From Gammaproteobacteria bacterium (GTDB lineage: Bacteria; Pseudomonadota; Gammaproteobacteria; Steroidobacterales; Foliamicaceae), in contig VYBN01000001.1 of assembly GCA_009844425.1 (NCBI GenBank), positions 28,985-92,984 of the forward strand: a DNA stretch of 64,000 bases. Direction: 5' to 3'. Positions within the stretch are counted from its first letter, which is position 1. The number at the start of each line of letters is the position of its first letter. The notes beneath the pieces were generated by a model. It did no database searches, was not told where the DNA came from, and saw only the letters and a program-made list of their open reading frames with translations. A program made the translations under genes and the position numbers. Below are positions 1 through 64,000 of this stretch, piece after piece.

Positions 1-90
1 GCACGTAAGCGCTTCGGGAACATCCGGGAAGCTTACCGAGAAGCCCCCTTCCCTCTCCGGAGTAAGCACGCAAGGATACTCGTATTGCAT
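1..90 (-). CDS. hicB: HicB-family antitoxin, N-terminal fragment (gene runs off the window edge)
   Basis: Reverse strand from 90 reads MQYEYPCVLTPEREGGFSVSFPDVPEA..., a typical HicB N-terminus. Its ATG overlaps the hicA stop (TGATG). Confidence 0.55.
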   Translation of the reverse strand, partial: MQYEYPCVLTPEREGGFSVSFPDVPEALTC

Positions 91-296
91 CAGAAGTCCT
101 CCTTGGGAATCTCCAGTTGTCTGAGCATGTTTCTTAGCGTCCCCGGTTTCAGTTCACCGTGCTGCACAACAGTCCGCCGATCACCCAAGTAAAGCACACC
201 GTGACTGCCTTTCCCTCGCCGCGCATCAAAGCTAAACGCTTGGCTGGTGCGCTTGGCGTACCCTCTTGCGCGTCTGACGAACTCCCTTCCGTTCAT
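90..296 (-). CDS. hicA: HicA-family mRNA interferase toxin (68 aa)
   Basis: Small basic protein ending ...GELKPGTLRNMLRQLEIPKEDF, the HicA/YcfA signature. It lies directly upstream of a HicB-like start. Confidence 0.8.
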   Translation of the reverse strand: MNGREFVRRARGYAKRTSQAFSFDARRGKGSHGVLYLGDRRTVVQHGELKPGTLRNMLRQLEIPKEDF

Positions 297-372
297 TGCG
301 CATAGTTTCGTACCTTTTGGAACGAATAGTCAAGACCAGCCAACAGGCAAGCAGAGAAGCTTACCAACAATT

Positions 373-786
373 TCAAGTGTCAGATTCGAGGCGGTCGAGC
401 ATGGCGTCGTGGGCGGCGTAGGCTTCGTCGAGGCGGCGGCGGGCCTCGCCGGCCGAAGGGAAGCCGGCTTCGAGGCCGGCGAGCATGATGACGGCTTCCA
501 TTTCCTCGCGGCTGATGCCATGGTGGATGCCGGCGCGCACGAAATAGCCCACGTCGTGGCGGGCGGCGGTGACGATGCCGATGGCGCACAGGATCATGGT
601 CTTCAGATCGACCACTTCCTGGTCCCAGACTTCCGGCGCGATCCGCGTCATCAACTGCCGGTTGAAGTCGTTCTGGTCGAGCTGTTCGCACAACTCGGCC
701 CCGTAATCGGGACCGAAGATGCGCAGGAACATGGCGCGGCCGCGCTCAAGCTCCGCCTCGGAGAAGGGTTTGTAGGCGCTGCCCAT
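373..786 (-). CDS. carboxymuconolactone decarboxylase (CMD/AhpD-like) family protein
   Basis: 137 aa. Segment DLKTMILCAIGIVTAARHDVGYFVRAGIHHGISREEMEAVIMLAGLEAGFP is typical of the CMD fold. Confidence 0.7.
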   Translation of the reverse strand: MGSAYKPFSEAELERGRAMFLRIFGPDYGAELCEQLDQNDFNRQLMTRIAPEVWDQEVVDLKTMILCAIGIVTAARHDVGYFVRAGIHHGISREEMEAVIMLAGLEAGFPSAGEARRRLDEAYAAHDAMLDRLESDT

Positions 787-795
787 TCCAGCCGG

Positions 796-2001
796 CTAAA
801 CGCGGATCAGGTCGCGTTCGAGGTTGTAGAGGCGCTCGGAGCCGTTGGAGGTGATGCGCACGGATTCTTCGAAGAACATCCCGCCCCAGCCGATTTCGTG
901 CAGCTCCATGTCGATGTTCAGCACCATGTTTTCCTCGATGCGGAAGTCGCCCAGGTTGCCGCCGGCGATGAACGGCACCTCGATGTGGTCGAGGCCGATG
1001 CCGTGGGTGAAGGCCAGCTCGAAACTCGGCAAACCGGCGGCGCGCACCGCCTGGATGACCCGATTGCGCAATTCGCCGGTCTGTATGCCGGGCCGCAGGT
1101 TGGAATAGGCCTCGTCGATTCCCGCCATGTAGGCCTTCCAGTAGCGCTCCAGCTTGGGTGACGCGTCGCCCAGGACCGCCGTGCGCTGCGCATCGCCCAT
1201 GTAGCGGCGCCACTTCATCATGCTGTCGAAGCAGACCTGGTCGCCGGGGCGGATCATGTAGTCCCGCTCGGGCCGGCCGGCGCCGGCGCTCATGGGGCCC
1301 GCGCCGTTGAAAGTGGCGAACGGGCGGGCGCCCTGCTCCACCACCCGCACCTCGTAGGCGGTATACACGTCGTTCCACGTGGCTCCGTCACTGATCGCCG
1401 CCAGCGCGGCGCGCAGCGCCGCCTCGTTCTTGACGGCGGCTTCCCTGAGTATGGCGATCTCGTCGGGAGACTTCACCATCCGTATCTCGATCAGCAGATT
1501 ACCAGCATCGACGATTTCGGCATGCTCCACGGTGTCGCCCAGAAGCCCGGCGAACCGGGTGTCGTCAAACCCGAGCCTGCCCTTGTCCAGGCCGGTTTCG
1601 CCGAGCATGGCGCAGACGGCGCCGTTGATTCCGGCGTACGGCTCGTCCTCCAGCTCCGCGATCATGCGCCGGATGGCCAGGTCCTCGCCCTTGAGCTCGG
1701 TATCCTCGGCAAAGGTATGCACTTTCAGCACGCCGCCGTACACGCCGAAGTAATACAGGCGCTTGTCCGGCATCCAGGTGGGCCGCTGCACCAGCACGGC
1801 CGCCTCGATCTCGGTCACCACCAGGCACGGCGGAATGTCGGGATCGCGCGGCAGGATGGCGCAAGCCACCCAGGGCACGTCGTAGAGGAAATCGGTGTCG
1901 AAATCGCTTAAGTACAGGACGTTGTTGGGCGTGACCGCGACGAGCGCGTCCAGCCCGTCGCGCTCCATCAGCTCCATCGCCCGCTCGCGATTCAGCAACA
2001 T
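796..2001 (-). CDS. M24-family metallohydrolase (creatinase / Xaa-Pro peptidase / ectoine-hydrolase-like)
   Basis: 401 aa. N-terminal creatinase-like domain (RERAMELMERDGLDALVAVTPNNVLYLSDF) and C-terminal pita-bread domain (FTHGIGLDHIEVPF, NMVLNIDMEL). Paralog at 11412-12611. Confidence 0.8.
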   Translation of the reverse strand: MLLNRERAMELMERDGLDALVAVTPNNVLYLSDFDTDFLYDVPWVACAILPRDPDIPPCLVVTEIEAAVLVQRPTWMPDKRLYYFGVYGGVLKVHTFAEDTELKGEDLAIRRMIAELEDEPYAGINGAVCAMLGETGLDKGRLGFDDTRFAGLLGDTVEHAEIVDAGNLLIEIRMVKSPDEIAILREAAVKNEAALRAALAAISDGATWNDVYTAYEVRVVEQGARPFATFNGAGPMSAGAGRPERDYMIRPGDQVCFDSMMKWRRYMGDAQRTAVLGDASPKLERYWKAYMAGIDEAYSNLRPGIQTGELRNRVIQAVRAAGLPSFELAFTHGIGLDHIEVPFIAGGNLGDFRIEENMVLNIDMELHEIGWGGMFFEESVRITSNGSERLYNLERDLIRV

Positions 2002-2016
2002 GCCGAATTCCCCGGA

Positions 2017-2880
2017 TCAGCGGAAGGAGGCGCTGGCGAAGTAGCCGTTGACGCGCTCCTCCCAGTCGTCCACCTTGCCGAAGATCCCCGTGTAGTAGTC
2101 CGCCAGGTAGATCAGCCAGAACGCGCCGCTGATGCTGCACACCGGGCCGTGGCGCACGCCGGGAGGGCGGCCGATGTAATGGTCCCTGGTCAGCACCAGG
2201 TCCTCCTTCACGTCCTCGCGCTTGTGATCGAAGGTGTAGCCGATGTAGCAGTCGCCGGCGATCAGGTACAGGCATTCGTTGTGCGGATGGTGTTCGGTGC
2301 CGGGATCGATGAAGCCGGGCGCCAGCGCGGTCAGCGCGATCACCTCCCTGGTGCCGTCGTCCTTGCGCAGCCCCTTGGTCAGCACGCCGGGAGGCCGGGC
2401 CTCCTGGCCGGTATTCGGGTCCTTCCAGGTGGAGCGCTTGACGATGTCCGCCATGGGGTCGACCCACGGCAGGTGCCAGGTGTTGGTGCGTCCGATATGC
2501 CGGTCGACGTGCGCATCCGCCAGCGAATCGCCTGCCTCTTCGAAGGACAGCGGACGACTGGTGAAGAGCAGGAGCCTGCAGCCGCCGGAAGTGCTGAGCG
2601 GGCCCCAGGCCATGCCGGCCGGGAAATAGCCGTAACAGCCCTGCATCCAGGTTTCGCCGCCGATGTCCAACGAACCTTCCAGAACGTAAAGATCCACGTC
2701 GGCTTCGTTTCGGCCTCGCGCCAGGGACCAGTTCGCGGGCAGTTCCATGACCAGGTGTTCTCCGCCGGTCTTGCTTTCGGTGCTCAGGTTGCGCGCGGTG
2801 GCGCCCGGCGTGAATCCGGAATTGAGCGCCTGCGGCTTCACACGGCTTACGTCGAGGCAATCTTCTCTGCGCATCGGCAT
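2017..2880 (-). CDS. bicupin-like protein
   Basis: Track ORF 2017-2973. Start trimmed to the internal ATG (MPMRRED) because the upstream gene ends at 2904. Cupin-like segment HHPHNECLYLIAGDCYIG...GRPPGVRHGP. Paralogs at 4575-5417 and 10579-11388. Confidence 0.6.
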   Translation of the reverse strand: MPMRREDCLDVSRVKPQALNSGFTPGATARNLSTESKTGGEHLVMELPANWSLARGRNEADVDLYVLEGSLDIGGETWMQGCYGYFPAGMAWGPLSTSGGCRLLLFTSRPLSFEEAGDSLADAHVDRHIGRTNTWHLPWVDPMADIVKRSTWKDPNTGQEARPPGVLTKGLRKDDGTREVIALTALAPGFIDPGTEHHPHNECLYLIAGDCYIGYTFDHKREDVKEDLVLTRDHYIGRPPGVRHGPVCSISGAFWLIYLADYYTGIFGKVDDWEERVNGYFASASFR

Positions 2881-2903
2881 GGCATTACTCCTTGGGTCCC
2901 TGA

Positions 2904-3737
2904 TCAGTCTTGCAGCCCGGCGAGCCAGGCCACCACGGCCTCGCAACACTCGCGGGGCTTGGTAATCATGCAATAGGTCGATCCGGCGCCGGAAATCTCG
3001 GCCTTGTCCACGTCCGACTTGATGGCCAGAAACTCGCGCATCAGCGTGTCGTGGCTGGCCGAGTCCATTCGCTCGTTCTCGTTAAGCGCACTGTCGTCGC
3101 CCATCAGCAGCAGCGTGGGACATTCGATGTTGCGGATGTCGGCGGTCAGGTCCACGTTGGAGTAGGCGTCCAGCACGGACTTCAAGGTGGCCATGTTCAC
3201 GTTAGCGGCGTACTGCTTCTTGGCCCAGCGCTCGTACTTGATGCCCTCTTCCGAATACAGCACGTCCGGCGGCAGCACGACGCCGGCATACAGGCGCGAA
3301 AGCTGCTCGATGCCAAACACCCGGCCCACCCACCAGGATGCCTCGTAGATGTTGCGCCAGGTATCGTCCACGCGAATGAACGGATAGGCGATCAGCGAGT
3401 GCATGCGCTCCGGATACTTGGCCGCGAAGCGCAGTCCGATCGACGAACCCGTGGAGGTGCACCAGAGCGCCGTGCGTTCGATCCCGGCGGCGTCCAGGAT
3501 CGCGGCCAGATCGTCCACCCATCGTTCCACCGAGTACGGCTCGGATTGCGTCCAGTCGGACTTCCCCACACCGCGGTAGTGCCATTGCAGGATGCGGTGA
3601 TGCGGGGTGAGGTACGGCTCGCAGAACTCGAACTGCTTGTCCACCAGCGCAAAACCACCGATCAGCGTGAGCGGCGGCTCAGCGTCGCCGCTGACTTCGT
3701 ACCACAGATTCGCGCCGTCCACGCGTACTTTCGGCAT
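2904..3737 (-). CDS. alpha/beta-fold hydrolase
   Basis: 277 aa. N-terminus VRVDGANLWYEVSGDAEPPLTLIGGF and nucleophile-elbow-like CTSTGSSIG, typical of the alpha/beta hydrolase fold. Confidence 0.75.
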   Translation of the reverse strand: MPKVRVDGANLWYEVSGDAEPPLTLIGGFALVDKQFEFCEPYLTPHHRILQWHYRGVGKSDWTQSEPYSVERWVDDLAAILDAAGIERTALWCTSTGSSIGLRFAAKYPERMHSLIAYPFIRVDDTWRNIYEASWWVGRVFGIEQLSRLYAGVVLPPDVLYSEEGIKYERWAKKQYAANVNMATLKSVLDAYSNVDLTADIRNIECPTLLLMGDDSALNENERMDSASHDTLMREFLAIKSDVDKAEISGAGSTYCMITKPRECCEAVVAWLAGLQD

Positions 3738-3747
3738 CCCGTCCTCC

Positions 3748-4572
3748 CTATTGCGGAGAGGTTGCCGCGTCGTAATGATGCACGATCCGCACCCCGTCCA
3801 GCATGAACCCCATCGGCATCCAGTATGCGCCCAGCACTTCCTTCGGCGCCAGCGGCATCAGTTCCTCGTTGTCGGCCCGGCAGAACTCCAGCGACCCTTC
3901 GCCGGCCAGCGTCTCGCCCTGTTGAAGTCCGCTCATCACCATCTGCGTGAGATCGTGCACCAGGGGCTTGCCCAGCGGCGGAACGTGGCAGTCGGGAACG
4001 TGGCGCATGCAGGTGAGAGGCAGGTTGCGCGTATAGAACTCCAGTTCCGACAGATCGATCACGCGCTGCGGCGAAAACTCCATGCGCATTACCGCCTCAC
4101 CATGACGGCTGACGACGCGCTTGAGCCGCGTGCCCAGGCCGCCGTCCTGCGTCATGCCGGGCAGCAGCGGGTGCATGCCGCTGGTTTCGATCTCCGCCTG
4201 CTTGGAGCAGGCGCCCAGAAACCAGCTCAGCAGCACCAGCCAGTCGCGGTTGCACCACTGGAAGGTGGAGAACATCGTGCGCTCGCCGTGCAGCCTGCAG
4301 GGCAGTCCGATCACCGCAACGTCGTAATGGCTGCGCGCCGCCGGCCAGTCCTCGGGCGCCACGCCCTCGGGATAGCACTTGAGGTGCGGGCTCCACACAT
4401 AGGCCTCGTCGGGCGGATCCGAAGGCGTAAGCGGCGCCGGCAGGTAAGCAGCGATGGCGTCGGGATCGGTTCGAAAATGAAACAGGAGAAGGTTGCCGGC
4501 AAAGCGCCACGGCAGCGGCTCCAGCATGGACGCCTCGCCGTTCGGCGTGAAAGGACGCGTGTATCCGGCCAC
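3748..4572 (-). CDS. acetoacetate decarboxylase (ADC)-like family protein
   Basis: Track ORF 3748-4707. Start moved to the GTG (VAGYTRPF) just after the upstream stop at 4575; an alternative ATG lies at 4527 (MLEPLPW). Family call rests on overall resemblance only. Confidence 0.5.
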   Translation of the reverse strand: MAGYTRPFTPNGEASMLEPLPWRFAGNLLLFHFRTDPDAIAAYLPAPLTPSDPPDEAYVWSPHLKCYPEGVAPEDWPAARSHYDVAVIGLPCRLHGERTMFSTFQWCNRDWLVLLSWFLGACSKQAEIETSGMHPLLPGMTQDGGLGTRLKRVVSRHGEAVMRMEFSPQRVIDLSELEFYTRNLPLTCMRHVPDCHVPPLGKPLVHDLTQMVMSGLQQGETLAGEGSLEFCRADNEELMPLAPKEVLGAYWMPMGFMLDGVRIVHHYDAATSPQ

Positions 4573-4574
4573 GG

Positions 4575-5417
4575 CTAAACCCAGTTTCCCCAGAGTTGCG
4601 GTTGCTGGTCCGGCGCGGGCTGCGCCAGGTACTCGCGGCAGCGCGGCGCGCTCCATTCCGGCTCGGTGAACCGGAAGTCGATTTCCTTCTCGCCGCGGCA
4701 GAACCACACGCAGCCGCCGCGCGTGGCCTGCGGCCCGTGCGGTTTCTCGCCCGGACGGAAGATATAGGACCCCGAAGTGATCATGCCGGTCTCTCCCATC
4801 AGGTAATCGCCCTGCAACAGCACCAGTTCCTCCCAGGTTTCGTGCGCCTCAAGCCTCGGATCGCACCACCCCGGCGCCTGATGCGTCATCAGCGTGTAGG
4901 CGCCGGTGTCCGGATCGCTGCGCAGCCTGCGCACCTTCAGACCGGAGCCCGCCTCTTCGCTCGTTCGGCCGGGAAAATCCGGCACAGGCTGCCATGCAAT
5001 GGCGTTGACGTCCAGCGGCCCGGTTTTTAGTTCTTCCCTATACGCCGCCGCAGGTTCGGAGTACTGCGACAATCCGGCACGGCCTTCGCCCATCCACAGG
5101 GCCGTGAACCCGCTGCGGGTTTCGGCGCCGTCAACGGCAAGCCCGCGGGGGAGGAATGCGTAACTTCCGCGCACAAATTCGCATTCGCCCAGTCTGAGGT
5201 CGCCTTCCAGAAGGAGGATTTCGAGATCGCTTTCCAGCACGCCGCTGTCGTGAAGACACCAGTACCGCTCGGCCCGTACCAGTAGGCTCCGCGCTCCCGG
5301 TTCGCCGGACTGGGCGCTGAGAACGGCCGCCCGCAATCCATGCCCGAATGCAGGCGCCGACGACGGCGTCAGCGTCACGCCGTCCAGACGCAGAAACTCG
5401 ACCCGCGGACGCGTCAT
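4575..5417 (-). CDS. bicupin-like protein
   Basis: 280 aa. C-terminal cupin segment HETWEELVLLQGDYLMGETGMITSGSYIFRPGEKPHGP parallels the ORFs at 2017-2880 and 10579-11388. Confidence 0.55.
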   Translation of the reverse strand: MTRPRVEFLRLDGVTLTPSSAPAFGHGLRAAVLSAQSGEPGARSLLVRAERYWCLHDSGVLESDLEILLLEGDLRLGECEFVRGSYAFLPRGLAVDGAETRSGFTALWMGEGRAGLSQYSEPAAAYREELKTGPLDVNAIAWQPVPDFPGRTSEEAGSGLKVRRLRSDPDTGAYTLMTHQAPGWCDPRLEAHETWEELVLLQGDYLMGETGMITSGSYIFRPGEKPHGPQATRGGCVWFCRGEKEIDFRFTEPEWSAPRCREYLAQPAPDQQPQLWGNWV

Positions 5418-5444
5418 TCGAGAATCCGGCTCACCGAAACTTCA

Positions 5445-5554
5445 GCCCTTCGTCATGCCCCTTCGTCCGGGAGCGTCGAAGGCAGGATGCCGACGCCGAG
5501 CCCACAAGGATGTGCTTGCCGGCGTATCCCGGAGGAAGGGGCATGACGAAGGGC
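5445..5554 (+). repeat. 110-nt hairpin-core element, copy A
   Basis: The 27-nt arms gcccttcgtcatgccccttcgtccggg / cccggaggaaggggcatgacgaagggc (1 mismatch) enclose the core gagcgtcgaaggcaggatgccgacgccgagcccacaaggatgtgcttgccggcgtatccc. Other copies are at 36779, 42228 and 46236. Confidence 0.9.
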
Positions 5555-5591
5555 GAGATCGAAGCGCCGTAAACGGATTGGCGGGCGGTTT

Positions 5592-5978
5592 TCACTCGCC
5601 GAAACGGGCTTCGTGCTCGGCGTAAACGCGCGTAAGGATGTCGATGGCCATTTCCGCGGCGGGGAAACCGAACTCCAGGCCCGCCAGCAACAGGATTTCC
5701 TCTACTTCTTCCCGGGGAATTCCGTGTTGGGCCGCCATCTTCATGAAGAATTCAACTTCCTGTTTGTGCGTGGCCGTGAACATCGCGATGCTGCACAGGA
5801 TCTTGGTGCGCAGGTCCACCCGGTCCATCTCCCAGATCGGCACCATGACCTCGCGCAGCTTTGCGTGAAAAGCCGGAGGGCGGCTGGTCACGATCCACTG
5901 ATAGATTTCCTCGCCCTGTTCGTCGCCCCACAGCTTGTGGGTAATCGCCTGAAACCGGCGTTCGAGGTCGTCGCTCAC
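5592..5978 (-). CDS. carboxymuconolactone decarboxylase (CMD) family protein
   Basis: Track ORF 5592-6044. Start trimmed to the GTG that overlaps the upstream methyltransferase stop (GTGA). Segment DLRTKILCSIAMFTATHKQEVEFFMKMAAQHGIPREEVEEILLLAGLEFGFP. Confidence 0.7.
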   Translation of the reverse strand: MSDDLERRFQAITHKLWGDEQGEEIYQWIVTSRPPAFHAKLREVMVPIWEMDRVDLRTKILCSIAMFTATHKQEVEFFMKMAAQHGIPREEVEEILLLAGLEFGFPAAEMAIDILTRVYAEHEARFGE

Positions 5979-7084
5979 GGTCTGACTCCGATCGTGGCCC
6001 ACCACGGATAGGCGCCGAAGAAGTATTCGCCGCCGAACCCCCATCCGGTCAGTTCATTGGGCAGCGGCACGTCGCGGACTTCGCTGAAACCGCCTTGCTC
6101 GAACATGCGAACCCGGTCCTCGGCCAGGAACCCCGGCAGGAATGGGTCTTCCATGCGCCGCCCGGTGGAGTCCAGCAGAAACGCGGAAAGCGGACTGTAC
6201 TCCTCCTGAAGCACCTTGAACGGCGGCGATTCCATGATCGCGAAGATCCCGCCGGGGCGCAGCAGCCGGAAGGCCTCGCGAACGACGGCGGCGCGCACCT
6301 TGCCCGGCAGTTCGTGAAAAAGCCACACCGCGCTGACCACGTCGAAACTCGCGTCGGGATAGCCGGTGTCCTCGGCCAGCCGCTGGGTGAAATGAACCTT
6401 GTGGCCGCGTGACTCGGCCAGCTTGTGGCCGTACTTGAGCATGGAGGCGGAGTAGTCCAGACCCACCACTTCTGCATCCGGGTGGAGCTCGCAATAGGGA
6501 AAAGTGCTCTTGCCGACGCCGCAACCCAGGTCCAGGATGCGCCGGTAGTCGCCCCCGGGCACCGCTCGGGCCAGGTTCCAGCCCATCTCGTCGCCGTCGT
6601 CGCGCCCCACCAGGAACGGGCTGATCATCCAGTGATAGAGGAATCCGGCGAACTCGGCGTGATAGTTGCCCGGCTGGGTATGGATTTCGATCTTGCGGTA
6701 GTAGCGGGGGGTTTTCAGCTCCGGGTCCAGCTCCAGACTTCCCAGCGCGCCCGGCGGATTGCAGTCGTCCAGCCAGGCCCGTACCTCGTCGCCCTGGCGT
6801 TCCAGTATGTCCAGGATGGCGCGAAACATCTGCGCGTGGTTGTGGCGCTCGAAGAACGCGCCGAATCGGTAGGCGGCGCCCTCCTCCATCAGCGCGCCCA
6901 CCTCGCTGATGTCCGACGGATCGTCCAGCCGGGTCTCGTTTTCCCGATAGTGGGCGCCCATCGCGGGGCCGAAACCGGTCGAATTGAAGGCCATCAGGCC
7001 CCCTGTAAAGTCGAGCCGCGCCTGCTCCGCGCGGCTGCGCTGAATGTCGAGAGTGGCTGTCATATGGTGCCGTGTCTCGCTCAT
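5975..7084 (-). CDS. class I SAM-dependent methyltransferase
   Basis: 369 aa. SAM motif ILDLGCGVGKST, then VVSAVWLFHELP and LRPGGIFAIME. The first ATG (7084) lies inside the foldback element; the second ATG (7063) lies just outside it, so the true start is uncertain. Confidence 0.75.
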   Translation of the reverse strand: MSETRHHMTATLDIQRSRAEQARLDFTGGLMAFNSTGFGPAMGAHYRENETRLDDPSDISEVGALMEEGAAYRFGAFFERHNHAQMFRAILDILERQGDEVRAWLDDCNPPGALGSLELDPELKTPRYYRKIEIHTQPGNYHAEFAGFLYHWMISPFLVGRDDGDEMGWNLARAVPGGDYRRILDLGCGVGKSTFPYCELHPDAEVVGLDYSASMLKYGHKLAESRGHKVHFTQRLAEDTGYPDASFDVVSAVWLFHELPGKVRAAVVREAFRLLRPGGIFAIMESPPFKVLQEEYSPLSAFLLDSTGRRMEDPFLPGFLAEDRVRMFEQGGFSEVRDVPLPNELTGWGFGGEYFFGAYPWWATIGVRP

Positions 7085-7331
7085 ATTGTCGCATCAGAGC
7101 GAGCGTAGCGTGTCCCTGCAAGGCGCAGCCGGCACGGAATACTCGCCGTATTGCGAACGGCTGCAACGCCGCGGGGGCGCGCTACGCTCGCTCCCGAAGG
7201 GCGCGACTCCCCTGGCCCGTGGCCGCGTTGCGCCCCTTGGAAATGGAATACACCATTCCCGGCGGGACGCGCCTTGCCACGAACCAGGGGAAACGCGCTG
7301 ATGCGACAATATGAGCGAGACACGGCACCAT
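7064..7331. mobile_element. 268-bp foldback / MITE-like element with perfect 34-bp terminal inverted repeats
   Basis: 7064-7097 atggtgccgtgtctcgctcatattgtcgcatcag is the exact reverse complement of 7298-7331. There are inner inverted repeats (gagcgagcgtagcg 7097-7110 / cgctacgctcgctc ~7180-7193). The mirror-image track ORFs 7072-7314(+) and 7081-7323(-) both start MSRSYCRI. Confidence 0.8.
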
Positions 7332-7449
7332 GCTCCCAGTGGGAGTTGGACTATATTATAGGGAGGCGTGTTACGCACGTTTGACCGATCGGCGCATTGA
7401 GGGCTGCGCCGATTTTCCGAGGCCAGGACGAGAGCATTGGGGGGACCCT

Positions 7450-9957
7450 ATGAACCTGATTCGCACCACCACCTGCGGCGCCGTCGCGTCATTTCTGATC
7501 ACCCCGCTGACCGGCTTCGTGGCGCCGTCGGCATCGGCCCAGATGGCCGCGCTCGAGGAAATCGTCGTGACGGCCCGAAAACGCGAGGAGAGCATCCAGG
7601 ACGTGCCGCTCTCCATCACGGCGTTCACCGGAGCGGAGCTGGAGCGTGGAGGCTATGTGGACCTGGAGGATATTTCGTTCCGGACCGCAGGCATGCAGTT
7701 CAACAACGAGCTGGCCGGAACGCGGCCGGGACGGCTGTTCAGCAACATTCGTTTCCGGGGCGTGGAGGGCAGCGAGTATTCCACGCTGCAGACTGCCTCG
7801 CTGTTCGTCGACGGCGTTTTTGCCCTTCAGGGCGCCCAGACGCTCGCGCTGAGCGACCTGGAGCGGGTGGAGGTCATCAAGGGGCCGCAATCCGCGGCGT
7901 TCGGAAGAAACTCTTTCGCAGGCGCCATCAACTACATCACGCGCGCGCCGGACATGGAGGAATTCTCGGGCAGGGTCAAGGCCGATATCGGTGAGTACGA
8001 CCAGCATGAGCTGGACGTGAGCGCGGACATTCCCATCGCTCCCGGAATGCTCGCCCTGCGAGTAGGGGGGCGCTACTTCAACAAGGGCGCCATGTACCGC
8101 AACGAGGGAGGCGTTGGCGTGGGCAAGCAGCGCTCCGAGTCGATGTTCGCCACGCTGTTCTGGCAGCCTACGGACAACGCCAGCGTCAAACTGCGCTATT
8201 ACCGGCAGGACGACAGCGATGGCCCGGCTGGCGTGACCTTCTATCAGGCCCGGCTGCACGACAGTTGCACGGGCAAGACGATGCCCGGGCTGACGACCGA
8301 CGGGCAGCCCACCACGCTGGAGCCGAAGGAGTTCATATGCGGAACCATTCCGGGGCCAGGCACGATCGGCACTCCAAACCCCAGCCTTTCCCTCAACCCG
8401 TCCAGCTTCCCCGCCGGTTTCGAGAACTTTATCCGCGAATCATTCGTTGAGTCGCCTTCCCAGGTCGAAGGCGTGCCCTACATCGACCATTTCGGAATCG
8501 AGCGCGAGATCACGCGCATCAGCCTGGTGGTGGACTACGAGTTCGCCAACGGCATGTCGCTGGTGGCCACCGCCGCGACCAACGAAAACGCCGCGGCCAA
8601 TCTGCGCGACTGGGACATGACGCCGGACGAGGCCTGGTACGTGTCCAATCCGCAGGCCGGCGAGGACGAGAGCATCGACATCCGCCTGTCTTCGGCGCCG
8701 GATGCCCGGCTGCGCTGGCTGGGCGGGTTCAATTACTACACTCAGGAGTTCCTGACCAGTTCCAACGGCGGCGTGTTCGTGGTGGCCTGCGGCAATCTGG
8801 GCGCTTTCGGAACGCCCGCGCAGTGCGCCAATCCCGCGCGCATACCGGTTGGCGTGGACGGCGGCGATTTCGTGGACGTGCAAGCCTTCTACGGGTCCGT
8901 GTCCTACGACATTACCGAACGGTTCACCGTGGACCTGGAAGCGCGCTGGCAGGACGACACCCGTAGCGACGGCATCGCCGATTTCGAGATCAATTTCCAG
9001 GATTTCCTGCCCCGGATCTCGCTCAGATATCGCATCACCGAAGACATGACGGCCTACGTTACGGTTTCGCGCGGCATTCTTCCGGGCGTCATCAACTCCA
9101 ACATCATCAACTGTGACCCTACGACCTTCAGTGCGCCGTTCATCGATCCGCGCACCGGTCAGCCGAGCACCTCTTCGATGTGCCAGCAATACGTCGATGC
9201 GCTGGGCGCCGACGCGGTGGACGTGACGCCGGTGCAGGAACTCGACGCCTATGAGATCGGGGTGAAGTCCACCTGGATGGACGGACGGCTGGTCGCCAAC
9301 GTGGCGGCCTACTGGCAGGAATGGGGGAACGCGCCCTTCCCGACCTTCGTGACCGTTTACCGCGACGACGACGGCGACGGGGTCCCCAACACGAACCCCA
9401 ACTTCTTCCCGGTCAGCACGCCGGGCAGTTCGGAGTACTCCGGCGTGGAGCTGGAAGTGGATTTCCTGATCTCCGAAGACTGGGACGTCAGCTTCAACTG
9501 GTCGTTCAACGACAACGAGTTCACCAACTTCCTAATCCCCCTGGCGTCGGCCGAGTACGCGCTGGGCACCCGCAACGTCAAGGGGCATCGCTCCAGCCGC
9601 TTCCCGAAGTGGTCCGGCAGTGTTTCCTCCACCTATGGCGGAACCTTCCAGAATGGCTGGGACTGGTCGCTTCGCGGCGATCTCACCTACATGGGCGAGA
9701 CCTTCCCCGGCCTGACCAACCTGGCGACGCTGGAGAGCTACTCGCTGCTCAACCTCCGGTTCGCGGTCGAGCGGAACAACCTGAGGCTGGAGGCCTACCT
9801 GAAAAACGCGCTGGACGAAGATTACTGGCGCACCGGTCAGGAGTACACCGACTTCTCGCGCGTGCTGAGCGTGGGTTTCAATTTCAACAGGCTCGGCCTG
9901 ACGCTGGTGCCGCAGGACAAGCCCACCTTCGGATTGCGCGCCGCGATCGAGTTCTAG
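7450..9957 (+). CDS. TonB-dependent outer-membrane receptor
   Basis: Start trimmed to MNLIRTTTCGAVASF... (signal peptide ...SASAQ). Plug region EEIVVTARKREESIQDVPLSITAF...LERVEVIKGPQSAAFGRNSFAGAINYITR. C-terminal barrel ends ...FGLRAAIEF. Confidence 0.85.
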   Translation: MNLIRTTTCGAVASFLITPLTGFVAPSASAQMAALEEIVVTARKREESIQDVPLSITAFTGAELERGGYVDLEDISFRTAGMQFNNELAGTRPGRLFSNIRFRGVEGSEYSTLQTASLFVDGVFALQGAQTLALSDLERVEVIKGPQSAAFGRNSFAGAINYITRAPDMEEFSGRVKADIGEYDQHELDVSADIPIAPGMLALRVGGRYFNKGAMYRNEGGVGVGKQRSESMFATLFWQPTDNASVKLRYYRQDDSDGPAGVTFYQARLHDSCTGKTMPGLTTDGQPTTLEPKEFICGTIPGPGTIGTPNPSLSLNPSSFPAGFENFIRESFVESPSQVEGVPYIDHFGIEREITRISLVVDYEFANGMSLVATAATNENAAANLRDWDMTPDEAWYVSNPQAGEDESIDIRLSSAPDARLRWLGGFNYYTQEFLTSSNGGVFVVACGNLGAFGTPAQCANPARIPVGVDGGDFVDVQAFYGSVSYDITERFTVDLEARWQDDTRSDGIADFEINFQDFLPRISLRYRITEDMTAYVTVSRGILPGVINSNIINCDPTTFSAPFIDPRTGQPSTSSMCQQYVDALGADAVDVTPVQELDAYEIGVKSTWMDGRLVANVAAYWQEWGNAPFPTFVTVYRDDDGDGVPNTNPNFFPVSTPGSSEYSGVELEVDFLISEDWDVSFNWSFNDNEFTNFLIPLASAEYALGTRNVKGHRSSRFPKWSGSVSSTYGGTFQNGWDWSLRGDLTYMGETFPGLTNLATLESYSLLNLRFAVERNNLRLEAYLKNALDEDYWRTGQEYTDFSRVLSVGFNFNRLGLTLVPQDKPTFGLRAAIEF

Positions 9958-9993
9958 CGCGGCGCTGACGCTACAACCGTACAGGAACAGCTT

Positions 9994-10545
9994 ATGGAAA
10001 CCCGCGACGTACCGCTGGTGGAAGCCACGCCCGAGGCCCTGGCCGCATGCGGGGAAATGCTGGGCCGCCACCCCGGCGCGAAGGCCTTGCCGATCCAGTT
10101 CTACGAGGGTTCGGTGCAGACCTACCGCCCGGTGGATTTCCGGTCGGACGAACAGACCGAACTCAGCCTCGCACACGTGCGGCGGCGCCCCTTCGAGGTG
10201 CACTGGATCGAACGCCATTTCAAGCACACGCAGACCTTCATTCCGCTGGGCGGCGCGCCTTTTGTCGCGGTCATGGCGCCGCCCACGGACGGGGACCTGC
10301 CGGACCTCGATCAGGTCCGCGCGTATCACTTCGACGGCTCGGCCGGTTTCACCATGAAGGTGGGCACCTGGCACGAGTTCCCGTTCGCGGTAGAGGATGA
10401 GGCCGATATCGTGGTGGTGCTGAGACGCGAGGCGACGCAGAGCCTGCTCGACACCGACCCCGCCACGGGCGAGGTGCGCGGCCCCGACATCCAGAAGCAG
10501 GACCTGATCAAGCAGCACGGCGTACGACTGAAATTCGACGTATGA
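9994..10545 (+). CDS. ureidoglycolate lyase (AllA)-like family protein
   Basis: 183 aa. Segment WIERHFKHTQTFIPLGG...TWHEFPF resembles the ureidoglycolate lyase/hydrolase fold. Confidence 0.6.
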   Translation: METRDVPLVEATPEALAACGEMLGRHPGAKALPIQFYEGSVQTYRPVDFRSDEQTELSLAHVRRRPFEVHWIERHFKHTQTFIPLGGAPFVAVMAPPTDGDLPDLDQVRAYHFDGSAGFTMKVGTWHEFPFAVEDEADIVVVLRREATQSLLDTDPATGEVRGPDIQKQDLIKQHGVRLKFDV

Positions 10546-10578
10546 GGCAGCGCCTGGTCCGTTTGCGCTAGCGGAGCG

Positions 10579-11388
10579 ATGACCAAGGAACACATAGAAA
10601 ACCTGGCGGCGCTCGACGTCACGCCAATCGCGTGGGACCCGCCGGGCCTCGCATCCGGCGCCCAACTACGTCCACTTGCCCGGGACCCCGCCAGTGGCGG
10701 CTTTACCGGACTGGTCGACCTGCCGCCCGGCTTCGACAGCGCCAGCGGCCTGAGTTGCACCGTGGAGATGCGCCTGTTCGTCATCGACGGAGAATTTCAG
10801 ATGGGCGAAAACCGGCTCGGACCCGGCGGTTTCTGCTACCACCCGGCCGGCTCCGGACAAGGCCGCTGGCGATCGCCGAAGGGCGCACGCGCATTCGTCG
10901 TTTACCTGGAAGGCCCTGAGTTTCGACCCGATCGAGGCTCCCCCGCGCCCGATGCGATCCCGGCGCTGGACTCTTTCGCCATGGACTGGCACAACCCGCT
11001 GGACGCCAGCGACCCGTCCCAGGACTTTCGCCCCGGCATCTTCGTGAAGGTCCTGCACGTGGACCCGGAAACGAGAGCGAGCACGCACCTGGCCGGCCTG
11101 ATGCCCGGCTGGTACGCGGAAGGCATGGAATCGCACCCCGTGTACGAGGAAAACTACTGCCTGCAGGGCGACGTTCTGATCGGCGAAGTCGGCGATGAAA
11201 CGGGCTACACGATGGTGGTGGGCAGCTACCTGTGCCGGCCCCCCGGCGTCATTCACGGGCCGCTGGCCAGCAAGAACGGCAACGTCAACCTCTGCTTCAC
11301 CCACGGCCTGCTCGGTATCGACTACAGCGAGAACCCACGGTCCATGGACCTCATCCGCAAGCACCTCCGAAACCACCCCTGGACCTGA
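10579..11388 (+). CDS. bicupin-like protein
   Basis: 269 aa. Segment HPVYEENYCLQGDVLIGEVGDETGYTMVVGSYLCRPPGVIHGP is paralogous to 2017-2880 and 4575-5417. Confidence 0.55.
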   Translation: MTKEHIENLAALDVTPIAWDPPGLASGAQLRPLARDPASGGFTGLVDLPPGFDSASGLSCTVEMRLFVIDGEFQMGENRLGPGGFCYHPAGSGQGRWRSPKGARAFVVYLEGPEFRPDRGSPAPDAIPALDSFAMDWHNPLDASDPSQDFRPGIFVKVLHVDPETRASTHLAGLMPGWYAEGMESHPVYEENYCLQGDVLIGEVGDETGYTMVVGSYLCRPPGVIHGPLASKNGNVNLCFTHGLLGIDYSENPRSMDLIRKHLRNHPWT

Positions 11389-11411
11389 CGCCAGACTGCA
11401 CTCCACATCGC

Positions 11412-12611
11412 ATGCAGGTAAATCTCGAACGCGCGCGCGCCAGGATGGAGGAAGCGGGCCTGGAAGCGATGGTGTGCGTACAGCCCGTCAACGTCTACTA
11501 CGCCAGCGGCTACGAGTCCGACTGGCTGTTCGACTACCAGTGGGCAGGCTGCGCGATCCTGCCGCTGACCGAGGACCGGCCCGCCACGCTGATCGTGCAC
11601 GACGTCGAGCTGACCAACCTGGCCGAGCACCCGAGCTGGATGCCGGAATTGCGGGTCTATGAGACGCAGGTGGGCGACGACATTTTCAGCCACTACACGG
11701 TGGATGAGGAAGCCGAACTCGAGGAATCAGACCGCAAGACGCTGGCGCTGATGGAAGCGACGCGCGCCACGGCCAGCACGGGCGTGGTGGAGGCGATCCT
11801 GAAGGCGCTTGGCGACGGCGGCTACCGCAGGCTCGGCTTCGACGACGCGCGCCTGGCCGCGCTTTGCGCCGAACGCCTGAAACACGTGCAATGCTTCGAC
11901 CGCCCCGAACTGATGACGATGATCCGGGCGGTCAAGACGACCGCCGAGCTGGAACTGATGCGCGAGGCGGGCCGCCGCAACCAGCGGGCGCTCAGCGTCG
12001 CCATCGACGCGGCCGGCGTGGGCGTCAAGTGGTCGGACATTCGCCGGGCCTGGCACCTCTCCGTGGCCGAACAGGACTGCATGCCCTGGTGCATCTACGT
12101 CGGCGCGGGCCACAAGAGCATGGGCCTGTGGCACGACCACGATTACCCGATTCGCGAGGGGGACCAGTTGTGCTTCGACTCCATGCTCACCTGGCAGCGC
12201 TACTTCGGCGACATGCAGCGGACCTGCGTCATGGGAACGCCCAGCGCCAAGCTGCAGCGCTACTGGGATGCCGCCTACGCCGCCGCCGAAGCCGTATTCG
12301 ACGCCATGCGCCCGGGCGTAAACACGGTGGAGCTGCGCAAGCTGGCGCTGGAAGTCGGCAAGCGCGGCGGGATCAAGGGATTCCGCCATGCCTTCATGCA
12401 CGGGCTGGGACTGGAACACCTGGAACTGCCCAGCGCTTCACCGGGTCTTAGCGGCTTCGACCTGGAGGAAGGCATGGTCGTGAACATGGACATGGAAGTG
12501 TGCGAGATCGGTTTCGGCGGCATTTACTATGAGAACACCCTGCTGATCGGGCGCAACGGTCCCGAATATCTCTGCGATATGCCCCGCGAACTGATACACC
12601 TGCCCTGCTGA
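11412..12611 (+). CDS. M24-family metallohydrolase (creatinase/prolidase-like), second paralog
   Basis: Start trimmed to MQVNLERARARMEEAGLEAMVCVQPVNVYYASGY. C-terminal FMHGLGLEHLELP and GMVVNMDMEV match the paralog at 796-2001. Confidence 0.8.
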   Translation: MQVNLERARARMEEAGLEAMVCVQPVNVYYASGYESDWLFDYQWAGCAILPLTEDRPATLIVHDVELTNLAEHPSWMPELRVYETQVGDDIFSHYTVDEEAELEESDRKTLALMEATRATASTGVVEAILKALGDGGYRRLGFDDARLAALCAERLKHVQCFDRPELMTMIRAVKTTAELELMREAGRRNQRALSVAIDAAGVGVKWSDIRRAWHLSVAEQDCMPWCIYVGAGHKSMGLWHDHDYPIREGDQLCFDSMLTWQRYFGDMQRTCVMGTPSAKLQRYWDAAYAAAEAVFDAMRPGVNTVELRKLALEVGKRGGIKGFRHAFMHGLGLEHLELPSASPGLSGFDLEEGMVVNMDMEVCEIGFGGIYYENTLLIGRNGPEYLCDMPRELIHLPC

Positions 12612-12625
12612 GCGAACTGAGTCTG

Positions 12626-12898
12626 ATGGCGAAACGAAACGACTGGCTGGGCGACGAGATGCTGGACCGCATGATGAACGTCATCATGGGTCTGGCCGAG
12701 GAGCTCTACGTCACGCGCGACCGCCTGCAGGTGATGGAGCGCGTGCTGGAAAGCCGAGGCGCGCTGGATCGCGAAGAAATCGACAACTGGAAGCCCGACG
12801 AAGGCCAGCGGGAAAAAATCCTGCGCGATCGCGACGCCTTCATCCAGGCCGTTCTGTCGCGCGCGCTCGACAAGCCCCCCGGGGAACCTCCGGAGTGA
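12626..12898 (+). CDS. hypothetical small acidic protein (90 aa)
   Basis: Clean ORF with a 14-nt spacer after the preceding gene and no competing frame. No family recognised. Confidence 0.4.
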   Translation: MAKRNDWLGDEMLDRMMNVIMGLAEELYVTRDRLQVMERVLESRGALDREEIDNWKPDEGQREKILRDRDAFIQAVLSRALDKPPGEPPE

Positions 12899-12987
12899 AG
12901 GGAACTTAACAACTCACTTGGGAATATTTCAGCAGGATTACCAATACACTTGGGAAAATTGTCGCAGTGCCTACGTGCATCGGGAGG

Positions 12988-13041
12988 CTAAACGCCCTGC
13001 TTCAAGCCAGCTTCGATGAACGGGCCCAGGGCGCCGTTCAG
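12988..13041 (-). pseudogene. orphan copy of the prfB 3' end (last 17 codons + stop)
   Basis: Encodes [17 protein letters not shown], identical to the C-terminus of the real prfB (35633-35686). There are 6 nt differences, all synonymous, and the last 23 nt are identical. Confidence 0.85.
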
Positions 13042-13847
13042 CCGGCCCCTGCGAGAATTCGATCGACCTGCGGTCCGGCCTCATTGCCGCCCATCTGCAT
13101 GAGTTCCAGCCATTGCGGGATATGCGGCTTCGCGATGGCGGTGTCCCAGCTTTCGCGCCCCTGAAGAGCTTCGTACCATCTTGCAACGGACGAGCGCGTG
13201 GACCACATGCCGGAAAGGCCGAGACAGTCAAGACGGTGTACGTACGGCGCCAGGTTGAAATCCGCCAATGTGGGCGCGTCGCCGGCAAGCCACGGCGAAT
13301 CCGCCAGCGCAAGATCCATTTCCTCAAGCAATCCGTCGAACACCTGGATTGCCGTTACGAACGCCGGCGCTTCAAAAGCCATCTCGAATGCTTGCCTTTG
13401 CATCTCCCGGCTGACCGGATCCCGCACGTTTGCGAGGTGTCCGGCAACCTTGTCGGGCGTATCCAGTTGCTGCAGGAACGCATGCCGCAGCGCGACGACG
13501 AAACTGACCACCGTGGTATGGGGGTTGTGGATGCCCTGATCGACCAGCAACGACCAGTATCTGGCATGCGCGCGTCCGACCGGATCTTCGGGCAGGAGCC
13601 TGCGTCCCGCGAACACTTCCTCCAGGTATTCGTTAATGATCGCCGACTCACGAATCACGCGATCACCGTGCACGGCCACCGGGACAATGCCCTTGGGATT
13701 CAGCTCGAGGAATTCCGGCTGGTATTGAGCTCCCTGATCCAGCGGGACGGCCCGCTCCGTAACTTCGATTTGCTTTTCCGCAATGACCAAACGGACTTTC
13801 TGGCAGCAAACGGACTCGGCAAAGTCGTAAAGAACAAGTTCACTCAT
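13038..13847 (-). CDS. glutathione S-transferase family protein
   Basis: Start trimmed to MSELVLYDFAESVCCQKVRLVIAEKQIEV...LNPKGIVPVAVHGDRVIRESAIINEYLEE (thioredoxin-like GST N-domain). It has a C-terminal helical domain. Confidence 0.75.
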   Translation of the reverse strand: MSELVLYDFAESVCCQKVRLVIAEKQIEVTERAVPLDQGAQYQPEFLELNPKGIVPVAVHGDRVIRESAIINEYLEEVFAGRRLLPEDPVGRAHARYWSLLVDQGIHNPHTTVVSFVVALRHAFLQQLDTPDKVAGHLANVRDPVSREMQRQAFEMAFEAPAFVTAIQVFDGLLEEMDLALADSPWLAGDAPTLADFNLAPYVHRLDCLGLSGMWSTRSSVARWYEALQGRESWDTAIAKPHIPQWLELMQMGGNEAGPQVDRILAGAG

Positions 13848-13863
13848 CGGTACCCGATCCCTG

Positions 13864-13992
13864 CTATGACCCGGTCGAATCGCGTCGACTCTTGTTGTCG
13901 CGAGCGATTCCCACAATCGCTATGCCCGCAAAAACCGCCATGACGGCGATGACGCCCAGCATCCAGAATCGCGTTACCACCAGATCATCCAT
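13864..13992 (-). CDS. putative 42-aa single-pass membrane peptide
   Basis: MDDLVVTRFWMLGVIAVMAVFAGIAIVGIARDNKSRRDSTGS. GGAG lies 7 nt upstream of the ATG. Too short for the ORF track and unverified. Confidence 0.3.
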   Translation of the reverse strand: MDDLVVTRFWMLGVIAVMAVFAGIAIVGIARDNKSRRDSTGS

Positions 13993-13994
13993 AG

Positions 13995-14105
13995 TTAATC
14001 TCCATTGCCTTCAGGGAGTCGTATGACAAACTTCTGAATGAGGTAGGCAATCACCAGCACTACGGCCAGGACGGCGACTGCCTGAAAGAAAATGGTCCAG
14101 AACAC
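13995..14105 (-). CDS. putative 36-aa membrane peptide coupled to the symporter
   Basis: The GTG is preceded by GGAGGA at 6-nt spacing, immediately after the symporter stop. Sequence (M)FWTIFFQAVAVLAVVLVIAYLIQKFVIRLPEGNGD. Confidence 0.4.
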   Translation of the reverse strand: MFWTIFFQAVAVLAVVLVIAYLIQKFVIRLPEGNGD

Positions 14106-14116
14106 TGAGTTTCCTC

Positions 14117-15586
14117 CTAGCTGCCGGCAATCCGCGCCGAGTATTCCGGCGAACGAAAATACCCCGGAGGGGCACTTCGAAACGCAATGTTGGCAACGGT
14201 TCCCACAATGATTGTCACGGCAAGAACCACATACGCATTCGGCAACTGAGCCGCGCCAAGCGCCTGCGGCAGCGGCGTAAAGGTCCACGCCATGTTCACG
14301 ATCCAGGCTACGCCCACCACCAGGCCCGCAGCGGTATTCGACCGCCGCCAGAAAAGACCGCTGAAGACGAGCCACATCACCGGGATCATCCAGGAAAGCA
14401 ACCAGCCGATCGATGCCAGGATCGGCGGCAGGAACGTGGCAACGGCCATGGCGGCAACAGCCAGACCAACGATGGCATAGCGGGTCACCCGGGCGGTGTC
14501 CCGCTCGGTTGCATCCCGGTTGTACAAGCGCTTGTAGAGATCCATGCTGAAGATCGTTGCCGGTCCCAGGCAGGTCATTGCAAATGTCGAAATAACGGCT
14601 GCGAGAAATGACGCCAGCAGGAGCGAGGCCAGCCATTCCGGTAAAAGCTGAACAAGCATCGCGGGCGCGGCGATCTTCGGACCCAGGGCATTGAATTCCG
14701 GAAGCGCCTTCGCGGTCATGCCGAGAACCACGGTGAATACACCGAACAGCCCGTTCAGAGGCACGGCGATCCACAGCGCCCTTGAAATAACGCGCTCGCT
14801 CCTGGCCGAAAGCGCGACCTGAACAAAAAACTGGCTGACCGGGACGCTGAAATTCACTGCCACAAACAGGCCAAGCGCAAAGGTGAGCAGCAATTCCGTC
14901 GGTCCGAATATCGTCAGCATGTGCGCCTGGTCGGTCGTCTGGTAGTACTCGCTGACAGTCCCGAACCCGTCCGGCAGCCCGATTGCAATATAGATTGTTG
15001 CAAGAATCAGACTGACGTACATGAGAATCGCATTCACCAGGTTGATCCAGCCAACTTCCTTCATGCCCGCAAAAATCACATAGGCCACGCCGAGCAGCCC
15101 GCCCACAATCGCGCCGTTTCTTATGCTCCAGCCGGTCATGGAAGCCAGGATGATTCCGATACCCTGCGTCTCCAGGGTCAGGATGCCGAAAATGGTTCCC
15201 GCCATGACACACGAAACAATGATTCTGAGGTTTCGCCCATGCATCATTTCCAGCAGTTCGGGCACGGTCGTCAGTCTGAGTCGACGCATCCAGCGCCCGG
15301 TGGACAAACAAACCACCGCGATGGCAACGGCATTCGCCAGGCCAAACCACAATGCGGTTCCGCCCATCAGCCAGGCGAGCTCAAAGATGCCGAGGATGTG
15401 AGCCGTTCCCAGGATGGTGAGAGCCATCGTGGGGGTGACGACAGCCACAGGGAGCGTTCTGCTTGCCAGCTCGAATGCGCCGTCCTGCGCCGCGGCGCGT
15501 CTGGCCCGGCTCGTGAGCCACCAGGCGATACCGCCAATAAGAACCAGTTCGTAGGCTATTACCGCTATGAGCAAGGTGGTGTTCAT
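14117..15586 (-). CDS. sodium:solute symporter (SSF) family transporter
   Basis: 489 aa, polytopic and hydrophobic throughout. N-terminus MNTTLLIAVIAYELVLIGGIAWWLTSR is typical of the SSF family. Confidence 0.85.
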   Translation of the reverse strand: MNTTLLIAVIAYELVLIGGIAWWLTSRARRAAAQDGAFELASRTLPVAVVTPTMALTILGTAHILGIFELAWLMGGTALWFGLANAVAIAVVCLSTGRWMRRLRLTTVPELLEMMHGRNLRIIVSCVMAGTIFGILTLETQGIGIILASMTGWSIRNGAIVGGLLGVAYVIFAGMKEVGWINLVNAILMYVSLILATIYIAIGLPDGFGTVSEYYQTTDQAHMLTIFGPTELLLTFALGLFVAVNFSVPVSQFFVQVALSARSERVISRALWIAVPLNGLFGVFTVVLGMTAKALPEFNALGPKIAAPAMLVQLLPEWLASLLLASFLAAVISTFAMTCLGPATIFSMDLYKRLYNRDATERDTARVTRYAIVGLAVAAMAVATFLPPILASIGWLLSWMIPVMWLVFSGLFWRRSNTAAGLVVGVAWIVNMAWTFTPLPQALGAAQLPNAYVVLAVTIIVGTVANIAFRSAPPGYFRSPEYSARIAGS

Positions 15587-15661
15587 TAACAGGCTCCCGG
15601 CATTTTTCGACGCACGCTTACGGCGAGTTCATCGCGTCCGCTTACGCGCACTATATTGTTT

Positions 15662-15679
15662 CTTGTAGAATGTTACAAG
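15662..15679. promoter_or_regulatory. perfect palindrome CTTGTA-N6-TACAAG, candidate GntR-family operator
   Basis: cttgtagaatgttacaag lies in the divergent symporter/coxM intergenic region. It fits the GT-N-AC type half-sites used by GntR/FadR regulators, and a GntR gene is in the cluster. A related tgtattaca lies at 23061-23069. Confidence 0.35.
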
Positions 15680-15767
15680 ACATATCAAAGGCGCATTACA
15701 ACCTGGCTGTGCATTGCGGCATCGCGGCCAATGTATTCGCGCAGGGAACCGAAATGGAGGTCCCGAA

Positions 15768-16640
15768 GTGGCACTGACAACGCTGGAGGAAATTCTGCAG
15801 CCTGAGAGCGTTGACGAAGTTGCGGAACTGCTGCTGAGTCACGGTGAATCGGCCATGGTCATGGCGGGCGGAACGTTCATCCATGGTCTGGTTGCAAGAG
15901 GGCTTGTGACGGACGTAACGAAGCTGATTGACCTGTCCGGACTGGGGCTGAATCAGTTGCAGACGGACCGCAAGTCGCTCCGGATCGGGTCCGCAGTCAC
16001 GTTTGCCGATCTCGAGGGTTCCGAGACGATCCGGTCTTCCGCAGTTCTTGCGGCGCTGGTGGATGCTGTCTCCTATCCGCCGCAGCAGATCAAGAATGCG
16101 GCGACTGTAGGTGGGTGCGTTGCGAGCGCCTGTCCGTACCTTGATCTGCCCATTGTCCTGCTCGCGCTGGAGGCCTCGGCAACGGCTGCGGGATCGACGG
16201 GAAAGCGCGAGATTCCGTTGGACGAACTGTTTGTGTCCCTGTTTCAGACCAGTCTGAATACGGACGAGTTCATTACCGGCTTCACGGTTCCCCTACCCTC
16301 CGCGGGAACGGCTTCGTCATTCGAGAAAATTGAAACGACGGCCAACGACCTTTCCATCGTGAGTGTCGCAGTGCGGGTAAGCACAGGATGGCGCAAGTCC
16401 AGAAACAGCCGGATTTTCGTTGGTGGAGGAATCGGGGAAGTTCCGTTCCGCTGCCGGGCCGCCGAAGTCATCCTGGACGGCTCCAAACTGGAGGATGAAG
16501 CGTTGCGGAAAGCGGCCGGGGCGGCCGTCGAGGAGATCGAGCCGTTCGGCGACCATCGCGCCAGCGCCGAGTATCGCAAGGCGATGACGGGTGTTCTGGT
16601 TGAACGTAATCTGCGCCAGGCGCGGGCGCGAATCCAGTAA
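15768..16640 (+). CDS. molybdenum hydroxylase FAD-binding (medium) subunit, CoxM/XdhB-like
   Basis: GTG start after GGAGG. Sequence VALTTLEEILQPESVDEVAELLLSHGESAMVMAGGTFI. C-terminal DHRASAEYRKAM motif. Confidence 0.8.
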   Translation: MALTTLEEILQPESVDEVAELLLSHGESAMVMAGGTFIHGLVARGLVTDVTKLIDLSGLGLNQLQTDRKSLRIGSAVTFADLEGSETIRSSAVLAALVDAVSYPPQQIKNAATVGGCVASACPYLDLPIVLLALEASATAAGSTGKREIPLDELFVSLFQTSLNTDEFITGFTVPLPSAGTASSFEKIETTANDLSIVSVAVRVSTGWRKSRNSRIFVGGGIGEVPFRCRAAEVILDGSKLEDEALRKAAGAAVEEIEPFGDHRASAEYRKAMTGVLVERNLRQARARIQ

Positions 16641-16655
16641 ACGGGGGGTCGGAGC

Positions 16656-17129
16656 ATGAAGCAAAAGGTCACCATCACCGTCAACGGCGAACCAACGGAA
16701 ATTTGGGCCGCACCGCACGAAACGCTCCTGGAAACGCTCAGGAACGACATGCACCTGGTGGGCGCCAAGCAGGGCTGCGACACGGGCGGCTGCGGCTGTT
16801 GCACGGTCCTCATCGACGGTCAGTCCCGTTACTCCTGCATGACCTACACCGTAACGCTCGACGGAAGAGACGTCACCAGCGTCGAAGGTCTCGCGGACAA
16901 CGGCGAACTGGATGCTGTGCAGCAGGCCTTCGTCGATACCGGCGCGGTCCAGTGCGGCTATTGCACCTGCGGCATGATCATGGCGGCCAAGCATCTGTTA
17001 TCGGTCAATCCGAAACCAACGGACCGCGAAATCCGCAAGGGACTCTCCGGGAACCTGTGCCGGTGCACCGGTTATCACAAGATTGTCGAGGCGGTGCGGG
17101 TTGCGTCGGGCCAACAGGAGGCAAGCTGA
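16656..17129 (+). CDS. molybdenum hydroxylase [2Fe-2S] (small) subunit, CoxS-like
   Basis: Cys clusters GCDTGGCGCCTV and QCGYCTCGMI...NLCRCTGY. Confidence 0.9.
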   Translation: MKQKVTITVNGEPTEIWAAPHETLLETLRNDMHLVGAKQGCDTGGCGCCTVLIDGQSRYSCMTYTVTLDGRDVTSVEGLADNGELDAVQQAFVDTGAVQCGYCTCGMIMAAKHLLSVNPKPTDREIRKGLSGNLCRCTGYHKIVEAVRVASGQQEAS

Positions 17130-17130
17130 A

Positions 17131-19461
17131 ATGGCGACGATCAGCGACACGGTCGGCACCCGGGTCCGGCACCACGATGCGATCGACAAGGTCACCGGAG
17201 GTCGCGGCTATCCGGTGAACGTCAATCTGGCCGGAATGCTGCATGGGCGCATGCTGCGAAGTCCTTATGCTCATGCCCGAATTGTCAGGATGGACATTGA
17301 TGAAGCGAAGACGCTTCCGGGCGTACGGGCGATTCTCACGCCGGACGACGTGCCGCAGGTCAAGTACTCGCCGATCTACTTCATGCCGACGGAGGGCCTG
17401 GCCTGCATCCAGGACATGACATTGATGGGGCGAACCGTCCGTCACGTCGGACAACCCGTCGCCGCAGTCGCAGCCGATACGATGGAGATCGCGGAACAGG
17501 CCGCACAGTTGATCGATGTCGAATACGAAGAACTGCCGGCCGTACTGACCGTCGAAGACGCGATGGCCGACGGCGCGCCGGCCATTCACGACTACACCTC
17601 CGGAAACGTTGCGGTCGACGAGACGTTCGAGACGGGAGATCCGGACGCCGGATTTGCCGCCGCCGATCACGTTTTCGAACAGACGTATGAGACGCAGCGA
17701 ATCAACGTTTGCGCGCTGGAGCCGCATGTCTGTGTTGCCGATGTCGACGCCTACGGCAACGTGACCATTCACAGTTCCATGCAGCACCTGTTCGGACTGC
17801 GCGAGAAGCTTGCATTCGTGCTGGGGCTCCCGGTCAGTAAGGTCAAGGTTGTGAAGCCTCCTTACATTGGCGGCGGATTCGGCGGCAAGTTGGACATCAC
17901 GCCGATAGAACCCTTGTCCGCGCTGCTGAGCATGGAAACGCACCGGCCTGTTCGAATGGCGCTTTCGCGGGCCGAGGAGTTTGTAACGAGCAACAAATGC
18001 CCCATAAGGATCCGGTTGAAAACGGGCGTCAAGTCCGACGGGACCATCACGGTTCGCGAAGCGAGCAGCCTGCTGGACGCCGGCGCTTACGCGACACACG
18101 GTTCCACCGTAATCATGGTGCACGGCCTGTTCGGCTACTGCTTTACCTACAAGTGTCCTAATCGCCGCTGGCACGGCCGGTCCGTTCACACGAACAATGT
18201 CACCAGCGGAGGTTTTCGCGGATATGGGGGACCGCAGGCCTCGTTTGGGGTCGAGCAGCAGATTGATGAGATCTGCGAGAAGCTGGAACTGGATCCCGTC
18301 GAGTTCCGCATCCGGAATTCGCATAGCGAAGGCGAAGACCACCCGTTTTTCGACGGGACCTTCACAACGTACCGATTCCACGAATGTCTTAGAAAGGGGG
18401 CCGAGCGCATCGGTTGGTCCGATCGAACGGCGCCCGGCAGCGACCCGGGACCCGTCAAGACCGGCATTGGGCTGGGCTGTGCCGTCACCTGGACATCGAA
18501 CTGCACGGCGCAGCCCGATCTGTACGAACACTCGGGCGCCTTTATCAAGCTCAATCCGGACGGGTCCGCCGACATTGCTTCGGCAGCGATCGATATCGGT
18601 TGCGGTCAGAACACCATCTTTTGCCAGATCGTGGCCGCCGAACTGGGGATCCCGGTCGAAATGGTTCGAATGTCCAGCGCCGATACGAGCAACGTGCCGT
18701 TCGATGCGCCAATGCATGCAAGCCGGGGCACAAACGCGGTTGGCGCGACGGTCAAGGCGGCGGCTGCGGACGCCAGGGAACAGCTTTTCCGCGTCGCCGG
18801 CACAATGCTGGATGCAAGCCCCGACGACCTCGATGCCAAGGACGGCAGGGTCTTCGTGAAGGGCGCCGAGATCGTCTCTGTGAGCATTGCCGAAGTCGCG
18901 GCGCGAGCCGATTCGCCGCTGGTCACGATGACCAGGCAAGGCCCCCAGCCGGATGCGACGCCCTATCGGGGAACGATCATCGGTTCTGCTGCGATGAACC
19001 CTGCCGTCAGCCCGATCCCGGCGGGCGCAATGTTCGTGCAGGTGGCCGTAAACACCGACACGGGAGAAGTCAGGGTGCTGCGCGCGGTGTATGCGCACGA
19101 TATCGGGCGAGTCATCAACCCTGCCGGCGCGGAAGGCCAGGTGGAGGGCGGACTTCAGCAGGGCATCGGCTACACGCTGATGGAACATACTCAGTTCGAC
19201 CCGGAGACCGGCGCCTGTCTTTCCGGCGACTTTCTCGATTACAAAATGCCCACGGCCTTCGAAATGCCTGCCGAAATCGAGTGCATTTTCATCGAATCGG
19301 ACGATCCCAACGGTCCATTCGGCGCCAAGAGTCTCTCCGAATGCTGTTTGATCGCTCCTCCCGGCGCCATAGCGAATGCGATATACAACGCTACGGGCGC
19401 CCGCGTTCGGGACCTGCCGATTACACCCGAGAAAGTCCTTCGTGCGCTCGGCAGGCTTTGA
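17131..19461 (+). CDS. molybdenum hydroxylase molybdopterin-binding (large) subunit, CoxL/xanthine-dehydrogenase family
   Basis: Start trimmed to MATISDTVGTRVRHHDAIDKVTGG. Motifs GGGFGGK and GAKSLSECCL. About 776 aa. Confidence 0.85.
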   Translation: MATISDTVGTRVRHHDAIDKVTGGRGYPVNVNLAGMLHGRMLRSPYAHARIVRMDIDEAKTLPGVRAILTPDDVPQVKYSPIYFMPTEGLACIQDMTLMGRTVRHVGQPVAAVAADTMEIAEQAAQLIDVEYEELPAVLTVEDAMADGAPAIHDYTSGNVAVDETFETGDPDAGFAAADHVFEQTYETQRINVCALEPHVCVADVDAYGNVTIHSSMQHLFGLREKLAFVLGLPVSKVKVVKPPYIGGGFGGKLDITPIEPLSALLSMETHRPVRMALSRAEEFVTSNKCPIRIRLKTGVKSDGTITVREASSLLDAGAYATHGSTVIMVHGLFGYCFTYKCPNRRWHGRSVHTNNVTSGGFRGYGGPQASFGVEQQIDEICEKLELDPVEFRIRNSHSEGEDHPFFDGTFTTYRFHECLRKGAERIGWSDRTAPGSDPGPVKTGIGLGCAVTWTSNCTAQPDLYEHSGAFIKLNPDGSADIASAAIDIGCGQNTIFCQIVAAELGIPVEMVRMSSADTSNVPFDAPMHASRGTNAVGATVKAAAADAREQLFRVAGTMLDASPDDLDAKDGRVFVKGAEIVSVSIAEVAARADSPLVTMTRQGPQPDATPYRGTIIGSAAMNPAVSPIPAGAMFVQVAVNTDTGEVRVLRAVYAHDIGRVINPAGAEGQVEGGLQQGIGYTLMEHTQFDPETGACLSGDFLDYKMPTAFEMPAEIECIFIESDDPNGPFGAKSLSECCLIAPPGAIANAIYNATGARVRDLPITPEKVLRALGRL

Positions 19462-19464
19462 ACG

Positions 19465-20019
19465 ATGAAGATAGCGAAGACGTTCCGGATTGCTGCACCG
19501 ATCGATCGCGTCTGGCCGACGATTACCGACCCGGAACAGGTCGCAAGCTGCCTGCCGGGCTGTGAACAGGTCGACAAGGTCGACGAACTCAATTACAAGG
19601 CCTTGGTAAAGGTCGTTGTCGGCCCGATCAGAACGCAATTCAAGGTGGATATCGCGTGCGTGGAGCAGCGGCCCCCCGAGTACGCGGCCTACGAGACGAA
19701 GGGCGAGGAAGGCGGAAAATCGAGCCGGGTCAAGGCAATCAGCACCCTGACGCTGGCGAGTTTGAGTGAAGAGGAGACGGAAGTCAGTTACTCGTCGGAC
19801 TTGAGCATTATTGGTCGCCTCGGAAAATTCGGCAGTGGCATGATGCTGAAGGTGGCGGATTCGATGGGGGATGACTTCGTGGCGGCGCTCAAGGGCGTAA
19901 TTGAAGGCCAGCAGGTCGACGCCGGGCCGAAGACCATGAAGACACTGAACCGGGCTTTCTGGATCGGCGGGGCGATTCTCGTGACAGCGCTCGTCATCAT
20001 TGCGCTGCTGCTGGCCTGA
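19465..20019 (+). CDS. CoxG-like SRPBCC protein with C-terminal membrane anchor
   Basis: MKIAKTFRIAAPIDRVWPTITDPEQVASCLPGCE...; hydrophobic tail FWIGGAILVTALVIIALLLA. Confidence 0.7.
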   Translation: MKIAKTFRIAAPIDRVWPTITDPEQVASCLPGCEQVDKVDELNYKALVKVVVGPIRTQFKVDIACVEQRPPEYAAYETKGEEGGKSSRVKAISTLTLASLSEEETEVSYSSDLSIIGRLGKFGSGMMLKVADSMGDDFVAALKGVIEGQQVDAGPKTMKTLNRAFWIGGAILVTALVIIALLLA

Positions 20020-20037
20020 AAACATCGCACATTCACG

Positions 20038-20730
20038 ATGCCGGACGAAGGATCAAGCATGACCGAAGAAATCCTGACTCGAATCAGCCAAATCGACCCG
20101 GACGACTGGCAGACGTTTGACAAGCTGGACCTGAAGCAATATGTCCTTTGGGAACATCCGCAAACGGGAGCGAGTATTGCTCTGCTGGATTTTCCGAAAG
20201 GAAGCGGGATACCCACCAAGCACTCCCATGCTTCGAATCAGTTCATGTACTGTCTCGAAGGCCGCTACGAGTACACCGACTCAAAGCTGGTTTTGCAGCC
20301 CGGGAGTTTCTATGCAAATCCAAAAGACCATCCGCACGGACCTACCCTGGCCCACGAACGGAGCCTGCTGATCGAGATTTACGACGGTCCGCATTACTAT
20401 GAAATGCCGAGCTACCACACCGGTCGAACCATTGGGCGTATCGACGCGGACCGCCCCGGCGGCGTGAGGTGCCTGGTAATCGCCAGGGCGAAGAATGCAC
20501 TGCCAGAACCGGACGATGATCTGATGAAATCCCATCGGATGTTTCTCGATCGCGTCGGCGCCGAAGCGGTGGGAACAACCCGGGGCATTCTCTGCAGAGG
20601 CAACGGTTCCTCGAGCGAGGGCATAGGCTACTTTCTCGATGCGGCCACTATCGAGGAGGCAAGGGCGATTGCCGATGGTGATCCACTATCCGGAAAATAT
20701 TCCGACATCGAGGTCTATCGGCTGACGTAA
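20038..20730 (+). CDS. cupin-domain protein with YciI-like C-terminal region
   Basis: Cupin segment GIPTKHSHASNQFMYCLEGRYEYT...HPHGP. The C-terminal ~90 aa resemble the YciI fold (weak). Confidence 0.5.
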   Translation: MPDEGSSMTEEILTRISQIDPDDWQTFDKLDLKQYVLWEHPQTGASIALLDFPKGSGIPTKHSHASNQFMYCLEGRYEYTDSKLVLQPGSFYANPKDHPHGPTLAHERSLLIEIYDGPHYYEMPSYHTGRTIGRIDADRPGGVRCLVIARAKNALPEPDDDLMKSHRMFLDRVGAEAVGTTRGILCRGNGSSSEGIGYFLDAATIEEARAIADGDPLSGKYSDIEVYRLT

Positions 20731-20735
20731 CAGCC

Positions 20736-21158
20736 ATGGCCAGAAAGAAGGAACGGATTCTCACTGACGCGGTGCAGGAGCCGGGGCCGAAGCTGTGGTC
20801 GAATTGCCTCCGGGTGGGCGACACGATCTATATTTCCGGGCTGACCTCGCGCGCGGCGGACGGCGTCACGATTCTCGGCGCCGATGAATACGAGCAATCC
20901 CGGCTCATCTTTTCGAAGATGAAGGCTTACGTCGGTGCGGCCGGGGCTTGCATGGACGATATCGTGCAGATGGTCATCTATCTGACCGATATCAGGAAAA
21001 ACACGCTCGTGTGGCGCGCCAGGGAAGAGTTCTTCGAAGGCGATTATCCGACGTGTGCGCTTGTCGAGGTCAGTGGCCTGGCCAAACCCGAAATACTGGT
21101 GGAGATTTCCGCGACCGCAATCGCCGGCTGCTCGCCCGAATCCAACAACGCCGGTTGA
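20736..21158 (+). CDS. RidA/YjgF-family reactive-intermediate deaminase
   Basis: 140 aa. VGDTIYISGLTS...IVQMVIYLTDI...PTCALVEVSGLAKPEILVEISATA. Confidence 0.8.
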   Translation: MARKKERILTDAVQEPGPKLWSNCLRVGDTIYISGLTSRAADGVTILGADEYEQSRLIFSKMKAYVGAAGACMDDIVQMVIYLTDIRKNTLVWRAREEFFEGDYPTCALVEVSGLAKPEILVEISATAIAGCSPESNNAG

Positions 21159-21160
21159 AA

Positions 21161-22099
21161 TTACTGAAAGAACTTTTCAGGCGGAATGGGCCCCCACTGC
21201 GTTACGCCTTCGGGCGTGGCCGGAATTCTTGAGGGAGCATGCCTTGCATCCACCACGTCGCCATCGGCGTAATGCTCGATGCGGCTCCCGAAAGGGTCGA
21301 TCCAGTAATCGAATACCTGGCTGCCCGCCATGTGCCGTCCAACACCGACTTCCATCCTGTAGCCGCGGTTGATCAGGAAATCATGACCGCTCATCACGGC
21401 GTCGATGTCCTGCACCTCAAACGCCACATGGTGCAGTCCGGTGTTGTCCGACTGCGATACGAAAACACTGTGGTGGTCGGTGATCTCCTGCAAGGGATCG
21501 CAGCTCATGAAAACGCCGACGGTTCTTTCTTCCGCGTCCGGCGTGACGAGAACGTCCGCCGCCTTCAGGCCGAAATGTGAGCCGAACCAGGCGGCCGACG
21601 CGTTGGCGTCCGGGACCCGCAGGGCGATATGGCCCAGTCTAAGCGCCGGCACTCGTCCTTTCGGAGGCCGCTGAGAATCGTTGATGCGCTGTTTGCGGGT
21701 GCCGTAGTTTTGAATCAGGGGATCGCGCACCGGCCAGCGAGACAGCCAGTCGCGCCCATGCACCACGTCGATACGATAGCCATCCGGATTTTCCACCGTG
21801 ACACGGCTTCCCCCGAACTCCGGCAAAAGCGGTTCTTGCCTCTTGCCCGGACCCGCACTGACAAGCGCATCCAGGTCATCTTCGCGGGAAGCTTCAAGGC
21901 CCATACCCAGAAAGCCGTTTTGCTCGGCCTTCCAGGCCACATAGGCATATGGATTGCCGTCCGCGGTGCCGAAGGCGATTCTGTCTGAGGACCTGTCGCT
22001 TACCTCAAGCCCAAAGTCCGTCAGAAAAGTGCAGGCAACGTCAAGGTCCGTGACGTTAAACAGTACGTACGCCAGTCCTCGAACCCTGATCATCGGCAC
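21161..22099 (-). CDS. VOC-family protein, extradiol ring-cleavage dioxygenase-like
   Basis: 312 aa with two glyoxalase/VOC repeats (GLAYVLFNVTDLD...; LGHIALRVPDANASAAWF...HHVAFEVQDID). Confidence 0.65.
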   Translation of the reverse strand: MPMIRVRGLAYVLFNVTDLDVACTFLTDFGLEVSDRSSDRIAFGTADGNPYAYVAWKAEQNGFLGMGLEASREDDLDALVSAGPGKRQEPLLPEFGGSRVTVENPDGYRIDVVHGRDWLSRWPVRDPLIQNYGTRKQRINDSQRPPKGRVPALRLGHIALRVPDANASAAWFGSHFGLKAADVLVTPDAEERTVGVFMSCDPLQEITDHHSVFVSQSDNTGLHHVAFEVQDIDAVMSGHDFLINRGYRMEVGVGRHMAGSQVFDYWIDPFGSRIEHYADGDVVDARHAPSRIPATPEGVTQWGPIPPEKFFQ

Positions 22100-22116
22100 C
22101 CAAGACTAACAGCATC

Positions 22117-23004
22117 CTAGTGAAAATCGTACTTGATCACGATCATGGGAATCGAATTGGAATCCCTTGCATTGGGCGCGAAAGTCGTACGGTCATAGTC
22201 GATGCCGCCTTCATCCCAGAAGTACTCGTACCGGAATCCCAACTGGAGGTTCCTGTATACGTGGGCAAACAGCTCGAGTTCCAGGAAAACGCGGTCGTGC
22301 CGCTCAGCCGGGTTCGGGGCGCTCTTGTCGCTGGTTGTGCCTTGCTGATAGCGGAAGATCGTCTGATGGTTCCAGCGGATTCCTGCCGCTTCCCAGTATT
22401 TCCGCGCGGTTATTCCCCAAAAATTGTGGTTCTCGTAACACGAGCCGTCCGGGCTGCCAAAGGGGCCGGTGATGTACTCGTCGCAGTTTGAACGCAGCCA
22501 CCACTGGACCTGGAACTTGTCATTGACTCCCTGAAAGCCCGGCACGTCCAGATAGGCGCCCAGTCCGAATGCGCTGGCCCGGTAATCGAAAAAGCTCCCG
22601 GCTTCCAGCCGCCATTCGAAACTGACGTCCTTCAGGAAACCAAGTTCCAGATCCTTCTTTTGAATCTTGGAGAGCCGAACGTTGCCGTTCCAGAGTCCGT
22701 AGAGTTCCGAGGTTCCGGTGTCCCCTTCTCCGTAAGCGGCGCCGGCCGGGTTATCGAAATTGACCCAGTCAAGAAAGAAATAGTTTTCGCCCAGGAAGTA
22801 GTTGCTCTGGTGCTCGAACCGTACCTGGGTCCTGTTGCCGCCATCTGCGCCGTACCCGGTTATGAAGTCGTTATCCGCGGATCCGGTGAAGGATACCTGC
22901 AGGTTCGATGTGGCATAGCCGTTGTCGGTGGCGTGTTCGTCAGCCAGCAGTTGAGGCGCGGGCGCGGCCATGGCCGCAATCAGAAAGAGTGCTTTACCTT
23001 TCAT
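22117..23004 (-). CDS. putative outer-membrane beta-barrel channel
   Basis: Signal peptide MKGKALFLIAAMAAPAPQLLA, an alternating aromatic/polar beta-strand pattern, and an aromatic-rich C-terminus. The exact family is not recognised. Confidence 0.5.
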   Translation of the reverse strand: MKGKALFLIAAMAAPAPQLLADEHATDNGYATSNLQVSFTGSADNDFITGYGADGGNRTQVRFEHQSNYFLGENYFFLDWVNFDNPAGAAYGEGDTGTSELYGLWNGNVRLSKIQKKDLELGFLKDVSFEWRLEAGSFFDYRASAFGLGAYLDVPGFQGVNDKFQVQWWLRSNCDEYITGPFGSPDGSCYENHNFWGITARKYWEAAGIRWNHQTIFRYQQGTTSDKSAPNPAERHDRVFLELELFAHVYRNLQLGFRYEYFWDEGGIDYDRTTFAPNARDSNSIPMIVIKYDFH

Positions 23005-23093
23005 CGTTCCTCCGTCGTGAGAGGGATAGTCGTTGCGATGTCACGTAAGATATTATGCGATGTATTACACAAAGGCAAGAGGGAGCACTTCAA

Positions 23094-23945
23094 GTGAAAC
23101 TGGTCAGGTACAGCGTGGATAACGACGTTTCGCCGGGTCTGATTGACGAAAAAGGCCGTATCCGTGAACTCGGGACCGAGATTCACGACATAGGCGGCGA
23201 GGTTCTCGAAAGCGGCACACTGGCCCGGTTGGCTGGTCTGGCGCCGGAATCAATGCCGTTGGCGCCAATGGGCGCGCAACTTGTTGAATGCGTTGCGGAC
23301 GTGTCCAAGTTCGTATGTGTAGGGCTGAACTACGCGGATCATGCGCGTGAAGCGGGACGACCCATCCCCAGGGAGCCCGTCCTGTTCATGAAAGCCACGA
23401 GCGCGATCTGTGGGCCATTCGATGACATTCTCGTTCCCCGTGATTCCGTCAGGACCGATTGGGAGGTCGAGCTCGGCATCGTGATCGGCCAGGTAACGAG
23501 GAGAATAGAGAAGGAAGCGGCATTCGACCACATAGCCGGCTACTGTGTTGTCGACGATCTCTCGGAACGCGCTTATCAATCCGAGCGCGGGGGCCAGTGG
23601 GTCAAGGGCAAGAGCCTGGACACATACGGTCCGATAGGTCCCTGGCTCGTCACCCGCGACGAAATACCCGAGCCCAACAGCCTGGCCCTATGGCAGGAAG
23701 TCGACGGGAAACGCTACCAGGACGGCAACACGGCGGACATGATCTTCAAGGTGGACGAAATCGTCAGTTACGTCAGCCAATTCATGACATTGCTGCCGGG
23801 AGACATCATTGCAACCGGCACTCCCGCGGGCGTCGGCATGGGCCAAAAGCCGGAACCCGTGTATCTCGGCCCGGGCCAGACCCTGCGCCTGGGGATCGAT
23901 GGTCTGGGTGAACAGACCCACGCCGTGGCATTGGCGGAATACTGA
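23094..23945 (+). CDS. fumarylacetoacetate hydrolase (FAH) family protein
   Basis: GTG start after GGGAG. VGLNYADHAREAG...WEVELGIVIG...IATGTPAGVG are FAH-family hallmarks. Confidence 0.8.
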   Translation: MKLVRYSVDNDVSPGLIDEKGRIRELGTEIHDIGGEVLESGTLARLAGLAPESMPLAPMGAQLVECVADVSKFVCVGLNYADHAREAGRPIPREPVLFMKATSAICGPFDDILVPRDSVRTDWEVELGIVIGQVTRRIEKEAAFDHIAGYCVVDDLSERAYQSERGGQWVKGKSLDTYGPIGPWLVTRDEIPEPNSLALWQEVDGKRYQDGNTADMIFKVDEIVSYVSQFMTLLPGDIIATGTPAGVGMGQKPEPVYLGPGQTLRLGIDGLGEQTHAVALAEY

Positions 23946-23954
23946 CGCGGAACG

Positions 23955-24596
23955 TCAGAAATCTCCCGGGATACGCGTGAGCTTGTCGATGTGGAGATTC
24001 ATCGCCTTTTCGGCCGCGTCAGGGGCGGCCGCCTTTATTGCTGCGGCGATCTCTTCATGCTCGGTCTGCACTCGTCGCAGTCGGTCCTCGCCTGTGAGGG
24101 TAAGAAACCAGAGCGGATTCGAGCGTTGCTTGAGGGAGGCGACCAGTTCGGCAATCACGGGGTTCCCGGATGCTTCGGCGATGGTGATATGAAACTCATG
24201 ATCGATACGCATCAGGCCCTTTCGATCCCTGGCCTCCAGGTACTTCCGACCTTGTCGTACGAGTTTATCGAGCACGCCGACCTGTTTCCTGGTGGCGTTC
24301 TCGGCAGCCAATCGAACCGCCGCGGACTCGATAATAATCCTGGTTTCCATGACTGCGTTAAGTTCCGGCGTCGACCATCCGCGAATGAACAGGCCTTTCC
24401 GCGGTACGACCTCCACGAGCCGGTCATGCTGCAGGCGAGAGAGCGCGGTACGTACGGGAGATCGGCCGTATCCGCTGATTTCGCATAACTCCTGTTCCGT
24501 ATACAGACGACCTATGGCCAACTCCGAGTTCAGGATCTTCCACTTGAGAAAATCGTAAACCTCCTCGCTCTGAGAGTGCTTGAGTGCTCTTTTCAC
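23955..24596 (-). CDS. GntR-family (FadR/FCD subfamily) transcriptional regulator
   Basis: N-terminal wHTH (LYTEQELCEISGYGRSPVRTALSRLQHDRLVEVVPRKG) and a C-terminal all-helical FCD-like domain. Confidence 0.85.
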   Translation of the reverse strand: MKRALKHSQSEEVYDFLKWKILNSELAIGRLYTEQELCEISGYGRSPVRTALSRLQHDRLVEVVPRKGLFIRGWSTPELNAVMETRIIIESAAVRLAAENATRKQVGVLDKLVRQGRKYLEARDRKGLMRIDHEFHITIAEASGNPVIAELVASLKQRSNPLWFLTLTGEDRLRRVQTEHEEIAAAIKAAAPDAAEKAMNLHIDKLTRIPGDF

Positions 24597-24678
24597 GGTG
24601 GATTCAGTCTCGGGAATTTCGCGTAAATATGCCGGTAAATTGTATCATCTGGCATGCGCAGGCCAGAAACCATATAAC

Positions 24679-25458
24679 ATGTCTAGTAAAATATTAGATG
24701 GTTTGCAACTTGCCGGGAGAGCCAACAGTTTCGTGTCCGGGGATCTGACAGAATCGAACGTGTTCGCTCGGTTGACCGAGTCCGGCACAAGCACGATTGC
24801 CAACGTTCTTCTGACACTTGGGTTCCGCAATGTGTGCCTTCGAGGCCTGACGCCAATCGACCCCGATCGCGGCCGTATGGCCGGGCCCGCTTACACGCTG
24901 CGGTTCATTCCGGCGCGGGAAGACCTCGACCATCTGGAAAACTACGACAGCGATGACAACCTGCACAGACGTGCGATCGAGGAGTGCCCCGCGGGCGCGG
25001 TCCTCGTAATCGATGCCGGAGGCAGCCGCCAGGCATCATCGGCAGGCGACCTTATGGCTGCCCGCCTGAAGGCCCGCGGAGTGGCGGGCATGGTCACTGA
25101 CGGGGGATTCAGAGACCAGGCGGGAATCCGGCAAAGCGGACTCCCCGCCTTCCATGCCGACCCGGCGACGCCTTCAACGGTTGTCGCTCTGCATCCGATC
25201 GAACTCAATGTTGCAATCGGCTGCGCCGGAGTGCCGGTCTATCCCGGCGATATCATCGTTGGCGACGCCGATGGAGTTGTGGCCATTCCCGCTCACCTCT
25301 CCGACCAGGTTGCGGCCGCTGCCTCGGCGGCTGAAGAGTACGAGGAATTTGTCGGGCGCGAGGTGTCGCGGGGCAGGTCCCTGCTTGGGTTATTTCCGGC
25401 AACCGCCGAGAGCAGGAAAGAGTTCGAGGCGTGGGTTGCGGCCGGAAAGCCGCGGTGA
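24679..25458 (+). CDS. RraA-like / 4-hydroxy-4-methyl-2-oxoglutarate aldolase family protein
   Basis: Start trimmed to MSSKILDG. Segment AGAVLVIDAGGSRQASSAGDLMAARLKARGVAGMVTDGGFRD is typical of the RraA/HMG-aldolase fold. Confidence 0.7.
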   Translation: MSSKILDGLQLAGRANSFVSGDLTESNVFARLTESGTSTIANVLLTLGFRNVCLRGLTPIDPDRGRMAGPAYTLRFIPAREDLDHLENYDSDDNLHRRAIEECPAGAVLVIDAGGSRQASSAGDLMAARLKARGVAGMVTDGGFRDQAGIRQSGLPAFHADPATPSTVVALHPIELNVAIGCAGVPVYPGDIIVGDADGVVAIPAHLSDQVAAAASAAEEYEEFVGREVSRGRSLLGLFPATAESRKEFEAWVAAGKPR

Positions 25459-25492
25459 CTCATTGGTCAATCATGATGCAAGGGGCCGGAAC

Positions 25493-27028
25493 TTGAAATT
25501 CGAGATTCAGGAAGTACTGGACGCAGCGGGCGTCGAGCACCTGAACGCCGGAGCCTACTGCAGCGACGGAGGCTGGAGCGGAGCTCCGGTGGATGAAGCC
25601 TTCGATCACATCAATCCGGCCACCGGAAAGAGTACTGCAAGAGTTCTGCCGGCCACGGAAAGCGATTACGACCGAATAATTCGTTGTGCAATCGGGGCGC
25701 AGAAGAAATGGGCGATGGTCCCAGCCCCCGAACGAGGACAGCTCGTGTCGCGTATTGGAGAACTGGTTGCGCAGAATCACGAAACGCTGGGAAAAATCGT
25801 TGCCATCGATACGGGCAAGTCCGTCATGGAGGGCATGGCCGAGATCGGAGAAGTCATCGATATGGCCCGGCTCGCCGCCGGGCAATCCAGGATGCTCTAT
25901 GGCTTTACCCAGCAATCGCAGCGGCAACGGCATCGAATGTATGACCAATGGCTGCCGCTGGGCGTTGCGGGAATCATTTCGGCATACAACTTTCCTGCCG
26001 CCGTCTGGGCCCAGAATGGGTTTCTGTCGGCAATATGCGGCAACACCGTTATCTGGAAACCCAGCCCGAAGGTGCCTCTGACCGCGATCGCGCTGCAAAG
26101 GATTACGATACAGGCGATGGAAGACACGGGTCATTCCGGTGTCTTCTCGCTGTACCTGCCGGAATCCGATGCAAGTGCGCAGAGGCTGGTCGATGATGAG
26201 CGAGTGGCGCTTGTGTCTTTTACGGGATCCACGCAAGTGGGCGAAATGGTCGCCCAAACCATTGCCAGGTCGCTGGGACGCCGCTGTCTGCTCGAGTGTT
26301 CCGGAAACAATGCCTGCATAGTCGACGAAACGGCCGATCTGAAGCTTGCGGCCCGTTCGCTGGCGTTTGGGGTGGTAGGAACAAGCGGTCAGCGTTGCAC
26401 CAGTACCCGCCGTGTAATCGCCCAGAAGTCGGTCCAGGAGCGTTTGGTTGAACACATGGTCTCTGCATTCAGCCAGATCAAGGTCGGCGACCCGCGAGAG
26501 GAAGATGCGATCGTCGGACCGCTTATCGACATCCATGCCGTTCGTCACTTCGAGACCGCGATACAGGAAGCGGTCGAGCTGGGCGGCAGGATCGCTTGTG
26601 GAGGGTCGCGAATTGACCGCCCGGGCTTCTATGTCGAGTCAACGATCATTGCGGACTGCGAACCGCATTGGAATTGCCTGCAACGTGAGACATTCGCGCC
26701 CCTCGTCTATGTCCTTGGCTACGAGACCCTGGACGAGGCGATCCATATCCACAATGAGGTTGCTCAAGGTCTTGCCTCCGGAATACACAGCGAGAGCATG
26801 CGCAATATCGAGCACTTCCTGTCGGCCGCCGGCAGTGACTGCGGTATTGCGAAAGTAAACATGGGAACAACCGGCGCAGACGTTGGGGCCGCGTTTGGCG
26901 GCGAGAAGGAAACCGGAGGCGGGCGAACTGCCGGGTCGGATGCGTGGAAGGGTTACATGCGCCGGCAAAGCGTTTGCATCAACTGGAGCGGGACGACCCC
27001 CTGGGATTCAATCATCGACCTCGACTGA
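25493..27028 (+). CDS. NAD(P)-dependent aldehyde dehydrogenase
   Basis: In-frame TTG start after AAGGGG; the start is uncertain. Motifs FTGSTQVG, LECSGNNA (catalytic Cys) and GQRCTSTRR. About 511 aa. Confidence 0.85.
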   Translation: MKFEIQEVLDAAGVEHLNAGAYCSDGGWSGAPVDEAFDHINPATGKSTARVLPATESDYDRIIRCAIGAQKKWAMVPAPERGQLVSRIGELVAQNHETLGKIVAIDTGKSVMEGMAEIGEVIDMARLAAGQSRMLYGFTQQSQRQRHRMYDQWLPLGVAGIISAYNFPAAVWAQNGFLSAICGNTVIWKPSPKVPLTAIALQRITIQAMEDTGHSGVFSLYLPESDASAQRLVDDERVALVSFTGSTQVGEMVAQTIARSLGRRCLLECSGNNACIVDETADLKLAARSLAFGVVGTSGQRCTSTRRVIAQKSVQERLVEHMVSAFSQIKVGDPREEDAIVGPLIDIHAVRHFETAIQEAVELGGRIACGGSRIDRPGFYVESTIIADCEPHWNCLQRETFAPLVYVLGYETLDEAIHIHNEVAQGLASGIHSESMRNIEHFLSAAGSDCGIAKVNMGTTGADVGAAFGGEKETGGGRTAGSDAWKGYMRRQSVCINWSGTTPWDSIIDLD

Positions 27029-27166
27029 ATCGGGGAGCGCATACATCGCGATGCATATCCGCACCGCAAAACTCCGATTCATCGTGCGGTGTCAACCTCG
27101 TCTGCGAACCAGCTTATTCTGGAAATTGTGCATCTGACTTGGGAATATTCCAATATAATTCCCAAC

Positions 27167-28315
27167 ATGTATGGAAGACTTCTTGATACACCAAGCGGTT
27201 CAGTGTTTCTTTTCGGGCCCCGGGGCGTCGGCAAAACCACCCTTGTGAGGCAGAGGTTTCCTTCCGCCGCCACCTACGACCTGCTCGATTCTCATGAGGC
27301 GCTGCGGCTTGAACAGGCGCCGCAACGGCTTTATGACGAATGCAGCGCACTCGACAGAGGTTCGTGGGTGGTCATCGACGAGGTTCAGCGTGTCCCGGCG
27401 CTGCTGAACGAAGTCCATCGGCTCATCGAACAGCGCGGACTGTATTTCGTCCTTACCGGATCAAGCGCCAGAAAGCTCCGCCGCGGCGGGGTGAATCTCC
27501 TGGCCGGACGCGCGCTCACCAGGAATCTGTTTCCGCTGGTCTCGGCGGAACTCGCCGGCGACTTCGACGTGAACCAGGCGTTGCGATTCGGGAACCTGCC
27601 GAGCGTGATCGGCAACCGGGAGCGGATCGATTACCTGCAAAGCTACACCTCCACCTATCTTCTGCAGGAAATCCAGCAGGAAGCGTTCACGCGCAACTTG
27701 GGCGGCTTCGCGCGGTTCCTGGAGATCGCCGCCCGGCAGAACGGCCAGCGGACCAACATGCTGAACATCTCCCGGGACGCCGGAGTGAAGCGCAGCACCG
27801 TGAGCAACTACTTCGAGATACTGGTGGATACCCTGATCGGCTTCTGGCTGCCGGCCTGGGAATTCAAACCAAAGACGCGGCAGGTGATGGGAAGAAAGTT
27901 CTACTTCTTCGACTGCGGCGTTTGCCGGGCGCTGACCCGGCGCTTACCCTTCCCGCCGTCGCAGGAAGAACTGGGTCCGCTGCTGGAAACTCTCGTAATC
28001 AACGAGCTGCGGGCGTATCTGTCCTACGGGAATCTCTACTACCCTTTGCACTACTGGTGTTCGTACAACGGCGTGGAGGCGGATATCGTAATGGAAACGG
28101 CCCGGGGGTTCGTGGTTATCGAAATCAAGGCGGCAAGCCGATGGGAGAGAAAGTTCCAGCGTGGGCTAAAGACAGCGGCCGAACGCCTGGGCGGGAAAAA
28201 GACCCGGCGCTACGGCGTTTACCTTGGCGCGAGAGCACTGGTGCTGGATGACGTGCGAGTCTATCCGGTCCACGATTTTCTGGCAGAACTCTGGGCCGGC
28301 GGCCTGATCCGCTAA
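27167..28315 (+). CDS. AAA+ ATPase with DUF4143-type C-terminal domain
   Basis: Start trimmed to MYGRLLDTPSGSVFLFGPRGVGKTT (Walker A). VVIDEVQRVP (Walker B). The C-terminal region is of the AAA_14/DUF4143 type. Confidence 0.75.
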   Translation: MYGRLLDTPSGSVFLFGPRGVGKTTLVRQRFPSAATYDLLDSHEALRLEQAPQRLYDECSALDRGSWVVIDEVQRVPALLNEVHRLIEQRGLYFVLTGSSARKLRRGGVNLLAGRALTRNLFPLVSAELAGDFDVNQALRFGNLPSVIGNRERIDYLQSYTSTYLLQEIQQEAFTRNLGGFARFLEIAARQNGQRTNMLNISRDAGVKRSTVSNYFEILVDTLIGFWLPAWEFKPKTRQVMGRKFYFFDCGVCRALTRRLPFPPSQEELGPLLETLVINELRAYLSYGNLYYPLHYWCSYNGVEADIVMETARGFVVIEIKAASRWERKFQRGLKTAAERLGGKKTRRYGVYLGARALVLDDVRVYPVHDFLAELWAGGLIR

Positions 28316-28356
28316 GCCGAGGCTCCTGCGAGGATTCGATCAACCTGCGGCCCGCA
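28312..28356 (-). pseudogene. relic of a GST-like gene 3' end
   Basis: The reverse strand encodes ...GPQVDRILAGASA*, against GPQVDRILAGAG* at the end of the GST at 13038. The 31-nt core cctgcgaggattcgatcaacctgcggcccg differs at 3 positions, all in third codon positions. Confidence 0.5.
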
Positions 28357-28470
28357 AGCCTACGGAAAGTGCCACAGAAAAGATACCGCCCGGCGCTCTT
28401 GCGGCGCCGGGTAAGGGTGAAATGGTGCGGTAAGAGCGCACGGCGCGGCTCGCAACAGCTGCGGCAGGGT
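28357..28470 (+). pseudogene. rnpB: internal fragment of bacterial type-A RNase P RNA (P9/P10-P12 region)
   Basis: GCCTACGGAAAGTGCCACAGAAAAGATACCGCC...CCGGGTAAGGGTGAAATGGTGCGGTAAGAGCGCACGGCGCGGCTCGCAACAGCTGCGGCAGGGT matches my recollection of the E. coli and Pseudomonas M1 RNA. No CR-I or 3' half is contiguous with it. Confidence 0.65.
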
Positions 28471-28494
28471 CAGCCGGCGCCTTCCGCGCGCTTT

Positions 28495-31400
28495 TTACCA
28501 GCGTGCGGTGAGTTCGATTCCGATCATGTGTTCCGGCGGGGCGGCGGCGGTCTCCCTGCGGGCCGCCTTGAGGCCGAACGCCAGGTCCGCCGCGTGGGCG
28601 GTGTCCGGCGCCAGCCGCCAGCCGAGGGTGAAGTCGCGCGCCGCCGCCGCGAGGCCGAACCCTGCATGCGGGCTGCCGGTGAAGCGCCCGCCGAACGCCG
28701 GGAACCCCCAGGCCGCCTCCATTGCCCAGCGCGAGGCCGCCTCGCCGAAGCCGGCGCGCTCCTCCAGCGGGGCGGGAGCGAACAGCGCGTCGAGGCCGCC
28801 CTGGGCCCGTCCGCCCCAGTCCTGGCGCAGCGTCAGCGACGGTCCGCGCTTAGTCGCCGGAGCCGGGTCCCAGGCCAGCGAGGCCGCGAAGCCCCGGTCC
28901 TTGATGTCGTTGTTGCCGTGCGCGATCAGCGCGCGGCCCGACAGCTCAAGCGAGAGCCCGAGCGCCGGATCGACCCAAGCGATACCGCCGCCGAGTTCGA
29001 CTCCGAACCCGGTCTCGGCATCGCCCCCGTCGTGGCGCGCGCCGGCCTCCAGCTTGGGCGTGATGCTGCCGCCCCCGGCAAGCGCGATCCGGTAGCTGCC
29101 TTCCAGTCCCAATCGCAGCCGGCTCACGCCAGACGCCGACGGCGCCAGATCGTTCGTGCCGTCCGATGAGTCGCCCGCGTACAGCGCGTCGGAAGTGAGC
29201 GCCAGGGCCAGGCCGGACCCCGCCTTCGGCGGCGCGATCAGGTCGCCGCGCAGGCCCAGCGCCGCCATGGTCCAGCCGATGTCCGCCTTGTAGTTGCCGC
29301 CCATCTGCGGCGTGAGGGTGACCTCGCCGGCGCCGTAGCCGAGCGCGCCCCAGAGCTTCATCCGCTCCGAAGCCTGCAAGGCCGCATACGGAACCGCCGC
29401 CGTCAGCGATGCCTCCACCTTGCCGCCGCCTTCACGAACCGCGCCGCCGCAGAGCGCCCGTCTCGCCTCCGGGTCCACCGTGTCATCGCCGGCCTGGCAT
29501 ATCCGGGACGCGGGGCGGGGGCCGGCGCCGGTATCGGCATAGCCGCCCTCGCCAGCGCTCTGCATCAGCGCCAGCCCAACCAGCCAGTTGCCCCGCGCAT
29601 AGTCCGCGCCCAGCATCGTCGTGGCCGCATCGCCGTCGAGCGAGAACGTCCCCTCGCGCCCGTCGAAATTGCCCTGCGCCGCCCGGCCCCAGAGCGCCAG
29701 GCTGCCGCCGCGCGAGTCCGCCGCCCCCGTCGCCGTGAAGCTGCTGCCGAGCAGCGCCTCCTGCAACGTCATGGTGCGGGATCGGCCGCTGCCGCTGCCG
29801 AAAGCCTGCCCCGGACCCGATCCGAACCCGTGGGCATTGCCGAGCCCGCCGGCGCCGAAGCGGCCGCCAGGGCGGGAGAAGCCGGGGCCGAATCCACCGG
29901 CGCGGCCGCCGAAGCCGGCCATGCCGGACGGCCCGTTGCCCGCGAGGCCGATGCCGCCCGCGGCCATATTATCTTTCGCCGCGCCCGGCCCGCCGTCGCC
30001 GCCTGCCCCGGACTGCGATCCGGGATTCAGGCTGATCGCCTGCCCGGCGATGGCGCCCTGGGCCCCCGGCGCGCGCGGCGCCGCCATGCGCCCCGCGATG
30101 CCGTCCAGCGCCTGCTCCGCCACCGTGCGCCCGAAGCGCGCCAGCCACGCCGCCGGCATCGGGTCCGAGTTCACGATGGTCCCCACCGCAACCCCGTCCG
30201 CGATGCCCACCCCGGCGCTCGGGCGTGAAAGCGCCACCTCGAAGGTTTCCGGATCCTCGTTATGGCTGTCGTTATAGACATAGACCCAGAACCGCTTCTC
30301 GGTGTCATCCGGCCCGAAGTCGAGATGCCAAGCGGCCTTCAGATAGTCCACGCCCTCCTGCGCGGAGACCGGCGTCGAGTGGCGCGTGCGGTAGTGCACC
30401 GAGACCAGCTTGCCCGCCGCCTTCGAGAGCCGGACCGTGAACCACATGTACCCGTCTTTCTCGTTGACGGTTTCGTCGCCGATCGAGAACATCGGAAGCG
30501 CCGAGGCCGCGTCGTTGTCGGCCACCGCCACCGAGGCCGCATCGCCCGGCGGCGCGGCGACCGTGTAGCGCAGCCCGTCCTCGCCGTCCCCGGCAAGCGC
30601 CGCCGTCACCGTCCCGCCGGGCTCGTCCGCCGTGTCGTCCACCGTCGCCACCGTAAAGGCGGCCTCGGTCTGCCCCTTCGGTATCGTCACCGCGGCCGCG
30701 CCCTCATGGTCCGCCGCCACGAAGTCGCTGGCATCAGACTCCGAGACTGCGAGCCTGACCGCCAGGTCGGCGCCCGGCGCCCGGCTCGCCGTCACCGTGA
30801 ACGCCGCGCCGGCGCCTTCCGTGATGGAGGCCGTCTTGGCCGCGATGGACATCTCCGGCGGCGGCTCCAGGATGGCGAAGCGCACCGTGCCCGAGCCTTC
30901 GGCCCCGCCGCCGAGGCCGGTGGCGCTGATCGTGCCCAGCCCCACCGTTACCGTCTCGCTCCCGCCCTCCGCCGAACTGTCGGCCGCGGCCATGAGGGTC
31001 AGCGTCGCCGAGGCCGCAGACGGCCCCGTGAAGGTCAGCGCCGGCGGGCCCTTCGGGCCGGCGCCCGCAAGGTTGGCATACGTCACCCCCTGAGGCGCCG
31101 TCTCCGGCGCCGACAGGGCGTAGTCGCTCCCGAGCACCGCCGCGCCGCCGAAGAGCAGCGGGATGGACAGGCTCTCCCCTTGCACCAGCGTGCGCCCGAG
31201 CGCCACCGTGAGGGTCTTGCTTCCGCCCGCCTCGGGCACATCGCCCGCGGGCGCCGACAGCGCCACCGCCGTCGCGTCATCGTCTTCGACCGCCACCGTG
31301 GCGGACGCGCCGCCGTTCTCCCTGTCCACCGCGTAGCCGCCGCCCTTCGCCAGCGCCGCCGTCACCGCGCCCGACGGCTCGTCCGTATCGTCGGCGATCG

Positions 31401-34400
31401 TGGAGACCGTGAACGCAGCCTCCGTCTCGCCCGCCGGAATCGTGACCGTGCGCTCGCCGAGCGCCGCCGCCTCCAGCACCGCGCCGGCCTGCGCGATCTC
31501 CACCGTCACCGCGAGGTCCGCGGCCGGCGCAGCGCCCGCGCTCAGCGTGAACGGCGCCGCCGCGCCTTCCGTCACCGCAGCGCCGGCCGCGAGGCGCACC
31601 ACAGGAAGGGGAACCCCGTCGCCCTCGACCGGCGGCGAAGACGCCTCCAGGCATTCCAGCGCGTCGCCGAACCGCTGCCAGCCGCGCTGGCGCGCCGAGG
31701 CCGCCGTCATCGGCGTCACCTGACGGCCGTCCGCCGTCCACTGCGAAGGCGTCCGCTGCCCGAACGCCATCAGCACGCTGAACCAGTTCTCCGCATAATG
31801 CGGCGGCTTGCTGCGGTTGCTCTCGTAGAGCCGCTCCGCCGTCGCCATCAGCTCGTCCGAAACGCAGGCCGCAAGCGCGGCCTGCGTGGGACCCTGCAAC
31901 GCCGCGTCCTGGAGCGCGGCGGAATCGGACGGCGTAGACGCCAGCGCCAGCGTCGCCGTGCCCGCGAGCGCATCCAGCGCCTGCGTGTTGCCCTCGCCGT
32001 CCAAATGCTCCGGGATGACCTTGACCGTCAGCGTCGTCGCCGAGGGCGTGTTGTGGGCGATAGTGAACTCGGTCTCCGTCACCCCGTCCTGGACGCCTGA
32101 GGCCGCGTTGAGCCCGTCCGCCGCCTTCCACTCCACCCGGTAGCCCGTGGCCCCCGCCACCGCATCCCAGACCGCCTTCGCGCTCGACGCGTCCACGGCC
32201 GCCAGCTGCAGGTTCGACACCGGATCCGCCGGCGGCTCGGCGGCCTCAAGCGGCGCGTTCGACGTGCCCATATCCGGATCCGACCCCTTGCCGGTGATCA
32301 TGGGGCAGCGGTACTCCTGTCCGTTCGGCCCCCGGCGGCTCTGGCTGAACATATGGGCGCGGATGACGCCCAGCGACCAGTTGTGCGGCCCGGTCATGCC
32401 GCGCACCCCGCCGCCCGACGCCGTATGGGTGATGTCGGTGCAGCCCAGCACTCCGGTCTTGCCGGCCGCGAGGTCGTGCACATAGACCCGGCGCCAGCAC
32501 TGCCACGACGATTCCGGCGTGTTGTCGTAGTCCTCGCCGTCCCCGCCGAACCCGTTGTTGCAGTGCGGGGAGGGGTCGCGGTCCTTGAAGGTCAGCGTCA
32601 GCGAGGGCTGCGGCGGCCCATTGCGGGTCAGCGACAGACCGGCCAGGTTCGAATCCCCCACCGTCGCCGTCACCGTCACCGTGCCCCCCGTCTCCGGGCG
32701 GTTCGACAGCCGGATCACGTAGTCCAGCGGGCCGGCATGGATGTCCTGCCCCAGCGACAAGCCCGGCGTCGAGGTGACGGTCCGCGGGCGCTCCATCTTC
32801 CTGGCGGGGTCGAGCGCGCCGTGGTTCCACACCCAGCTCTCCCACGCCTCGACCTCGGGCGCATCGTCCACCTTCACCGCCACCGTGCGCGTGACACCGC
32901 TCCCGTTGTAGCGGCTGTCCGTCGAGGAGAACGCATGGCTCAGGGTCAGCGTTCGGTCGGCGTTGGCGCTCGACTGGTCCGAGCCGGTCACCGTCACAGT
33001 CACCGGCTCGTTCCAGTTGCCGCTCGAACCGCTGGTGAAGGTGTGCGACGACGGGCTTATCGTCGCCGCCCTGCTGTCCGTCCCGCCCTTCGTGATCGTC
33101 ATGGTCACGCTCGCGACCGGCTCCGCGTCCAGCACCACCGTGTAGCTCGCGCTGCCGGTCTCCAGCAGCCGCACCTCGCTTACCGAGAAGGTGACGCCGC
33201 CGCCCTCGTCGTCGAGCATGGCCAGGCTTGCCTGAAAGTTCGTCGCGTGCCGCGCCGCGCCACCGCTCACGGTGGTGCCCGACCCGCTCGCGCCGAGCAC
33301 GCTGTTGCTTGCCAGCCGCACGGTCACGGTCTCGTCCGCCGAGTCGCCGTCGTCGCGGTTCGCCACTGGCGCCAACGTCACCGTCGCCGCCTGCACCGTG
33401 TTCGTGTCGTGGCCGGTGAAGGTGAGCACCGGATTGGCCGTGTTCGCCTCGGTGAGCGCCACGCCCGTGCCCGACGCCGACACCGTGAAGTCGTGGTCGG
33501 GATTGCTGCCGCCGTCCATGCTCCCCGGCAGCCGCGCCCCGGTGGCGCTCGCCAGAACGAGCGGCGCCACCACGACCTCGCCCGCGCGCAGCTGCCGGCC
33601 CAGCGTCACCGTCAGCACCGCCGTGTTCGAGGCGTCGCCCTCGAACATGGAGAGGTCCGAACCCGTGAGCTCGACCGTGGTCGGGTCGTCGTCCGTCACC
33701 GTCACCGTCGCCGTGGACGCAGAGCCCACCTCGTAGTCCGTGCCGGTTGCGACCGTCAGCGTCACCGGGCCGTCCAGCTCGTCCGTGCTGTCGGCCCTGG
33801 TGGCGACCCTGTAGGTGGCCGATGACGCATCGGCCGGAATGGTCACAGTCTTCCCGCCCTCATTGCCGGCATCCACGAAATCGCTGCCTGAAGCGTCCGC
33901 AACTTCCAGCTGGACCGTCAACATCGAGGGCGGCGCCACATCCGCCGTCACCGTGAACTCCGCCGCCGCGCCTTCCGCCACCGGGGATGTGCCCGGTTGG
34001 ACCGTGATCCGCGGGGACGCCTCCGAACCGTTGAGCCGGAGCTTGAGGCTGGAAGGCAGCAGGTTAGCGTTCCAATCGTTGCTGATGCCGGAGTCGCTGC
34101 TGTTGAAGTTGGTTCGGTATAAATGCTCGTTGCCGATGGTCCAGCCAGCGGCGGCGCCCGAATCCTCGTTGTCCGACTCCGTGATCCGCCATTGGGCAAC
34201 CGGTTTTCCCGTATGCCCCGTGGCGTCAACGACCACGAAGTATTCCGTATTCGCCGCCAGGAGGATGCCGCCTGTGGCTGCCGAAAACGTCAATACCATG
34301 TCCTGCGAAAACGCACTGAATGCGGGTTTCGTCAGCGTGCCCAGAACCGCCCCCGGCTGGCCTCCTGAACTGCTACGGACGGTGACCGAAAATTCGATGC

Positions 34401-34728
34401 CGGCATCGAAGCGGCTGAATTCAATCTCGACACTGGCCAGCCTGTAGCCCTCTGCGTGGCTGCCGGTTGTGAACCCCTGCGCATTGCCGAACCGGCGGTA
34501 TCCGAAAAATCCGTAATCCTGGGCCACCGGACTGTAGCCAGGCTCGCTGGCGCGGTCCGCCTGGCCGATGTTGCCCACTAGCACCTGGGCCTCGGCCGGG
34601 AGCGCAAACCACGCCGCCAGGACCAGACCCCGAAGAAGAACCGCCAGACCGCGCCGCCGCCCGCCGGAAATCGGGACGGCACAGGCAGGCGTGAGGACTG
34701 CGTTGAGCACCGGCGAAGGGGAAATCAA
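28495..34728 (-). CDS. giant (2077 aa) type Va autotransporter-like protein with Calx-beta/FN3 passenger
   Basis: Long signal region (...LVLAAWFALPAEAQ). Repeated ~100-aa Calx-beta-like modules (xxVTVxDDD ends). FN3-like segment (GATGYRVEWKAADG). Gly-rich linker. C-terminal ~300-aa beta-domain ends ...IGIELTARW. Confidence 0.8.
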   Translation of the reverse strand: MISPSPVLNAVLTPACAVPISGGRRRGLAVLLRGLVLAAWFALPAEAQVLVGNIGQADRASEPGYSPVAQDYGFFGYRRFGNAQGFTTGSHAEGYRLASVEIEFSRFDAGIEFSVTVRSSSGGQPGAVLGTLTKPAFSAFSQDMVLTFSAATGGILLAANTEYFVVVDATGHTGKPVAQWRITESDNEDSGAAAGWTIGNEHLYRTNFNSSDSGISNDWNANLLPSSLKLRLNGSEASPRITVQPGTSPVAEGAAAEFTVTADVAPPSMLTVQLEVADASGSDFVDAGNEGGKTVTIPADASSATYRVATRADSTDELDGPVTLTVATGTDYEVGSASTATVTVTDDDPTTVELTGSDLSMFEGDASNTAVLTVTLGRQLRAGEVVVAPLVLASATGARLPGSMDGGSNPDHDFTVSASGTGVALTEANTANPVLTFTGHDTNTVQAATVTLAPVANRDDGDSADETVTVRLASNSVLGASGSGTTVSGGAARHATNFQASLAMLDDEGGGVTFSVSEVRLLETGSASYTVVLDAEPVASVTMTITKGGTDSRAATISPSSHTFTSGSSGNWNEPVTVTVTGSDQSSANADRTLTLSHAFSSTDSRYNGSGVTRTVAVKVDDAPEVEAWESWVWNHGALDPARKMERPRTVTSTPGLSLGQDIHAGPLDYVIRLSNRPETGGTVTVTATVGDSNLAGLSLTRNGPPQPSLTLTFKDRDPSPHCNNGFGGDGEDYDNTPESSWQCWRRVYVHDLAAGKTGVLGCTDITHTASGGGVRGMTGPHNWSLGVIRAHMFSQSRRGPNGQEYRCPMITGKGSDPDMGTSNAPLEAAEPPADPVSNLQLAAVDASSAKAVWDAVAGATGYRVEWKAADGLNAASGVQDGVTETEFTIAHNTPSATTLTVKVIPEHLDGEGNTQALDALAGTATLALASTPSDSAALQDAALQGPTQAALAACVSDELMATAERLYESNRSKPPHYAENWFSVLMAFGQRTPSQWTADGRQVTPMTAASARQRGWQRFGDALECLEASSPPVEGDGVPLPVVRLAAGAAVTEGAAAPFTLSAGAAPAADLAVTVEIAQAGAVLEAAALGERTVTIPAGETEAAFTVSTIADDTDEPSGAVTAALAKGGGYAVDRENGGASATVAVEDDDATAVALSAPAGDVPEAGGSKTLTVALGRTLVQGESLSIPLLFGGAAVLGSDYALSAPETAPQGVTYANLAGAGPKGPPALTFTGPSAASATLTLMAAADSSAEGGSETVTVGLGTISATGLGGGAEGSGTVRFAILEPPPEMSIAAKTASITEGAGAAFTVTASRAPGADLAVRLAVSESDASDFVAADHEGAAAVTIPKGQTEAAFTVATVDDTADEPGGTVTAALAGDGEDGLRYTVAAPPGDAASVAVADNDAASALPMFSIGDETVNEKDGYMWFTVRLSKAAGKLVSVHYRTRHSTPVSAQEGVDYLKAAWHLDFGPDDTEKRFWVYVYNDSHNEDPETFEVALSRPSAGVGIADGVAVGTIVNSDPMPAAWLARFGRTVAEQALDGIAGRMAAPRAPGAQGAIAGQAISLNPGSQSGAGGDGGPGAAKDNMAAGGIGLAGNGPSGMAGFGGRAGGFGPGFSRPGGRFGAGGLGNAHGFGSGPGQAFGSGSGRSRTMTLQEALLGSSFTATGAADSRGGSLALWGRAAQGNFDGREGTFSLDGDAATTMLGADYARGNWLVGLALMQSAGEGGYADTGAGPRPASRICQAGDDTVDPEARRALCGGAVREGGGKVEASLTAAVPYAALQASERMKLWGALGYGAGEVTLTPQMGGNYKADIGWTMAALGLRGDLIAPPKAGSGLALALTSDALYAGDSSDGTNDLAPSASGVSRLRLGLEGSYRIALAGGGSITPKLEAGARHDGGDAETGFGVELGGGIAWVDPALGLSLELSGRALIAHGNNDIKDRGFAASLAWDPAPATKRGPSLTLRQDWGGRAQGGLDALFAPAPLEERAGFGEAASRWAMEAAWGFPAFGGRFTGSPHAGFGLAAAARDFTLGWRLAPDTAHAADLAFGLKAARRETAAAPPEHMIGIELTARW

Positions 34729-35075
34729 TGCCTGCGCCTCACGCGCCCCGGCAATGCCACGCCGCGAGCGGCTCCGAATCGCCTGTCCGATGGCTTCCCC
34801 GTCTTGTCCAGCGTCAACCTGGTCAACAGGGGATGGTATCTGGCCCGGAACAATACCGTTTCAGGGAGCGGGAATATGGCAGGGCGCGAAGGCGGGGAAG
34901 ACCCCGGACGAACCTCTCGGGAATGCCGACGGCGAACGGGATGCCGCCACGCCGCCACGCCGTCGTTCAACATGGTCATCGTGTTCATCACATCGCCTCT
35001 GAACTTGCTGGCTGGCCCGCCGCCGCGCACCGAGCGGATCACTGCCGAGAATTGCCTATTCGGATTTTGCGTACC

Positions 35076-35142
35076 GTAAGCCGCACCCGGTTGGAAGGCA
35101 AGACTCAGCGTAATGCCTGTAGAGAGCACATAAAGTGTCCGG
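35076..35142 (+). pseudogene. second, scrambled RNase P RNA-like fragment
   Basis: GTAAGCCGCACCCGG..AGGCAAGAC resembles GGUAAACCCCACYCGGAGCAAGRCC, the segment that follows the 28357-28470 fragment in rnpB. CAGCGTAATGCCTG...AAAGTGTCC resembles P8 through J9/10. The match is weaker than for the first fragment. Confidence 0.35.
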
Positions 35143-35181
35143 TCATATCTTCGCGCGTTTCTTGTTTTTGGGGAGTGCGGG

Positions 35182-35557
35182 ATGGGGACGGCCGATTTGA
35201 AGCTTGCGGCCCGCTCGCTGGCGTTTGCAGTAGTGGGAACAAGCGGTCAGCGTTGCACCAGTACCCGTCGTGTAATCGCCCAGAAGCCGGTCCAGGAGCG
35301 TTTGGTGGAACACATGGTCTCCGCATTCGGCCAGATCAAGGTAGGCGACCCGCGAGAGGAAGATGCGATCGTCGGACCGCTTATCGACATTCATGCCGTT
35401 CGTCACTTCGAGACCGCGATCCGGGAAGCGGTCGAACTGGGAGGCAGGATCGCGAACTGCCGGGTCGGATGCGTGGAAGGGTTACATGCGCCGGCAAAGC
35501 GTTTGCATTAACTGGAGCGGGACGACCCCCTGGGATTCAATCATCGACCTCGACTGA
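35182..35557 (+). pseudogene. truncated, internally deleted copy of the ALDH 3' end
   Basis: 35182-35453 aligns to 26324-26595 (about 93 % by hand count) and 35454-35557 aligns to 26925-27028 (1 mismatch). A 329-nt deletion causes a frameshift. Track ORFs 35182-35511 and 35363-35557 carry the ALDH peptide. Confidence 0.9.
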
Positions 35558-35574
35558 ATCCTTGTCCGGCAAGC

Positions 35575-35627
35575 CCGGGAGCGAGGGCGTCCCGCCCTCG
35601 GCGAAGGCGAGACGCCTTCGCTCCCGG
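35575..35627. repeat. double-hairpin REP-like palindrome, copy 1
   Basis: ccgggagcgagggcgtcccgccctcggcgaaggcgagacgccttcgctcccgg. Each half is itself a hairpin (gagggcg-tcc-cgccctc; gaaggcg-aga-cgccttc). It lies 5 nt downstream of the prfB stop. A second copy is at 56405-56457. Confidence 0.8.
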
Positions 35628-35632
35628 AGTTG

Positions 35633-36728
35633 CTAAACCCCCTGCTTGAGGCCCGCCTCGATAAACGGGCCCAGGGCGCCGTTCAGGACCGCCGTCGGGT
35701 TGCCGGACTCCACCCCTGTGCGCAGGTCCTTGACCCGCGACTGGTCGAGCACGTACGAGCGAATCTGGTTCCCCCAGCCGATGTCGGCCTTGCTGTCCTC
35801 CAGGGCCTGCTGCTCCGCACGCCGCTCCCGCTCGGCCAGCTCGAAAAGCTTGGCGCGCAGCTGCTTCATCGCCGTGGCCCGGTTCTTGTGCTGCGAGCGC
35901 TCGTTCTGGCACTGCACGACGATGCCCGTAGGCTGGTGGGTAATGCGAACCGCGGATTCGGTGCGGTTGACGTGCTGGCCCCCGGCGCCGCTGGCGCGGT
36001 AAACGTCGATACGCAGATCGCCGGGATCCACATCCACCTCGGCCTCTTCCTCGATCTCCGGCGAAACGAAAACACTGGCGAACGAAGTGTGCCGGCGGGC
36101 CCCGGAATCGAACGGCGACTTTCTCACCAGGCGGTGCACGCCGGTCTCGGTGCGCAGCCAGCCGTAGGCGTGATCGCCGCGCACATGCACGGTGGCGCTC
36201 TTGACTCCGGCGACCTCGCCGTCGGAAGCCTCGATCAGTTGCGCGTCGAACTTGTTGGCCTCGCAGAACTTGAGGTACATGCGCAACAGCATTTCGGCGA
36301 AATCCTGAGCATCGTGCCCGCCGGATCCGGCCGTGACCTCAAGAAACGCGTTGGACCCGTCCCTGGCGCCGCCGAACATGCGGCGGAACTCCAGCTTTTC
36401 CACTTCCTCCGCGAGCGTCCGGACTCCGTTGCCCACGTCTACCAGCGTGGCCTGGTCCTGCTCCTCGAGGGCGAGCTCGAGCAGTTCCTCCAGTTCGCCC
36501 GCATCCGTTGCGAGGCGGTCCAGCGTTTGCGTAACGGACTGCAACGACGCCCGTTCGCGTCCCAGCGCGCCGGCGCGTTGCGTATCGGACCAGACGGAAG
36601 GGTCGGCGAGTTCGGTTTCGACTTCGCTCAGGCGCCGGGCCTTGCCGGCGTAATCAAAGGTACCCCCTAAGCGCCTCGAGTCGGGCGCCCAGATCGGCAA
36701 GCAGCGGCGTGAGCTGAGTCGTTTCCAT
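35633..36728 (-). CDS. prfB: peptide chain release factor 2, with programmed +1 frameshift
   Basis: Frame 0 reads [27 protein letters not shown]. After the +1 shift it reads DYAGKARRL...[16 protein letters not shown]...[18 protein letters not shown]... to LKQGV*. The upstream part of track ORF 35633-36847 is not coding. Confidence 0.92.
36654..36668 (-). promoter_or_regulatory. RF2 autoregulatory +1 frameshift site
   Basis: The reverse strand reads AGGGGG TAC CTT TGA T: an internal SD-like element, a 3-nt spacer, the slippery CUU and an in-frame UGA. This is the canonical prfB recoding cassette. Confidence 0.9.
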
Positions 36729-36778
36729 GGCGGCGAAGCGTACGGCAACTCCCCCGCGCTACGCAACCACTTGCGTTT

Positions 36779-36890
36779 CCGTTCAGCACCACCCCTTGCC
36801 GTCGGGGTACGCCTGCGAGCACATCCCTGTGGGCTCGGCGTCGGCATCCTGCCTCCGACGCCCCCGACGGCAAGGGGTGGTGCTGAACGG
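36779..36890 (-). repeat. 110-nt hairpin-core element, copy B (core inverted relative to A/C/D)
   Basis: Perfect 29-nt arms ccgttcagcaccaccccttgccgtcgggg / ccccgacggcaaggggtggtgctgaacgg. The reverse complement of the core is gcgtcggaggcaggatgccgacgccgagcccacagggatgtgctcgcaggcgta. Confidence 0.9.
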
Positions 36891-36902
36891 ACCTAAGGGT
36901 AG

Positions 36903-37268
36903 TCAGCGGACGCGCAGGGCGGCGGCGACGGCGCGGCCTTCGGACGCCAGCACGTTGTAGGTGCGGCAGGCGGCGCCCGTGTCCATGACCTCGAGTCCTA
37001 TGCCCTTTACCAGCAGCTTTCCGCCGATGCCGTGCTCGGGAAAGCGCTGCGCCTCGCCGGTGCCCAGGATGATCACGTCGGGCTGGTGCTCGATCAGCGG
37101 CGCGAGGTGCTCCAGCGTAACGGGTTCATCGTCCTTCAGGGGCCAGGGCCGCACCTCCTCCGGACTCAGCAGGACCGGTTCGCGCCAGACGTCCTTGCCG
37201 ATACGCAATTCACCCGGACGCCACCACCGCACGGTGAGCGCGCTCCCGGCTTCCAGCTGAAGCTTCAC
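36903..37268 (-). CDS. Mth938/DUF498-like small protein
   Basis: The GTG start overlaps the upstream stop (GTGA). Sequence VKLQLEAGSALTVRWWRPGELRIG...PDVIILGTGEAQRFP...GIGLEVMDTGAACRTYNVLASEGRAVAAAL. Confidence 0.6.
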   Translation of the reverse strand: MKLQLEAGSALTVRWWRPGELRIGKDVWREPVLLSPEEVRPWPLKDDEPVTLEHLAPLIEHQPDVIILGTGEAQRFPEHGIGGKLLVKGIGLEVMDTGAACRTYNVLASEGRAVAAALRVR

Positions 37269-38878
37269 GCCGCCGCGGCGAACCGTTCGCGCAACTTGAG
37301 CTTGCTGACCTTGCCTGTGGCGGTGTGCGGCAATTCGTCGGTGAATTCCACCGCATCGGGTATCCACCACTTGGCGACCTTGCCCTCGAACCAGGCCAGC
37401 AGGGCGTCGGCATCGACCGCCGCGTCCTCCTTCAGGCAGACGATCAGCAGCGGCCGTTCCGACCATTTCTCGTGCGGCGTCGCGATTACCGCCGCCTCGG
37501 CCACGGCGGGATGCGCCATGGCCACGTCTTCCAGCTCGATCGAACTGATCCACTCGCCGCCGGACTTGATCAGGTCCTTGGTGCGGTCGGTGATGCGCAT
37601 GAATCCTTCCCTATCGATGCTGGCGACGTCTCCCGTGTCGAACCAGCCATCCTCAAGCGCCGATTCCTCCGTGCGGAAGTAACGGTTCGCGACCCATGGT
37701 CCGCGAACCTGCAGGCGCCCGACGGCCTTTCCGTCTCTCGGCAATTCCTTGCCGTCGTCGTCGACCAGCCGCATCTCCACCCCGTACGGCGCGCGCCCCT
37801 GGCTCAACTGCTGGTGCAGCCTGGCCTCGGCGTCCATTCCGGCGGTACTGGCCGTGGGCGCGTTCACGCTGCCCAGAGGGCTCATTTCGGTCATTCCCCA
37901 GGCGTGAATCACATGAATTCCATGCCGTTCTTCAAAATCCACCATCATCGAACGCGGGCAGGCCGCGCCACCCACCACCAGGTCCCGCACCGTTTCCAGG
38001 TGCTGGCCGGTGGCTTCCAGGTAATTCAGCAAACCCAGCCAAACGGTCGGAACGCCTAGCGCCGTGGTTACCCGTTCGCTGTTCATCATCGCCACGAGCG
38101 CTTCGGGATCGCCCGCCTTGGGCCCCGGCAGCACCAGCCTGGCGCCCACCATCGGCGCGCAGTACACCACTCCCCAGGAATTGGCGTGGAACATGGGCAC
38201 CACCGGCAAAACGCTGTCGGTACTGTTGATATTGATTGCGTCGGACAAACCGCTGGCATAGGTGTGCAGGATCGTGGAGCGGTGCGAATACAGCACGCCC
38301 TTGGGATTGCCGGTTGTGCCCGAGGTATAGCACATGGAGCTGGCCGTGTTTTCGTCGAGTGCCGGCCAGTCGAAGGAATCGCTCTCGCCTTCGATCAGTT
38401 CCTCATAGCTGATCAGCCCCGGAACGGAAGAGTCCGGCATTGCCTGCTTCGAGCACAGAAGTACGAACAACTCCACCGTGGGGAAGGCCTTGTGCAGCTT
38501 TTCCAGCAGGGGCAGCAGGAGGGGATCGGCAAACAGGAAGCGGTCCTCGGCGTGGTTGACGATGTATTGAAGCTGCTCTGGAAACAGCCTCGGATTGATG
38601 GTGTGCAGGACGCCTCCCATGGAGGAAATACCGTAGTAGAGCTCCATGTGACGGTAGTCGTTCCAGGCCATGGTCGCGACCCGGTCGCCCTCCTTCAGCC
38701 CCAGGCGCCTGAGGGCATTGGCGAGCTTTGCGCAGCGGCGGAAGATCTCCGCATAGGTGGTCCGGTGCGCGGGATTCTCGACGGTCAGCGAATAGACCTC
38801 CGAGGCGCCGTGCTGGGCCTCCACATGGCGCATCAGGCTGGTCACCGTCAGCGGGTAGTCCATCATCAAACCTTTCAT
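37265..38878 (-). CDS. AMP-dependent fatty-acid--CoA ligase
   Basis: 537 aa. AMP-binding motifs MCYTSGTTGNPKGV, GWFDTGD and SGGEWISS. Confidence 0.85.
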   Translation of the reverse strand: MKGLMMDYPLTVTSLMRHVEAQHGASEVYSLTVENPAHRTTYAEIFRRCAKLANALRRLGLKEGDRVATMAWNDYRHMELYYGISSMGGVLHTINPRLFPEQLQYIVNHAEDRFLFADPLLLPLLEKLHKAFPTVELFVLLCSKQAMPDSSVPGLISYEELIEGESDSFDWPALDENTASSMCYTSGTTGNPKGVLYSHRSTILHTYASGLSDAININSTDSVLPVVPMFHANSWGVVYCAPMVGARLVLPGPKAGDPEALVAMMNSERVTTALGVPTVWLGLLNYLEATGQHLETVRDLVVGGAACPRSMMVDFEERHGIHVIHAWGMTEMSPLGSVNAPTASTAGMDAEARLHQQLSQGRAPYGVEMRLVDDDGKELPRDGKAVGRLQVRGPWVANRYFRTEESALEDGWFDTGDVASIDREGFMRITDRTKDLIKSGGEWISSIELEDVAMAHPAVAEAAVIATPHEKWSERPLLIVCLKEDAAVDADALLAWFEGKVAKWWIPDAVEFTDELPHTATGKVSKLKLRERFAAAA

Positions 38879-38921
38879 GGGTCATCCACCTCGCGCTGGT
38901 GCTCTTGAAGGGCGGAGGTCG

Positions 38922-39827
38922 TCAGCCGCGCGGAGGCAGCAGGCCAACGGGCTCGACCGGCTTGCCGTTACGGCGAATCTCGAAGTGCAGCATCGCCGCA
39001 TTGCCGGGCCCCACGCCCATCGTCGCGATCGGCTGGCCGGCGCGCACCTCGTCGCCCTCCTTGACGAGAATCCTCTCGTTGTGGCCGTAGGCGCTCAGCC
39101 ACTCCGGGGAATGCTGCACGATTACCAGGAGTCCGTACGCCTTCAGTCCGTCTCCCGCGTACATGATCTTGCCTCCGTCGGAGGCCATGATGTCCTGACC
39201 GCGCGTCCCCAGAATACGGATGCCGTAGTCGCCGTCCCGCGCCCGTGCGCCCTGGACGTCCAGGCTCCCCCCTGTCGGCCACTCCCATCCGGTCGCGCCC
39301 GAAGCCGGCCGGGAAGGTGGAGATGACGGGGCCGGGGAGCGCTGCGGCGACGAAGCGCCAGTTCCGGCGCCGCCCGGCGAGGAGACCGGATCGCGGGCCG
39401 GGCCGCCGCCCGCGGAAACACGAGTCGCCGGAGAAGAGACCGGAGTGGCGGCGACGGAGCCCGAAGCCGCATATCCCGGTGGAGGCGTGAGCCTGATTCG
39501 CTGCCCGACCAGGATCAGGCTGCCGTCCCCCAGTTCATTCCAGGCGGCCAGATCGTTCACCCGAAGGCGGAATCGCCAGGCGATGGAGAAAAGCGTGTCG
39601 CCCGCCTCCACCCTGTACCAGTCGACGGCGCGGTCCGCCGCGGCGCCGGCCGCACTCCGCCGTGCCGATTCCGATGGCGTTGCGGCGGAGGGAATGGCTT
39701 CGGCCGGGGCTTGCCCGGCGGGCGCCGGGTCTTCGGGAATCCAACTCCAGCACGAGGACAGAAGCAACGCTCCGGCCGTCATCAGGCACAAGCGGCCCGC
39801 GCTGCGAATTCGAGGCACCATGCTCAT
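38922..39827 (-). CDS. nlpD: LysM + M23 peptidase lipoprotein (NlpD-like)
   Basis: The ATG overlaps the dedA stop (ATGA). Lipobox LLLSSC. LysM segment (YRVEAGDTLFSIAWRF). Pro/Ser linker. M23 domain (...LSAYGHNERILVKEGDEVRAGQPIATMG). Confidence 0.85.
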   Translation of the reverse strand: MSMVPRIRSAGRLCLMTAGALLLSSCWSWIPEDPAPAGQAPAEAIPSAATPSESARRSAAGAAADRAVDWYRVEAGDTLFSIAWRFRLRVNDLAAWNELGDGSLILVGQRIRLTPPPGYAASGSVAATPVSSPATRVSAGGGPARDPVSSPGGAGTGASSPQRSPAPSSPPSRPASGATGWEWPTGGSLDVQGARARDGDYGIRILGTRGQDIMASDGGKIMYAGDGLKAYGLLVIVQHSPEWLSAYGHNERILVKEGDEVRAGQPIATMGVGPGNAAMLHFEIRRNGKPVEPVGLLPPRG

Positions 39828-40405
39828 AGATACCACCATAACCCAATTGCGACGACAATCAGACCGATCAGCGCCCAACCGGCCCGGTCCGAATAACGAA
39901 TGGCGCGGAGCGCCCTGGGACCGAGCCAGGCGGCCAGCGAACCGACCAGGAAGAAACGCAATCCGCGGCCGAGCAACGAAGCCGTAACGAAGGCGCCCAC
40001 GTCCATGTTCATACCGCCGGCGGCAATGGCGAAGACCTTGTACGGGAGCGGCGTAAAGGCCGCCATGACCAGCGCCCAGTAGCCCCAGCGCCCGTACCAG
40101 GACTGGACCCGTGAATACTGCTCGCCCCAGCCCCATTCCTGAATAAGGGGCAACACGGCATCGATCGCAAGATAACCGATCAGCAGACCGCACAAGCCGC
40201 CGGCCACCGAGAACGCAAGGGTCAGTACAACCAGCCGTACCGTCTTCTTCGGCTGCGCGGCGCACATCGGCACCAGCATTACGTCCACGGCGATCGGAAA
40301 GAAAATGGACTCGGCAAAGCTGACCGCGCACAGCACGGCCGGCGCCGCGGGCGTGCGGGCCCACGCCACAACGCGATCGACAAGCCGGGACGGCGCCGTT
40401 TCCAT
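39824..40405 (-). CDS. DedA/YqaA-family (VTT domain) membrane protein
   Basis: 193 aa, polytopic. Segments FAESIFFPIAVDVML and TPLPYKVFAIAAG. Confidence 0.7.
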   Translation of the reverse strand: METAPSRLVDRVVAWARTPAAPAVLCAVSFAESIFFPIAVDVMLVPMCAAQPKKTVRLVVLTLAFSVAGGLCGLLIGYLAIDAVLPLIQEWGWGEQYSRVQSWYGRWGYWALVMAAFTPLPYKVFAIAAGGMNMDVGAFVTASLLGRGLRFFLVGSLAAWLGPRALRAIRYSDRAGWALIGLIVVAIGLWWYL

Positions 40406-40419
40406 TTTGTGGTCCGGCG

Positions 40420-41112
40420 TCAGCCCTGCCCCGGCAACAGCGGTACGAAAGCGACCGGCGCCAGGCTCTCGCGCACGTCACCGCTCTCACCGCGCTCGAT
40501 GCGCACGAGTTCCTGGCGGGAATGGTCGCCGAGGGGAATGACGAGGCGCCCGCCCGGCGCCAGCTGGTCGAGCAGCGCCTGCGGCACCGCCGCTGCCGCC
40601 GCGGCGACCAGGATGCCGTCGAAGGGCGCCTGTCCCGGCCAGCCGAGCATTCCGTCGCCGTGCCGAAAGCGCACGTTGTTGCAGCCCAGTTCCGCCAGCA
40701 GGGGCCGTGCTTCGGCGAGCAGCGAGCCGATCCGCTCGATGCTGAACACGGACCGTACCAGCGGGGCCAGAATCGCGGTCTGGTAGCCGGAACCGCATCC
40801 GACCTCAAGCACCTTGGCGGGCCGCCGCATCCGGCCGTCCTCCTCCATCAGCAAGGCCTGCGTCATCAGGGCCACGACGTAAGGCTGCGAAATGGTCTGC
40901 CCCGACCCGATCGGCAGCGCATTATCGTTGTAGGCGTAGCGTTCCAGCGCTTCTTCGATGAACAGGTGGCGCGGCGTGCGGCGTATCTGCTCCAGGACCT
41001 CCGGGCTGCGGATTCCGCGCTCGCGCAGTGAATCCGCCAGGCGGTCGCGGACCCGGGCGGACGTCAGGCCAATCCCGCTGCGCCGGCGTTGTCCCGGGCG
41101 CGACGGATTCAT
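40420..41112 (-). CDS. pcm: protein-L-isoaspartate O-methyltransferase
   Basis: Motifs [17 protein letters not shown] and [16 protein letters not shown]...GGRLVIPLG, in surE-pcm-nlpD synteny. Confidence 0.9.
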
Positions 41113-41858
41113 AGCTGCAGCCAGTCGCGGGTCGCTTCAAGACGATTGTGATCGGTCAGGTCGCACTGAAGCGGCGTCACCGAAATCCATCCGTCCTGCA
41201 CGGCAAAGAAATCGGTGCCCGGTCCGGCGTCCAGCCCGTGGCCGGGAAGACCCATCCAATACAGCTTGCCGCCGTAGGGATCGTCCGATACCTTGACGCG
41301 GGCGGCCTTGTGGCGGTGCCCCAATCGGGTCAGCTTGAAGCCGCGGATGTCCCCCCAGGGCAGATCGGGCACGTTCACGTTCAGAAGCATGTTGCCCGGC
41401 GGCTTGTTCCTGTTAAGTCGCTCGAACAATTCGCTTACCGCGCGCTGCGCGGCGTCAAAATTTTTCGGCGGGTAGCCGGCGACCGATATCGCGACCGCCG
41501 GCACGTCGAGGACCCGGGCCTCCATCGCAGCCGCCACGGTGCCGGAATAAAGCACGTCGTCGCCCAGATTGGGGCCGTGGTTGATGCCGGAAAACACCAT
41601 GTCGGGGTCCTCCGGCAACAGCCCGGTAATGGCGATGTGCACGCAGTCGGTGGGCGTGCCGGAACAGTACCAGCGGTTCGTGCCCAGCTTCGTGACCCGA
41701 AGCGGCTCGAACAGCGTGAGCGAATTGCTGGCGCCACTGTGATTGCGCTCGGGCGCAACGAGCATGATTTCGGCCAGCCCGAGCAGCGCGCGCTCCATGG
41801 CCTGCAGGCCCTCGGCGCGATAGCCGTCGTCGTTGGAAAGAAGGACCCGCACGGGCAC
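41109..41858 (-). CDS. surE: 5'/3'-nucleotidase SurE
   Basis: Start trimmed to the GTG 1 nt after the ftsB stop. Sequence [18 protein letters not shown]...[25 protein letters not shown]. Confidence 0.9.
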
Positions 41859-41859
41859 G

Positions 41860-42186
41860 CTACTCGCGCGGGTCTCCGAGCTGATCGGGAGTTTCGGTTG
41901 GCGCATCTTCCTCGACCAGCAGGTAGATCTTCTCGTCCGGACCGATCATGCCCAGTTCGGAGCGCGCCAGCCGCTCGATTTCCTCGTCGCCCTCCTTGAG
42001 GCTCTGCACTTCCGCGCCCAGGCGGCGGTTGCGCTCCCTGAGCGCGGCGTTCTCCCGTTCCTGTTCGGACAGTTCCTGGCGGGCGCGGAACAGGCTCAAA
42101 AGGCCGTCGTCGGCGAACCACAACGGGTATTGCAGGCCCGCCAGCGCCAGGCCGGCCAACACGATTCCTGCGGTCTTAGGCTTCAT
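41860..42186 (-). CDS. ftsB: cell division protein FtsB
   Basis: Start trimmed to MKPKTAGIVLAGLALAGLQYPLWF (TM segment) followed by a coiled coil (...ENAALRERNRRLGAEVQSLKEG...ARSELGMI). Confidence 0.8.
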   Translation of the reverse strand: MKPKTAGIVLAGLALAGLQYPLWFADDGLLSLFRARQELSEQERENAALRERNRRLGAEVQSLKEGDEEIERLARSELGMIGPDEKIYLLVEEDAPTETPDQLGDPRE

Positions 42187-42227
42187 CGCTGGTTGGAGCG
42201 GAAGCCAATGGCTTCGCGGCATGTGGA

Positions 42228-42338
42228 GCGGCGACTCTTACCCCCGTCTCGCGGGAGCGTCGGAGGCAGGGATGCCGACGCCGAGCCACAGGGATGTGCT
42301 TGCCGCGTATCCCGCGAGACGGGGGTAAGAGTCGCCGC
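42228..42338 (+). repeat. 110-nt hairpin-core element, copy C
   Basis: Perfect 29-nt arms gcggcgactcttacccccgtctcgcggga / tcccgcgagacgggggtaagagtcgccgc. Core gcgtcggaggcagggatgccgacgccgagccacagggatgtgcttgccgcgta. It lies 3 nt after the eno stop. Confidence 0.9.
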
Positions 42339-42341
42339 GGA

Positions 42342-43640
42342 CTAGCCCGCAAGGTGTTGCACCACGGAGGCGGGAAAGGCGTTGAGGCCGGCGTAGGGCG
42401 CGGCGGCGCCGAGCTCTTCGGCGATGCGAAGCAGGCGGTTGTATTTTTCGGTGCGATCGGAGCGGCAGGGAGCTCCGGTCTTGATCTGGGTCGCGGCCGA
42501 ACCCACTGCCAGGTCGGCGATGAAGGTATCGGCCGTTTCGCCCGATCGGTGCGAGATGACGGCCGCGTAACCCGCCGCAACGGCCGCATCGATGGCTGCG
42601 CGCGTTTCGGTTAGCGTGCCGACCTGGTTCGGCTTGATCAGGATGGCGTTGCCGATGTTGCGCTCGATGCCCTCGGCCAGAATCGCCGTCTGCGTCACGA
42701 AAAGGTCGTCGCCGACGAGTTGCACCCTCTTGCCCAGCGCGCGGGACAGCGCTTCCCAGCCGTCCCAGTCGTCCTCCGCCATGCCGTCCTCGATGCTCAC
42801 GACCGGGTAGCGGTCCGCAAGCTCGGCGAACCAGCCGGCAAAGTCGGGCGGGTCAAAGGTGCGGCCTTCGGATTCCAGGCGGTACAGGCCGTCGGAATAC
42901 AGTTCGCTGGCGGCCACGTCGAGACCCAGCAGGAAATCCCCGGGCACGCTGAATCCGGCCTTCTGAATCGCTTCGATCAGCGCCTCCAGCGCCGCTTCGT
43001 TGGAAGGCAGATCGGGCGCGAATCCGCCTTCGTCGCCCACCGCCGTCGACCGGCCCGACTTCCGCAGCACGCCCTTCAGCACGTGGTAGACCTCGACTCC
43101 CCAGCGCAGCGCCTCGGTAAAGTTTCCGGCGCCCACCGGCAGGACCATGAATTCCTGAACGTCGAGGCGATTGTCGGCATGCGCGCCGCCGTTCAGGATG
43201 TTCAGCATCGGCGTCGGCATCGTGGGCGGGCCGGCGCCCAGGCCACGGTAGAGTGGCTCGCTCCGCGCCGCCGCCGCCGCACGGGCGGCGGCCAGGGACA
43301 CGGCCAGGATCGCGTTCGCCCCGAGCCGCGACCGGTTGGCGGTGCCGTCCAGCGCAATCATTCGCGCGTCGAGTTCGTCCTGGCGCTCGCCGTCGGCGCC
43401 GAGCAGGGCCTTGCAGATCTCGCCGTTGACGTGGCGCACGGCCGACTGGACACCGCGCCCGCCAAAACGGCCGGAATCGCCGTCGCGCAACTCGACCGCC
43501 TCGCGCGCGCCGGTGGAGGCTCCGGACGGTACGGCCGCCCTGCCCCGGGCCCCGCAGCTCAGCGCCACCTCGGCCTCCAGCGTGGGATTGCCGCGAGAAT
43601 CGAGAATCTCGCGCGCGTGTATATGGGCTATTGCAGACAC
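42342..43640 (-). CDS. eno: enolase
   Basis: [25 protein letters not shown]...; full-length 432 aa. Confidence 0.97.
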
Positions 43641-44494
43641 GATCCTTCGGCCAGCGGACGGGATTTCACCAGGCGGTCGAGTTCCAGCAGGGACTCCATC
43701 AACTCGCGGACGCGATGCAGGGGCCAGGCGTTCGGACCGTCGCTCAGCGCTTCATCCGGGCGCGGGTGAGTTTCCATGAACAGTCCCGCCACTCCGGCGC
43801 CCACTGCAGCCCGGGCGAGCACCGGAACGAACTCCCGCTGCCCGCCGGAGGACGTGCCCTTGCCGCCCGGCAGCTGCACCGAGTGAGTGCAATCGAATAC
43901 GACAGGGCAGCCGGTGTCCCTCAGCACGGCCAGGGACCGCATGTCCACCACCAGGTTGTTGTAGCCGAAGGAAAAACCCCGCTCGCAGACCAGGATGTCG
44001 GAATTGCCCGTCGAGCGAGCCTTGTCCACGACGTTGGACATCTCCGCCGGGGAAAGAAACTGGCCCTTCTTGATGTTCAACGGCCGGCCGGCGGAGGCGG
44101 CCCGCAGTATGAAATCCGTTTGCCGGCAGAGCAGCGCCGGCGTCTGCAGCACGTCGGCCACGGCGGCCACTTCGTCCATCGGCGTGTTCTCATGCACGTC
44201 GGTGAGCACCGGCACTCCGACCTGGCGCTTGACCTCCTCGAGAATCTTCAGGCCCCGCTCCATCCCGTGACCGCGGAAACTGGCCAGCGAGGAGCGGTTG
44301 GCCTTATCGAAGGACGACTTGTAGACGAGGGAAAAGCCAAGTTCCCGACCGGTTTCGGCCAATAGTCCCGCGGTTTCCAGGGCCGATTCCCGCGATTCGA
44401 CCACGCAGGTGCCGGCGATCAGAAACAACGGCTGGTCGAGGCCGGCGGTGAAATCCGCCACCTGCGCCCTGCCGGGACCGGCTTGCGCCGTCAC
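43628..44494 (-). CDS. kdsA: 3-deoxy-8-phosphooctulonate (KDO8P) synthase
   Basis: [12 protein letters not shown]...[12 protein letters not shown]...TDVHE..., in pyrG-kdsA-eno synteny. Confidence 0.9.
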
Positions 44495-44500
44495 GGGCGC

Positions 44501-46345
<1,845 letters not shown>

Positions 46346-46368
46346 GGGATCGAAGCGCCGGGGGACGA

Positions 46369-47397
46369 TCAGCTTGGGTCGCTTGCTGGCGAAATATAGA
46401 TGCGGCCGCGCCGCCGGGTGAGGCGAACGCCGCCCCAGCGCGCCTCAGGGTGGCGGTCGGCCGCCGCGTTCAGCAGCATGTCCAGCGCCGCATTCAGGCG
46501 CGCCTCGGACGGCGCGGCGACGCCGAGCGCGGCCAGCCTTTCGCGCAGCAGGTTCGCGCGGCGCGCCGGCGAAAGCCTGAGCAGGCCCTGGCATTCGATA
46601 AAGTCGTCACGCGCGATCCCGCGGCCGTCATGCTCGGCCAGGTCGCGCAGCAATCCGCTCGTGTCCGCGGCGAGCCGCGCCGTTCGTCCGGCCGTAGCCG
46701 CGGCGCCGGGCCAGCGCCCGCGCAGCAGCGGCTGCACTTTATTGCGCAGGAAGGAACGGTCAAACCCGGTCTCGCGATTGGAAGGATCCTCGATCCAGTT
46801 CTCGCCCCTCCGATCAAGCCAGGTCCTCAAATCCTCCCGGGGCACGTCGAGCAGCGGACGCAACAACCATCCCCGGCCCAGGCGGCGCTTTTCGCGGATT
46901 CCCGCCAGACCCGCAATGCCGGTCCCGCGAAGCAGGCGCAGCATCAGCGTTTCCCACTGATCGTCCTGGTGATGCGCGGTCAGCAGGCATTCCCCGGGCT
47001 CCATGAGCGCCTCCAGCGCCTCGTAGCGCGCGCGCCGCGCCGCGGCTTCCACGCCCCGTCCGTCGGCCCGCACTTCAACCGCGCGGCAGGCCAGCGGCAC
47101 GCCCAGGGCCTGGGCCCGATCCTCGCAATGCGCGGCCCAGTCGCCGGAATCCCGGTGCAGGCCATGATTGATGTGCGCGGCGCGCAGACGTTCGCTGCCG
47201 GATTCTTCCAGCAGCTCATGCAGGGCCAGCAGCAGGGCGGTCGAATCGGCCCCGCCGCTGAACGCCACCAGCAGCGGCCGCTCCCGCCAGTGGGGGCACA
47301 AACGGTCAAGCGCCGCTGCCAGGGTTGTCAGAACCGCATCGATCGCAGGCTTGCTGCTCTTGCCAGTTGGTGGAATCTTCAGCTTCGCCTCGGGCAC
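46369..47397 (-). CDS. tilS: tRNA(Ile)-lysidine synthase
   Basis: PP-loop VAFSGGADSTALL...HINHGLH...LLTAHHQDDQWETLMLRLLRG. 342 aa (short form). Confidence 0.85.
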   Translation of the reverse strand: MPEAKLKIPPTGKSSKPAIDAVLTTLAAALDRLCPHWRERPLLVAFSGGADSTALLLALHELLEESGSERLRAAHINHGLHRDSGDWAAHCEDRAQALGVPLACRAVEVRADGRGVEAAARRARYEALEALMEPGECLLTAHHQDDQWETLMLRLLRGTGIAGLAGIREKRRLGRGWLLRPLLDVPREDLRTWLDRRGENWIEDPSNRETGFDRSFLRNKVQPLLRGRWPGAAATAGRTARLAADTSGLLRDLAEHDGRGIARDDFIECQGLLRLSPARRANLLRERLAALGVAAPSEARLNAALDMLLNAAADRHPEARWGGVRLTRRRGRIYISPASDPS

Positions 47398-47404
47398 CAG
47401 GAGC

Positions 47405-48304
47405 CTATGCGGCTTCTCCGGCCAGAACCCCGCGCGGGTCCTCGATCAGGTCGGGATGATGGAGCTTCACCAGCCGGAGCAGTTCAACCGGCAACCCTTC
47501 GGGCGTTTCCGCCTTGCCTCCCCGCCCGTTCTGCACCGTATGACCGGGGGTATCGCCCATCTGCATCCAGGGCCGGAACGCCGTGTTGGCAATGTAGGCC
47601 ACGTCCACCGGCACCGAAACCGCCGACGGATCGGAAAGCGCCGCCCAGCTGCCCTGGTTGATCGTCCACTCGCGGTAGAAGAAACTCGGTCTCGATTCAC
47701 CGGCCGGGAACACCCGCGCGCTGATGTCCTGGCGGATGTAGAAATCGTCGCCGCGCAGCTGCGGCAGACTGATGAAGCGTTGGCTCTCGACCTGCCCCGT
47801 GGCGAAAAAGGACTCGCCATCGACCGTTTCCTGCTGCATCGTGAACTCGTTGGTGTCCTCGGCGCGAATCGTCATATCCATATGCGACGGGCCGGCGCGG
47901 TACAGCGGCACGTCCACCACGTTGCCGGTGACCGGCATGGTCAGCTTGTCCAGCAGCTCCCCCGTATTGATGTCCATGTACATCGCGACTTCCAGCGAAA
48001 CGCTCTTGTAAAGGCTGTCGTTGACCTTGCGCATCTGGCGGATGGTGGTCGAAAGAAGCCGGTACATCGGATGAGTCACGCCGTCGATGAACGCATAGTT
48101 GACCGCGTCCACCCAGCCCATCGTTACGCGGTCGTCGAGGCTGCTGCGCAGCTTGACGAAGTAGTGCAGCATTTCATCGTCAGTGAGATCCAGATCGGTA
48201 AGTCCCGAATATTCCTCGGCGTGCGCACCGGGGGCAAGCCCAGCCAGAAACGGCGCGCCAAGCGCACCCGCCAGTATCGAACGGCGATTCAGGTTGGTTT
48301 TCAT
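47405..48304 (-). CDS. Tat-signal secreted hypothetical protein (possibly DUF1838-like)
   Basis: Start trimmed to MKTNLNRRSILAGALGAPFLAGLAPGAHA (twin-arginine signal). Native-like high GC. Function unknown. Confidence 0.55.
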   Translation of the reverse strand: MKTNLNRRSILAGALGAPFLAGLAPGAHAEEYSGLTDLDLTDDEMLHYFVKLRSSLDDRVTMGWVDAVNYAFIDGVTHPMYRLLSTTIRQMRKVNDSLYKSVSLEVAMYMDINTGELLDKLTMPVTGNVVDVPLYRAGPSHMDMTIRAEDTNEFTMQQETVDGESFFATGQVESQRFISLPQLRGDDFYIRQDISARVFPAGESRPSFFYREWTINQGSWAALSDPSAVSVPVDVAYIANTAFRPWMQMGDTPGHTVQNGRGGKAETPEGLPVELLRLVKLHHPDLIEDPRGVLAGEAA

Positions 48305-48519
48305 ATTTCCTCCCAATACATGGCCGGTTAGCCTAACAGGCTGTTGAAGAATATCGCCCCGATTAAGTTCGTTGCAGTATTATCCCTTCACAAGTACTTT
48401 TTCAACAGGCTGCTTGTAGGCCGCGATGTAATGCGGGTGAATCAAGATGAGCGGCGTGGGGCCGCCAGAGTGAAGGCGCCACACTGGCCAAGCACAACCC
48501 TACATTCAAACCAGCCGTA

Positions 48520-49137
48520 TTACTTCAGTCGCTCTGCCGCCGCCGATGAAGCCTCCTCATCTTGTTCGGGATAAACCCACAGCGTCAGATCGCGTAATGG
48601 GGGAAAGCTGATTGGCAGCATGCGCACGTCAAACGGCATATCGGGTCCATTGTCAAGGCAATCCAACTGCAAATCGAGCCATTCATTCTTCTGGCAATGC
48701 CGTGCCACAATCTTCATGTAACGGCGCAGTAGAAGCAGGGGCGGAAACCAACCTTTCCGATCCATCCATGACAACAGATCTGAACCTCCTTTGGAACTGT
48801 TGCAGGAACGGCAAGCTGAAATCAGGTTGTCAGATGCGTCAGGACCGCCGCGCATTCTGGGAATGAGATGGTCCGCGCACAGGTTGCTCTTGCTGCCGCA
48901 GTAGTAGCATGCTTGCGGCGCCAGCAACTTGTTTCGTTCGTCGTCGTAGATGGATCGCATACGCATGGAACCGTCGATCAGTCCGCGCCTGAGCTTGGCG
49001 CGGATCATGTAATCCACCGTCGCATATTTGTGCGCACCTCTATTGATCGCTGAATGAGCGCATGCAAGTTGAGAGTAACTGAACGCGATCTGCTCGCGCA
49101 CGGTTTTCGGCTTGGCAGGCACCGACCCGCCCCTCAC
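48520..49137 (-). CDS. HNH endonuclease-domain protein (205 aa)
   Basis: CYYCGSKSNLCADHLIPRMRGGPDASDNLISACRSCNSSKG is the HNH/His-Me finger. The GTG start overlaps the upstream stop (GTGA). GC is lower than the flanks. Confidence 0.75.
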   Translation of the reverse strand: MRGGSVPAKPKTVREQIAFSYSQLACAHSAINRGAHKYATVDYMIRAKLRRGLIDGSMRMRSIYDDERNKLLAPQACYYCGSKSNLCADHLIPRMRGGPDASDNLISACRSCNSSKGGSDLLSWMDRKGWFPPLLLLRRYMKIVARHCQKNEWLDLQLDCLDNGPDMPFDVRMLPISFPPLRDLTLWVYPEQDEEASSAAAERLK

Positions 49138-51122
49138 CGAGCGCGGCGAGTTCGAAAATTTTCGAGGTTTTGTTGGAACTGGCGCTCGCCCGGCAGCAAG
49201 GACATCGCCCTTTCATAAGCATCCTCAACGGAAGTCGCGGGCTCATGCAGGAATTCTCGGACCCGCGCCAGATCGCGCCATGCAAACGCATGCCGGGCGC
49301 GCGGAGCATCTAGCTGAATTACCCGCTCAAGGAGCTCCCGGGCTTCCATAAGGAACTTGCGGTTGGCCGCCTTCCATCGACCTCTGCGGCGGCGAAAGGC
49401 TTCAGTCGCCAATCCCATTTTGGTTTGTGCAAATTCGTGTAGAGCTCGGGGGTCCGACTGAATCGCGGCGCCTGCTCTCTCGAAATAGTGGTGGGCCTCA
49501 TTTTCTTTGTGCAACCGACGAGCCAATATCGCGGCATCCACCGCGTCCTGGTTTTGTGCGCTTAGGCGAAGCTCGCCGAGTAACTTCCCAGCCTTTCCTT
49601 TCTCGTTGGCATCAAACCATACTTCAATCATGGTGTTGGCCACATGAGGCCGAACATGCCGGGCCGCACGCTGCTTGAATTCTTCCCAAGCCTCTTCGGC
49701 CTGAATCAACTCCTGCCGCTTTGCGTACGAGCGAATAACTTCCGCGGTAAGCACCGCAGATTCGGGACTTGCTGTCCATGCCGATACCAGGCGGCGGTGT
49801 GCCTCGTTCTCGTCGCCCAAGGCACGAAGATGGCCAGCGTCGCGGAGTGCTGATAGAGCGGCGTACTCGGGATGAGCAGGCAGAGTAGCGAGGAAGTACG
49901 TTCGCTCCCGATCAAATTCGAATCGGGGCGGGGGCGAGCCGTTCTCATCCATTGCCCTATAGACCCTGGCCAAGCCCGTCATGCGGCCTTCCGCTAGCTT
50001 CAGCTCCTTGAATAATTCGCCTATGCGCCGGTTGCGCGCAGGAACCGGCCGGAGTCGTCCGTCCCTTGTCAGATGCTCTGGCTCGATCCCGGGAACTGGT
50101 CCAGGGTAGCTTGTGACTTCGATTCGATCCGGATATAAGTAAACCTTTGACGGCTCCGGCTGATCGACATCGTAGCTGCGGTGATATAGAGCGTTGGCCA
50201 GTGTTTCCCGCAACGCTGGCAGAGGATAACTCACCCAGCCGCGAACCTGACTCCGGTCCCGCTGTTTCTCCAGGTGGGTGGCGGACAAGTTTTCCAGGTG
50301 ATTCAGACAATCATGAAACTGATCCTTAAGCGGACCCGCAAACGTACGCTCTTCGAGAACGTCGCCGCCGCGGTCAGCGGCAAACTGAACCACCTCGATT
50401 TTCGCCCCGCGAAACCAATGCGTCGGCTCATTGGAAAAGAACAGGAGGCCTACATTGCGTGGAGATTCATGTTGATTAACGCGTCTTGTGATTCTCATGT
50501 TCCGGTAAACCACGCTGGCGTCGGGCTCGTCCAAGAGGCTGCTTTGAATGTCCCTGAGAAACTCACGCACCTGTGTTTCCCGCAGGTCTTCCACTCTTGC
50601 TTCGCGGGCCGGACGGTCGTCCCACGGAACTTTCGCCGTCTGTTGAATCAACTGCCGGAGCATATCTCCCTTTTGCTCCGCGTTTACAGTTTCGGATCCT
50701 AGGCGAACCCAGTACCTGAAGACACCCGTATCGCCATCTGGCCCGCGATGCGGCCGGATGTCGCTTGCAGGTGCCCAGATAACCAGGACTGCGCGTTCAT
50801 TGACAACTTCCGGCGAGAAGGTCGGCTGGTAGCTTGGATCCAGTCGCTTGCAGTTTCCGTTGATCCACTTCTGAGCAACATCCAGCTCGCTTGTCTCCAG
50901 TCCTTTCGGCGGCAGTTTGGCGCGCCCGTCCTTTTCTTCGAGTCCCAAAACGATATAGCCACCGTTAAGATTATGAAAATCGTTTGCGAACGCGCAAATG
51001 GTTTTCAATATCTGAGGGCCGGTCGTTTGTGGATTCCACGACGCCTTGAACTCCACCCGCTCGGATTCAATTCCGCGGCAGTAGAGCAGATCAGCCAGAT
51101 TAATAGGAAGAATGCCGGGCAT
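49134..51122 (-). CDS. AlbA_2/Schlafen-like + HATPase_c_4 ('RecG C-terminal-like') protein with C-terminal helical-repeat extension (662 aa)
   Basis: N-terminus ESERVEFKASWNP...ICAFANDFHNLNGGYIVLGLEE (AlbA_2). Middle LRETLANALYHRSYD...DRIEVTSYPGP...ARNRRIGELFKELKLAEGRMTGLARVYRAM (HATPase_c_4-type). The last ~210 aa are all-helical and TPR-like. Confidence 0.7.
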   Translation of the reverse strand: MPGILPINLADLLYCRGIESERVEFKASWNPQTTGPQILKTICAFANDFHNLNGGYIVLGLEEKDGRAKLPPKGLETSELDVAQKWINGNCKRLDPSYQPTFSPEVVNERAVLVIWAPASDIRPHRGPDGDTGVFRYWVRLGSETVNAEQKGDMLRQLIQQTAKVPWDDRPAREARVEDLRETQVREFLRDIQSSLLDEPDASVVYRNMRITRRVNQHESPRNVGLLFFSNEPTHWFRGAKIEVVQFAADRGGDVLEERTFAGPLKDQFHDCLNHLENLSATHLEKQRDRSQVRGWVSYPLPALRETLANALYHRSYDVDQPEPSKVYLYPDRIEVTSYPGPVPGIEPEHLTRDGRLRPVPARNRRIGELFKELKLAEGRMTGLARVYRAMDENGSPPPRFEFDRERTYFLATLPAHPEYAALSALRDAGHLRALGDENEAHRRLVSAWTASPESAVLTAEVIRSYAKRQELIQAEEAWEEFKQRAARHVRPHVANTMIEVWFDANEKGKAGKLLGELRLSAQNQDAVDAAILARRLHKENEAHHYFERAGAAIQSDPRALHEFAQTKMGLATEAFRRRRGRWKAANRKFLMEARELLERVIQLDAPRARHAFAWRDLARVREFLHEPATSVEDAYERAMSLLPGERQFQQNLENFRTRRAR

Positions 51123-51303
51123 AGGTAGATTCTAAGGACAGGCCGGAATTGCGCCTAACAACAGCTAATCGGCAGGGAATTCTACTCCGGCAGAACTTCC
51201 TTACAGCAACTCTTGGTCAGCCAGAGTCAGAGGTGGGTGCACAACAGGTCAATTCCGACGCAGACAGCATCCGCGCCATTCGCCTTGGTCGCAGCCAAGA
51301 GGA

Positions 51304-52260
51304 CTAGGCTTCGCGGTAGACGCCGTAACTGAGCAATCGCCGATGGCGGCGCTCCAGCAGTTCGGCGAGTTCCAGGCGGGTCAGCTTGAACAGCTGCTTG
51401 CCGATCGCCTTCTTGAGGCTCGCTATCGCGGCGGTCGGGTCGCGGTGGGCGCCGCCCACGGGCTCGTCCAGCACTTCGTCCACGAGCTTGAGCTTCAGCA
51501 GCCGCCTGGCCGTGATGCCCATGGCCTGGGCGGCCTCGGTGGCGTGGCCGGCGCTCTTCCAGAGAATGCTGGCGCAGCCTTCCGGAGAAATTACCGAGTA
51601 GATGCTGTATTGCATCATGATCACCGCGTCCGCTACGCCGATGGCCAGCGCCCCGCCGGAGCCTCCCTCGCCGATGATCGCGCTGATGATGGGGGTCTTC
51701 AACCCCACCATGCAGCTCAGGCTGGAGGCGATGGCCTCGCTCTGGCCCCGCTCCTCCGCGCCGATTCCCGGATAGGCGCCGGGCGTATCGATCAGCGTAA
51801 CCACCGGCAATCCGAACTTCTCCGCAAGCTGCATGAGCCGCTGCGCCTTGCGGTAACCCTCCGGGCGGGTCATGCCGTAGTTGCGGCGCACCCTCGAGGC
51901 CGTATCCCGCCCTTTCTGGTGGCCGATCAGCATCACCGGAGTTCCCTCGATGCGGGCCAGCCCACCCACCAGCGCATAGTCGTCCGCATACATGCGATCG
52001 CCGTGCAGTTCCTGAAATTCGCCGGTCATGCCGGCGATGTAGTCCAGCGAGTAGGGGCGCTTCGGATGGCGCGCCACCTGCGCCGTTTGCCACGGCGTGA
52101 GCTTGCGGTAGATGTTGCGGGTCAGCGACTCGCTGCTGCGCTGCAGCCGCTGAATCTCGCCCGCCACGTCCACGCCGGAATCGTTGTCGAGAAACCTCAG
52201 TTGCTCGATCTTGCTTTCCAGCTCCGCGATGGGCTGCTCGAAGTCAAGAAATGATTCCAT
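51304..52260 (-). CDS. accA: acetyl-CoA carboxylase carboxyltransferase alpha subunit
   Basis: [22 protein letters not shown]...[20 protein letters not shown]...; 318 aa. Confidence 0.95.
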
Positions 52261-52322
52261 GCGCAGTGCGTCCGACTTAGCCGGGCCTGCGATTGTAAGC
52301 CCTTATCGGTGCAAGCGCCGTG

Positions 52323-55300
52323 TCAGGCGTAGCGAATACGGAACTCGCTGATTACCGGCGAATCGCCCAGGGCATGGCGAAGGCCGCCGGTTGCGCGCAC
52401 ATTCCAGTGACTGCCCAGGCGCAGGCTTCCGGCGGCGGCCGGGCCGGAATAACGCACGACAACCTGCGTTGCGCCGGGCACGTGCGGGCGCAGCAGGTCC
52501 TTGAGCTGCGTGAAGGTCTCGGCCGGCGTTTCGGCCGCGCGACAATCGAGCAACAGCAGCCGGGCGCGATCTTCCATCACGTCATCCAGCGGCTCCACCG
52601 AGTCCGCAAACAGCATGAGCGAACCCCGCTGCAGGCGCGACAGACGGCCCTTCACCAGCACGAGGGAATGGGGCGTGATCAGCCGGCCGGGAGGAGCGCC
52701 TGCGTCCCACCGCGGCAAACGCACCGGCAGCCGGGTGGCTCCGTCGTCCAGGTCGAAGTAATTGGCGCCGGACCTGCGCCACTTGCGCAACACGCTGCCG
52801 GCCACCGTAACGTCCGGCGCGTCGCGTTCATCCCGCGGGCCCGGCTGCGATCGATCCAGTATCTCGCGCAGCGCGCCGCCCGTGAGAACGCGCGCCTCGT
52901 CCCGGCATTCATCGAACGGGTGGCCGCTCAGGCAGAACCCCAGACTCCGGCGCTCCCCGTCCAGCAGTTCCCGAAGCCCCCAGTCCGGCACGTCGGGAAT
53001 CTCGATTGGCATCGGCTGGTCGCCGCCGTCGTCGAACAGGCCCTCCTGCCCGCTCTCGGCGTCGCGGGCCGCCTGCGCCGCTGCCGCGAGCGCAGCGGGC
53101 AACACCCGTATCAGCGCGGCCCGGTTGGCGCACAAGCTGTCCAGGGCGCCCGACCGAACCAGCGTTTCGGCCTGCCGCTGGTGCAGCCCCGCTCCGCTGA
53201 TTCGCGAAAACAGGTCCGCTACGCCCGTATAGGGCCCGTTTGCTTCGCGTTCGGCCCGAATGGCCTGGGCCGCGGCCTGGCCCAGTCCGCGGATGGCGCC
53301 CAACCCGCAGCGAACGGCCTTGTCGTCCACGGCGCTGAACCCCACAAGAGAGCGGTTCACGTCCGGGCGCTCAACCGCGAGCCCCAGGGCGAGGCACTCC
53401 TGCGTCATCCAGTAGAGGCGGTCATGCGCGCTCATGTCGGTGGTCATCGTGGACGCCATGTACTGGGCCGGATAGTGCGCCTTCAGCCAGGCCGTCTGGT
53501 AGGCGACGATGGCATACGCCGTGGAGTGCGACTTGTTGAAACCGTAGCCGGCGAAGGTTTCCATCAGGTTGAAGATGTGCTCGGCCTTGCCCCGGGTCAG
53601 TCCGTGCTTCAAGGCGCCCTTTACGAACACCGAGCGCTGATCCGCCATCTCGTCCTTCAGCTTCTTGCCCATCGCACGGCGCAGCACGTCCGCCTGGGCA
53701 AAGCTGTAGCCTGCGATCAGGCGCGCGATCTCCATGACCTGCTCCTGGTAGAGGATCACGCCGTAGGTTTCGCCCAGGAGTTCACGCAGGTCGTCGTGAA
53801 GGTAATCGACCGATTCCTGGCCGTGCTTGCGCTTGATGTAGGTGTCCGCCATGCCGGTCTGCAGCGGGCCGGGCCGGAACAGCGCCACCAACGCGATCAT
53901 GTCGCTGAAGCGGTCCGGCCGCAAATCGCGGATCAGGTCGCGCATGCCGCGCGACTCGAGCTGGAAAACCGCGCGGGTGCGCAGGTTGCGCAGGAGTTCG
54001 TAGACCCTCGAATCGTCCAGCGGCAGCCGGGCCATGTCGATGGGCGGCTCGTCCGACGAGCGGCGGGCGCGATTGACCTCCTCCACGGTGCGGGTGATCG
54101 TGGTGAGGTCGTTCAGGGCCAGGAAGTCGAACTTCACCAGTCCGACCGATTCGATATCGTCCTTGTCGAACTGGGTGACCGTCGGCGCGTCGCTTTCCTG
54201 ACGGTAGAGCGGCGTGAATTGGATCAACTCCGACGGAGCGATCACGACGCCGCCCGCGTGGGTGCTGGAATTGCGCGGCAGGCCCTCCAGTTGCAGCGCC
54301 AGGTCGATGACCGCGCGCGCCTCGGTGTCGGTGTTGTACAAGTGACTCAGTTCCCGGTCGTCCTTCATCGCCTGCTCGATCGTCACGCCCACGGGCAGCG
54401 CGGGGATCAGACCGGCGATCTGTTCTCCCAGGCCCAGCGGATGACCCAGGACCCGGGTCGCGTCCTTGATGGCGGCGCGCGCCGCCAGGCGGTTGAACGT
54501 GATGATTTGCGCCACCCGGTCCCGCCCGTATTCCTCGGCCACATGCTCAAGGACCCGTTCGCGCTGTTCCGCGCAGAAATCGATATCGATGTCCGGCATG
54601 GAGATCCGCTCCGGGTTCAGGAAGCGTTCGAATATCAATCCGTATCGCAGGGGATCGATGGCGGTGATGCCCAGTGCATAGCTGATCAGCGAGCCGGCCG
54701 CCGATCCCCTGCCCGGGCCTACCGGCACCTGGTTATCGCGCGCCCAGCGCACGATGTCGGCGACGATCAGGAAGTAGCCGGGGAAGTCCATGCGCCGCAC
54801 GACCTCCAGTTCGGCGCGCAAGCGGTCGGTATAACGCCCGGGCAACTCCGCATCCGCGCCTGCGCCGACGCCGAGCTGGCGTTTCAGGCCGGTCAGCGCC
54901 TCCCGTTCGAGAAATTCCCATTCGCTCAGGCCCGCCGGCGCACGCGCCTTCGGCAGCCTTGACTCTCCCAGGTCCAGTTCCACCGTGCAGGCGCGGGCGA
55001 TGGCCGCCGTGTTGCTCAGGGCCTCCGGCAGGTCGGCGAACAGCTCGGCCATCTCCGCCGGACTCCTCAAGTATTGCTGGGGTGTGTAGCGCCGCTCGCG
55101 GCGCGGATCGTTCAGCGTTTCGCCCCGGTGTATGCACACGCGCGCTTCGTGCGCCGTGAACTCGCCGCTGTCCAGGAAGCGAACATCGTTGACCGCCACC
55201 AGCGGGATGCCTTCCGCGTTGGCGAGTTCCACCGTTCGCTGCGTCAGCTCCGTTTCGCCCGGGCGGCCCAGCCGGCTTACCTCCAGGAAGAGGCCGTCCC

Positions 55301-55817
55301 CCATCAGCCTGCGCAGGGCCAGTATCCGCTCGCGCTCCCGGCGCGCCTCGGGTCCGCGGCCTCCGGCGCTGTCGAGGCCGATCAGCCCGATCAGGCCATC
55401 CAAAGCCTCGACGCTCAGCCATTCCCCCATGAGCGCGGGGGCGCCGCGCGGTTCCAGCTCGAGGTACATGCGCGTAAGCAGGGCCAGCAGGTTCCTGTAA
55501 CCCCTAGCGTTCCGGCACAGGAACGTCACCCGTCCGGGACGAAACCCATCCTCCGGCCGGCCGAAATCCACGTCCGCGCCCAGTATGGGCTTGACTCCCG
55601 CGTCAAGCGCCGCCCGATAGAAGCGCACCGCACCGAACATGTTGTTGAGGTCGGTCAGGGCGACCGCGGGCATGCCCCGCTCCCGCACCGCCCGGCAAAA
55701 GCCTCCCTCGCCGCCGCTTATGCGCAGCACCGAGTCCACCAGGGAGAATTCCGAGTGCAGGCGAAGATGAACGAAGGGAGCGGTCGTTTCCACGGGCGAT
55801 TCAGGGCCTGTTCCCAT
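52323..55817 (-). CDS. dnaE: DNA polymerase III alpha subunit
   Basis: 1164 aa. PHP domain FVHLRLHSEFSLVDS; polymerase core (GRGSAAGSLISYALGIT...DIDIDF). Confidence 0.97.
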   Translation of the reverse strand: MGTGPESPVETTAPFVHLRLHSEFSLVDSVLRISGGEGGFCRAVRERGMPAVALTDLNNMFGAVRFYRAALDAGVKPILGADVDFGRPEDGFRPGRVTFLCRNARGYRNLLALLTRMYLELEPRGAPALMGEWLSVEALDGLIGLIGLDSAGGRGPEARRERERILALRRLMGDGLFLEVSRLGRPGETELTQRTVELANAEGIPLVAVNDVRFLDSGEFTAHEARVCIHRGETLNDPRRERRYTPQQYLRSPAEMAELFADLPEALSNTAAIARACTVELDLGESRLPKARAPAGLSEWEFLEREALTGLKRQLGVGAGADAELPGRYTDRLRAELEVVRRMDFPGYFLIVADIVRWARDNQVPVGPGRGSAAGSLISYALGITAIDPLRYGLIFERFLNPERISMPDIDIDFCAEQRERVLEHVAEEYGRDRVAQIITFNRLAARAAIKDATRVLGHPLGLGEQIAGLIPALPVGVTIEQAMKDDRELSHLYNTDTEARAVIDLALQLEGLPRNSSTHAGGVVIAPSELIQFTPLYRQESDAPTVTQFDKDDIESVGLVKFDFLALNDLTTITRTVEEVNRARRSSDEPPIDMARLPLDDSRVYELLRNLRTRAVFQLESRGMRDLIRDLRPDRFSDMIALVALFRPGPLQTGMADTYIKRKHGQESVDYLHDDLRELLGETYGVILYQEQVMEIARLIAGYSFAQADVLRRAMGKKLKDEMADQRSVFVKGALKHGLTRGKAEHIFNLMETFAGYGFNKSHSTAYAIVAYQTAWLKAHYPAQYMASTMTTDMSAHDRLYWMTQECLALGLAVERPDVNRSLVGFSAVDDKAVRCGLGAIRGLGQAAAQAIRAEREANGPYTGVADLFSRISGAGLHQRQAETLVRSGALDSLCANRAALIRVLPAALAAAAQAARDAESGQEGLFDDGGDQPMPIEIPDVPDWGLRELLDGERRSLGFCLSGHPFDECRDEARVLTGGALREILDRSQPGPRDERDAPDVTVAGSVLRKWRRSGANYFDLDDGATRLPVRLPRWDAGAPPGRLITPHSLVLVKGRLSRLQRGSLMLFADSVEPLDDVMEDRARLLLLDCRAAETPAETFTQLKDLLRPHVPGATQVVVRYSGPAAAGSLRLGSHWNVRATGGLRHALGDSPVISEFRIRYA

Positions 55818-56508
55818 CGTGCGCCGGGCCGACGGCGCGAACCGGCCGGAAACTGCGCCGGTGCGCGGGGCTCGCGCCCAACCGTTCGAGGGCCGCGCGA
55901 TGGGCGGGCACGGCGTAGCCCTTGTGTTCGGCCAGGCGATACCCCGGCCACCTGAGATCCAGGCGCCGCATCAAGCGATCCCGATGTTCCTTGGCCACGA
56001 TGGAAGCGGCGGCGATCAGCGGGCAGCGCCGGTCGCCGCCGATCATGGCTTCGAGTTCGACGCCCCGGCGCCAGTTCGCCGGCATCTCCGGCAGGTAGGG
56101 TCCGTCCACCCGCACCACCGACGGCTTGCCGGAAAGGCCAAGCAGCGCGCGGCGCATGGCCAGCAGACTGGCGCGCAAGACGTTGAGCCGATCGATCTCC
56201 TCCACTGCCGCAAGTCCCACCGACCAGGCCAGGCAACCGCTTCGAATGCCTTCCTCGAGCGTTGCGCGCCGCGCGGGCGAGAGCAGTTTGGAGTCGCGCA
56301 CGCCGGGGATTTCCCGTTCCGCGGGAAGCGCGACGGCTGCGGCGACCACCGGCCCCGCCAGCGCGCCGCGGCCCGCCTCATCCACTCCGGCCAATATTCT
56401 GACGCTGGGTGGGAGGGCGTCCCGCCCTCCACGAAGGCGGGACGCCTTCGCTTCCAGGTGTAATGCAACGCCCTCGCTCCCCGGGTGCTCCACTGCAGGC
56501 TCCCGCAC
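55801..56508 (-). CDS. rnhB: ribonuclease HII
   Basis: LAGVDEAGRGALAGPVVAAAV...DSKLLS...ASIVAKEHRD. The start is uncertain because the N-terminal ~37 codons of the ORF contain a REP-like palindrome (56405-56457). Confidence 0.85.
   Translation of the reverse strand: MREPAVEHPGSEGVALHLEAKASRLRGGRDALPPSVRILAGVDEAGRGALAGPVVAAAVALPAEREIPGVRDSKLLSPARRATLEEGIRSGCLAWSVGLAAVEEIDRLNVLRASLLAMRRALLGLSGKPSVVRVDGPYLPEMPANWRRGVELEAMIGGDRRCPLIAAASIVAKEHRDRLMRRLDLRWPGYRLAEHKGYAVPAHRAALERLGASPAHRRSFRPVRAVGPAHDGNRP
56405..56457. repeat. double-hairpin REP-like palindrome, copy 2
   Basis: ggagggcgtcccgccctcc (56412-56430) and gaaggcgggacgccttc (56433-56449), the same family as 35575-35627. It lies between the lpxB stop and the conserved RNase HII core. 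Confidence 0.75.
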
Positions 56509-56511
56509 GAG

Positions 56512-57663
56512 TCAGCCGGCCTTCGCCAGGGCCAGGACGGCCTGCGCCGCGCGGTCATTGACGCCCCGGCCCAGCGATTCGGAAAGACGGGCGAATTCGG
56601 CGCGCATCGTCCGACGGGCGCCGGGATCGTCGTACAGGCGCAGCAACTCGGCCCCCAGCGTCTCGCCGCGGGCCTGCTCCTGCAGCAGTTCGGGAACCAG
56701 TTTGCGTCCAGCGAGGATGTTGGGCAATGCGATGTGAGGCGTTTTCAGAAGACGGAAGAAGCGAGCAATCCAGGCCGTCAACGGCACAACCCGGTAAACC
56801 GCCACCAGCGGGCAACCACACACCATGGCCTCCATCGTAACCGTGCCGGAAACGGCCGCGGCCAGATCGGCTCTTGCCAGCAAATCGCGCGCGTTTCCGG
56901 AGTCCCGGCTCACCTCGACGCCGGGCGCGTAGCGCCTGAGAATCGCGTCGAATTGCCCCCGGCCCTGCCCGCTGGCGGCGGCCGTGGAAAAGCGCACGCC
57001 CGGCCGGCGCTCCTTGAGCCACACGGCCGCGCGCGCGATCGGGGGGCCGATGCGGCCTATCTCCGAACTGCGCGAACCCGGCAACAGGGCCACAAGCAGA
57101 TCGTCCCCGGAGGCGGAAAGCGACGATCCGCTCCGTTCCGGAGGTTGCTCATCGGCAATCGGATGACCGACGAATACCGCTTCCACGCCTTTTTCGCACA
57201 GCAGCGCCGGTTCGAACGGAAGCAGGCACAGCACCCGGTCGCAATTGCGGCGGATGCGCCGCGCCCGGCCGGATCGCCAGGCCCATATGGAGGGGCACAC
57301 GTATTGCACGGTGCGCACGCCACGCCGTTTCAGACGCCCGGCCAGGCCCAGGTTGAGTTCCGGAGAATCCACGCCGACGAAAATGTCCGGGCGAAACTCG
57401 CCGAGCCGCCTGAGCAGCCGGCGGCGAAGCATCCAGAGACGCGGCAGGTGGCGGACGATTTCGGCCAGTCCCATGACCGCGAATTCCGACGACTCGAGCA
57501 TGGCCCTGCATCCCGCCTCGCGCATTGCCGGGCCGGCCACGCCGGCCACCTCCACGTCCACCGGACCCGCGCGCAGGGAGCGAATCAGTCCCGCGCCCAG
57601 GCGATCGCCGGAAGCCTCGCCGGCGACCACCGCTATCCGCAGGGGCCGGTCCGGAGGCGTCAA
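56512..57663 (-). CDS. lpxB: lipid-A-disaccharide synthase
   Basis: Start trimmed to the TTG overlapping the lpxA stop. Sequence ...LRIAVVAGEASGDRLGAGLI...FVGVDSPELNL...; about 383 aa. Confidence 0.88.
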   Translation of the reverse strand: MTPPDRPLRIAVVAGEASGDRLGAGLIRSLRAGPVDVEVAGVAGPAMREAGCRAMLESSEFAVMGLAEIVRHLPRLWMLRRRLLRRLGEFRPDIFVGVDSPELNLGLAGRLKRRGVRTVQYVCPSIWAWRSGRARRIRRNCDRVLCLLPFEPALLCEKGVEAVFVGHPIADEQPPERSGSSLSASGDDLLVALLPGSRSSEIGRIGPPIARAAVWLKERRPGVRFSTAAASGQGRGQFDAILRRYAPGVEVSRDSGNARDLLARADLAAAVSGTVTMEAMVCGCPLVAVYRVVPLTAWIARFFRLLKTPHIALPNILAGRKLVPELLQEQARGETLGAELLRLYDDPGARRTMRAEFARLSESLGRGVNDRAAQAVLALAKAG

Positions 57664-58439
57664 CGCAAGAGGCCGCGCCCGGGCTCGCCCAGAAACTCCG
57701 CCATCGGCGTCAACTCCGGCTGTTCCCGGGCGGCTTCGGCAATGATTTCGGTCGCCTCGGCGCGGCTCAGCTCCTTGCGGTAAAGCGTGCGATAGGCCCG
57801 TTCGATGTTGGCCCGCTGGGGCGGGGCGAACCCATGCCGGCGGAGACCGATGACGTTGACCCCGCGCGGCCTGGGCGGCTGTCCCGCCACCAGCACATAG
57901 GGCGGAACGTCGCGGGTAATGCCGGCGTAAATCCCGACGAAACCGTAGTCGCCGATCCTGCAAAACTGATGCGCTCCCGAGAAACCCGCCATGGTTACGT
58001 GACTGCCCACGCGGACATGGCCCGCAAGGCTGGCGAAATTGGCCATCACCACGTCGTCGCCGAGTATGCAGTCATGGGCGATATGAACACTGGCCATAAG
58101 CCAGCAATTGTTTCCCATCCGGGTCACTCCGCCCCCGTCCTCGGTGCCGCGGTTGATGGTGACGAACTCGCGAATCGTGTTGTCGTCGCCGATTTCCAGC
58201 CGGCTCGTTTCTCCGGGGCGGAATTTGCGGTCCTGCGGATCGCGCCCGATGGCCGCGTGGGGGTGGATTACATTGCGTGCGCCCAGGCGCGTGGGCCCGT
58301 CGATGACCGCGTGGGAGCCGACCCTGCAGCCGGGGCCGATCTCCACCTCCGGTCCGATTACGGCATAGGGACCGACTTCCACGTCGGCGGCGAGGTCCGC
58401 GCGCGAGGAAACGATCGCGCTGGCGTGAACCTGCGTCAC
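57660..58439 (-). CDS. lpxA: acyl-ACP--UDP-N-acetylglucosamine O-acyltransferase
   Basis: Hexapeptide repeats, then [13 protein letters not shown]...AYRTLYR. 259 aa. Confidence 0.95.
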
Positions 58440-59476
58440 GGGGAACGCTCCAGGCGCCGCACCCGCTTGTGCAGGGCGTCGAGATGCTTGAAGCGCGCCG
58501 CATTCCGGCGCCAGCTCGAAACTTCCTCCATGGGCGTCATCGAACCCGCATAGGCTCCGGGTTTGCGGATCGGGCGCGTTACCACGGTGCGGGCCAGGAG
58601 AACGACATCGTCGCAGATGTCAATGTGGCCGGCCACGCCGACGTTACCGGCAATCCGGCATCGGCGCCCAATCTTCGCGCTCCCGGCAATCAGGCATCCG
58701 GCGGCCATGGCCGAATGCTCGCCGATCCGGACGTTGTGCCCGATCTGTATCAGGTTGTCCAGACGCACGCCGTCCCCGATTACCGTGTCCTCGAGGGCGC
58801 CGCGGTCGATGGTGGTGTTGGCGCCGATCTCGACATCGTCGCCGATAAGCACGGCCCCCAGTTGCGGTATCTTGCGCCAGCGTCCGCCTGCATCCGGGGC
58901 ATTGCCGAAACCGTCCGAACCCAGCACGGCGCCCGGGTGGACCAGGCACCGCTTTCCGACCGTCACGCCCTCGCAAACCGCGCTGTTGGCCAGAATCCTG
59001 CTGTCTGCGCCGATCTGCGCCTGAGGCCCCACGGTCGCGTTGGGTCCTATGTACACGCCGCGGGCCAGCGTGGCGCCGGCGGCCACGCGCGCCCCGGCCG
59101 CCACTTCGCAGGTCCCGTCCACGCTCGCATCGGCAGAAACCGTGGCGTCGGCATGAATTCCGGCAGCGGGCGGCAGCAGCTCGTGCAGCTCGTCGGCCAC
59201 GCCGGCGAAAACACGATAAGGATCGGGCGTAATCAGCGTCGCTACCGGGCATTCAGCGGCGTGGGATTCGCTGAGGATTACCGCGCCCGCACCGGTCGAG
59301 CGAAGATCGTTCAGGTACGCCTGGTTGAGAAAAAAGGCCACGCTGCCGGCATCGGCGCCCGCCAGCGTGGAAACGCGATGAATCCTCGCGCCGGGCTCTC
59401 CGCGAAGTTGGCAGTCGTGACGCCGGGCGAGTTCGCTAAGCGTCAGTCCCCGCTCGTGATGCGAACGCCGCTGCAT
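58436..59476 (-). CDS. lpxD: UDP-3-O-acylglucosamine N-acyltransferase
   Basis: 346 aa. N-terminal [16 protein letters not shown], left-handed beta-helix repeats, and a C-terminal helical tail. It overlaps the lpxA start by 4 nt. Confidence 0.9.
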
Positions 59477-59515
59477 CAGCTTTGCGGCCGGCCGACACTA
59501 GGGCGTGTTAACGCC

Positions 59516-60049
59516 CTAGTCCTGCTGTTCGCTGCTGTAGGTTTCCTGGAGGGCGCCCAGGACCTGCGGGGTGATGTTGACCGCGTCGCCGAAGTACACG
59601 ACACCGCCACTGAAGACGAGGTCGTATTCGTTCTCCTCGGCCACCTGGCGGACGTGGCTCAGAAAGACCGCACCGAGGTCGCGCTGGCTGTTGTTCTGCT
59701 CAAGCTGCAGGTCTTCCTCGAAAGCCTGCGCTTCCTGCTGAATCTCCCGGCGCAGAGCCAGTATCTCGCGCTCGGCGTTGCGCAATTGCTCGGTGCCCAT
59801 GGTTTCGCGGTCGCGCTCATAGTTGCCGCTCAATTCCCCCAGGCGGGTCTGCTTGGCGTTGATCTCGCGTTGCCGCGGAGCGAACATTTCGCTGATCCGT
59901 TCGTTGGCCGCCCGACCCTGGGGCGACTCCACGGTCAGGGCCTCCAGGTTGACGAATCCGATCTTCAGGGCGGTTTCCTGGGCCAGTGCGCTTCCGGCCG
60001 CAAGCACACTCAGGGCGATGCCCGCAAGCAGGTTCTTTGCGATATTCAT
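59516..60049 (-). CDS. skp: periplasmic chaperone Skp (OmpH)
   Basis: Start trimmed to MNIAKNLLAGIALSVLAAGSALAQ (signal peptide). Coiled-coil-rich mature part. Lies between bamA and lpxD. Confidence 0.8.
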   Translation of the reverse strand: MNIAKNLLAGIALSVLAAGSALAQETALKIGFVNLEALTVESPQGRAANERISEMFAPRQREINAKQTRLGELSGNYERDRETMGTEQLRNAEREILALRREIQQEAQAFEEDLQLEQNNSQRDLGAVFLSHVRQVAEENEYDLVFSGGVVYFGDAVNITPQVLGALQETYSSEQQD

Positions 60050-60102
60050 GGTCTGAAAAAAGCCTCTTGTTTTCAAAGGGAAGCGGGAGGACGCAATAGA
60101 TT

Positions 60103-62517
60103 CTAAAACGCGCCGCCCAGCGAAAACTGGAAGCGTTCCACCTCGTCCCCCCAAAATCGGTCGCTCTCGGGCTCGGCGTTTAGCGGCGCGGCAAAGCTGA
60201 ATCTCAACAGCCCCAAAGGCGCCAGCCACTCCGCGCCTATCCCGACGGAACGCTTAAGTTTACTTGTCTCAAAGTCGTAACTCAACGGATTGCCCTGGCG
60301 GTCGAAGAACTCCAGGTCGGAGGTGGAGAACACGTTGCCCACGTCGAAAAAGGCCGCCAGGCGCGCGCTCTGGCGGAAGCGCTCGGGCAGCGGCAGGATC
60401 AGTTCGACCTGACCGGTAACCAGCATATTGCCGCCGTAGGCATTGCCGAACCGGTCCTTGGGCCCCAGCCGGTATTCCTTGAAACCCCGCACCGAATCCG
60501 GTCCGCCGCCATAAAAGTGCTTGTAGGGCGGCACCGCGCTCGTATCGCCGAAGGCCTCGGAAAGGCCGACGTCTGCATTCAGCCGCAGGCTGAACCAGCG
60601 GCGCAGTCCCGGAATGCCGAGGTATTGCGTGTACTGGTAGCGCGCGGTCGCATACTCGACGTCGCTGCCGGGAATCGTGGCCGACAGGGACAGACGGTGG
60701 CGCATGCCCCGGTCGGGGAACAGCACCCGGTTGCGGCTGTCGTAGAGCCAACCCATCAGCAACTCCAGGCTGGCGAACTTGGAACCGTAGTAAATGTCGG
60801 GCTCGCCGGTGACCGGGCTGATGACTTCGCGCTCATACGGCTTGCCGTTGGCCTGCACCCATTGCCGGGACTGCTCGTTGCTGAAGCTGGTCGTGATCAG
60901 GTCGGCCTGCTGCAGCGTCGCCCCGAGGATCAGGCTCTGGTATTCGGTAATGGGATAGCTCATTTCGACCGCGGCCGACGCCGTGGTCGTGTCCAGGTCC
61001 GAAGCGGCGTTGAAGAACTGGGTGTAGTTCTGGTAGGTCAGCGAACCCGTAATACCGACCCCGTTCATCGTCGCGTAGGGATCGGTGTAGGAAAGGTTAT
61101 AGACCCGCGAATAGCTGGTGCCCGTCAGCCCGATCGCAAGCCGGTTGCCGCGGCCGAAAAGGTTGGAATGCACGGCGCTGCCGCTCAGTTGCATTCCGTA
61201 ATATCCGGTATAACCCACCGAGCCCTGAAACTCGCCCGGCTGCCGTTCGGTCAGGCTGAACACGACGTCCACCTGGTCCTGCGATCCCGGCACCCGCAGG
61301 GTCTCGAAGTCGACCTCCTCCAGGTACGGAAGCCGCTGCAGCCGGATCTTGGAGCGTTCCAGCAGATCGTTGGACAGGTAGGCGCCCTCGAACTGGCGCA
61401 GTTCGCGCCGCAGCACTTCATCCTCGATCGAAGACGCACCGTCAAAGGTGATGCGCCGCACATAGACCCGGCGCTCGGCGGTGATCAGCAGCGTGACCGC
61501 GACCTCGCCCGCATCCTCGTCGATTTCGGGGATCGGCGTGATTTCCGCGAACCCGTAACCCTCCTGGCCCAGGCGCAGGCGGATCAACTCGCTGCTCTGG
61601 GTGATGAGCTGCTGCGAGAAGCGCATTCCCGGCTTGAGCAGCACGTACTGGTTCAGCTCGGCCTCGTCCACGACGAAATCGCCGGCCAGCTTGACTTCCG
61701 ATACCGTGTAATTGCTGCCCTCACGAAGGTTGATCGTGATGAAGACATCCTTCAGATCGGGCGCGAGCGTCACCTGGGTCGATTGCAGTTCGAAATCGGC
61801 ATAACCGCGATCCAGGTAGTACGAGCGCAGCTTTTCCAGGTCGCCCTGCAACGCTTCGCGCGAGTAACGGTCGTCCTGGCGGATGAAGGACAGCCAGTTC
61901 GGCGTCTTCAGTTCGAAATCCTTCTTCAGTTCCTTGTCCGTGAAAAGCTCGTTGCCCACGATGTTGATCTGGCGGATACGCGAGCGGTCGCCCTCCGTGA
62001 TGTCGATGACCACGTCCACCTTGTTGTCGGGTAGTTCCGTCACGTCCACGTTGACTTCGGCGCCGTACTTGCCGCGACCGAAATAGAGGTCGGTCAGCGA
62101 GAGTTCCACTTCCTCAAGAACCGACGGCTTGACCAGACTGCCTTCGGAGATGCCGTTGTCGAACAGCGTCCGGTTCAGGTCCTCGGACTTGACGTCCTTG
62201 TTGCCCTCGATCAGCAGCGACTCGATCGTGGGCTGTTCGCGCACCGCCACCAGCAGCGCGTCCCCGTCGCGCCGAAACTCGACATCCGCGAAGAAGCCCG
62301 ACGCGTACAGGCCCCTCATGAGCTGCCGCACGGAAGACGCGTCCAGCGTGTCGCCGATGTTCACCGGCAGGTAATTCAGAACGGCGCCTTCCGAGATGCG
62401 CTGCAGGCCCTCGATGCGGATGTCCCGAACGACGAATGCCTCCTCCTGCGCCTTCGCAAACGCCGGGGCAAAGCCGAGCAGGACCACTGCCGCTGCCATC
62501 GGAAGCGTCCGCTTCAT
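60103..62517 (-). CDS. bamA: outer membrane protein assembly factor BamA
   Basis: Start trimmed to MKRTLPMAAAVVLLGFAPAFA. POTRA repeats (VRDIRIEGLQRISEGAVLNYLP...). The C-terminal barrel ends ...FQFSLGGAF. Confidence 0.95.
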   Translation of the reverse strand: MKRTLPMAAAVVLLGFAPAFAKAQEEAFVVRDIRIEGLQRISEGAVLNYLPVNIGDTLDASSVRQLMRGLYASGFFADVEFRRDGDALLVAVREQPTIESLLIEGNKDVKSEDLNRTLFDNGISEGSLVKPSVLEEVELSLTDLYFGRGKYGAEVNVDVTELPDNKVDVVIDITEGDRSRIRQINIVGNELFTDKELKKDFELKTPNWLSFIRQDDRYSREALQGDLEKLRSYYLDRGYADFELQSTQVTLAPDLKDVFITINLREGSNYTVSEVKLAGDFVVDEAELNQYVLLKPGMRFSQQLITQSSELIRLRLGQEGYGFAEITPIPEIDEDAGEVAVTLLITAERRVYVRRITFDGASSIEDEVLRRELRQFEGAYLSNDLLERSKIRLQRLPYLEEVDFETLRVPGSQDQVDVVFSLTERQPGEFQGSVGYTGYYGMQLSGSAVHSNLFGRGNRLAIGLTGTSYSRVYNLSYTDPYATMNGVGITGSLTYQNYTQFFNAASDLDTTTASAAVEMSYPITEYQSLILGATLQQADLITTSFSNEQSRQWVQANGKPYEREVISPVTGEPDIYYGSKFASLELLMGWLYDSRNRVLFPDRGMRHRLSLSATIPGSDVEYATARYQYTQYLGIPGLRRWFSLRLNADVGLSEAFGDTSAVPPYKHFYGGGPDSVRGFKEYRLGPKDRFGNAYGGNMLVTGQVELILPLPERFRQSARLAAFFDVGNVFSTSDLEFFDRQGNPLSYDFETSKLKRSVGIGAEWLAPLGLLRFSFAAPLNAEPESDRFWGDEVERFQFSLGGAF

Positions 62518-62521
62518 CCGC

Positions 62522-63913
62522 TCAGCCCCCCGGGCGGAAGAATCCGCTGATGTCATTGAACAGGGCCACGAACATGATCGCCAGCACCACCGCCAGCCCC
62601 AGTCGCTGCACGGCGAGCTGGGTCCCTTCGCGAATCGGGCGGCCCCGAAGCTTCTCGATGGTCTGGTTCACGATCTGGCCGCCGTCCAGAATCGGAATGG
62701 GCAACAGGTTGAGTATGCCCAGGCTCACGCTGACCAGCGCCAGGAACATGAGGAACGCGACCCCGCTGATCTGGACCGCTTCTCCCGCGTAGCGGGCGAT
62801 GCCCACGGGGCCGTTCAGGGTGCGCAGCGAAACGTCCCCGGTGAACATGTTGCCGAGCACGCGGAAGGTAAGCGCGGTAATTCGTCCGGTTTCCTGTACG
62901 CCTCGCGCCAGTGCCTGCAACGGCCCCAGGCGCTGGGTCACGAACAGGTGCGAACGCGCCTCGGGAGACTGCGTCACGCCCACGAAGCCGATGGCGGCAG
63001 GGCCGGCCGCGTCCTGCGCGGCAGCCTCGCTGCGGCTGCCGATCCGCAGATAGAGCCGTTGCTGCGTCCCGTTGCGGTCCACGGTCACGGGCACGCTTTC
63101 TCCCGGGCGGGCGCGCACGTATTCGACCCACTGGCGCCAGGTGCCGATGTCCTCCCCGCCGGCCGACAGAATGCGGTCTCCGGGCGCGAAACCGGCCGCG
63201 GCGGCCGGACCATCGGGGAGAATGTCGCCCAGTATGGGACGGGAATCCGTCATCGGTTCGAAACCGGCCGCGGCGAACAGATTGCCGTCTTCGAGTATGG
63301 CCTTCTTCTGCTCGGACAGATCGAGAAGGAGATCGCGCCGGGCGCCCTGCTCGTCCTGAACGGTCACCTCCACCGACGGATCGCCGAGGATCTGCTCGAT
63401 GATGGACATCGCGGCGGATTGCCAGGTGGGCGATTCGCGATCCTCCACGGCCACGATCCGGTCGTCTGGGCGCACGCCGGCCCGCTCCGCCACGCTGCCG
63501 GGCGCCACTCCGCCGACCAGCGGCGCGGCTGCCTGTATGCCGACCATGAAGATCACCCAATAGGCCACGATGGCGAACAGGAAGTTCATGCCGGGACCGG
63601 CTGCGAGAACGAAGATCCGTTGCCAGTAGGGCCGCCGATTGAAGCTGCGATGCAATTCTTCCTCGGCAACCGGTCCCTCGCGCTCGTCCAGCAGGCGCAC
63701 GTATCCGCCCACGGGAAGCGCCCGCAACTGATACTCGGTCTGGTCCAGGCCCGCCTTTCGCCGCCAGATCGCCGGCCCGAAACCGATCGAAAACTCCAGG
63801 ACCCTGACTTTCGACATCCGCGCGGCGATGTAATGCCCCCACTCGTGCACGGCTACAAGCAGGCTTATCGCCAGTACGAACGCGCCAATTGCAATCAGGG
63901 TATCCACCAGCAT
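62522..63913 (-). CDS. rseP: RIP zinc metalloprotease RseP
   Basis: HEWGHY zinc motif at the N-terminus, PDZ region, and C-terminal NLLPIPILDGG. Confidence 0.92.
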   Translation of the reverse strand: MLVDTLIAIGAFVLAISLLVAVHEWGHYIAARMSKVRVLEFSIGFGPAIWRRKAGLDQTEYQLRALPVGGYVRLLDEREGPVAEEELHRSFNRRPYWQRIFVLAAGPGMNFLFAIVAYWVIFMVGIQAAAPLVGGVAPGSVAERAGVRPDDRIVAVEDRESPTWQSAAMSIIEQILGDPSVEVTVQDEQGARRDLLLDLSEQKKAILEDGNLFAAAGFEPMTDSRPILGDILPDGPAAAAGFAPGDRILSAGGEDIGTWRQWVEYVRARPGESVPVTVDRNGTQQRLYLRIGSRSEAAAQDAAGPAAIGFVGVTQSPEARSHLFVTQRLGPLQALARGVQETGRITALTFRVLGNMFTGDVSLRTLNGPVGIARYAGEAVQISGVAFLMFLALVSVSLGILNLLPIPILDGGQIVNQTIEKLRGRPIREGTQLAVQRLGLAVVLAIMFVALFNDISGFFRPGG

Positions 63914-64000
63914 GGCAGGACGGTTTCTCTCTCGGGCCGGTCTTTCGCGGGCTTCTTTTCTATGCTACCAAAACAGGCGCTACGATCCCCGCCTAAAGCG

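Follow-up and report, generated by a model that had tools for sequence, protein, structure and literature searches.

An orphan prfB 3' tail as a likely integrase-free recombination scar in a sponge-associated gammaproteobacterium

The last 17 codons plus stop of the release factor 2 gene prfB occur twice, 22.6 kb apart and in the same orientation, in the 64,000-nt stretch of gammaproteobacterial DNA analysed here (hereafter the window), and the copy that stands apart from the gene is a non-functional relic today. This orphan tail is probably a 54-nt piece of a prfB gene that worked in a different, related lineage and was captured when a catabolic gene cluster looped out. On balance, we favour a recombination scar made without an integrase, of which loop-out of the cluster followed by recombination at a short repeat, M, is the leading version. 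The best reading of the locus as a whole is that the cluster has been shuffled among related sponge-symbiont lineages at a hypervariable site just downstream of prfB. The two tails are:

12988–13041, minus strand: orphan prfB 3' tail (T') of 17 codons and a stop, lacking the body of the gene
36728–35633, minus strand: prfB (release factor 2), with PCRF and RF-1 domains; its last 54 nt (35633–35686) are the working tail (T)

A repeat finder and direct comparison agree on a 55-nt direct repeat with six mismatches (12987–13041 against 35632–35686), and the similarity breaks off sharply at either side of it. The original prediction had described the orphan as a copy of the prfB C-terminus in the same orientation, and both tails indeed translate on the minus strand to an identical 17-residue peptide. 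Alignment also bears out its count of 6 nt in five codons (ttc/ttt, gaa/gag, gct/gcg, ttg/ctc with two changes, and ggc/ggg), with all six differences synonymous and the opening 23 nt of the two tails identical. Six random substitutions in a 54-nt tail would all be synonymous with a probability of only 3.5e-4 to 1e-3; the orphan thus derives from a functional prfB allele and not from drift in place, and that allele must have been shaped by coding selection. The left junction, on the orphan's side, is the same in 10 independent contigs of the same species, and both repeat junctions are identical across many independent assemblies. In each of four sponge-metagenome runs, a single contig spans the left junction with 0 differences at a depth of 4–89, and such agreement across assemblies and runs means that the junction is not an assembly artefact. 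We therefore give next to no credence to a tail that was duplicated locally and then drifted, to a chance resemblance or to an artefact, given the silent-only differences, the identical junctions and the 48 of 54 identities, to which nothing comparable is expected from shuffled sequence. The ORF that contains the orphan tail (12971–13327) has no Pfam match, and a search for a promoter or terminator role of the region found none.

In the working gene, a Shine-Dalgarno-like AGGGGG precedes CTT TGA at 36659–36654, which is the classical site for programmed +1 frameshifting, and the gene ends a conserved core block, pyrG-kdsA-eno-ftsB-surE-pcm-VTT-nlpD-(AMP-binding)-DUF498-prfB. The left flank, beyond the orphan, is a catabolic cluster whose last genes are an M24 peptidase gene and then a gene for a 90-aa protein. 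The features from this gene to the prfB stop are, in order:

12626–12898, plus strand: 90-aa conserved hypothetical gene at the end of the left flank, no Pfam family
12901–12944: repeat M1, which aligns to M2
12902–12987: AT-rich spacer of 86 nt (45% GC), holding M1 and two copies of CACTTGGGAAWATT
13036–13041, minus strand: junction microhomology CTGAAC, 5–6 nt, containing the GST stop TGA (13040–13038) and equal to the first two tail codons
13038–13847, minus strand: full-length GST gene, 269 aa (Pfam GST_N and GST_C), the first gene of module 1
13042–27031: module 1, a catabolic cluster with 59% GC, delimited from Pfam and called genes
27032–27166: spacer c and repeat M2 (27120–27165), M2 lying immediately upstream of the DUF4143 start
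27167–28315, plus strand: AAA_14/DUF4143 ATPase gene (Pfam)
28312–28356, minus strand: GST 3' tail relic of about 40 nt (ending in GPQVDRILAGASA and the stop), from alignment and translation; its stop overlaps the DUF4143 stop
28365–28475, plus strand: internal fragment of a class A RNase P RNA (Rfam RF00010, 84.7 bits, E = 5.5e-25)
28495–34728, minus strand: Calx-beta repeat protein gene, 2077 aa, 72% GC (Pfam Calx-beta)
35188–35560, plus strand: aldehyde dehydrogenase (ALDH) 3' pseudogene in two blocks with a 329-nt deletion between them
35574–35627: REP-like palindrome, a dispersed repeat that separates the ALDH relic from the prfB stop

The interval between the tails is a mosaic of at least two modules and four gene relics, not one island. 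Module 1 runs from the GST gene through genes for an SSF symporter, a CoxM/S/L-type molybdenum hydroxylase, CoxG, a cupin and RidA to those for a glyoxalase-fold protein, a 295-aa unknown protein, an FAH hydrolase, a GntR regulator, an RraA-like protein and an aldehyde dehydrogenase. The ALDH copies bound the segment with the DUF4143 and Calx-beta genes. Block 1 of the ALDH relic matches 26330–26593 with 17 mismatches (6.4%), 13 of the 17 synonymous, and block 2 matches 26923–27031 with a single mismatch. The GST relic differs from the GST gene by about 10%, at third positions in the conserved GPQVDRILAGA stretch. The RNase P piece covers model positions 105–212 of 367 and scores below the gathering threshold since it is only a fragment; cmscan at E values up to 1 detected no second RNase P piece at 35076–35142. 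M1 and M2 are identical at 34 of 45 nt (76%), with a longest identical run of 13 nt, and the alignment score was reached by 0 of 2000 shuffles. The motif CACTTGGGAAWATT occurs just twice in the window, against 0 occurrences expected, and M was rejected as a dispersed repeat, with two copies in the window and 0 in the relatives' loci. The M2 region contains the palindrome TTGGGAAT-N11-ATTCCCAA, and inspection of M by eye for a Xer/dif-type site yielded no convincing XerD arm. Divergence amounts to 11% between the prfB tails (all silent), 24% between the non-coding M1 and M2, and roughly 6–11% between the coding pairs. Among the called genes and tested ORFs between 12.9 and 35.7 kb, no recombinase, integrase, resolvase, transposase or phage Pfam family was detected, in agreement with the earlier statement that the DNA between the copies holds no integrase or recombinase.

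Related genomes offer both empty sites and other locations of the cluster. Close RF2 relatives were taken from the protein database and their contigs were then compared at the locus; an RF2 scan of genome contigs gave, among the matches listed, only distant relatives (at most 68% identity). Four of the relatives, L097, L100, L099 and L109 (94%, 93%, 85% and 80% nucleotide identity to the window in prfB), are without all of the DNA between the tails and have prfB beside the window's left flank. In L097, L099 and L100, a convergent amino-acid permease gene overlaps the prfB tail by 32 nt, and beyond it lie the 90-aa gene, the M24 peptidase gene and the rest of the left flank. L109 has no permease gene there, and its prfB is followed after 18 nt by a 92-aa homolog of the 90-aa gene. 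Relatives free of the island had been predicted to have prfB next to the 12.6-kb region; this is so in L109, and in the other three with the permease gene in between. An empty site is nevertheless not the occupied site minus an element and one copy of the repeat, since prfB is followed there by the permease gene or the 18 nt, whereas unrelated, AT-rich DNA of 86 nt adjoins the orphan. Homology of the window to L097 and L102 stops at 12901 in blastn, just past the 90-aa gene, and the 86-nt spacer had no match in the relatives' loci; a decayed permease fragment was considered as its origin and rejected, as comparison gave no match. The source of the window is an uncultured sponge-associated gammaproteobacterium known solely from metagenome assemblies, and an empty-site relative co-occurs with it in the same sponge runs at higher depth.

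The cluster itself resides elsewhere in other genomes. In L101/L108 (the genome of L109), it lies between ubiB and an IS/trpA, within a 2.37-Mb contig that also holds prfB, 1.7 Mb away, and in L102/L105 between a TonB receptor gene and the permease gene. Its nucleotide identity is 85% to L108 and 91% to L102/L105, and in neither case does the GST end carry a prfB tail. A 95-nt remnant of the permease gene's 3' end lies at the ALDH end in L102/L105 and starts directly after the position that the prfB stop would occupy. The GC content of the cluster is 0.556–0.591, against 0.645–0.668 for the core in all three lineages (8–10 points lower), and the cluster is a compositionally distinct, movable unit. 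The proposal that everything between the copies (13042–35632) is island cargo therefore stands insofar as this DNA is absent from four relatives, and falls insofar as the interval is a mosaic of modules and relics and the cluster is found at other places in relatives. An exact look-up of the DUF4143 gene gave matches confined to the window's own species.

The inner end of the orphan tail can be placed closely. The bases (C)TGAAC are common to the natural 3' end of the GST gene and to prfB codons −17/−16; the GST gene ends in GGTTGAAC in L102 and in GCCTGAAA in L101, and homology of the cluster to both ceases at 13036/13037. With the GST stop inside CTGAAC and the cluster homology ending at this point, the junction falls within the microhomology, and a junction at 5–6 nt of microhomology is a hallmark of illegitimate joining. 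GST homologs of 265–273 aa align over 97–100% of their length. The 50-nt spacer after the L102 GST gene was considered as a decayed prfB tail and set aside (about 33% identity in an ungapped comparison by eye, and no match in blastn-short).

Contigs from two public runs, X27 and X25, add further states of the locus. The very close sister lineage in X27 has 3 differences in 264 nt of prfB (98.9% identity). One of its contigs joins the equivalent of 12758–12881 plus 36 nt to that of 27138–28382 (97% identical). The second segment runs from the right part of M2 through the DUF4143 ATPase gene and the GST relic into the start of the RNase P fragment; the DUF4143 gene, 97% identical to the window copy, comes directly after the 90-aa gene. 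This joint implies that X27 is without exactly 12917–27137, that is, the orphan tail and module 1, and the interval absent is bounded by M1 and M2, not by the two tails. In the run X25, an intact ALDH 3' end is followed by the same spacer, the REP-like repeat and prfB.

Comparison with relatives also bears on which of the two tails is native. The orphan has 6 differences from the working tail, 5 from L097, 4 each from L100 and L109, and 11 from L099, and the working tail has 1 difference from L097 and 2 from L100. The working tail is thus the relative-like copy (1–2 differences) and the orphan the divergent one (4–5), a gap that over 54 nt is not statistically decisive: an overall divergence of about 5.5% predicts about 3 differences in 18 codons, and neither tail departs significantly from this. 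The further claim that the gene was rebuilt with codons from an element while its original tail was displaced runs against this pattern, within the same statistical limit. A search along prfB for a mosaic break against L097, L100, L099 and L109 found none: the gene is evenly diverged throughout, and such a search does not settle which tail is native. No contig of the runs examined came closer to the orphan than 4 differences, so that no donor lineage with an orphan-type tail was found there, and a 33-mer specific to the orphan had no match in JGI metagenome contigs.

We propose the following history for the scar. In a donor lineage, the cluster would have been oriented so that ALDH pointed towards the prfB 3' end. 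X25 has such an arrangement, and in the window the ALDH relic beside prfB would be its trace. When the cluster looped out, the region of the GST stop (..TGAAC) would have been joined illegitimately to CTGAAC at codon −17 of the donor prfB, and the putative circle would thereby have captured the ALDH-prfB spacer together with the last 54 nt of the donor gene. The next step would be recombination of the circle, or of an equivalent fragment, with a recipient chromosome at the M sequence upstream of the DUF4143 ATPase gene. This recipient may have resembled X27, with the 90-aa gene, M, DUF4143, the GST relic, the RNase P RNA fragment, the Calx-beta gene, the ALDH relic and prfB in this order, and would already have held an old, gutted version of the cluster, in which the RNase P fragment and the Calx-beta gene had taken the place of part of the DNA. 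One such event would explain all four diverged duplicates, namely the two prfB tails, GST and its relic, ALDH and its relic, and M1 and M2. Judged from their sequences, the amounts of divergence in all four pairs fit a single related donor lineage. A site-specific recombinase is not needed for the proposed path. Its direction, a gain in the window as opposed to a loss in X27, is our inference, and X27 may equally have lost 12917–27137 by deletion between M1 and M2. The path has its own costs: 13 identical bases in a row are a poor RecA substrate, and the donor ALDH-prfB spacer would have to contain a hypothetical M-like sequence.

An insertion at the prfB tail, likewise without an integrase, is the alternative that deserves the closest attention, although we consider it unlikely. 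The recipient would here have had the order 90-aa gene, 86-nt spacer, prfB, and a donor fragment reaching from GST through the ALDH relic and REP-like repeat to a prfB 3' end would have entered by a Campbell-type single crossover or by homology-facilitated illegitimate recombination, anchored in prfB and joined at its far end to CTGAAC in the recipient's tail; the orphan would then be the original tail and the working gene's tail the donor's, which is the end state of the original prediction reached with no recombinase. In favour of such an insertion, no repeats of the novel DNA lie further out than the two tails, and microhomology lies at the junction; L109 shows that prfB can directly adjoin the 90-aa gene in this group, and the orphan's five differences from L097 stay within genome-wide divergence, for which about three are expected. 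The donor, however, must already have had the complex tandem order of ALDH, c, M2, DUF4143, the GST relic and the rest, which means extra steps, and the insertion alone gives no account of the homology between M1, next to the orphan, and the M2 that precedes DUF4143. Moreover, the closest empty-site relatives, L097 and L100, have the permease gene after prfB and not the 86-nt spacer, and it is the working tail that is nearest to close relatives.

The original prediction had instead invoked an integrative element with its own copy of the prfB 3' end and a crossover at the 23-nt core; this reading, in which a site-specific integrase would later have been lost, we judge improbable. Such elements are classically recognised by a silent-only direct repeat of the end of a gene, empty sites do exist, and the CTGAAC inner boundary recurs in the L105 relic, where CTGAACGGC also ends the permease-fragment relic. 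Of the five features of an attachment-site element that were tested, only the terminal repeats are clearly present, and an integrase in the interval, a matching empty site and recurrent boundaries are absent: the interval has no integrase, resolvase or transposase family, the cluster sits at other loci without att-like repeats, and the orphan tail is without native downstream sequence. The supposed core is likewise invariant in L097 and L100 and has one difference in L109, and the codons that vary between the two tails are those that vary among relatives; a core that is invariant in near relatives says nothing about a crossover, and its pattern follows ordinary site conservation. The GST stop, furthermore, lies inside the 'core' while the GST gene is full length, the sister X27 is without a different interval, and the interior is a mosaic of relics. 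Assembled contigs, which conceal rare variants, contained no circular or excised form, and those of the window's populations have a single junction form, subject to the same limit. A literature search for prfB as an island attachment site gave nothing.

Breakpoints recur at this locus. The start of the 86-nt spacer at the window's orphan tail, the start of permease homology in L102, the relic in L105 and the deletion joint of X27 at 35633 all lie at or beside the prfB stop, and CTGAAC(GGC) marks the tail boundary as well as either end of the relic in L105. Breakpoints at or beside the prfB stop (window, L102, X27) and at CTGAAC(GGC) (window, L105 relic) are commoner than independent random events would lead one to expect; selection that keeps prfB and the permease gene intact explains part of the recurrence, and some site preference is possible. 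A bolder and quite doubtful extension is that the cluster is an integrase-less mobile unit, which would pass as a circle from one related symbiont genome to another, use captured host-gene tails (prfB, permease, ALDH) as portable anchors of homology for Campbell integration by the host RecA and prefer the convergent prfB/permease junction with its motif CTGAACGGC. Such a unit would explain why CTGAAC and the prfB stop recur as breakpoints in the window, in L102/L105 and in X27.

The favoured scar has partial counterparts among known systems. Several integrative elements rebuild the 3' end of their target gene, including e14 and phage 21 in icd of E. coli, the islands in tRNA and tmRNA genes, and GIsul2-type islands in guaA. 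As with these, a gene-end direct repeat with silent differences flanks acquired DNA in the window, and relatives have empty sites. The likeness is superficial, however, since the interval has no integrase, its boundaries are not reproduced at the other cluster loci, the orphan stands apart from its native downstream DNA while the working gene keeps a relative-like tail, and the junction coincides with the stop codon of the neighbouring GST gene. Imprecise excision that captures flanking host DNA is known from specialised transducing phages and F-prime plasmids. In the proposed path, a loop-out at microhomology would similarly carry off the last 54 nt of prfB, which would travel with the element; unlike in those systems, there are no phage or plasmid functions here, and the intermediate is putative. 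Orphaned 3' gene regions are also stranded when modules are displaced, as in Rhs C-terminal displacement and in T6SS effector-immunity arrays (Kirchberger et al., 2017, PMC5361080), and this stranding has been attributed to homology-facilitated illegitimate recombination (PMC5361080, citing de Vries and Wackernagel, 2002; Prudhomme et al., 2002; Meier and Wackernagel, 2003). The resemblance lies in the addition of relatives' DNA at a recombination hotspot, in short 3' fragments of displaced or foreign genes at module borders, in the lack of a dedicated recombinase, and in a junction at short microhomology; the other junction may lie within homology, with M1/M2 or the ALDH copies as candidate anchors. 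In contrast to Rhs and T6SS displacement, the pieces at this locus are housekeeping and catabolic tails (prfB, GST, ALDH) and an RNase P RNA rather than toxin genes, and there is no constant 5' part with a swapped variable 3' part. The event belongs to a known kind; its setting is unusual, and intermediate states document it unusually well.

The locus is a compact and datable record of uncultured sponge symbionts exchanging and re-acquiring an entire catabolic pathway with neither phage nor integrase machinery. The four diverged duplicates and a piece of RNase P RNA lie together in 23 kb, and related populations show at least six alternative states of the locus, some of them within the same sponge. 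For genome annotation, a silent-only repeat of a gene tail is insufficient to call an att site, and the junction should first be examined for microhomology, relatives for a conserved core, and empty sites for what exactly they contain. If the site preference of the breakpoints is true, the locus would serve as a model for island mobility independent of recombinases. As a minor observation, the REP-like repeat beside the prfB stop has a second copy at 56407–56458 and another in L097, and its summed contig depth in metagenomes reaches 400–1800.

In the empty-site relatives L097, L099 and L100, a 463-aa amino-acid permease gene is convergent with prfB, and the two genes overlap by 32 nt at their ends:

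L097 11184-11215, opposite strands, prfB/permease 32-nt overlap
L099 11151-11182, opposite strands, prfB/permease 32-nt overlap
L100 3742-3773, opposite strands, prfB/permease 32-nt overlap

In these three relatives the TTA within the Phe-Ile codons of prfB, read on the complementary strand, supplies the permease stop TAA. The permease has been lost entirely from the window's species. On the other side of prfB, a TonB-dependent receptor gene is inserted in the gap between DUF498 and prfB in L099 and L100 and is missing from the window and L097, and prfB is therefore variable on both sides in this group:

L099 7415-9940, inserted TonB-dependent receptor gene
L100 73-2517, inserted TonB-dependent receptor gene

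Beyond pyrG, a second low-GC variable patch (window ~48000-51000, 55–58% GC) differs among strains of the same species (L091 1-2408 vs L092 1-2510), with some strains carrying an N6_N4 DNA methyltransferase and a 393-aa protein, and others an HNH protein, DUF1838 and TilS.

Permease ends also flank the catabolic cluster in a related species (L105 2830-2945, L102 10811-10960), where two ~95-nt copies of the permease 3′ end are ~85% identical, one lying within the intact permease and the other being an orphan. The orphan copy ends in CTGAACGGC; ahead of it stands CTGAAC-TCCT-CAGGTTTT, possibly a prfB tail with an internal deletion. In the very close sister lineage of run X27, the ALDH relic is shorter still than that of the window; the position equivalent to window 35242 is joined to the prfB stop codon (35633), with 17 nt (CCTGACTCCGGTGATCA) between relic and stop codon.

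Upstream of the DUF4143 ATPase gene lies a palindrome, TTGGGAAT-N11-ATTCCCAA (window 27138-27165), resembling an operator. The orphan prfB tail has beside it a diverged copy of this stretch, in the repeat M1 (window 12917-12944), together with a second CACTTGGGAAAATT. Flanked by the relic of the GST tail on one side and the Calx-beta stop codon on the other, window 28365-28475 (+) matches an internal part of the bacterial RNase P RNA model (Rfam RF00010, positions 105–212 of 367, E = 5.5e-25); this fragment may have been carried along with the Calx-beta gene out of the true rnpB locus. For a proposed second piece at window 35076-35142, cmscan gave no match.

Two kinds of repeat recur in these genomes. 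A REP-like element reaches a summed contig depth of 400–1800 in sponge metagenome runs, compared with 10–100 in adjacent DNA, and is thus highly dispersed in these sponge communities:

window 35574-35627, REP-like GC-rich palindromic element
window 56407-56458, REP-like GC-rich palindromic element
L097 12608-12661, REP-like GC-rich palindromic element

The other kind comprises four ~110-nt elements in the window, whose ends are closed by a 28–30-nt near-perfect inverted repeat:

5445-5554, ~110-nt inverted-repeat element
36778-36891, ~110-nt inverted-repeat element
42228-42338, ~110-nt inverted-repeat element
46236-46345, ~110-nt inverted-repeat element

One of them is held in the prfB leader, ~50 nt upstream of the prfB start, and L097 too has copies.

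Follow-up and report, generated by a model that had tools for sequence, protein, structure and literature searches.

A dispersed gammaproteobacterial family of structured ~110-nt elements resembling the TwoAYGGAY motif, with two CsrA-site-like hairpin tips

The TwoAYGGAY motif (RF01731) is defined by two terminal loops carrying AYGGAY and by a closing stem, P1, which is "often very large (e.g. 24 bp)", and its hosts are Clostridia, gamma-proteobacteria and gut metagenomes (Weinberg et al. 2010, Genome Biol 11:R31). It is multi-copy in gamma-proteobacteria (Psychromonas), tandem G.A pairs were noted in it later (PMC4333381), and the RMfam paper predicted CsrA binding for TwoAYGGAY from motif matches (PMC4333381). 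Catalogued in 2010, the motif is functionally unexplained. The preferred target of CsrA is an ANGGA hairpin, and CsrA homologues are missing from some proteobacterial classes (PMC7366521). Another motif of the same survey, Desulfotalea-1 (Weinberg 2010), carries two loops, AUCCAU and AUCCCU, which are the complements of AUGGAU and AGGGAU; its description refers to the other strand, it often lies near rRNA operons, and it gave no Rfam hit in the present analysis.

The window analysed here, a 64,000-nt stretch of a gammaproteobacterial contig, contains four copies of a ~110-nt element, all of them located where the original prediction had placed them. Copies A (5445..5554; P1 arms 5445-5472 and 5527-5554, core 5473-5526), C (42228..42338; arms 42228-42256 and 42310-42338, core 42257-42309) and D (46236..46345; arms 46236-46263 and 46318-46345, core 46264-46317) have their GGA-sense strand on the plus strand, and copy B (36778..36891; arms 36778-36807 and 36862-36891, core 36808-36861) has it on the minus strand. 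The family covariance model R1 found exactly these four in the window, all solitary, with scores of 88.8, 87.7, 93.3 and 88.1 bits for A, B, C and D, respectively. An inverted-repeat scan confirmed the predicted pairing of the arms of copy C (29/29) and of the 28-nt arms of copies A and D, with a single G.G mismatch in A and a single A.A mismatch in D; copy B had been given 29 pairs and has 30/30, its stem being 1 bp longer on each side. The arm-to-arm distance is 53-54 nt in all four copies, and no other perfect or near-perfect inverted repeat of the window with partners within 150 nt is as long. The predicted shared core is likewise present: ~54 nt are common to the copies, and a 25-nt core motif, relative to which copy C carries a 1-nt deletion, has three matches in the window at ≤3 mismatches versus none expected (100 shuffles). 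Fold energies range from -81 to -88 kcal/mol per copy, with z of about -10 to -11 versus dinucleotide shuffles, and both strands of the window copies fold equally well. The finding is real and statistically solid. A fifth candidate at 7097-7193, similar in arm spacing, was rejected; it has no R1 match and belongs to a different nested inverted repeat.

The internal organisation is illustrated by copy C. Hairpin 1 (P2; 42261..42280, plus strand) reads CG-GA-GGCA-GGGA-TGCC-GA-CG, with the apical motif CA-G-GGA-U-G and a tandem G.A internal loop beneath it, and hairpin 2 (P3/P4; 42283..42301, plus strand) reads GAG-C-CACA-GGGA-TGTG-CTT, with a second CA-N-GGA-N-G tip and a G.U basal pair. The loops of the window copies are AGGGAU, AGGAU and AGGGAG in hairpin 1 and AGGGAU or AAGGAU in hairpin 2. 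The form CG-GA-GGCA...UGCC-GA-CG, with its tandem G.A, is carried by copies B and C and by many relatives; at this site, AA replaces the 5′ GA in copy A, and copy D forms G-C pairs instead. The arms of A and D are ~75% identical and differ at 6-7 positions, all of them compensated. These two copies also have in common a 15-nt tail on the plus strand (5555..5569, GAGATCGAAGCGCCG, in A; 46346..46360, GGGATCGAAGCGCCG, in D), which is possibly part of the copied unit in the A/D lineage.

An 18-nt pattern of hairpin 2, scanned across one genome per species, gave 112 loci, of which ~70 were estimated to be chance matches and ~45 carry the whole element. The carriers are several Shewanella species, Alteromonas, Oceanisphaera, Zobellella, Woeseiaceae, Ectothiorhodospiraceae, Cellvibrionaceae, Candidatus Foliamicus, many gammaproteobacterial MAGs and one MAG labelled Hyphomicrobiales, which holds many copies. 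A metagenome scan with a stricter pattern added 76 loci; viral contigs contained a single chance match, inside a gene, and a plasmid collection had no blastn match. R1, which was trained on 40 copies, recovered 140 from the 0.85 Mb of fetched DNA (E below 1e-6). The family is GC-rich, the Shewanella maritima copy being AT-rich, and strongly conserves the block CCACARGGAUGUGCUYGC. An AUGGAU loop is present in members from Shewanella, Alteromonas and L033, and a type-2 module of L004 has lost the GGA in one loop. The arms had been said to differ between copies; this is true within the window, but the same arms are shared by many copies of Shewanella maritima, and by many of one metagenome population.

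RNAalifold and pair counts concur on a three-way junction formed by P1 (the arms), P2 (hairpin 1) and P3/P4 (hairpin 2). In a 40-sequence MAFFT alignment, 84% of the cells are paired versus 64% after shuffling, the covariation score is 0.52 versus 0.16, and double changes are found at 16/16 pairs of P1 and 6/8 pairs of P2; pairing falls to 31-45% when the 3′ partners are slid by 1-3 columns. In a model-fitted alignment of 134 distinct sequences, which is biased towards structure by construction, 93.6% of the cells are paired versus 62% shuffled, covariation reaches 0.80 versus 0.19, and double changes are found at 8/8 pairs of P2 and 3/4 pairs of P4. The change at P4 is from CACA/UGUG to CCCA/UGGG in the wider family, and the stem of hairpin 1 is swapped wholesale between lineages (GGCA/UGCC, GACA/UGUC, AAAACA/UGUUUU, CACAUGACA/UGUCAUGUG and GGGCCA/UGGCCC). 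The length of P1 clusters at 30-32 bp in 65 metagenome copies, with window stems of 28-30 bp, and a purine-purine P1 mismatch 5-8 bp from the junction is a recurrent feature of the genome copies (8 of 34). Compensated double changes distinguish the arms of the window copy and of the copies that two relatives carry at the orthologous eno/ftsB locus. The conserved core flanked by complementary arms of free sequence is therefore genuine helix covariation about a conserved three-way junction, as first proposed, with pairing and covariation far above those of shuffled sequences.

In published TwoAYGGAY rows (Psychromonas ingrahamii and gut), the parts follow one another as they do in the family, with P1, GCAAG, hairpin 1 (..ACAUGGAUGU..) and GAGC-like junction residues in the 5′ part, followed by hairpin 2 (CACAUGGAUGUG or CCCAUGGAUGGG), ..GCGU and the 3′ arm of P1. 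Common to the two are a pair of A-N-GGA-Y loops, tandem G.A beneath hairpin 1 (here in copies B and C, as in many relatives), conserved GAGC ahead of hairpin 2, a GCGU at the 3′ end and a large P1 of variable sequence, of which 16/16 pairs covary in the family. The family differs from TwoAYGGAY in its loops, which are mostly AGGGAU or AGGAU with a purine at the Y position, and in hairpin 2, whose 6-7 bp outer helix is missing or cut to 3-4 bp. Strict AYGGAY loops are absent from the window copies, where a purine or nothing stands at Y, whereas A-N-GGA-Y is found everywhere.

A search against Rfam returned no hit to the family. RF01731 was matched neither by the window at the gathering threshold of Rfam 15 nor, at E up to 10, by copy C, the loci of eight relatives or the S. 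maritima copy, and the Rfam searches, including that of the L190 array, yielded only generic long-hairpin (miRNA, VA RNA) matches. A sequence-only profile of the family scored 9 bits on the published Psychromonas TwoAYGGAY rows, no better than on shuffled sequences. A second covariance model, R2, was built from five published TwoAYGGAY sequences (four from Psychromonas, one from gut) with P1 left out, the restriction to five rows being due to a MAFFT alignment of all ten published cores that misaligned the 5′ half. On the fetched loci, R2 gave 100 matches; the top 28 (E 7e-8 to 2e-4) fall without exception within family copies and on the correct strand. The outer helix of hairpin 2 is deleted in the alignments. 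On the window, it reported copy C at E 0.006 and copy D at 0.6, A and B going unreported at E up to 1. Based on the shared architecture and the R2 matches, the family is treated here as a divergent, GC-rich TwoAYGGAY branch, which lies outside both the Rfam model and the strict AYGGAY definition; the idea of a wholly novel element was consequently abandoned. The Shewanella woodyi copy, which was in RefSeq in 2010, is absent from those rows of the published alignment that were compared here, and it lies beside a Desulfotalea-1 motif. Literature searches on Psychromonas repeats, and on CsrA together with MITE or REP elements, returned nothing relevant, and a full-text search for the core sequence gave unrelated primer matches only.

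All four window copies sit in strings of co-directional minus-strand genes, as Pfam assignments confirm, and each begins 3-37 nt past a stop codon in accordance with the original prediction (A 37, B 12, C 3 and D 23 nt from the upstream stop). Copy A is located between a CMD gene (5592-6044) and a DUF4437/cupin gene (4575-5417), its GGA-sense strand being antisense to both. Copy B is located between a DUF498 gene (36903-37553) and prfB (35633-36728), with its GGA strand in sense, 50 nt upstream of prfB. The bounding positions are 42342 (eno stop) and 42186 or 42222 (ftsB start) for copy C, and 46369 (tilS stop) and 46165 (pyrG start) for copy D; both copies are antisense to their neighbours, hence three of the four window copies give the operon mRNA the complementary strand. 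Promoter and terminator scans found no sigma-70-like promoter or intrinsic terminator adjoining the window copies, and the sole good terminator at L190 fits a neighbouring convergent gene.

A transition in one arm of a stem yields G.T or A.C with equal prior, so that a skew between the two reveals which strand is folded. Read on the GGA strand, the P1 mismatches number 13 G.T versus 1 A.C in 34 non-redundant genome copies (995 arm positions) and 34 G.T versus 6 A.C in 65 independent metagenome copies (1830 positions), that is 47 versus 7 in both sets; the copies are partly non-independent, yet the bias recurs across many lineages. Similarly, the basal pair of P3 is G.U in 89, G-C in 39 and A.C in none of the 134 distinct, model-fitted sequences. 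This asymmetry indicates that the GGA-sense single strand is the constrained molecule, either as RNA or as single-stranded DNA, since G.T wobbles stabilise single-stranded DNA hairpins as well. With respect to the neighbouring genes, antisense copies number 17 and sense copies 9, while 8 others lie between convergent genes and essentially none between divergent genes; relative to local GC skew, the orientation shows no bias (22 versus 28). Since the wobble bias is independent of local transcription, it was probably a copying intermediate, or selected master copies, that folded as the GGA-sense strand.

Presence/absence polymorphism, which had been suggested as a check, was found in the orthologous spacers of three relatives (PyrG identity 95%, 90% and 87%), whose syntenic regions were fetched with PyrG as the anchor. 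The tilS/pyrG site, which holds copy D in the window, is empty in all three. The DUF498/prfB site, which holds copy B, is empty in the 95% and 87% relatives and contains a different repeat family in the 90% relative. The eno/ftsB site, which holds copy C, is filled in the 95% relative by a copy with nearly the same arms (including a compensated change) and the core variant CGUUGG...CCGGAAACG, and in the 90% relative by a copy in the opposite orientation with different arms; in the 87% relative, where eno overlaps ftsB, it is empty. Such sites, empty in close relatives, show that the element is mobile. The clustered core difference in the otherwise conserved eno/ftsB copy suggests conversion between copies, and the flipped copy suggests loop inversion between the arms or re-insertion. 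No target duplication is visible between filled and empty sites, the spacers being too diverged for base-level boundaries. The original prediction had left a structured RNA and a mobile hairpin DNA as alternatives, and each is borne out in part.

Among all matches, copies less than 400 nt apart comprise 23 head-to-head, 0 convergent and 8 tandem pairs. The head-to-head doublets occur in at least 10 lineages, with a spacer of 45-160 nt that is itself a hairpin, and tandem arrays of 3-5 modules in L170, L187 and L190 place 6-10 GGA hairpins in a row. In Shewanella maritima, at least eight identical copies lie within a ~285-bp composite, just upstream of host terminators.

In several of these respects the family is like the REP/REPIN/BIME, ERIC and Correia repeats, which are also multi-copy, located in 3′ intergenic spacers, hairpin-forming, found in both orientations and polymorphic in presence/absence, with inverted doublets of fixed polarity. 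Inverted doublets predominate as the unit of REPINs; in the family, the relatives show head-to-head pairs and the window copies are solitary. In REP sequences, however, a short (20-40 nt) imperfect palindrome and a flanking tetranucleotide are conserved, whereas in the family the stem is free and an asymmetric structured loop region is conserved, and the module is ~3 times longer. An assignment to REP/REPIN was rejected on account of the stem, unconserved between copies, and of the ~110-nt module with its asymmetric core. A classical MITE was rejected likewise, with termini that differ between A/D, B and C and no target duplication seen. Integron attC sites were excluded as the opposite arrangement, the family having a conserved centre and variable ends instead of the RYYYAAC / GTTRRRY outer sites. 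The conservation pattern is thus the reverse of that of a MITE or REPIN, as first noted, with variable ends and a conserved internal core. A typical REPIN-like family shares the window (35569-35633 and 56405-56457).

The tip of hairpin 1, C-A-n-G-G-A-n-G, is kept at 90-100% while the stem beneath it changes completely, and hairpin 1 lay outside both search patterns. The tip of hairpin 2, ACA-R-GGA-UGU, has the same CA-N-GGA-N-G motif; both tips fit CANGGANG, and the two GGA motifs are 20 nt apart. The RsmE/CsrA consensus of Schubert in 2007 is said to be A/U-CANGGANG-U/A, the SELEX consensus of Dubey in 2005 is reportedly RUACARGGAUGU, and CsrA site spacing reportedly ranges from 10 to 63 nt according to Mercante et al. 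in 2009. On their sequence, the loops resemble CsrA recognition sites, and we infer that they may be bound by a CsrA-type dimer. The sRNAs CsrB, CsrC and RsmX/Y/Z also carry paired ANGGA / CANGGANG hairpins at a dimer-bridgeable spacing, with no sequence or Rfam relation to the family. Unlike these CsrA-sequestering sRNAs, the family has no GacA/UvrY-type promoter or terminator of its own, is dispersed, mobile, oriented either way and enclosed by a 30-bp stem; a perfect stem of 30 bp is foreign to known CsrA decoys. A tblastn search with E. coli CsrA found no csrA in the window or the fetched loci, which are small genome parts and make this result uninformative.

The function that we infer for the element follows from these tips. 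Our leading account, put forward tentatively, is that of a ~110-nt mobile module of the TwoAYGGAY class, whose GGA strand would fold as RNA and whose tips would bind a dimer of the CsrA/RsmA family. The GGA-sense single strand adopts the three-way junction on a P1 of 28-32 bp, free in sequence and obligatorily paired; according to this model, the folded strand would be RNA, and the two tips at the end of a rigid stem would form a two-site ligand for one CsrA/RsmA-family dimer. Sense transcripts (3′-UTR or intercistronic, as for copy B, the doublets and the arrays) could titrate or recruit the CsrA-type protein, and copies A, C and D, which happen to be antisense, would have arisen as side effects of the element's dispersal, keeping only the orientation-independent long stem. 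Weak points of this CsrA-decoy reading are the mixed orientation, the lack of a promoter, the loss of GGA from one loop in some relatives (as in the L004 module) and the many copies in a putative alphaproteobacterium, Alphaproteobacteria being among the classes not known to have CsrA homologues.

The main rival to the CsrA reading is a selfish, strand-specific single-stranded DNA element of the REPIN-like type, in which the DNA strand folds, the tips bind a dimeric strand-specific transposase (HUH/RAYT-like or other), the doublet is the mobile unit and the RNA has no function. We consider this doubtful. In its favour, filled and empty sites alternate between relatives and one spacer holds a copy of opposite orientation, S. 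maritima has many identical composite-borne copies, and gene-relative orientation is random with a location in 3′ spacers and essentially never in divergent ones. The doublets, solely head-to-head (23 versus 0) around a central hairpin, resemble REP doublets, and the wobble bias would suit a top-strand single-stranded DNA mechanism equally well. However, the GC-skew bias typical of lagging-strand-dependent HUH transposition is absent (22 versus 28), the ends are unconserved, with no GTAG-like flanking tetranucleotide and no target duplication, and an unsystematic look saw no transposase gene adjoining the copies. Moreover, the conserved tips match a well-known RNA recognition motif exactly, and the basal G.U of P3 is retained in two thirds of the copies. 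A variant of the CsrA reading, in which the decoy module spreads via its folded GGA-sense strand by RNA-templated (retro-copy) or structure-specific single-strand copying, appears quite improbable as it stands; solo promoter-less copies bounded by the stem ends, the direction-blind wobble bias and the core exchange nevertheless fit single-strand copying. A ~55-nt core that inserts into existing palindromes, or that duplicates its flanks in inverted form, would explain why the A/D, B and C arms differ around a shared core. Such target-derived arms are contradicted by the DUF498/prfB spacer of the 95% relative, which is empty and has neither arm, indicating that the arms come in with the element, and by arm types that recur at many loci of other genomes; the arms of A and D are moreover related despite their unrelated loci, and we regard this origin as very improbable.

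The long stem could also act by itself, as an RNase III site, a 3′-exonuclease barrier or a roadblock in the mRNA, in the manner of REP/ERIC and irrespective of orientation, the core being incidental or serving spread. A stem of 28-32 bp is long enough for RNase III; the stems are tightly clustered in length, both strands fold equally well, and 4/4 window copies lie just past a stop codon (3-37 nt) in co-directional gene strings. Against such a role in host mRNA processing, the asymmetry between G.T and A.C shows that the two strands are clearly non-equivalent, which makes it less likely; it would also leave the invariant loop motifs unexplained, there is no U-tract or terminator signature, and close relatives lack copies at the same spacers, so that we judge it improbable. 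A processing or termination element co-transcribed with the minus-strand operons, as envisaged in the original prediction, is not favoured either, with three of the four copies antisense and wobbles that point to the GGA strand. Finally, a small protein-coding gene was considered, with an SD-like GGAGG and an ATG in hairpin 1, since GGAGGCAGGGATG in copies A-C looks like a ribosome-binding site followed by a start codon. This is hardly credible: indels in the core shift the frame between copies and break any common one, in line with the earlier view that the open reading frames across the elements are non-coding, the motif is missing from the Shewanella and Oceanisphaera copies, and the changes track base pairing rather than codons.

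What is new is a large branch undetected by Rfam in marine and host-associated Gammaproteobacteria, including cultured Shewanella, Oceanisphaera and Zobellella, together with strand-specific wobble evidence, empty-site evidence of recent mobility, core exchange, doublets and arrays. Mobility, a defined functional strand, doublets and arrays make the function of this branch testable. If single-strand copying were true, it would be a bacterial analogue of the SINE-like dispersal of a structured regulatory RNA. If the tips do not bind CsrA, the family would be a clear case of a selfish element that conserves an internal structured loop and not its ends. If they do, the mobile copies would represent a new way to wire or buffer a global post-transcriptional regulator, and lineages without recognisable CsrB/RsmZ genes would gain a candidate decoy.

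Two of the four copies of the ~110-nt palindromic module in the window, A and D, have a 15-nt tail in common, GRGATCGAAGCGCCG, which lies beyond the 3′ arm (5555-5569 and 46346-46360, respectively), where the element faces the stop codon of the upstream gene. Beyond the 5′ arm, comparison of copies A and D revealed no sequence in common. Copy B lies in the spacer between the DUF498 gene and prfB, both on the minus strand, and prfB carries a programmed +1 frameshift site of the classical type (AGGGGG UAC CUU UGA U; 36650-36730, minus strand). A 404-aa ORF (35633-36847) that seemingly enters copy B reflects just the +1 frame of prfB, which remains open upstream.

In a relative, the DUF498/prfB spacer contains, at the exact place of copy B, a member of another repeat family, which is REPIN-like and occurs at 35569-35633 and 56405-56457 of the window and around position 19350-19410 of locus L114. 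This family consists of two short GC hairpins, GAGGGCGTCCCGCCCTC and GAAGGCGrGACGCCTTC, approximately complementary to each other and enclosed together by a short closing stem (CCGGGAGCGA / TCGCTCCCGG). R1, the covariance model of the module family built from 40 copies, matches it weakly (23.5 bits).

Elsewhere in the window, a 38-nt inverted repeat (7064-7101 / 7294-7331; 97% complementary, arms 192 nt apart) has arms that cover the ATG and the codons directly after it in two divergent ORFs (5975-7084, minus strand; 7330-9957, plus strand), with further repeats nested inside it (7097-7119 / 7171-7193 and 7118-7140 / 7255-7277). This region may represent a leader segment that is either invertible or shared. 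A 2077-aa ORF on the minus strand (28495-34728) displays an extremely high third-position GC content and is accompanied by many shadow ORFs on the opposite strand.

In loci from other genomes and metagenomes, the module also occurs in arrays and as variants. The array of L190 (3716-4923; tandem arrays also in L170 and L187) has on its left five direct repeats of GGTTGATTTGGTATCGCAA. A single module in reverse orientation comes next, followed by five modules in tandem that recur every ~177 nt; the array ends near a bidirectional terminator and is entirely antisense to both flanking genes. Some copies carry a ~45-nt insertion (GGCAGGGGTGAGCGCCGGTCGCGGAGCGACGCAAAGCATGCC...) inside hairpin 1 (L092 1329-1467; L140 537-676 and 2251-2389; L098 466-604), and the arms that close them are still normal. 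In Shewanella maritima, the module is the central part of nearly identical composites of ~285 bp, with scattered single-base differences and similar small hairpins (CCACCTtCTGAAGaAGGTGG) near each end (L001, L005, L011, L037, L064, L079, L083 and L084), every copy being inserted directly in front of a host terminator hairpin, which differs from copy to copy.

A module copy of Shewanella woodyi was found in the flank of a Desulfotalea-1 motif. This motif, according to its alignment in the supplement of PMC2864571, forms two hairpins with the loops AUCCAU and AUCCCU, which are the complements of the GGA loops of the module. Desulfotalea-1 may be a related element with two GGA hairpins, described on the opposite strand.

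What the first reader, a model, noticed from the sequence alone, without database searches (positions are those of the whole stretch)
48317..51303. Lower-GC two-gene operon (Schlafen/AlbA_2-HATPase_c_4-helical repeat protein + HNH nuclease) inserted in the conserved accA-tilS junction: candidate uncharacterised defence module
The window follows the Pseudomonas-type order rseP-bamA-skp-lpxD-lpxA-lpxB-rnhB-dnaE-accA-tilS-pyrG-kdsA-eno-ftsB, in which accA normally abuts tilS. Here about 3.9 kb is interposed.

The 48317-51303 part is compositionally foreign. My hand counts of single 60-nt lines give 40 % (48341), 48 % (50461), 45 % (50941) and 58-62 % (48841, 49981, 50401). The flanking lines 47461 and 51661 give about 67 %.

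It encodes one operon:
- A 662-aa protein with an N-terminal AlbA_2/Schlafen-like domain, a central HATPase_c_4 ('RecG C-terminal-like') region and a ~210-aa unassigned helical-repeat C-terminus.
- A 205-aa HNH nuclease (CYYCG...DHLIP...NLISACRSCNSSKG) whose GTG start overlaps the first gene's TGA (GTGA).

A sensor or nucleic-acid-binding protein translationally coupled to a nuclease, with foreign composition, inside a housekeeping block is the classic signature of an anti-phage or abortive-infection island. I do not recognise this pair as a named system.
Basis: partly seen in the sequence, partly recalled or inferred. Interest (0 to 1): 0.8.

Follow-up and report, generated by a model that had tools for sequence, protein, structure and literature searches.

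The report
Bacterial Schlafen gene with hitch-hiking HNH nuclease
A 2.75-kb piece of foreign DNA inserted between two housekeeping genes carries a bacterial Schlafen-type RNA-cutting ATPase, a kind of protein recently shown to defend against phage, plus a small HNH nuclease gene that is not its regular partner, so this is a new member of a known family and not a new two-gene system.

Summary
accA and tilS abut in 63 of about 66 comparable contigs, but here 3.9 kb lies between them. The 48317-51303 part is compositionally foreign: GC 0.56 against 0.645, and GC3 0.60-0.62 against 0.81-0.86. All domain calls are confirmed.

- The 662-aa protein is a prokaryotic Schlafen of the "Schlatpase" type: an AlbA_2 RNase domain, a GHKL ATPase (PF13749) and a C-terminal TPR superhelix. 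This class was described in 2025-2026. The Ex4ExK and E/N ATPase motifs are essentially invariant in 190 homologs. It therefore carries its own nuclease and is not merely a sensor.
- The HNH gene is not a conserved partner. None of 80 homolog loci across many phyla has it within 2.5 kb.
- In the closest relative (90% aa identity) the same cassette sits at another site. There the HNH is destroyed by a 500-nt deletion, while the Schlafen gene stays under purifying selection (dN/dS 0.09).
- HNH homologs elsewhere are solitary, next to MmeI-like methylases, or among transposases.

Best reading: a mobile cassette with an autonomous single-gene Schlafen defence candidate plus an accessory or selfish HNH. 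This is a new member of a known kind, of modest interest.

The parts
48509..51261 (-). Mobile cassette: 138 nt of upstream DNA, the Schlafen-ATPase-TPR gene, the HNH gene and 11 nt beyond its stop. GC is 0.564.
   Evidence: Locus L081 comes from a relative and lies at a different genomic site (pyrK-like/yggS). It shares 85% nt identity with 51261-49112 and 80% with 48618-48509. No terminal repeats, tRNA or integrase were found.
49134..51122 (-). Gene A: 662-aa prokaryotic Schlafen of the Schlatpase-TPR architecture.
   Evidence: More than 2000 homologs were found. dN/dS against relatives is 0.08-0.09.
50682..51068 (-). Schlafen AlbA_2 nuclease domain (aa 19-147) with E19-x4-E24-x-K26.
   Evidence: Pfam E 6e-15. 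E19, E24 and K26 are conserved in 190, 189 and 188 of 190 homologs; D48 in 190/190 and E63 in 184/190. The profile matches PDB 2kyy.
49893..50225 (-). GHKL (Bergerat-fold) ATPase domain, aa ~300-410, with N-box E306/N310.
   Evidence: PF13749 E 1e-12. E306 and N310 are present in 190/190 homologs. The profile matches PDB 3lmm. PADLOC pAgo and Aga models match only this N-terminal half.
49137..49871 (-). C-terminal TPR-like alpha-solenoid (aa 418-662); putative sensor or interaction domain.
   Evidence: Eleven or twelve helices with pLDDT 80-96. Foldseek matches TPR superhelices. PF14559 is annotated on homologs. Only 181 cluster representatives in 1.84 billion match it, all consistent with the same architecture or fragments of it.
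51176..51191 (-). Conserved upstream motif GCCGGAGTAGAATTCC, containing a -10-like TAGAAT at 51184-51179; possibly the cassette's own promoter.
   Evidence: Conserved in the window, L081 and L087 upstream regions. The simple sigma-70 scan did not call it. The promoter role is inferred.
48520..49122 (-). Gene B: 200-aa HNH endonuclease (205 aa if started at the GTG at 49137). It has CxxC...CxxC zinc ligands and D89-H90, N104 and N113.
   Evidence: the catalytic and zinc residues are invariant in 30 homologs. The model has pLDDT 87, and only the HNH core resembles known structures.
48450..48466 (-). Terminator-like hairpin downstream of the HNH gene.
   Evidence: This is a consensus match only, and the count does not exceed that in shuffles.
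47405..48316 (-). DUF1838 gene with a Tat-type signal peptide. It is the third interposed gene and is not part of the cassette.
   Evidence: Pfam DUF1838 E 1e-13. GC3 is 0.79. A promoter-like site lies at 48405-48376. It is outside the region shared with L081.

Best explanation
The insert is a horizontally acquired cassette of about 2.75 kb. Its main cargo is an autonomous, single-protein prokaryotic Schlafen system.

Proposed mechanism, all steps inferred by homology:
1. The C-terminal TPR solenoid holds the protein inactive until it binds a phage-derived protein or nucleic acid.
2. ATP binding to the GHKL domain then drives oligomerisation. This pairs the single-lobe Schlafen domains into an active nuclease.
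3. The nuclease uses the Ex4ExK site to cut tRNAs and shuts down translation, giving an abortive-infection type of defence.

The HNH gene just downstream is co-transcribed but is an accessory or selfish passenger, not an obligate partner. It was acquired in the ancestor of this small clade and has already been lost in the nearest relative.

Shown: foreign composition, insertion into a conserved junction, domain architecture, intact catalytic motifs, purifying selection, absence of a conserved partner, and cassette mobility. Inferred: tRNase activity, a sensing role for the TPR, and phage defence.
For: Membership evidence:
- PF04326 and PF13749 are both present.
- The N-terminal half matches the PADLOC models of Schlafen-bearing pAgo and pAgo-associated proteins, at about E 1e-14.
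- Ex4ExK is conserved in 190, 189 and 188 of 190 homologs, and the GHKL residues E306 and N310 in 190/190.

Literature:
- pSlfn proteins are anti-phage tRNases. Fusions to a histidine-kinase-like domain are the commonest architecture, at 34% (PMC13056530).
- The SLFN plus GHKL 'Schlatpase' supradomain drives ATP-dependent tetramerisation and tRNA cleavage in RzAgo. TPR fusions are listed among Schlatpase tails (bioRxiv 10.64898/2026.05.29.728809).

Autonomy of gene A:
- 0 of 80 homolog loci have the HNH, by tblastn within 8 kb and by an HNH HMM within 2.5 kb.
- No neighbour family recurs among 268 flanking ORFs.
- The closest homologs (90% and 78%) lie at another site without an intact HNH.
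- In L081 the HNH carries a 500-nt out-of-frame deletion at a CTGCCAA microhomology, while gene A remains at dN/dS 0.09.

Mobility:
- GC3 is 0.60-0.62 against 0.81-0.86 for host genes.
- The same cassette occurs at two genomic sites at 85% nt identity.
- Homologs at 60-66% identity occur across six or more phyla.
Against: - No experiment exists for this architecture. The two Slfn-HisKinase systems tested in E. coli gave no protection against the phage panel (PMC13056530).
- More than 90% of Schlatpase proteins carry an HTH tail and were long annotated as regulators, so a non-immune role is possible.
- Homologs of this family mostly sit alone among housekeeping genes. Only roughly 10-15% of loci have defence-like genes within two ORFs (SNF2/PLD helicases, McrBC, methylases, NYN). 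That is far less than the 69.6% within 10 kb reported for pSlfn overall, although the two measures differ.
- The structure model is poor for aa 150-300.
- Tight spacing and co-transfer with the HNH in this clade leave room for a functional link.
Confidence: 0.6

Rival explanations
1. A genuine two-gene system, at least in this clade. The Schlatpase-TPR protein senses infection and activates or recruits the downstream nuclease as a second, DNA-directed effector. Downstream there would be an exchangeable 'nuclease slot', filled by an HNH here and by a PLD-type nuclease in a relative.
For: - There is an 11-nt spacer, or a 4-nt overlap, with the Shine-Dalgarno sequence overlapping A's stop.
- GC3 is similar in the two genes, 0.60 and 0.62.
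- The two genes moved together as one cassette to two genomic sites.
- In the 78% relative, gene A is followed 105 nt downstream by a co-oriented NgoFVII-like PLD protein.
- A 77% HNH homolog lies in the same pyrK-yggS hotspot as A in relatives.
- L055 has a PLD-SNF2 protein 28 nt downstream of its A homolog.
Against: - 0 of 80 homolog loci have the HNH.
- The L087 PLD protein has no homolog next to any other A homolog.
- The HNH is deleted in the L081 lineage while gene A stays constrained.
- HNH homologs occur without gene A in 8 of 8 sampled contexts.
- Gene A already carries an intact nuclease site.
Confidence: 0.17
2. The HNH is an independent element. It would be either a free-standing selfish (homing-type) endonuclease or a solitary restriction nuclease (McrA-like, or the nuclease of an MmeI-type methylase pair) that landed at the 3' end of gene A. 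Gene A would not be an immune gene but a regulatory or stress-response ATPase.
For: - HNH homologs are about 190-200 aa and 55-83% identical across phyla. They sit at the 3' ends of unrelated, co-oriented housekeeping genes (L263, L264, L266), among transposases (L094, L265), or directly upstream of MmeI-like methylases (L093, L261).
- Some sources name them McrA.
- A homologs are mostly embedded among housekeeping genes.
- The tested Slfn-HisKinase systems gave no phage phenotype.
Against: - Gene A's patchy, cross-phylum distribution, foreign composition and intact nuclease and ATPase sites fit an accessory conflict gene better than a regulator. It has no HTH.
- No target-site or homing signature, and no modification-reader domain, was found for the HNH.
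Confidence: 0.18

Closest known systems
Prokaryotic Schlafen nucleases (pSlfn; RorSlfn5, EcoSlfn7), Perez Taboada et al., Nat Microbiol 2026 (PMC13056530)
   Same: It has an AlbA_2/Schlafen domain with the Ex4(E/D)xK motif fused to additional domains in a single-gene module. The fusion to a histidine-kinase-like (GHKL) domain is their commonest class.
   Different: The validated examples carry Ig-like or DUF262 partners, not GHKL plus TPR. The GHKL-fused examples they tested showed no defence. This family is rarely next to known defence genes.
'Schlatpase' supradomain of SLFN-pAgo (RzAgo), bioRxiv 10.64898/2026.05.29.728809
   Same: It has the same SLFN (PF04326) plus GHKL (PF13749) pair. An E...N ATP/Mg motif (E306/N310 here, E314/N318 in RzAgo) sits at nearly the same position. 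PADLOC pAgo models match aa 35-408. That paper lists TPR among Schlatpase C-terminal fusions.
   Different: There is no PAZ/MID/PIWI core, so there is no guide-dependent sensing. A 240-aa TPR solenoid takes its place. The oligomeric mechanism has not been tested.
DIP2311 of Corynebacterium diphtheriae (PDB 3LMM) and NE RecG-related N-domain (PDB 2KYY)
   Same: These are the only solved relatives of the N-terminal two-thirds by sequence and fold.
   Different: They are structural-genomics entries of unknown function and have no TPR tail.
TPR-sensor immune proteins (bacterial Avs/STAND sensors; human IFIT1/5). This comparison rests on general knowledge plus Foldseek hits.
   Same: A C-terminal TPR solenoid is attached to an NTPase-controlled effector. 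IFIT5 and IFIT1 are among the Foldseek hits.
   Different: The resemblance is generic to TPR repeats. There is no STAND NTPase, and no evidence for what the TPR binds.
Small HNH nucleases: Gme HNH nicking endonuclease (PDB 4H9D), Cas9/IscB HNH domains, McrA, Septu PtuB
   Same: It shares the beta-beta-alpha-metal core with a CxxC...CxxC zinc site and the DH...N...N residues.
   Different: The family-specific helical N- and C-terminal wraps have no structural match. PtuB and PDC-M01B hits are weak and limited to the motif. There is no PtuA ATPase, no reader domain and no guide-RNA machinery.

Membership tests
Prokaryotic Schlafen (pSlfn) nucleases | Schlafen/AlbA_2 domain (PF04326) | tested here: met
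   E 6.3e-15, 56 bits against a cut-off of 25.3, aa 19-147.
Prokaryotic Schlafen (pSlfn) nucleases | Catalytic Ex4(E/D)xK motif | tested here: met
   E19-SERV-E24-F-K26. The three residues are conserved in 190, 189 and 188 of 190 homologs. The motif definition is from PMC13056530.
Prokaryotic Schlafen (pSlfn) nucleases | tRNA cleavage and phage protection | not testable with these tools
   Needs biochemistry and plaque assays.
Prokaryotic Schlafen (pSlfn) nucleases | Association with defence islands | tested here: inconclusive
   Among 268 ORFs flanking homologs, only a few are defence-like: 3 SNF2/PLD, 2 N6_N4 methylases, 2 Eco57I, McrBC and NYN. Most are housekeeping. The window itself is a housekeeping block.
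Schlatpase supradomain (SLFN + GHKL ATPase) | PF13749 GHKL domain C-terminal to the SLFN domain, with ATP/Mg-binding E and N | tested here: met
   PF13749 E 1.1e-12. E306 and N310 are invariant in 190 homologs. Their equivalence to RzAgo E314/N318 is inferred from motif and position, not from a direct alignment.
SLFN-pAgo | Argonaute PAZ-MID-PIWI core | tested here: not met
   The PADLOC pAgo model matches only profile positions 54-430 of 1121. The C-terminus is a TPR solenoid.
Conserved two-gene system (Schlatpase-TPR + this HNH) | Co-occurrence of the two genes across homologs | tested here: not met
   0 of 80 loci. Apart from the window's own contig, no contig is shared between the top 120 hits of each protein. 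Linkage is seen only in the window and, as a remnant, in L081.
Septu (PtuA + PtuB) | PtuB-type HNH next to a PtuA ATPase | tested here: not met
   The best PtuB hit is E 4.7e-4 and covers the motif only. No PtuA-like gene is present.
Type IV McrA-like restriction endonuclease | HNH domain plus a modified-DNA reader domain | tested here: inconclusive
   The HNH core is present. The flanking helices have no recognisable reader fold. Some sources label homologs McrA.
Type II/IIL restriction-modification pair (HNH + MmeI-like methylase) | Adjacent DNA methyltransferase | tested here: not met
   A methylase is present next to HNH homologs in L093 and L261. No methyltransferase lies in or beside the cassette here.

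The most novel reading that the evidence does not exclude
The Schlatpase-TPR family may be a cross-phylum, horizontally sweeping single-gene immune module. The clade closest to this window is found largely in what look like sponge-symbiont MAGs. In some lineages the module may recruit an exchangeable downstream DNA nuclease: an HNH here, and an NgoFVII-like PLD in the 78% relative. That would give a dual RNA-and-DNA effector pair controlled by one TPR sensor.
Probability: 0.15. Interest if true: 0.55.

Novelty: new member of a known kind. Interest (0 to 1): 0.3.

Why it matters
The most common architecture of bacterial Schlafen proteins, Schlafen plus GHKL ATPase, still lacks a demonstrated trigger or phenotype outside the Argonaute fusion. 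This family is large, highly conserved and solitary. Its tail is a dedicated TPR that occurs only in this architecture. That makes it a clean candidate for asking what a stand-alone Schlatpase senses.

The natural contrast between relatives, with an intact HNH here and a deleted HNH in the nearest relative, offers a ready-made test of whether the neighbouring nuclease contributes. Otherwise the locus is an ordinary example of a small accessory insertion in a housekeeping block.

Tried and rejected
- **Conserved partner.** I clustered ORFs from 80 homolog loci, ran tblastn and an HNH HMM on the flanks, and ran Pfam and PADLOC on 268 neighbouring ORFs. None gave a recurrent partner.
- **Phage or plasmid carriage.** Viral contigs hold only relatives at 32% identity or less that lack the TPR tail, and for the HNH only generic HNH motifs. 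Plasmids hold no full-length relative of either protein.
- **Insertion signatures.** I found no terminal repeats or target duplications at 48509/51261, and no tRNA or integrase.
- **Non-coding RNA in the cassette.** Rfam gave nothing at E up to 0.1.
- **TPR as a promiscuous sensor module shared with other effectors.** Rejected. Of 1.84 billion representatives only 181 match, all consistent with the same architecture or fragments of it.
- **Named-system membership.** Septu and PDC-M01 for the HNH, and SLFN-pAgo for gene A, were rejected.
- **accA-tilS junction in close relatives.** This could not be examined.
- **Supplementary tables of PMC13056530.** They are not held, so the pSlfn class number for this architecture is unknown.
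Full report
**What is there.** The region is read on the minus strand. The order is dnaE (52323-55817), accA (51304-52260), a 662-aa gene (A, 49134-51122), an HNH gene (B, 48520-49122 or 49137), a DUF1838 gene with a Tat-type signal (47405-48316), tilS (46369-47397) and pyrG. The window matches a metagenome-assembled Gammaproteobacteria genome, GCA_009841345.1, where the same gene order is annotated.

**Domains.**
- Pfam confirms SLFN_AlbA_2 (aa 19-147) and HATPase_c_4 (aa 326-407) in A. It confirms HNH/HNH_5 in B and DUF1838 in the third gene.
- An AlphaFold model of A is confident only for the AlbA_2 core and the C-terminal 240 residues. That tail forms an alpha-solenoid of 11-12 helices.
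- Foldseek matches the N-terminal part to PDB 3LMM and the tail to TPR superhelices (CTPR, OGT, IFIT, APC subunits).

**Is it an insertion, and is it foreign?**
- I collected 80 metagenome contigs with accA relatives. In 63 of about 66 with enough downstream sequence, tilS follows accA, mostly within about 150 nt and at most about 490 nt. Here 3906 nt intervene.
- GC of 48317-51303 is 0.562. That is the lowest of all equal-sized windows in the 64 kb (mean 0.645, z = -2.1).
- The modest z-score reflects a second lower-GC stretch at 13.5-28.5 kb, which holds catabolic genes.
- GC3 is more telling: A 0.60 and B 0.62, against 0.81-0.86 for dnaE, accA, tilS and pyrG. DUF1838 is 0.79, close to native.

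**What gene A is.** A has more than 2000 homologs, and the top 120 are full-length at 63-90% identity. A scan of one genome per species found at least 581 loci. The best 80 come from Acidobacteriota, Gamma- and Alphaproteobacteria, Spirochaetia, Gemmatimonadota, Binatia, Synechococcus, Thermotogae and even a Methanosarcinaceae archaeon.

Recent literature defines this protein class.
- Perez Taboada et al. (PMC13056530) show that prokaryotic Schlafen nucleases with an Ex4(E/D)xK site are anti-phage tRNases fused to varied sensors. The commonest fusion, at 34%, is to a histidine-kinase-like domain.
- Kuzmenko et al. (bioRxiv 10.64898/2026.05.29.728809) name the PF04326 plus PF13749 pair the 'Schlatpase' supradomain, found in 58.6% of prokaryotic Schlafen proteins.
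- They list TPR among the C-terminal fusions of Schlatpases.

In A and 189 homologs, E19-x4-E24-x-K26 is conserved in 190, 189 and 188 sequences, and the GHKL residues E306 and N310 in all 190. PADLOC models for Schlafen-bearing pAgo and pAgo-associated proteins match only aa 35-419. A is thus a Schlatpase-TPR protein that carries its own nuclease. It is not a sensor that needs one.

The TPR tail is specific to this family. A full HMMER pass over 1.84 billion representatives found only 181 matches, all with the same architecture or fragments of it.

**Is the HNH a partner?** Across the 80 homolog loci the answer is no.
- No HNH relative lies within 8 kb by tblastn.
- None lies within 2.5 kb by an HMM built from 30 HNH homologs.
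- Clustering of all flanking ORFs found no recurrent neighbour.
- Pfam and PADLOC scans of the two nearest ORFs on each side (268 ORFs) found at most three members of any family. Most were housekeeping enzymes.
- A minority are defence-like: SNF2/PLD helicases, McrBC, methylases and an NYN protein.

HNH homologs form a family of about 190-200 aa, also spread across phyla. They have invariant CxxC...CxxC, DH, N and N residues. In eight sampled contexts, none lies next to an A homolog:

| Context of the HNH homolog | Loci |
|---|---|
| Directly upstream of an MmeI-like methylase | L093, L261 |
| Among transposase or integrase fragments | L094, L265 |
| Appended to the 3' end of unrelated genes | L262, L263, L264, L266 |

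**The closest clade tells a finer story.**
- The 90%-identical A homolog (L081, seen in nine contigs from several samples) sits between a pyrK-like gene and yggS, not at accA-tilS.
- At the DNA level, L081 matches window 51261-49112 at 85% and 48618-48509 at 80%. The shared unit is 138 nt of upstream DNA, A, B and 11 nt beyond B's stop.
- In L081 the HNH has lost 500 nt between two CTGCCAA repeats. This leaves an out-of-frame remnant of the last 22 codons.
- A and B therefore travelled together as one cassette in this clade. B was later lost while A stayed under strong purifying selection: dN/dS is 0.09 against L081 and 0.08 against L087.
- In the 78% relative (L087), A is followed by an NgoFVII-like PLD protein and a TonB receptor.
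- A 77% HNH homolog lies between that TonB receptor gene and yggS in yet another relative.
- The pyrK-yggS interval is thus a variable hotspot, and the genes downstream of A are exchangeable.

**Operon structure.**
- The GTGA overlap exists. Homolog N-termini and the NCBI call favour the GTG at 49122, with a GAGGGG Shine-Dalgarno overlapping A's stop. Either way, co-transcription and coupling are likely.
- A conserved GCCGGAGTAGAATTCC motif about 60 nt upstream of A is shared by the window, L081 and L087. It may be the cassette's promoter.
- A terminator-like hairpin follows B, and DUF1838 has its own promoter-like site.
- No flanking repeats, tRNA, integrase or Rfam match were found.

**Verdict.** It is wrong in treating the pair as an unrecognised sensor-nuclease system.

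The best explanation (about 0.6) is an autonomous Schlatpase-TPR Schlafen module with an accessory or selfish HNH passenger. A true clade-specific two-gene system (about 0.17) and a non-immune role for A with an independent HNH (about 0.18) remain open.

The defence role itself is inferred. The two Schlafen-HisKinase systems tested so far gave no phenotype, and this family is usually solitary among housekeeping genes. The finding is a new member of a known kind and of modest interest.

Noticed in passing
window 13500-28500 and 28500-33000: A second, 15-kb lower-GC stretch (0.575-0.615) holds catabolic genes: cupin, glyoxalase-type dioxygenase, FAA hydrolase, a GntR/FCD regulator, an RraA-like aldolase and an aldehyde dehydrogenase. 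A 1006-aa ORF there (17005-20025, minus strand) has no Pfam hit. The stretch is followed by an unusually GC-rich one (0.72-0.75).
   Followed up: partly
window 47405-48316 (-): A DUF1838 gene with a twin-arginine signal (MKTNLNRRSILAGA...) also lies between accA and tilS. It has near-native GC3 (0.79) and its own promoter-like site. A 23%-identical DUF1838 paralog lies in the pyrK-yggS hotspot of a relative (L087 3806-4525).
   Followed up: partly
loci L001-L080: Schlatpase-TPR homologs at 60-66% amino-acid identity occur in at least six phyla. Many of the MAG names look like sponge-symbiont bin sets (SB0662_bin, CAR2_bin, COS3_bin, RHO1_bin). The sponge origin is my reading of the names and was not verified. 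The pattern suggests recent cross-phylum transfer within one habitat.
   Followed up: no
L093 6001-9538; L261 6001-9544; L262 2637-6567: The HNH family sits directly upstream of a co-oriented MmeI-like methyltransferase gene in two genomes. In a third it follows a 730-aa ORF with a weak N6_N4 methylase hit. This hints that some members act as the nuclease of a restriction-modification pair.
   Followed up: partly
L081 9990-10110; L087 8001-14898; L266 1-1990: The interval between a pyrK-like gene and yggS is a variable hotspot in the relatives. L081 has A plus an HNH remnant. L087 has A plus an NgoFVII-like PLD protein plus a TonB receptor. L266 has a TonB receptor plus an intact HNH.
   Followed up: yes
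L018 10066-13328; L010 10051-10674; L055 4207-6930: A few distant A homologs are followed by co-oriented defence-type genes: a McrB-like AAA_5 ATPase plus McrC, an NYN RNase, and a PLD-SNF2 helicase.
   Followed up: partly
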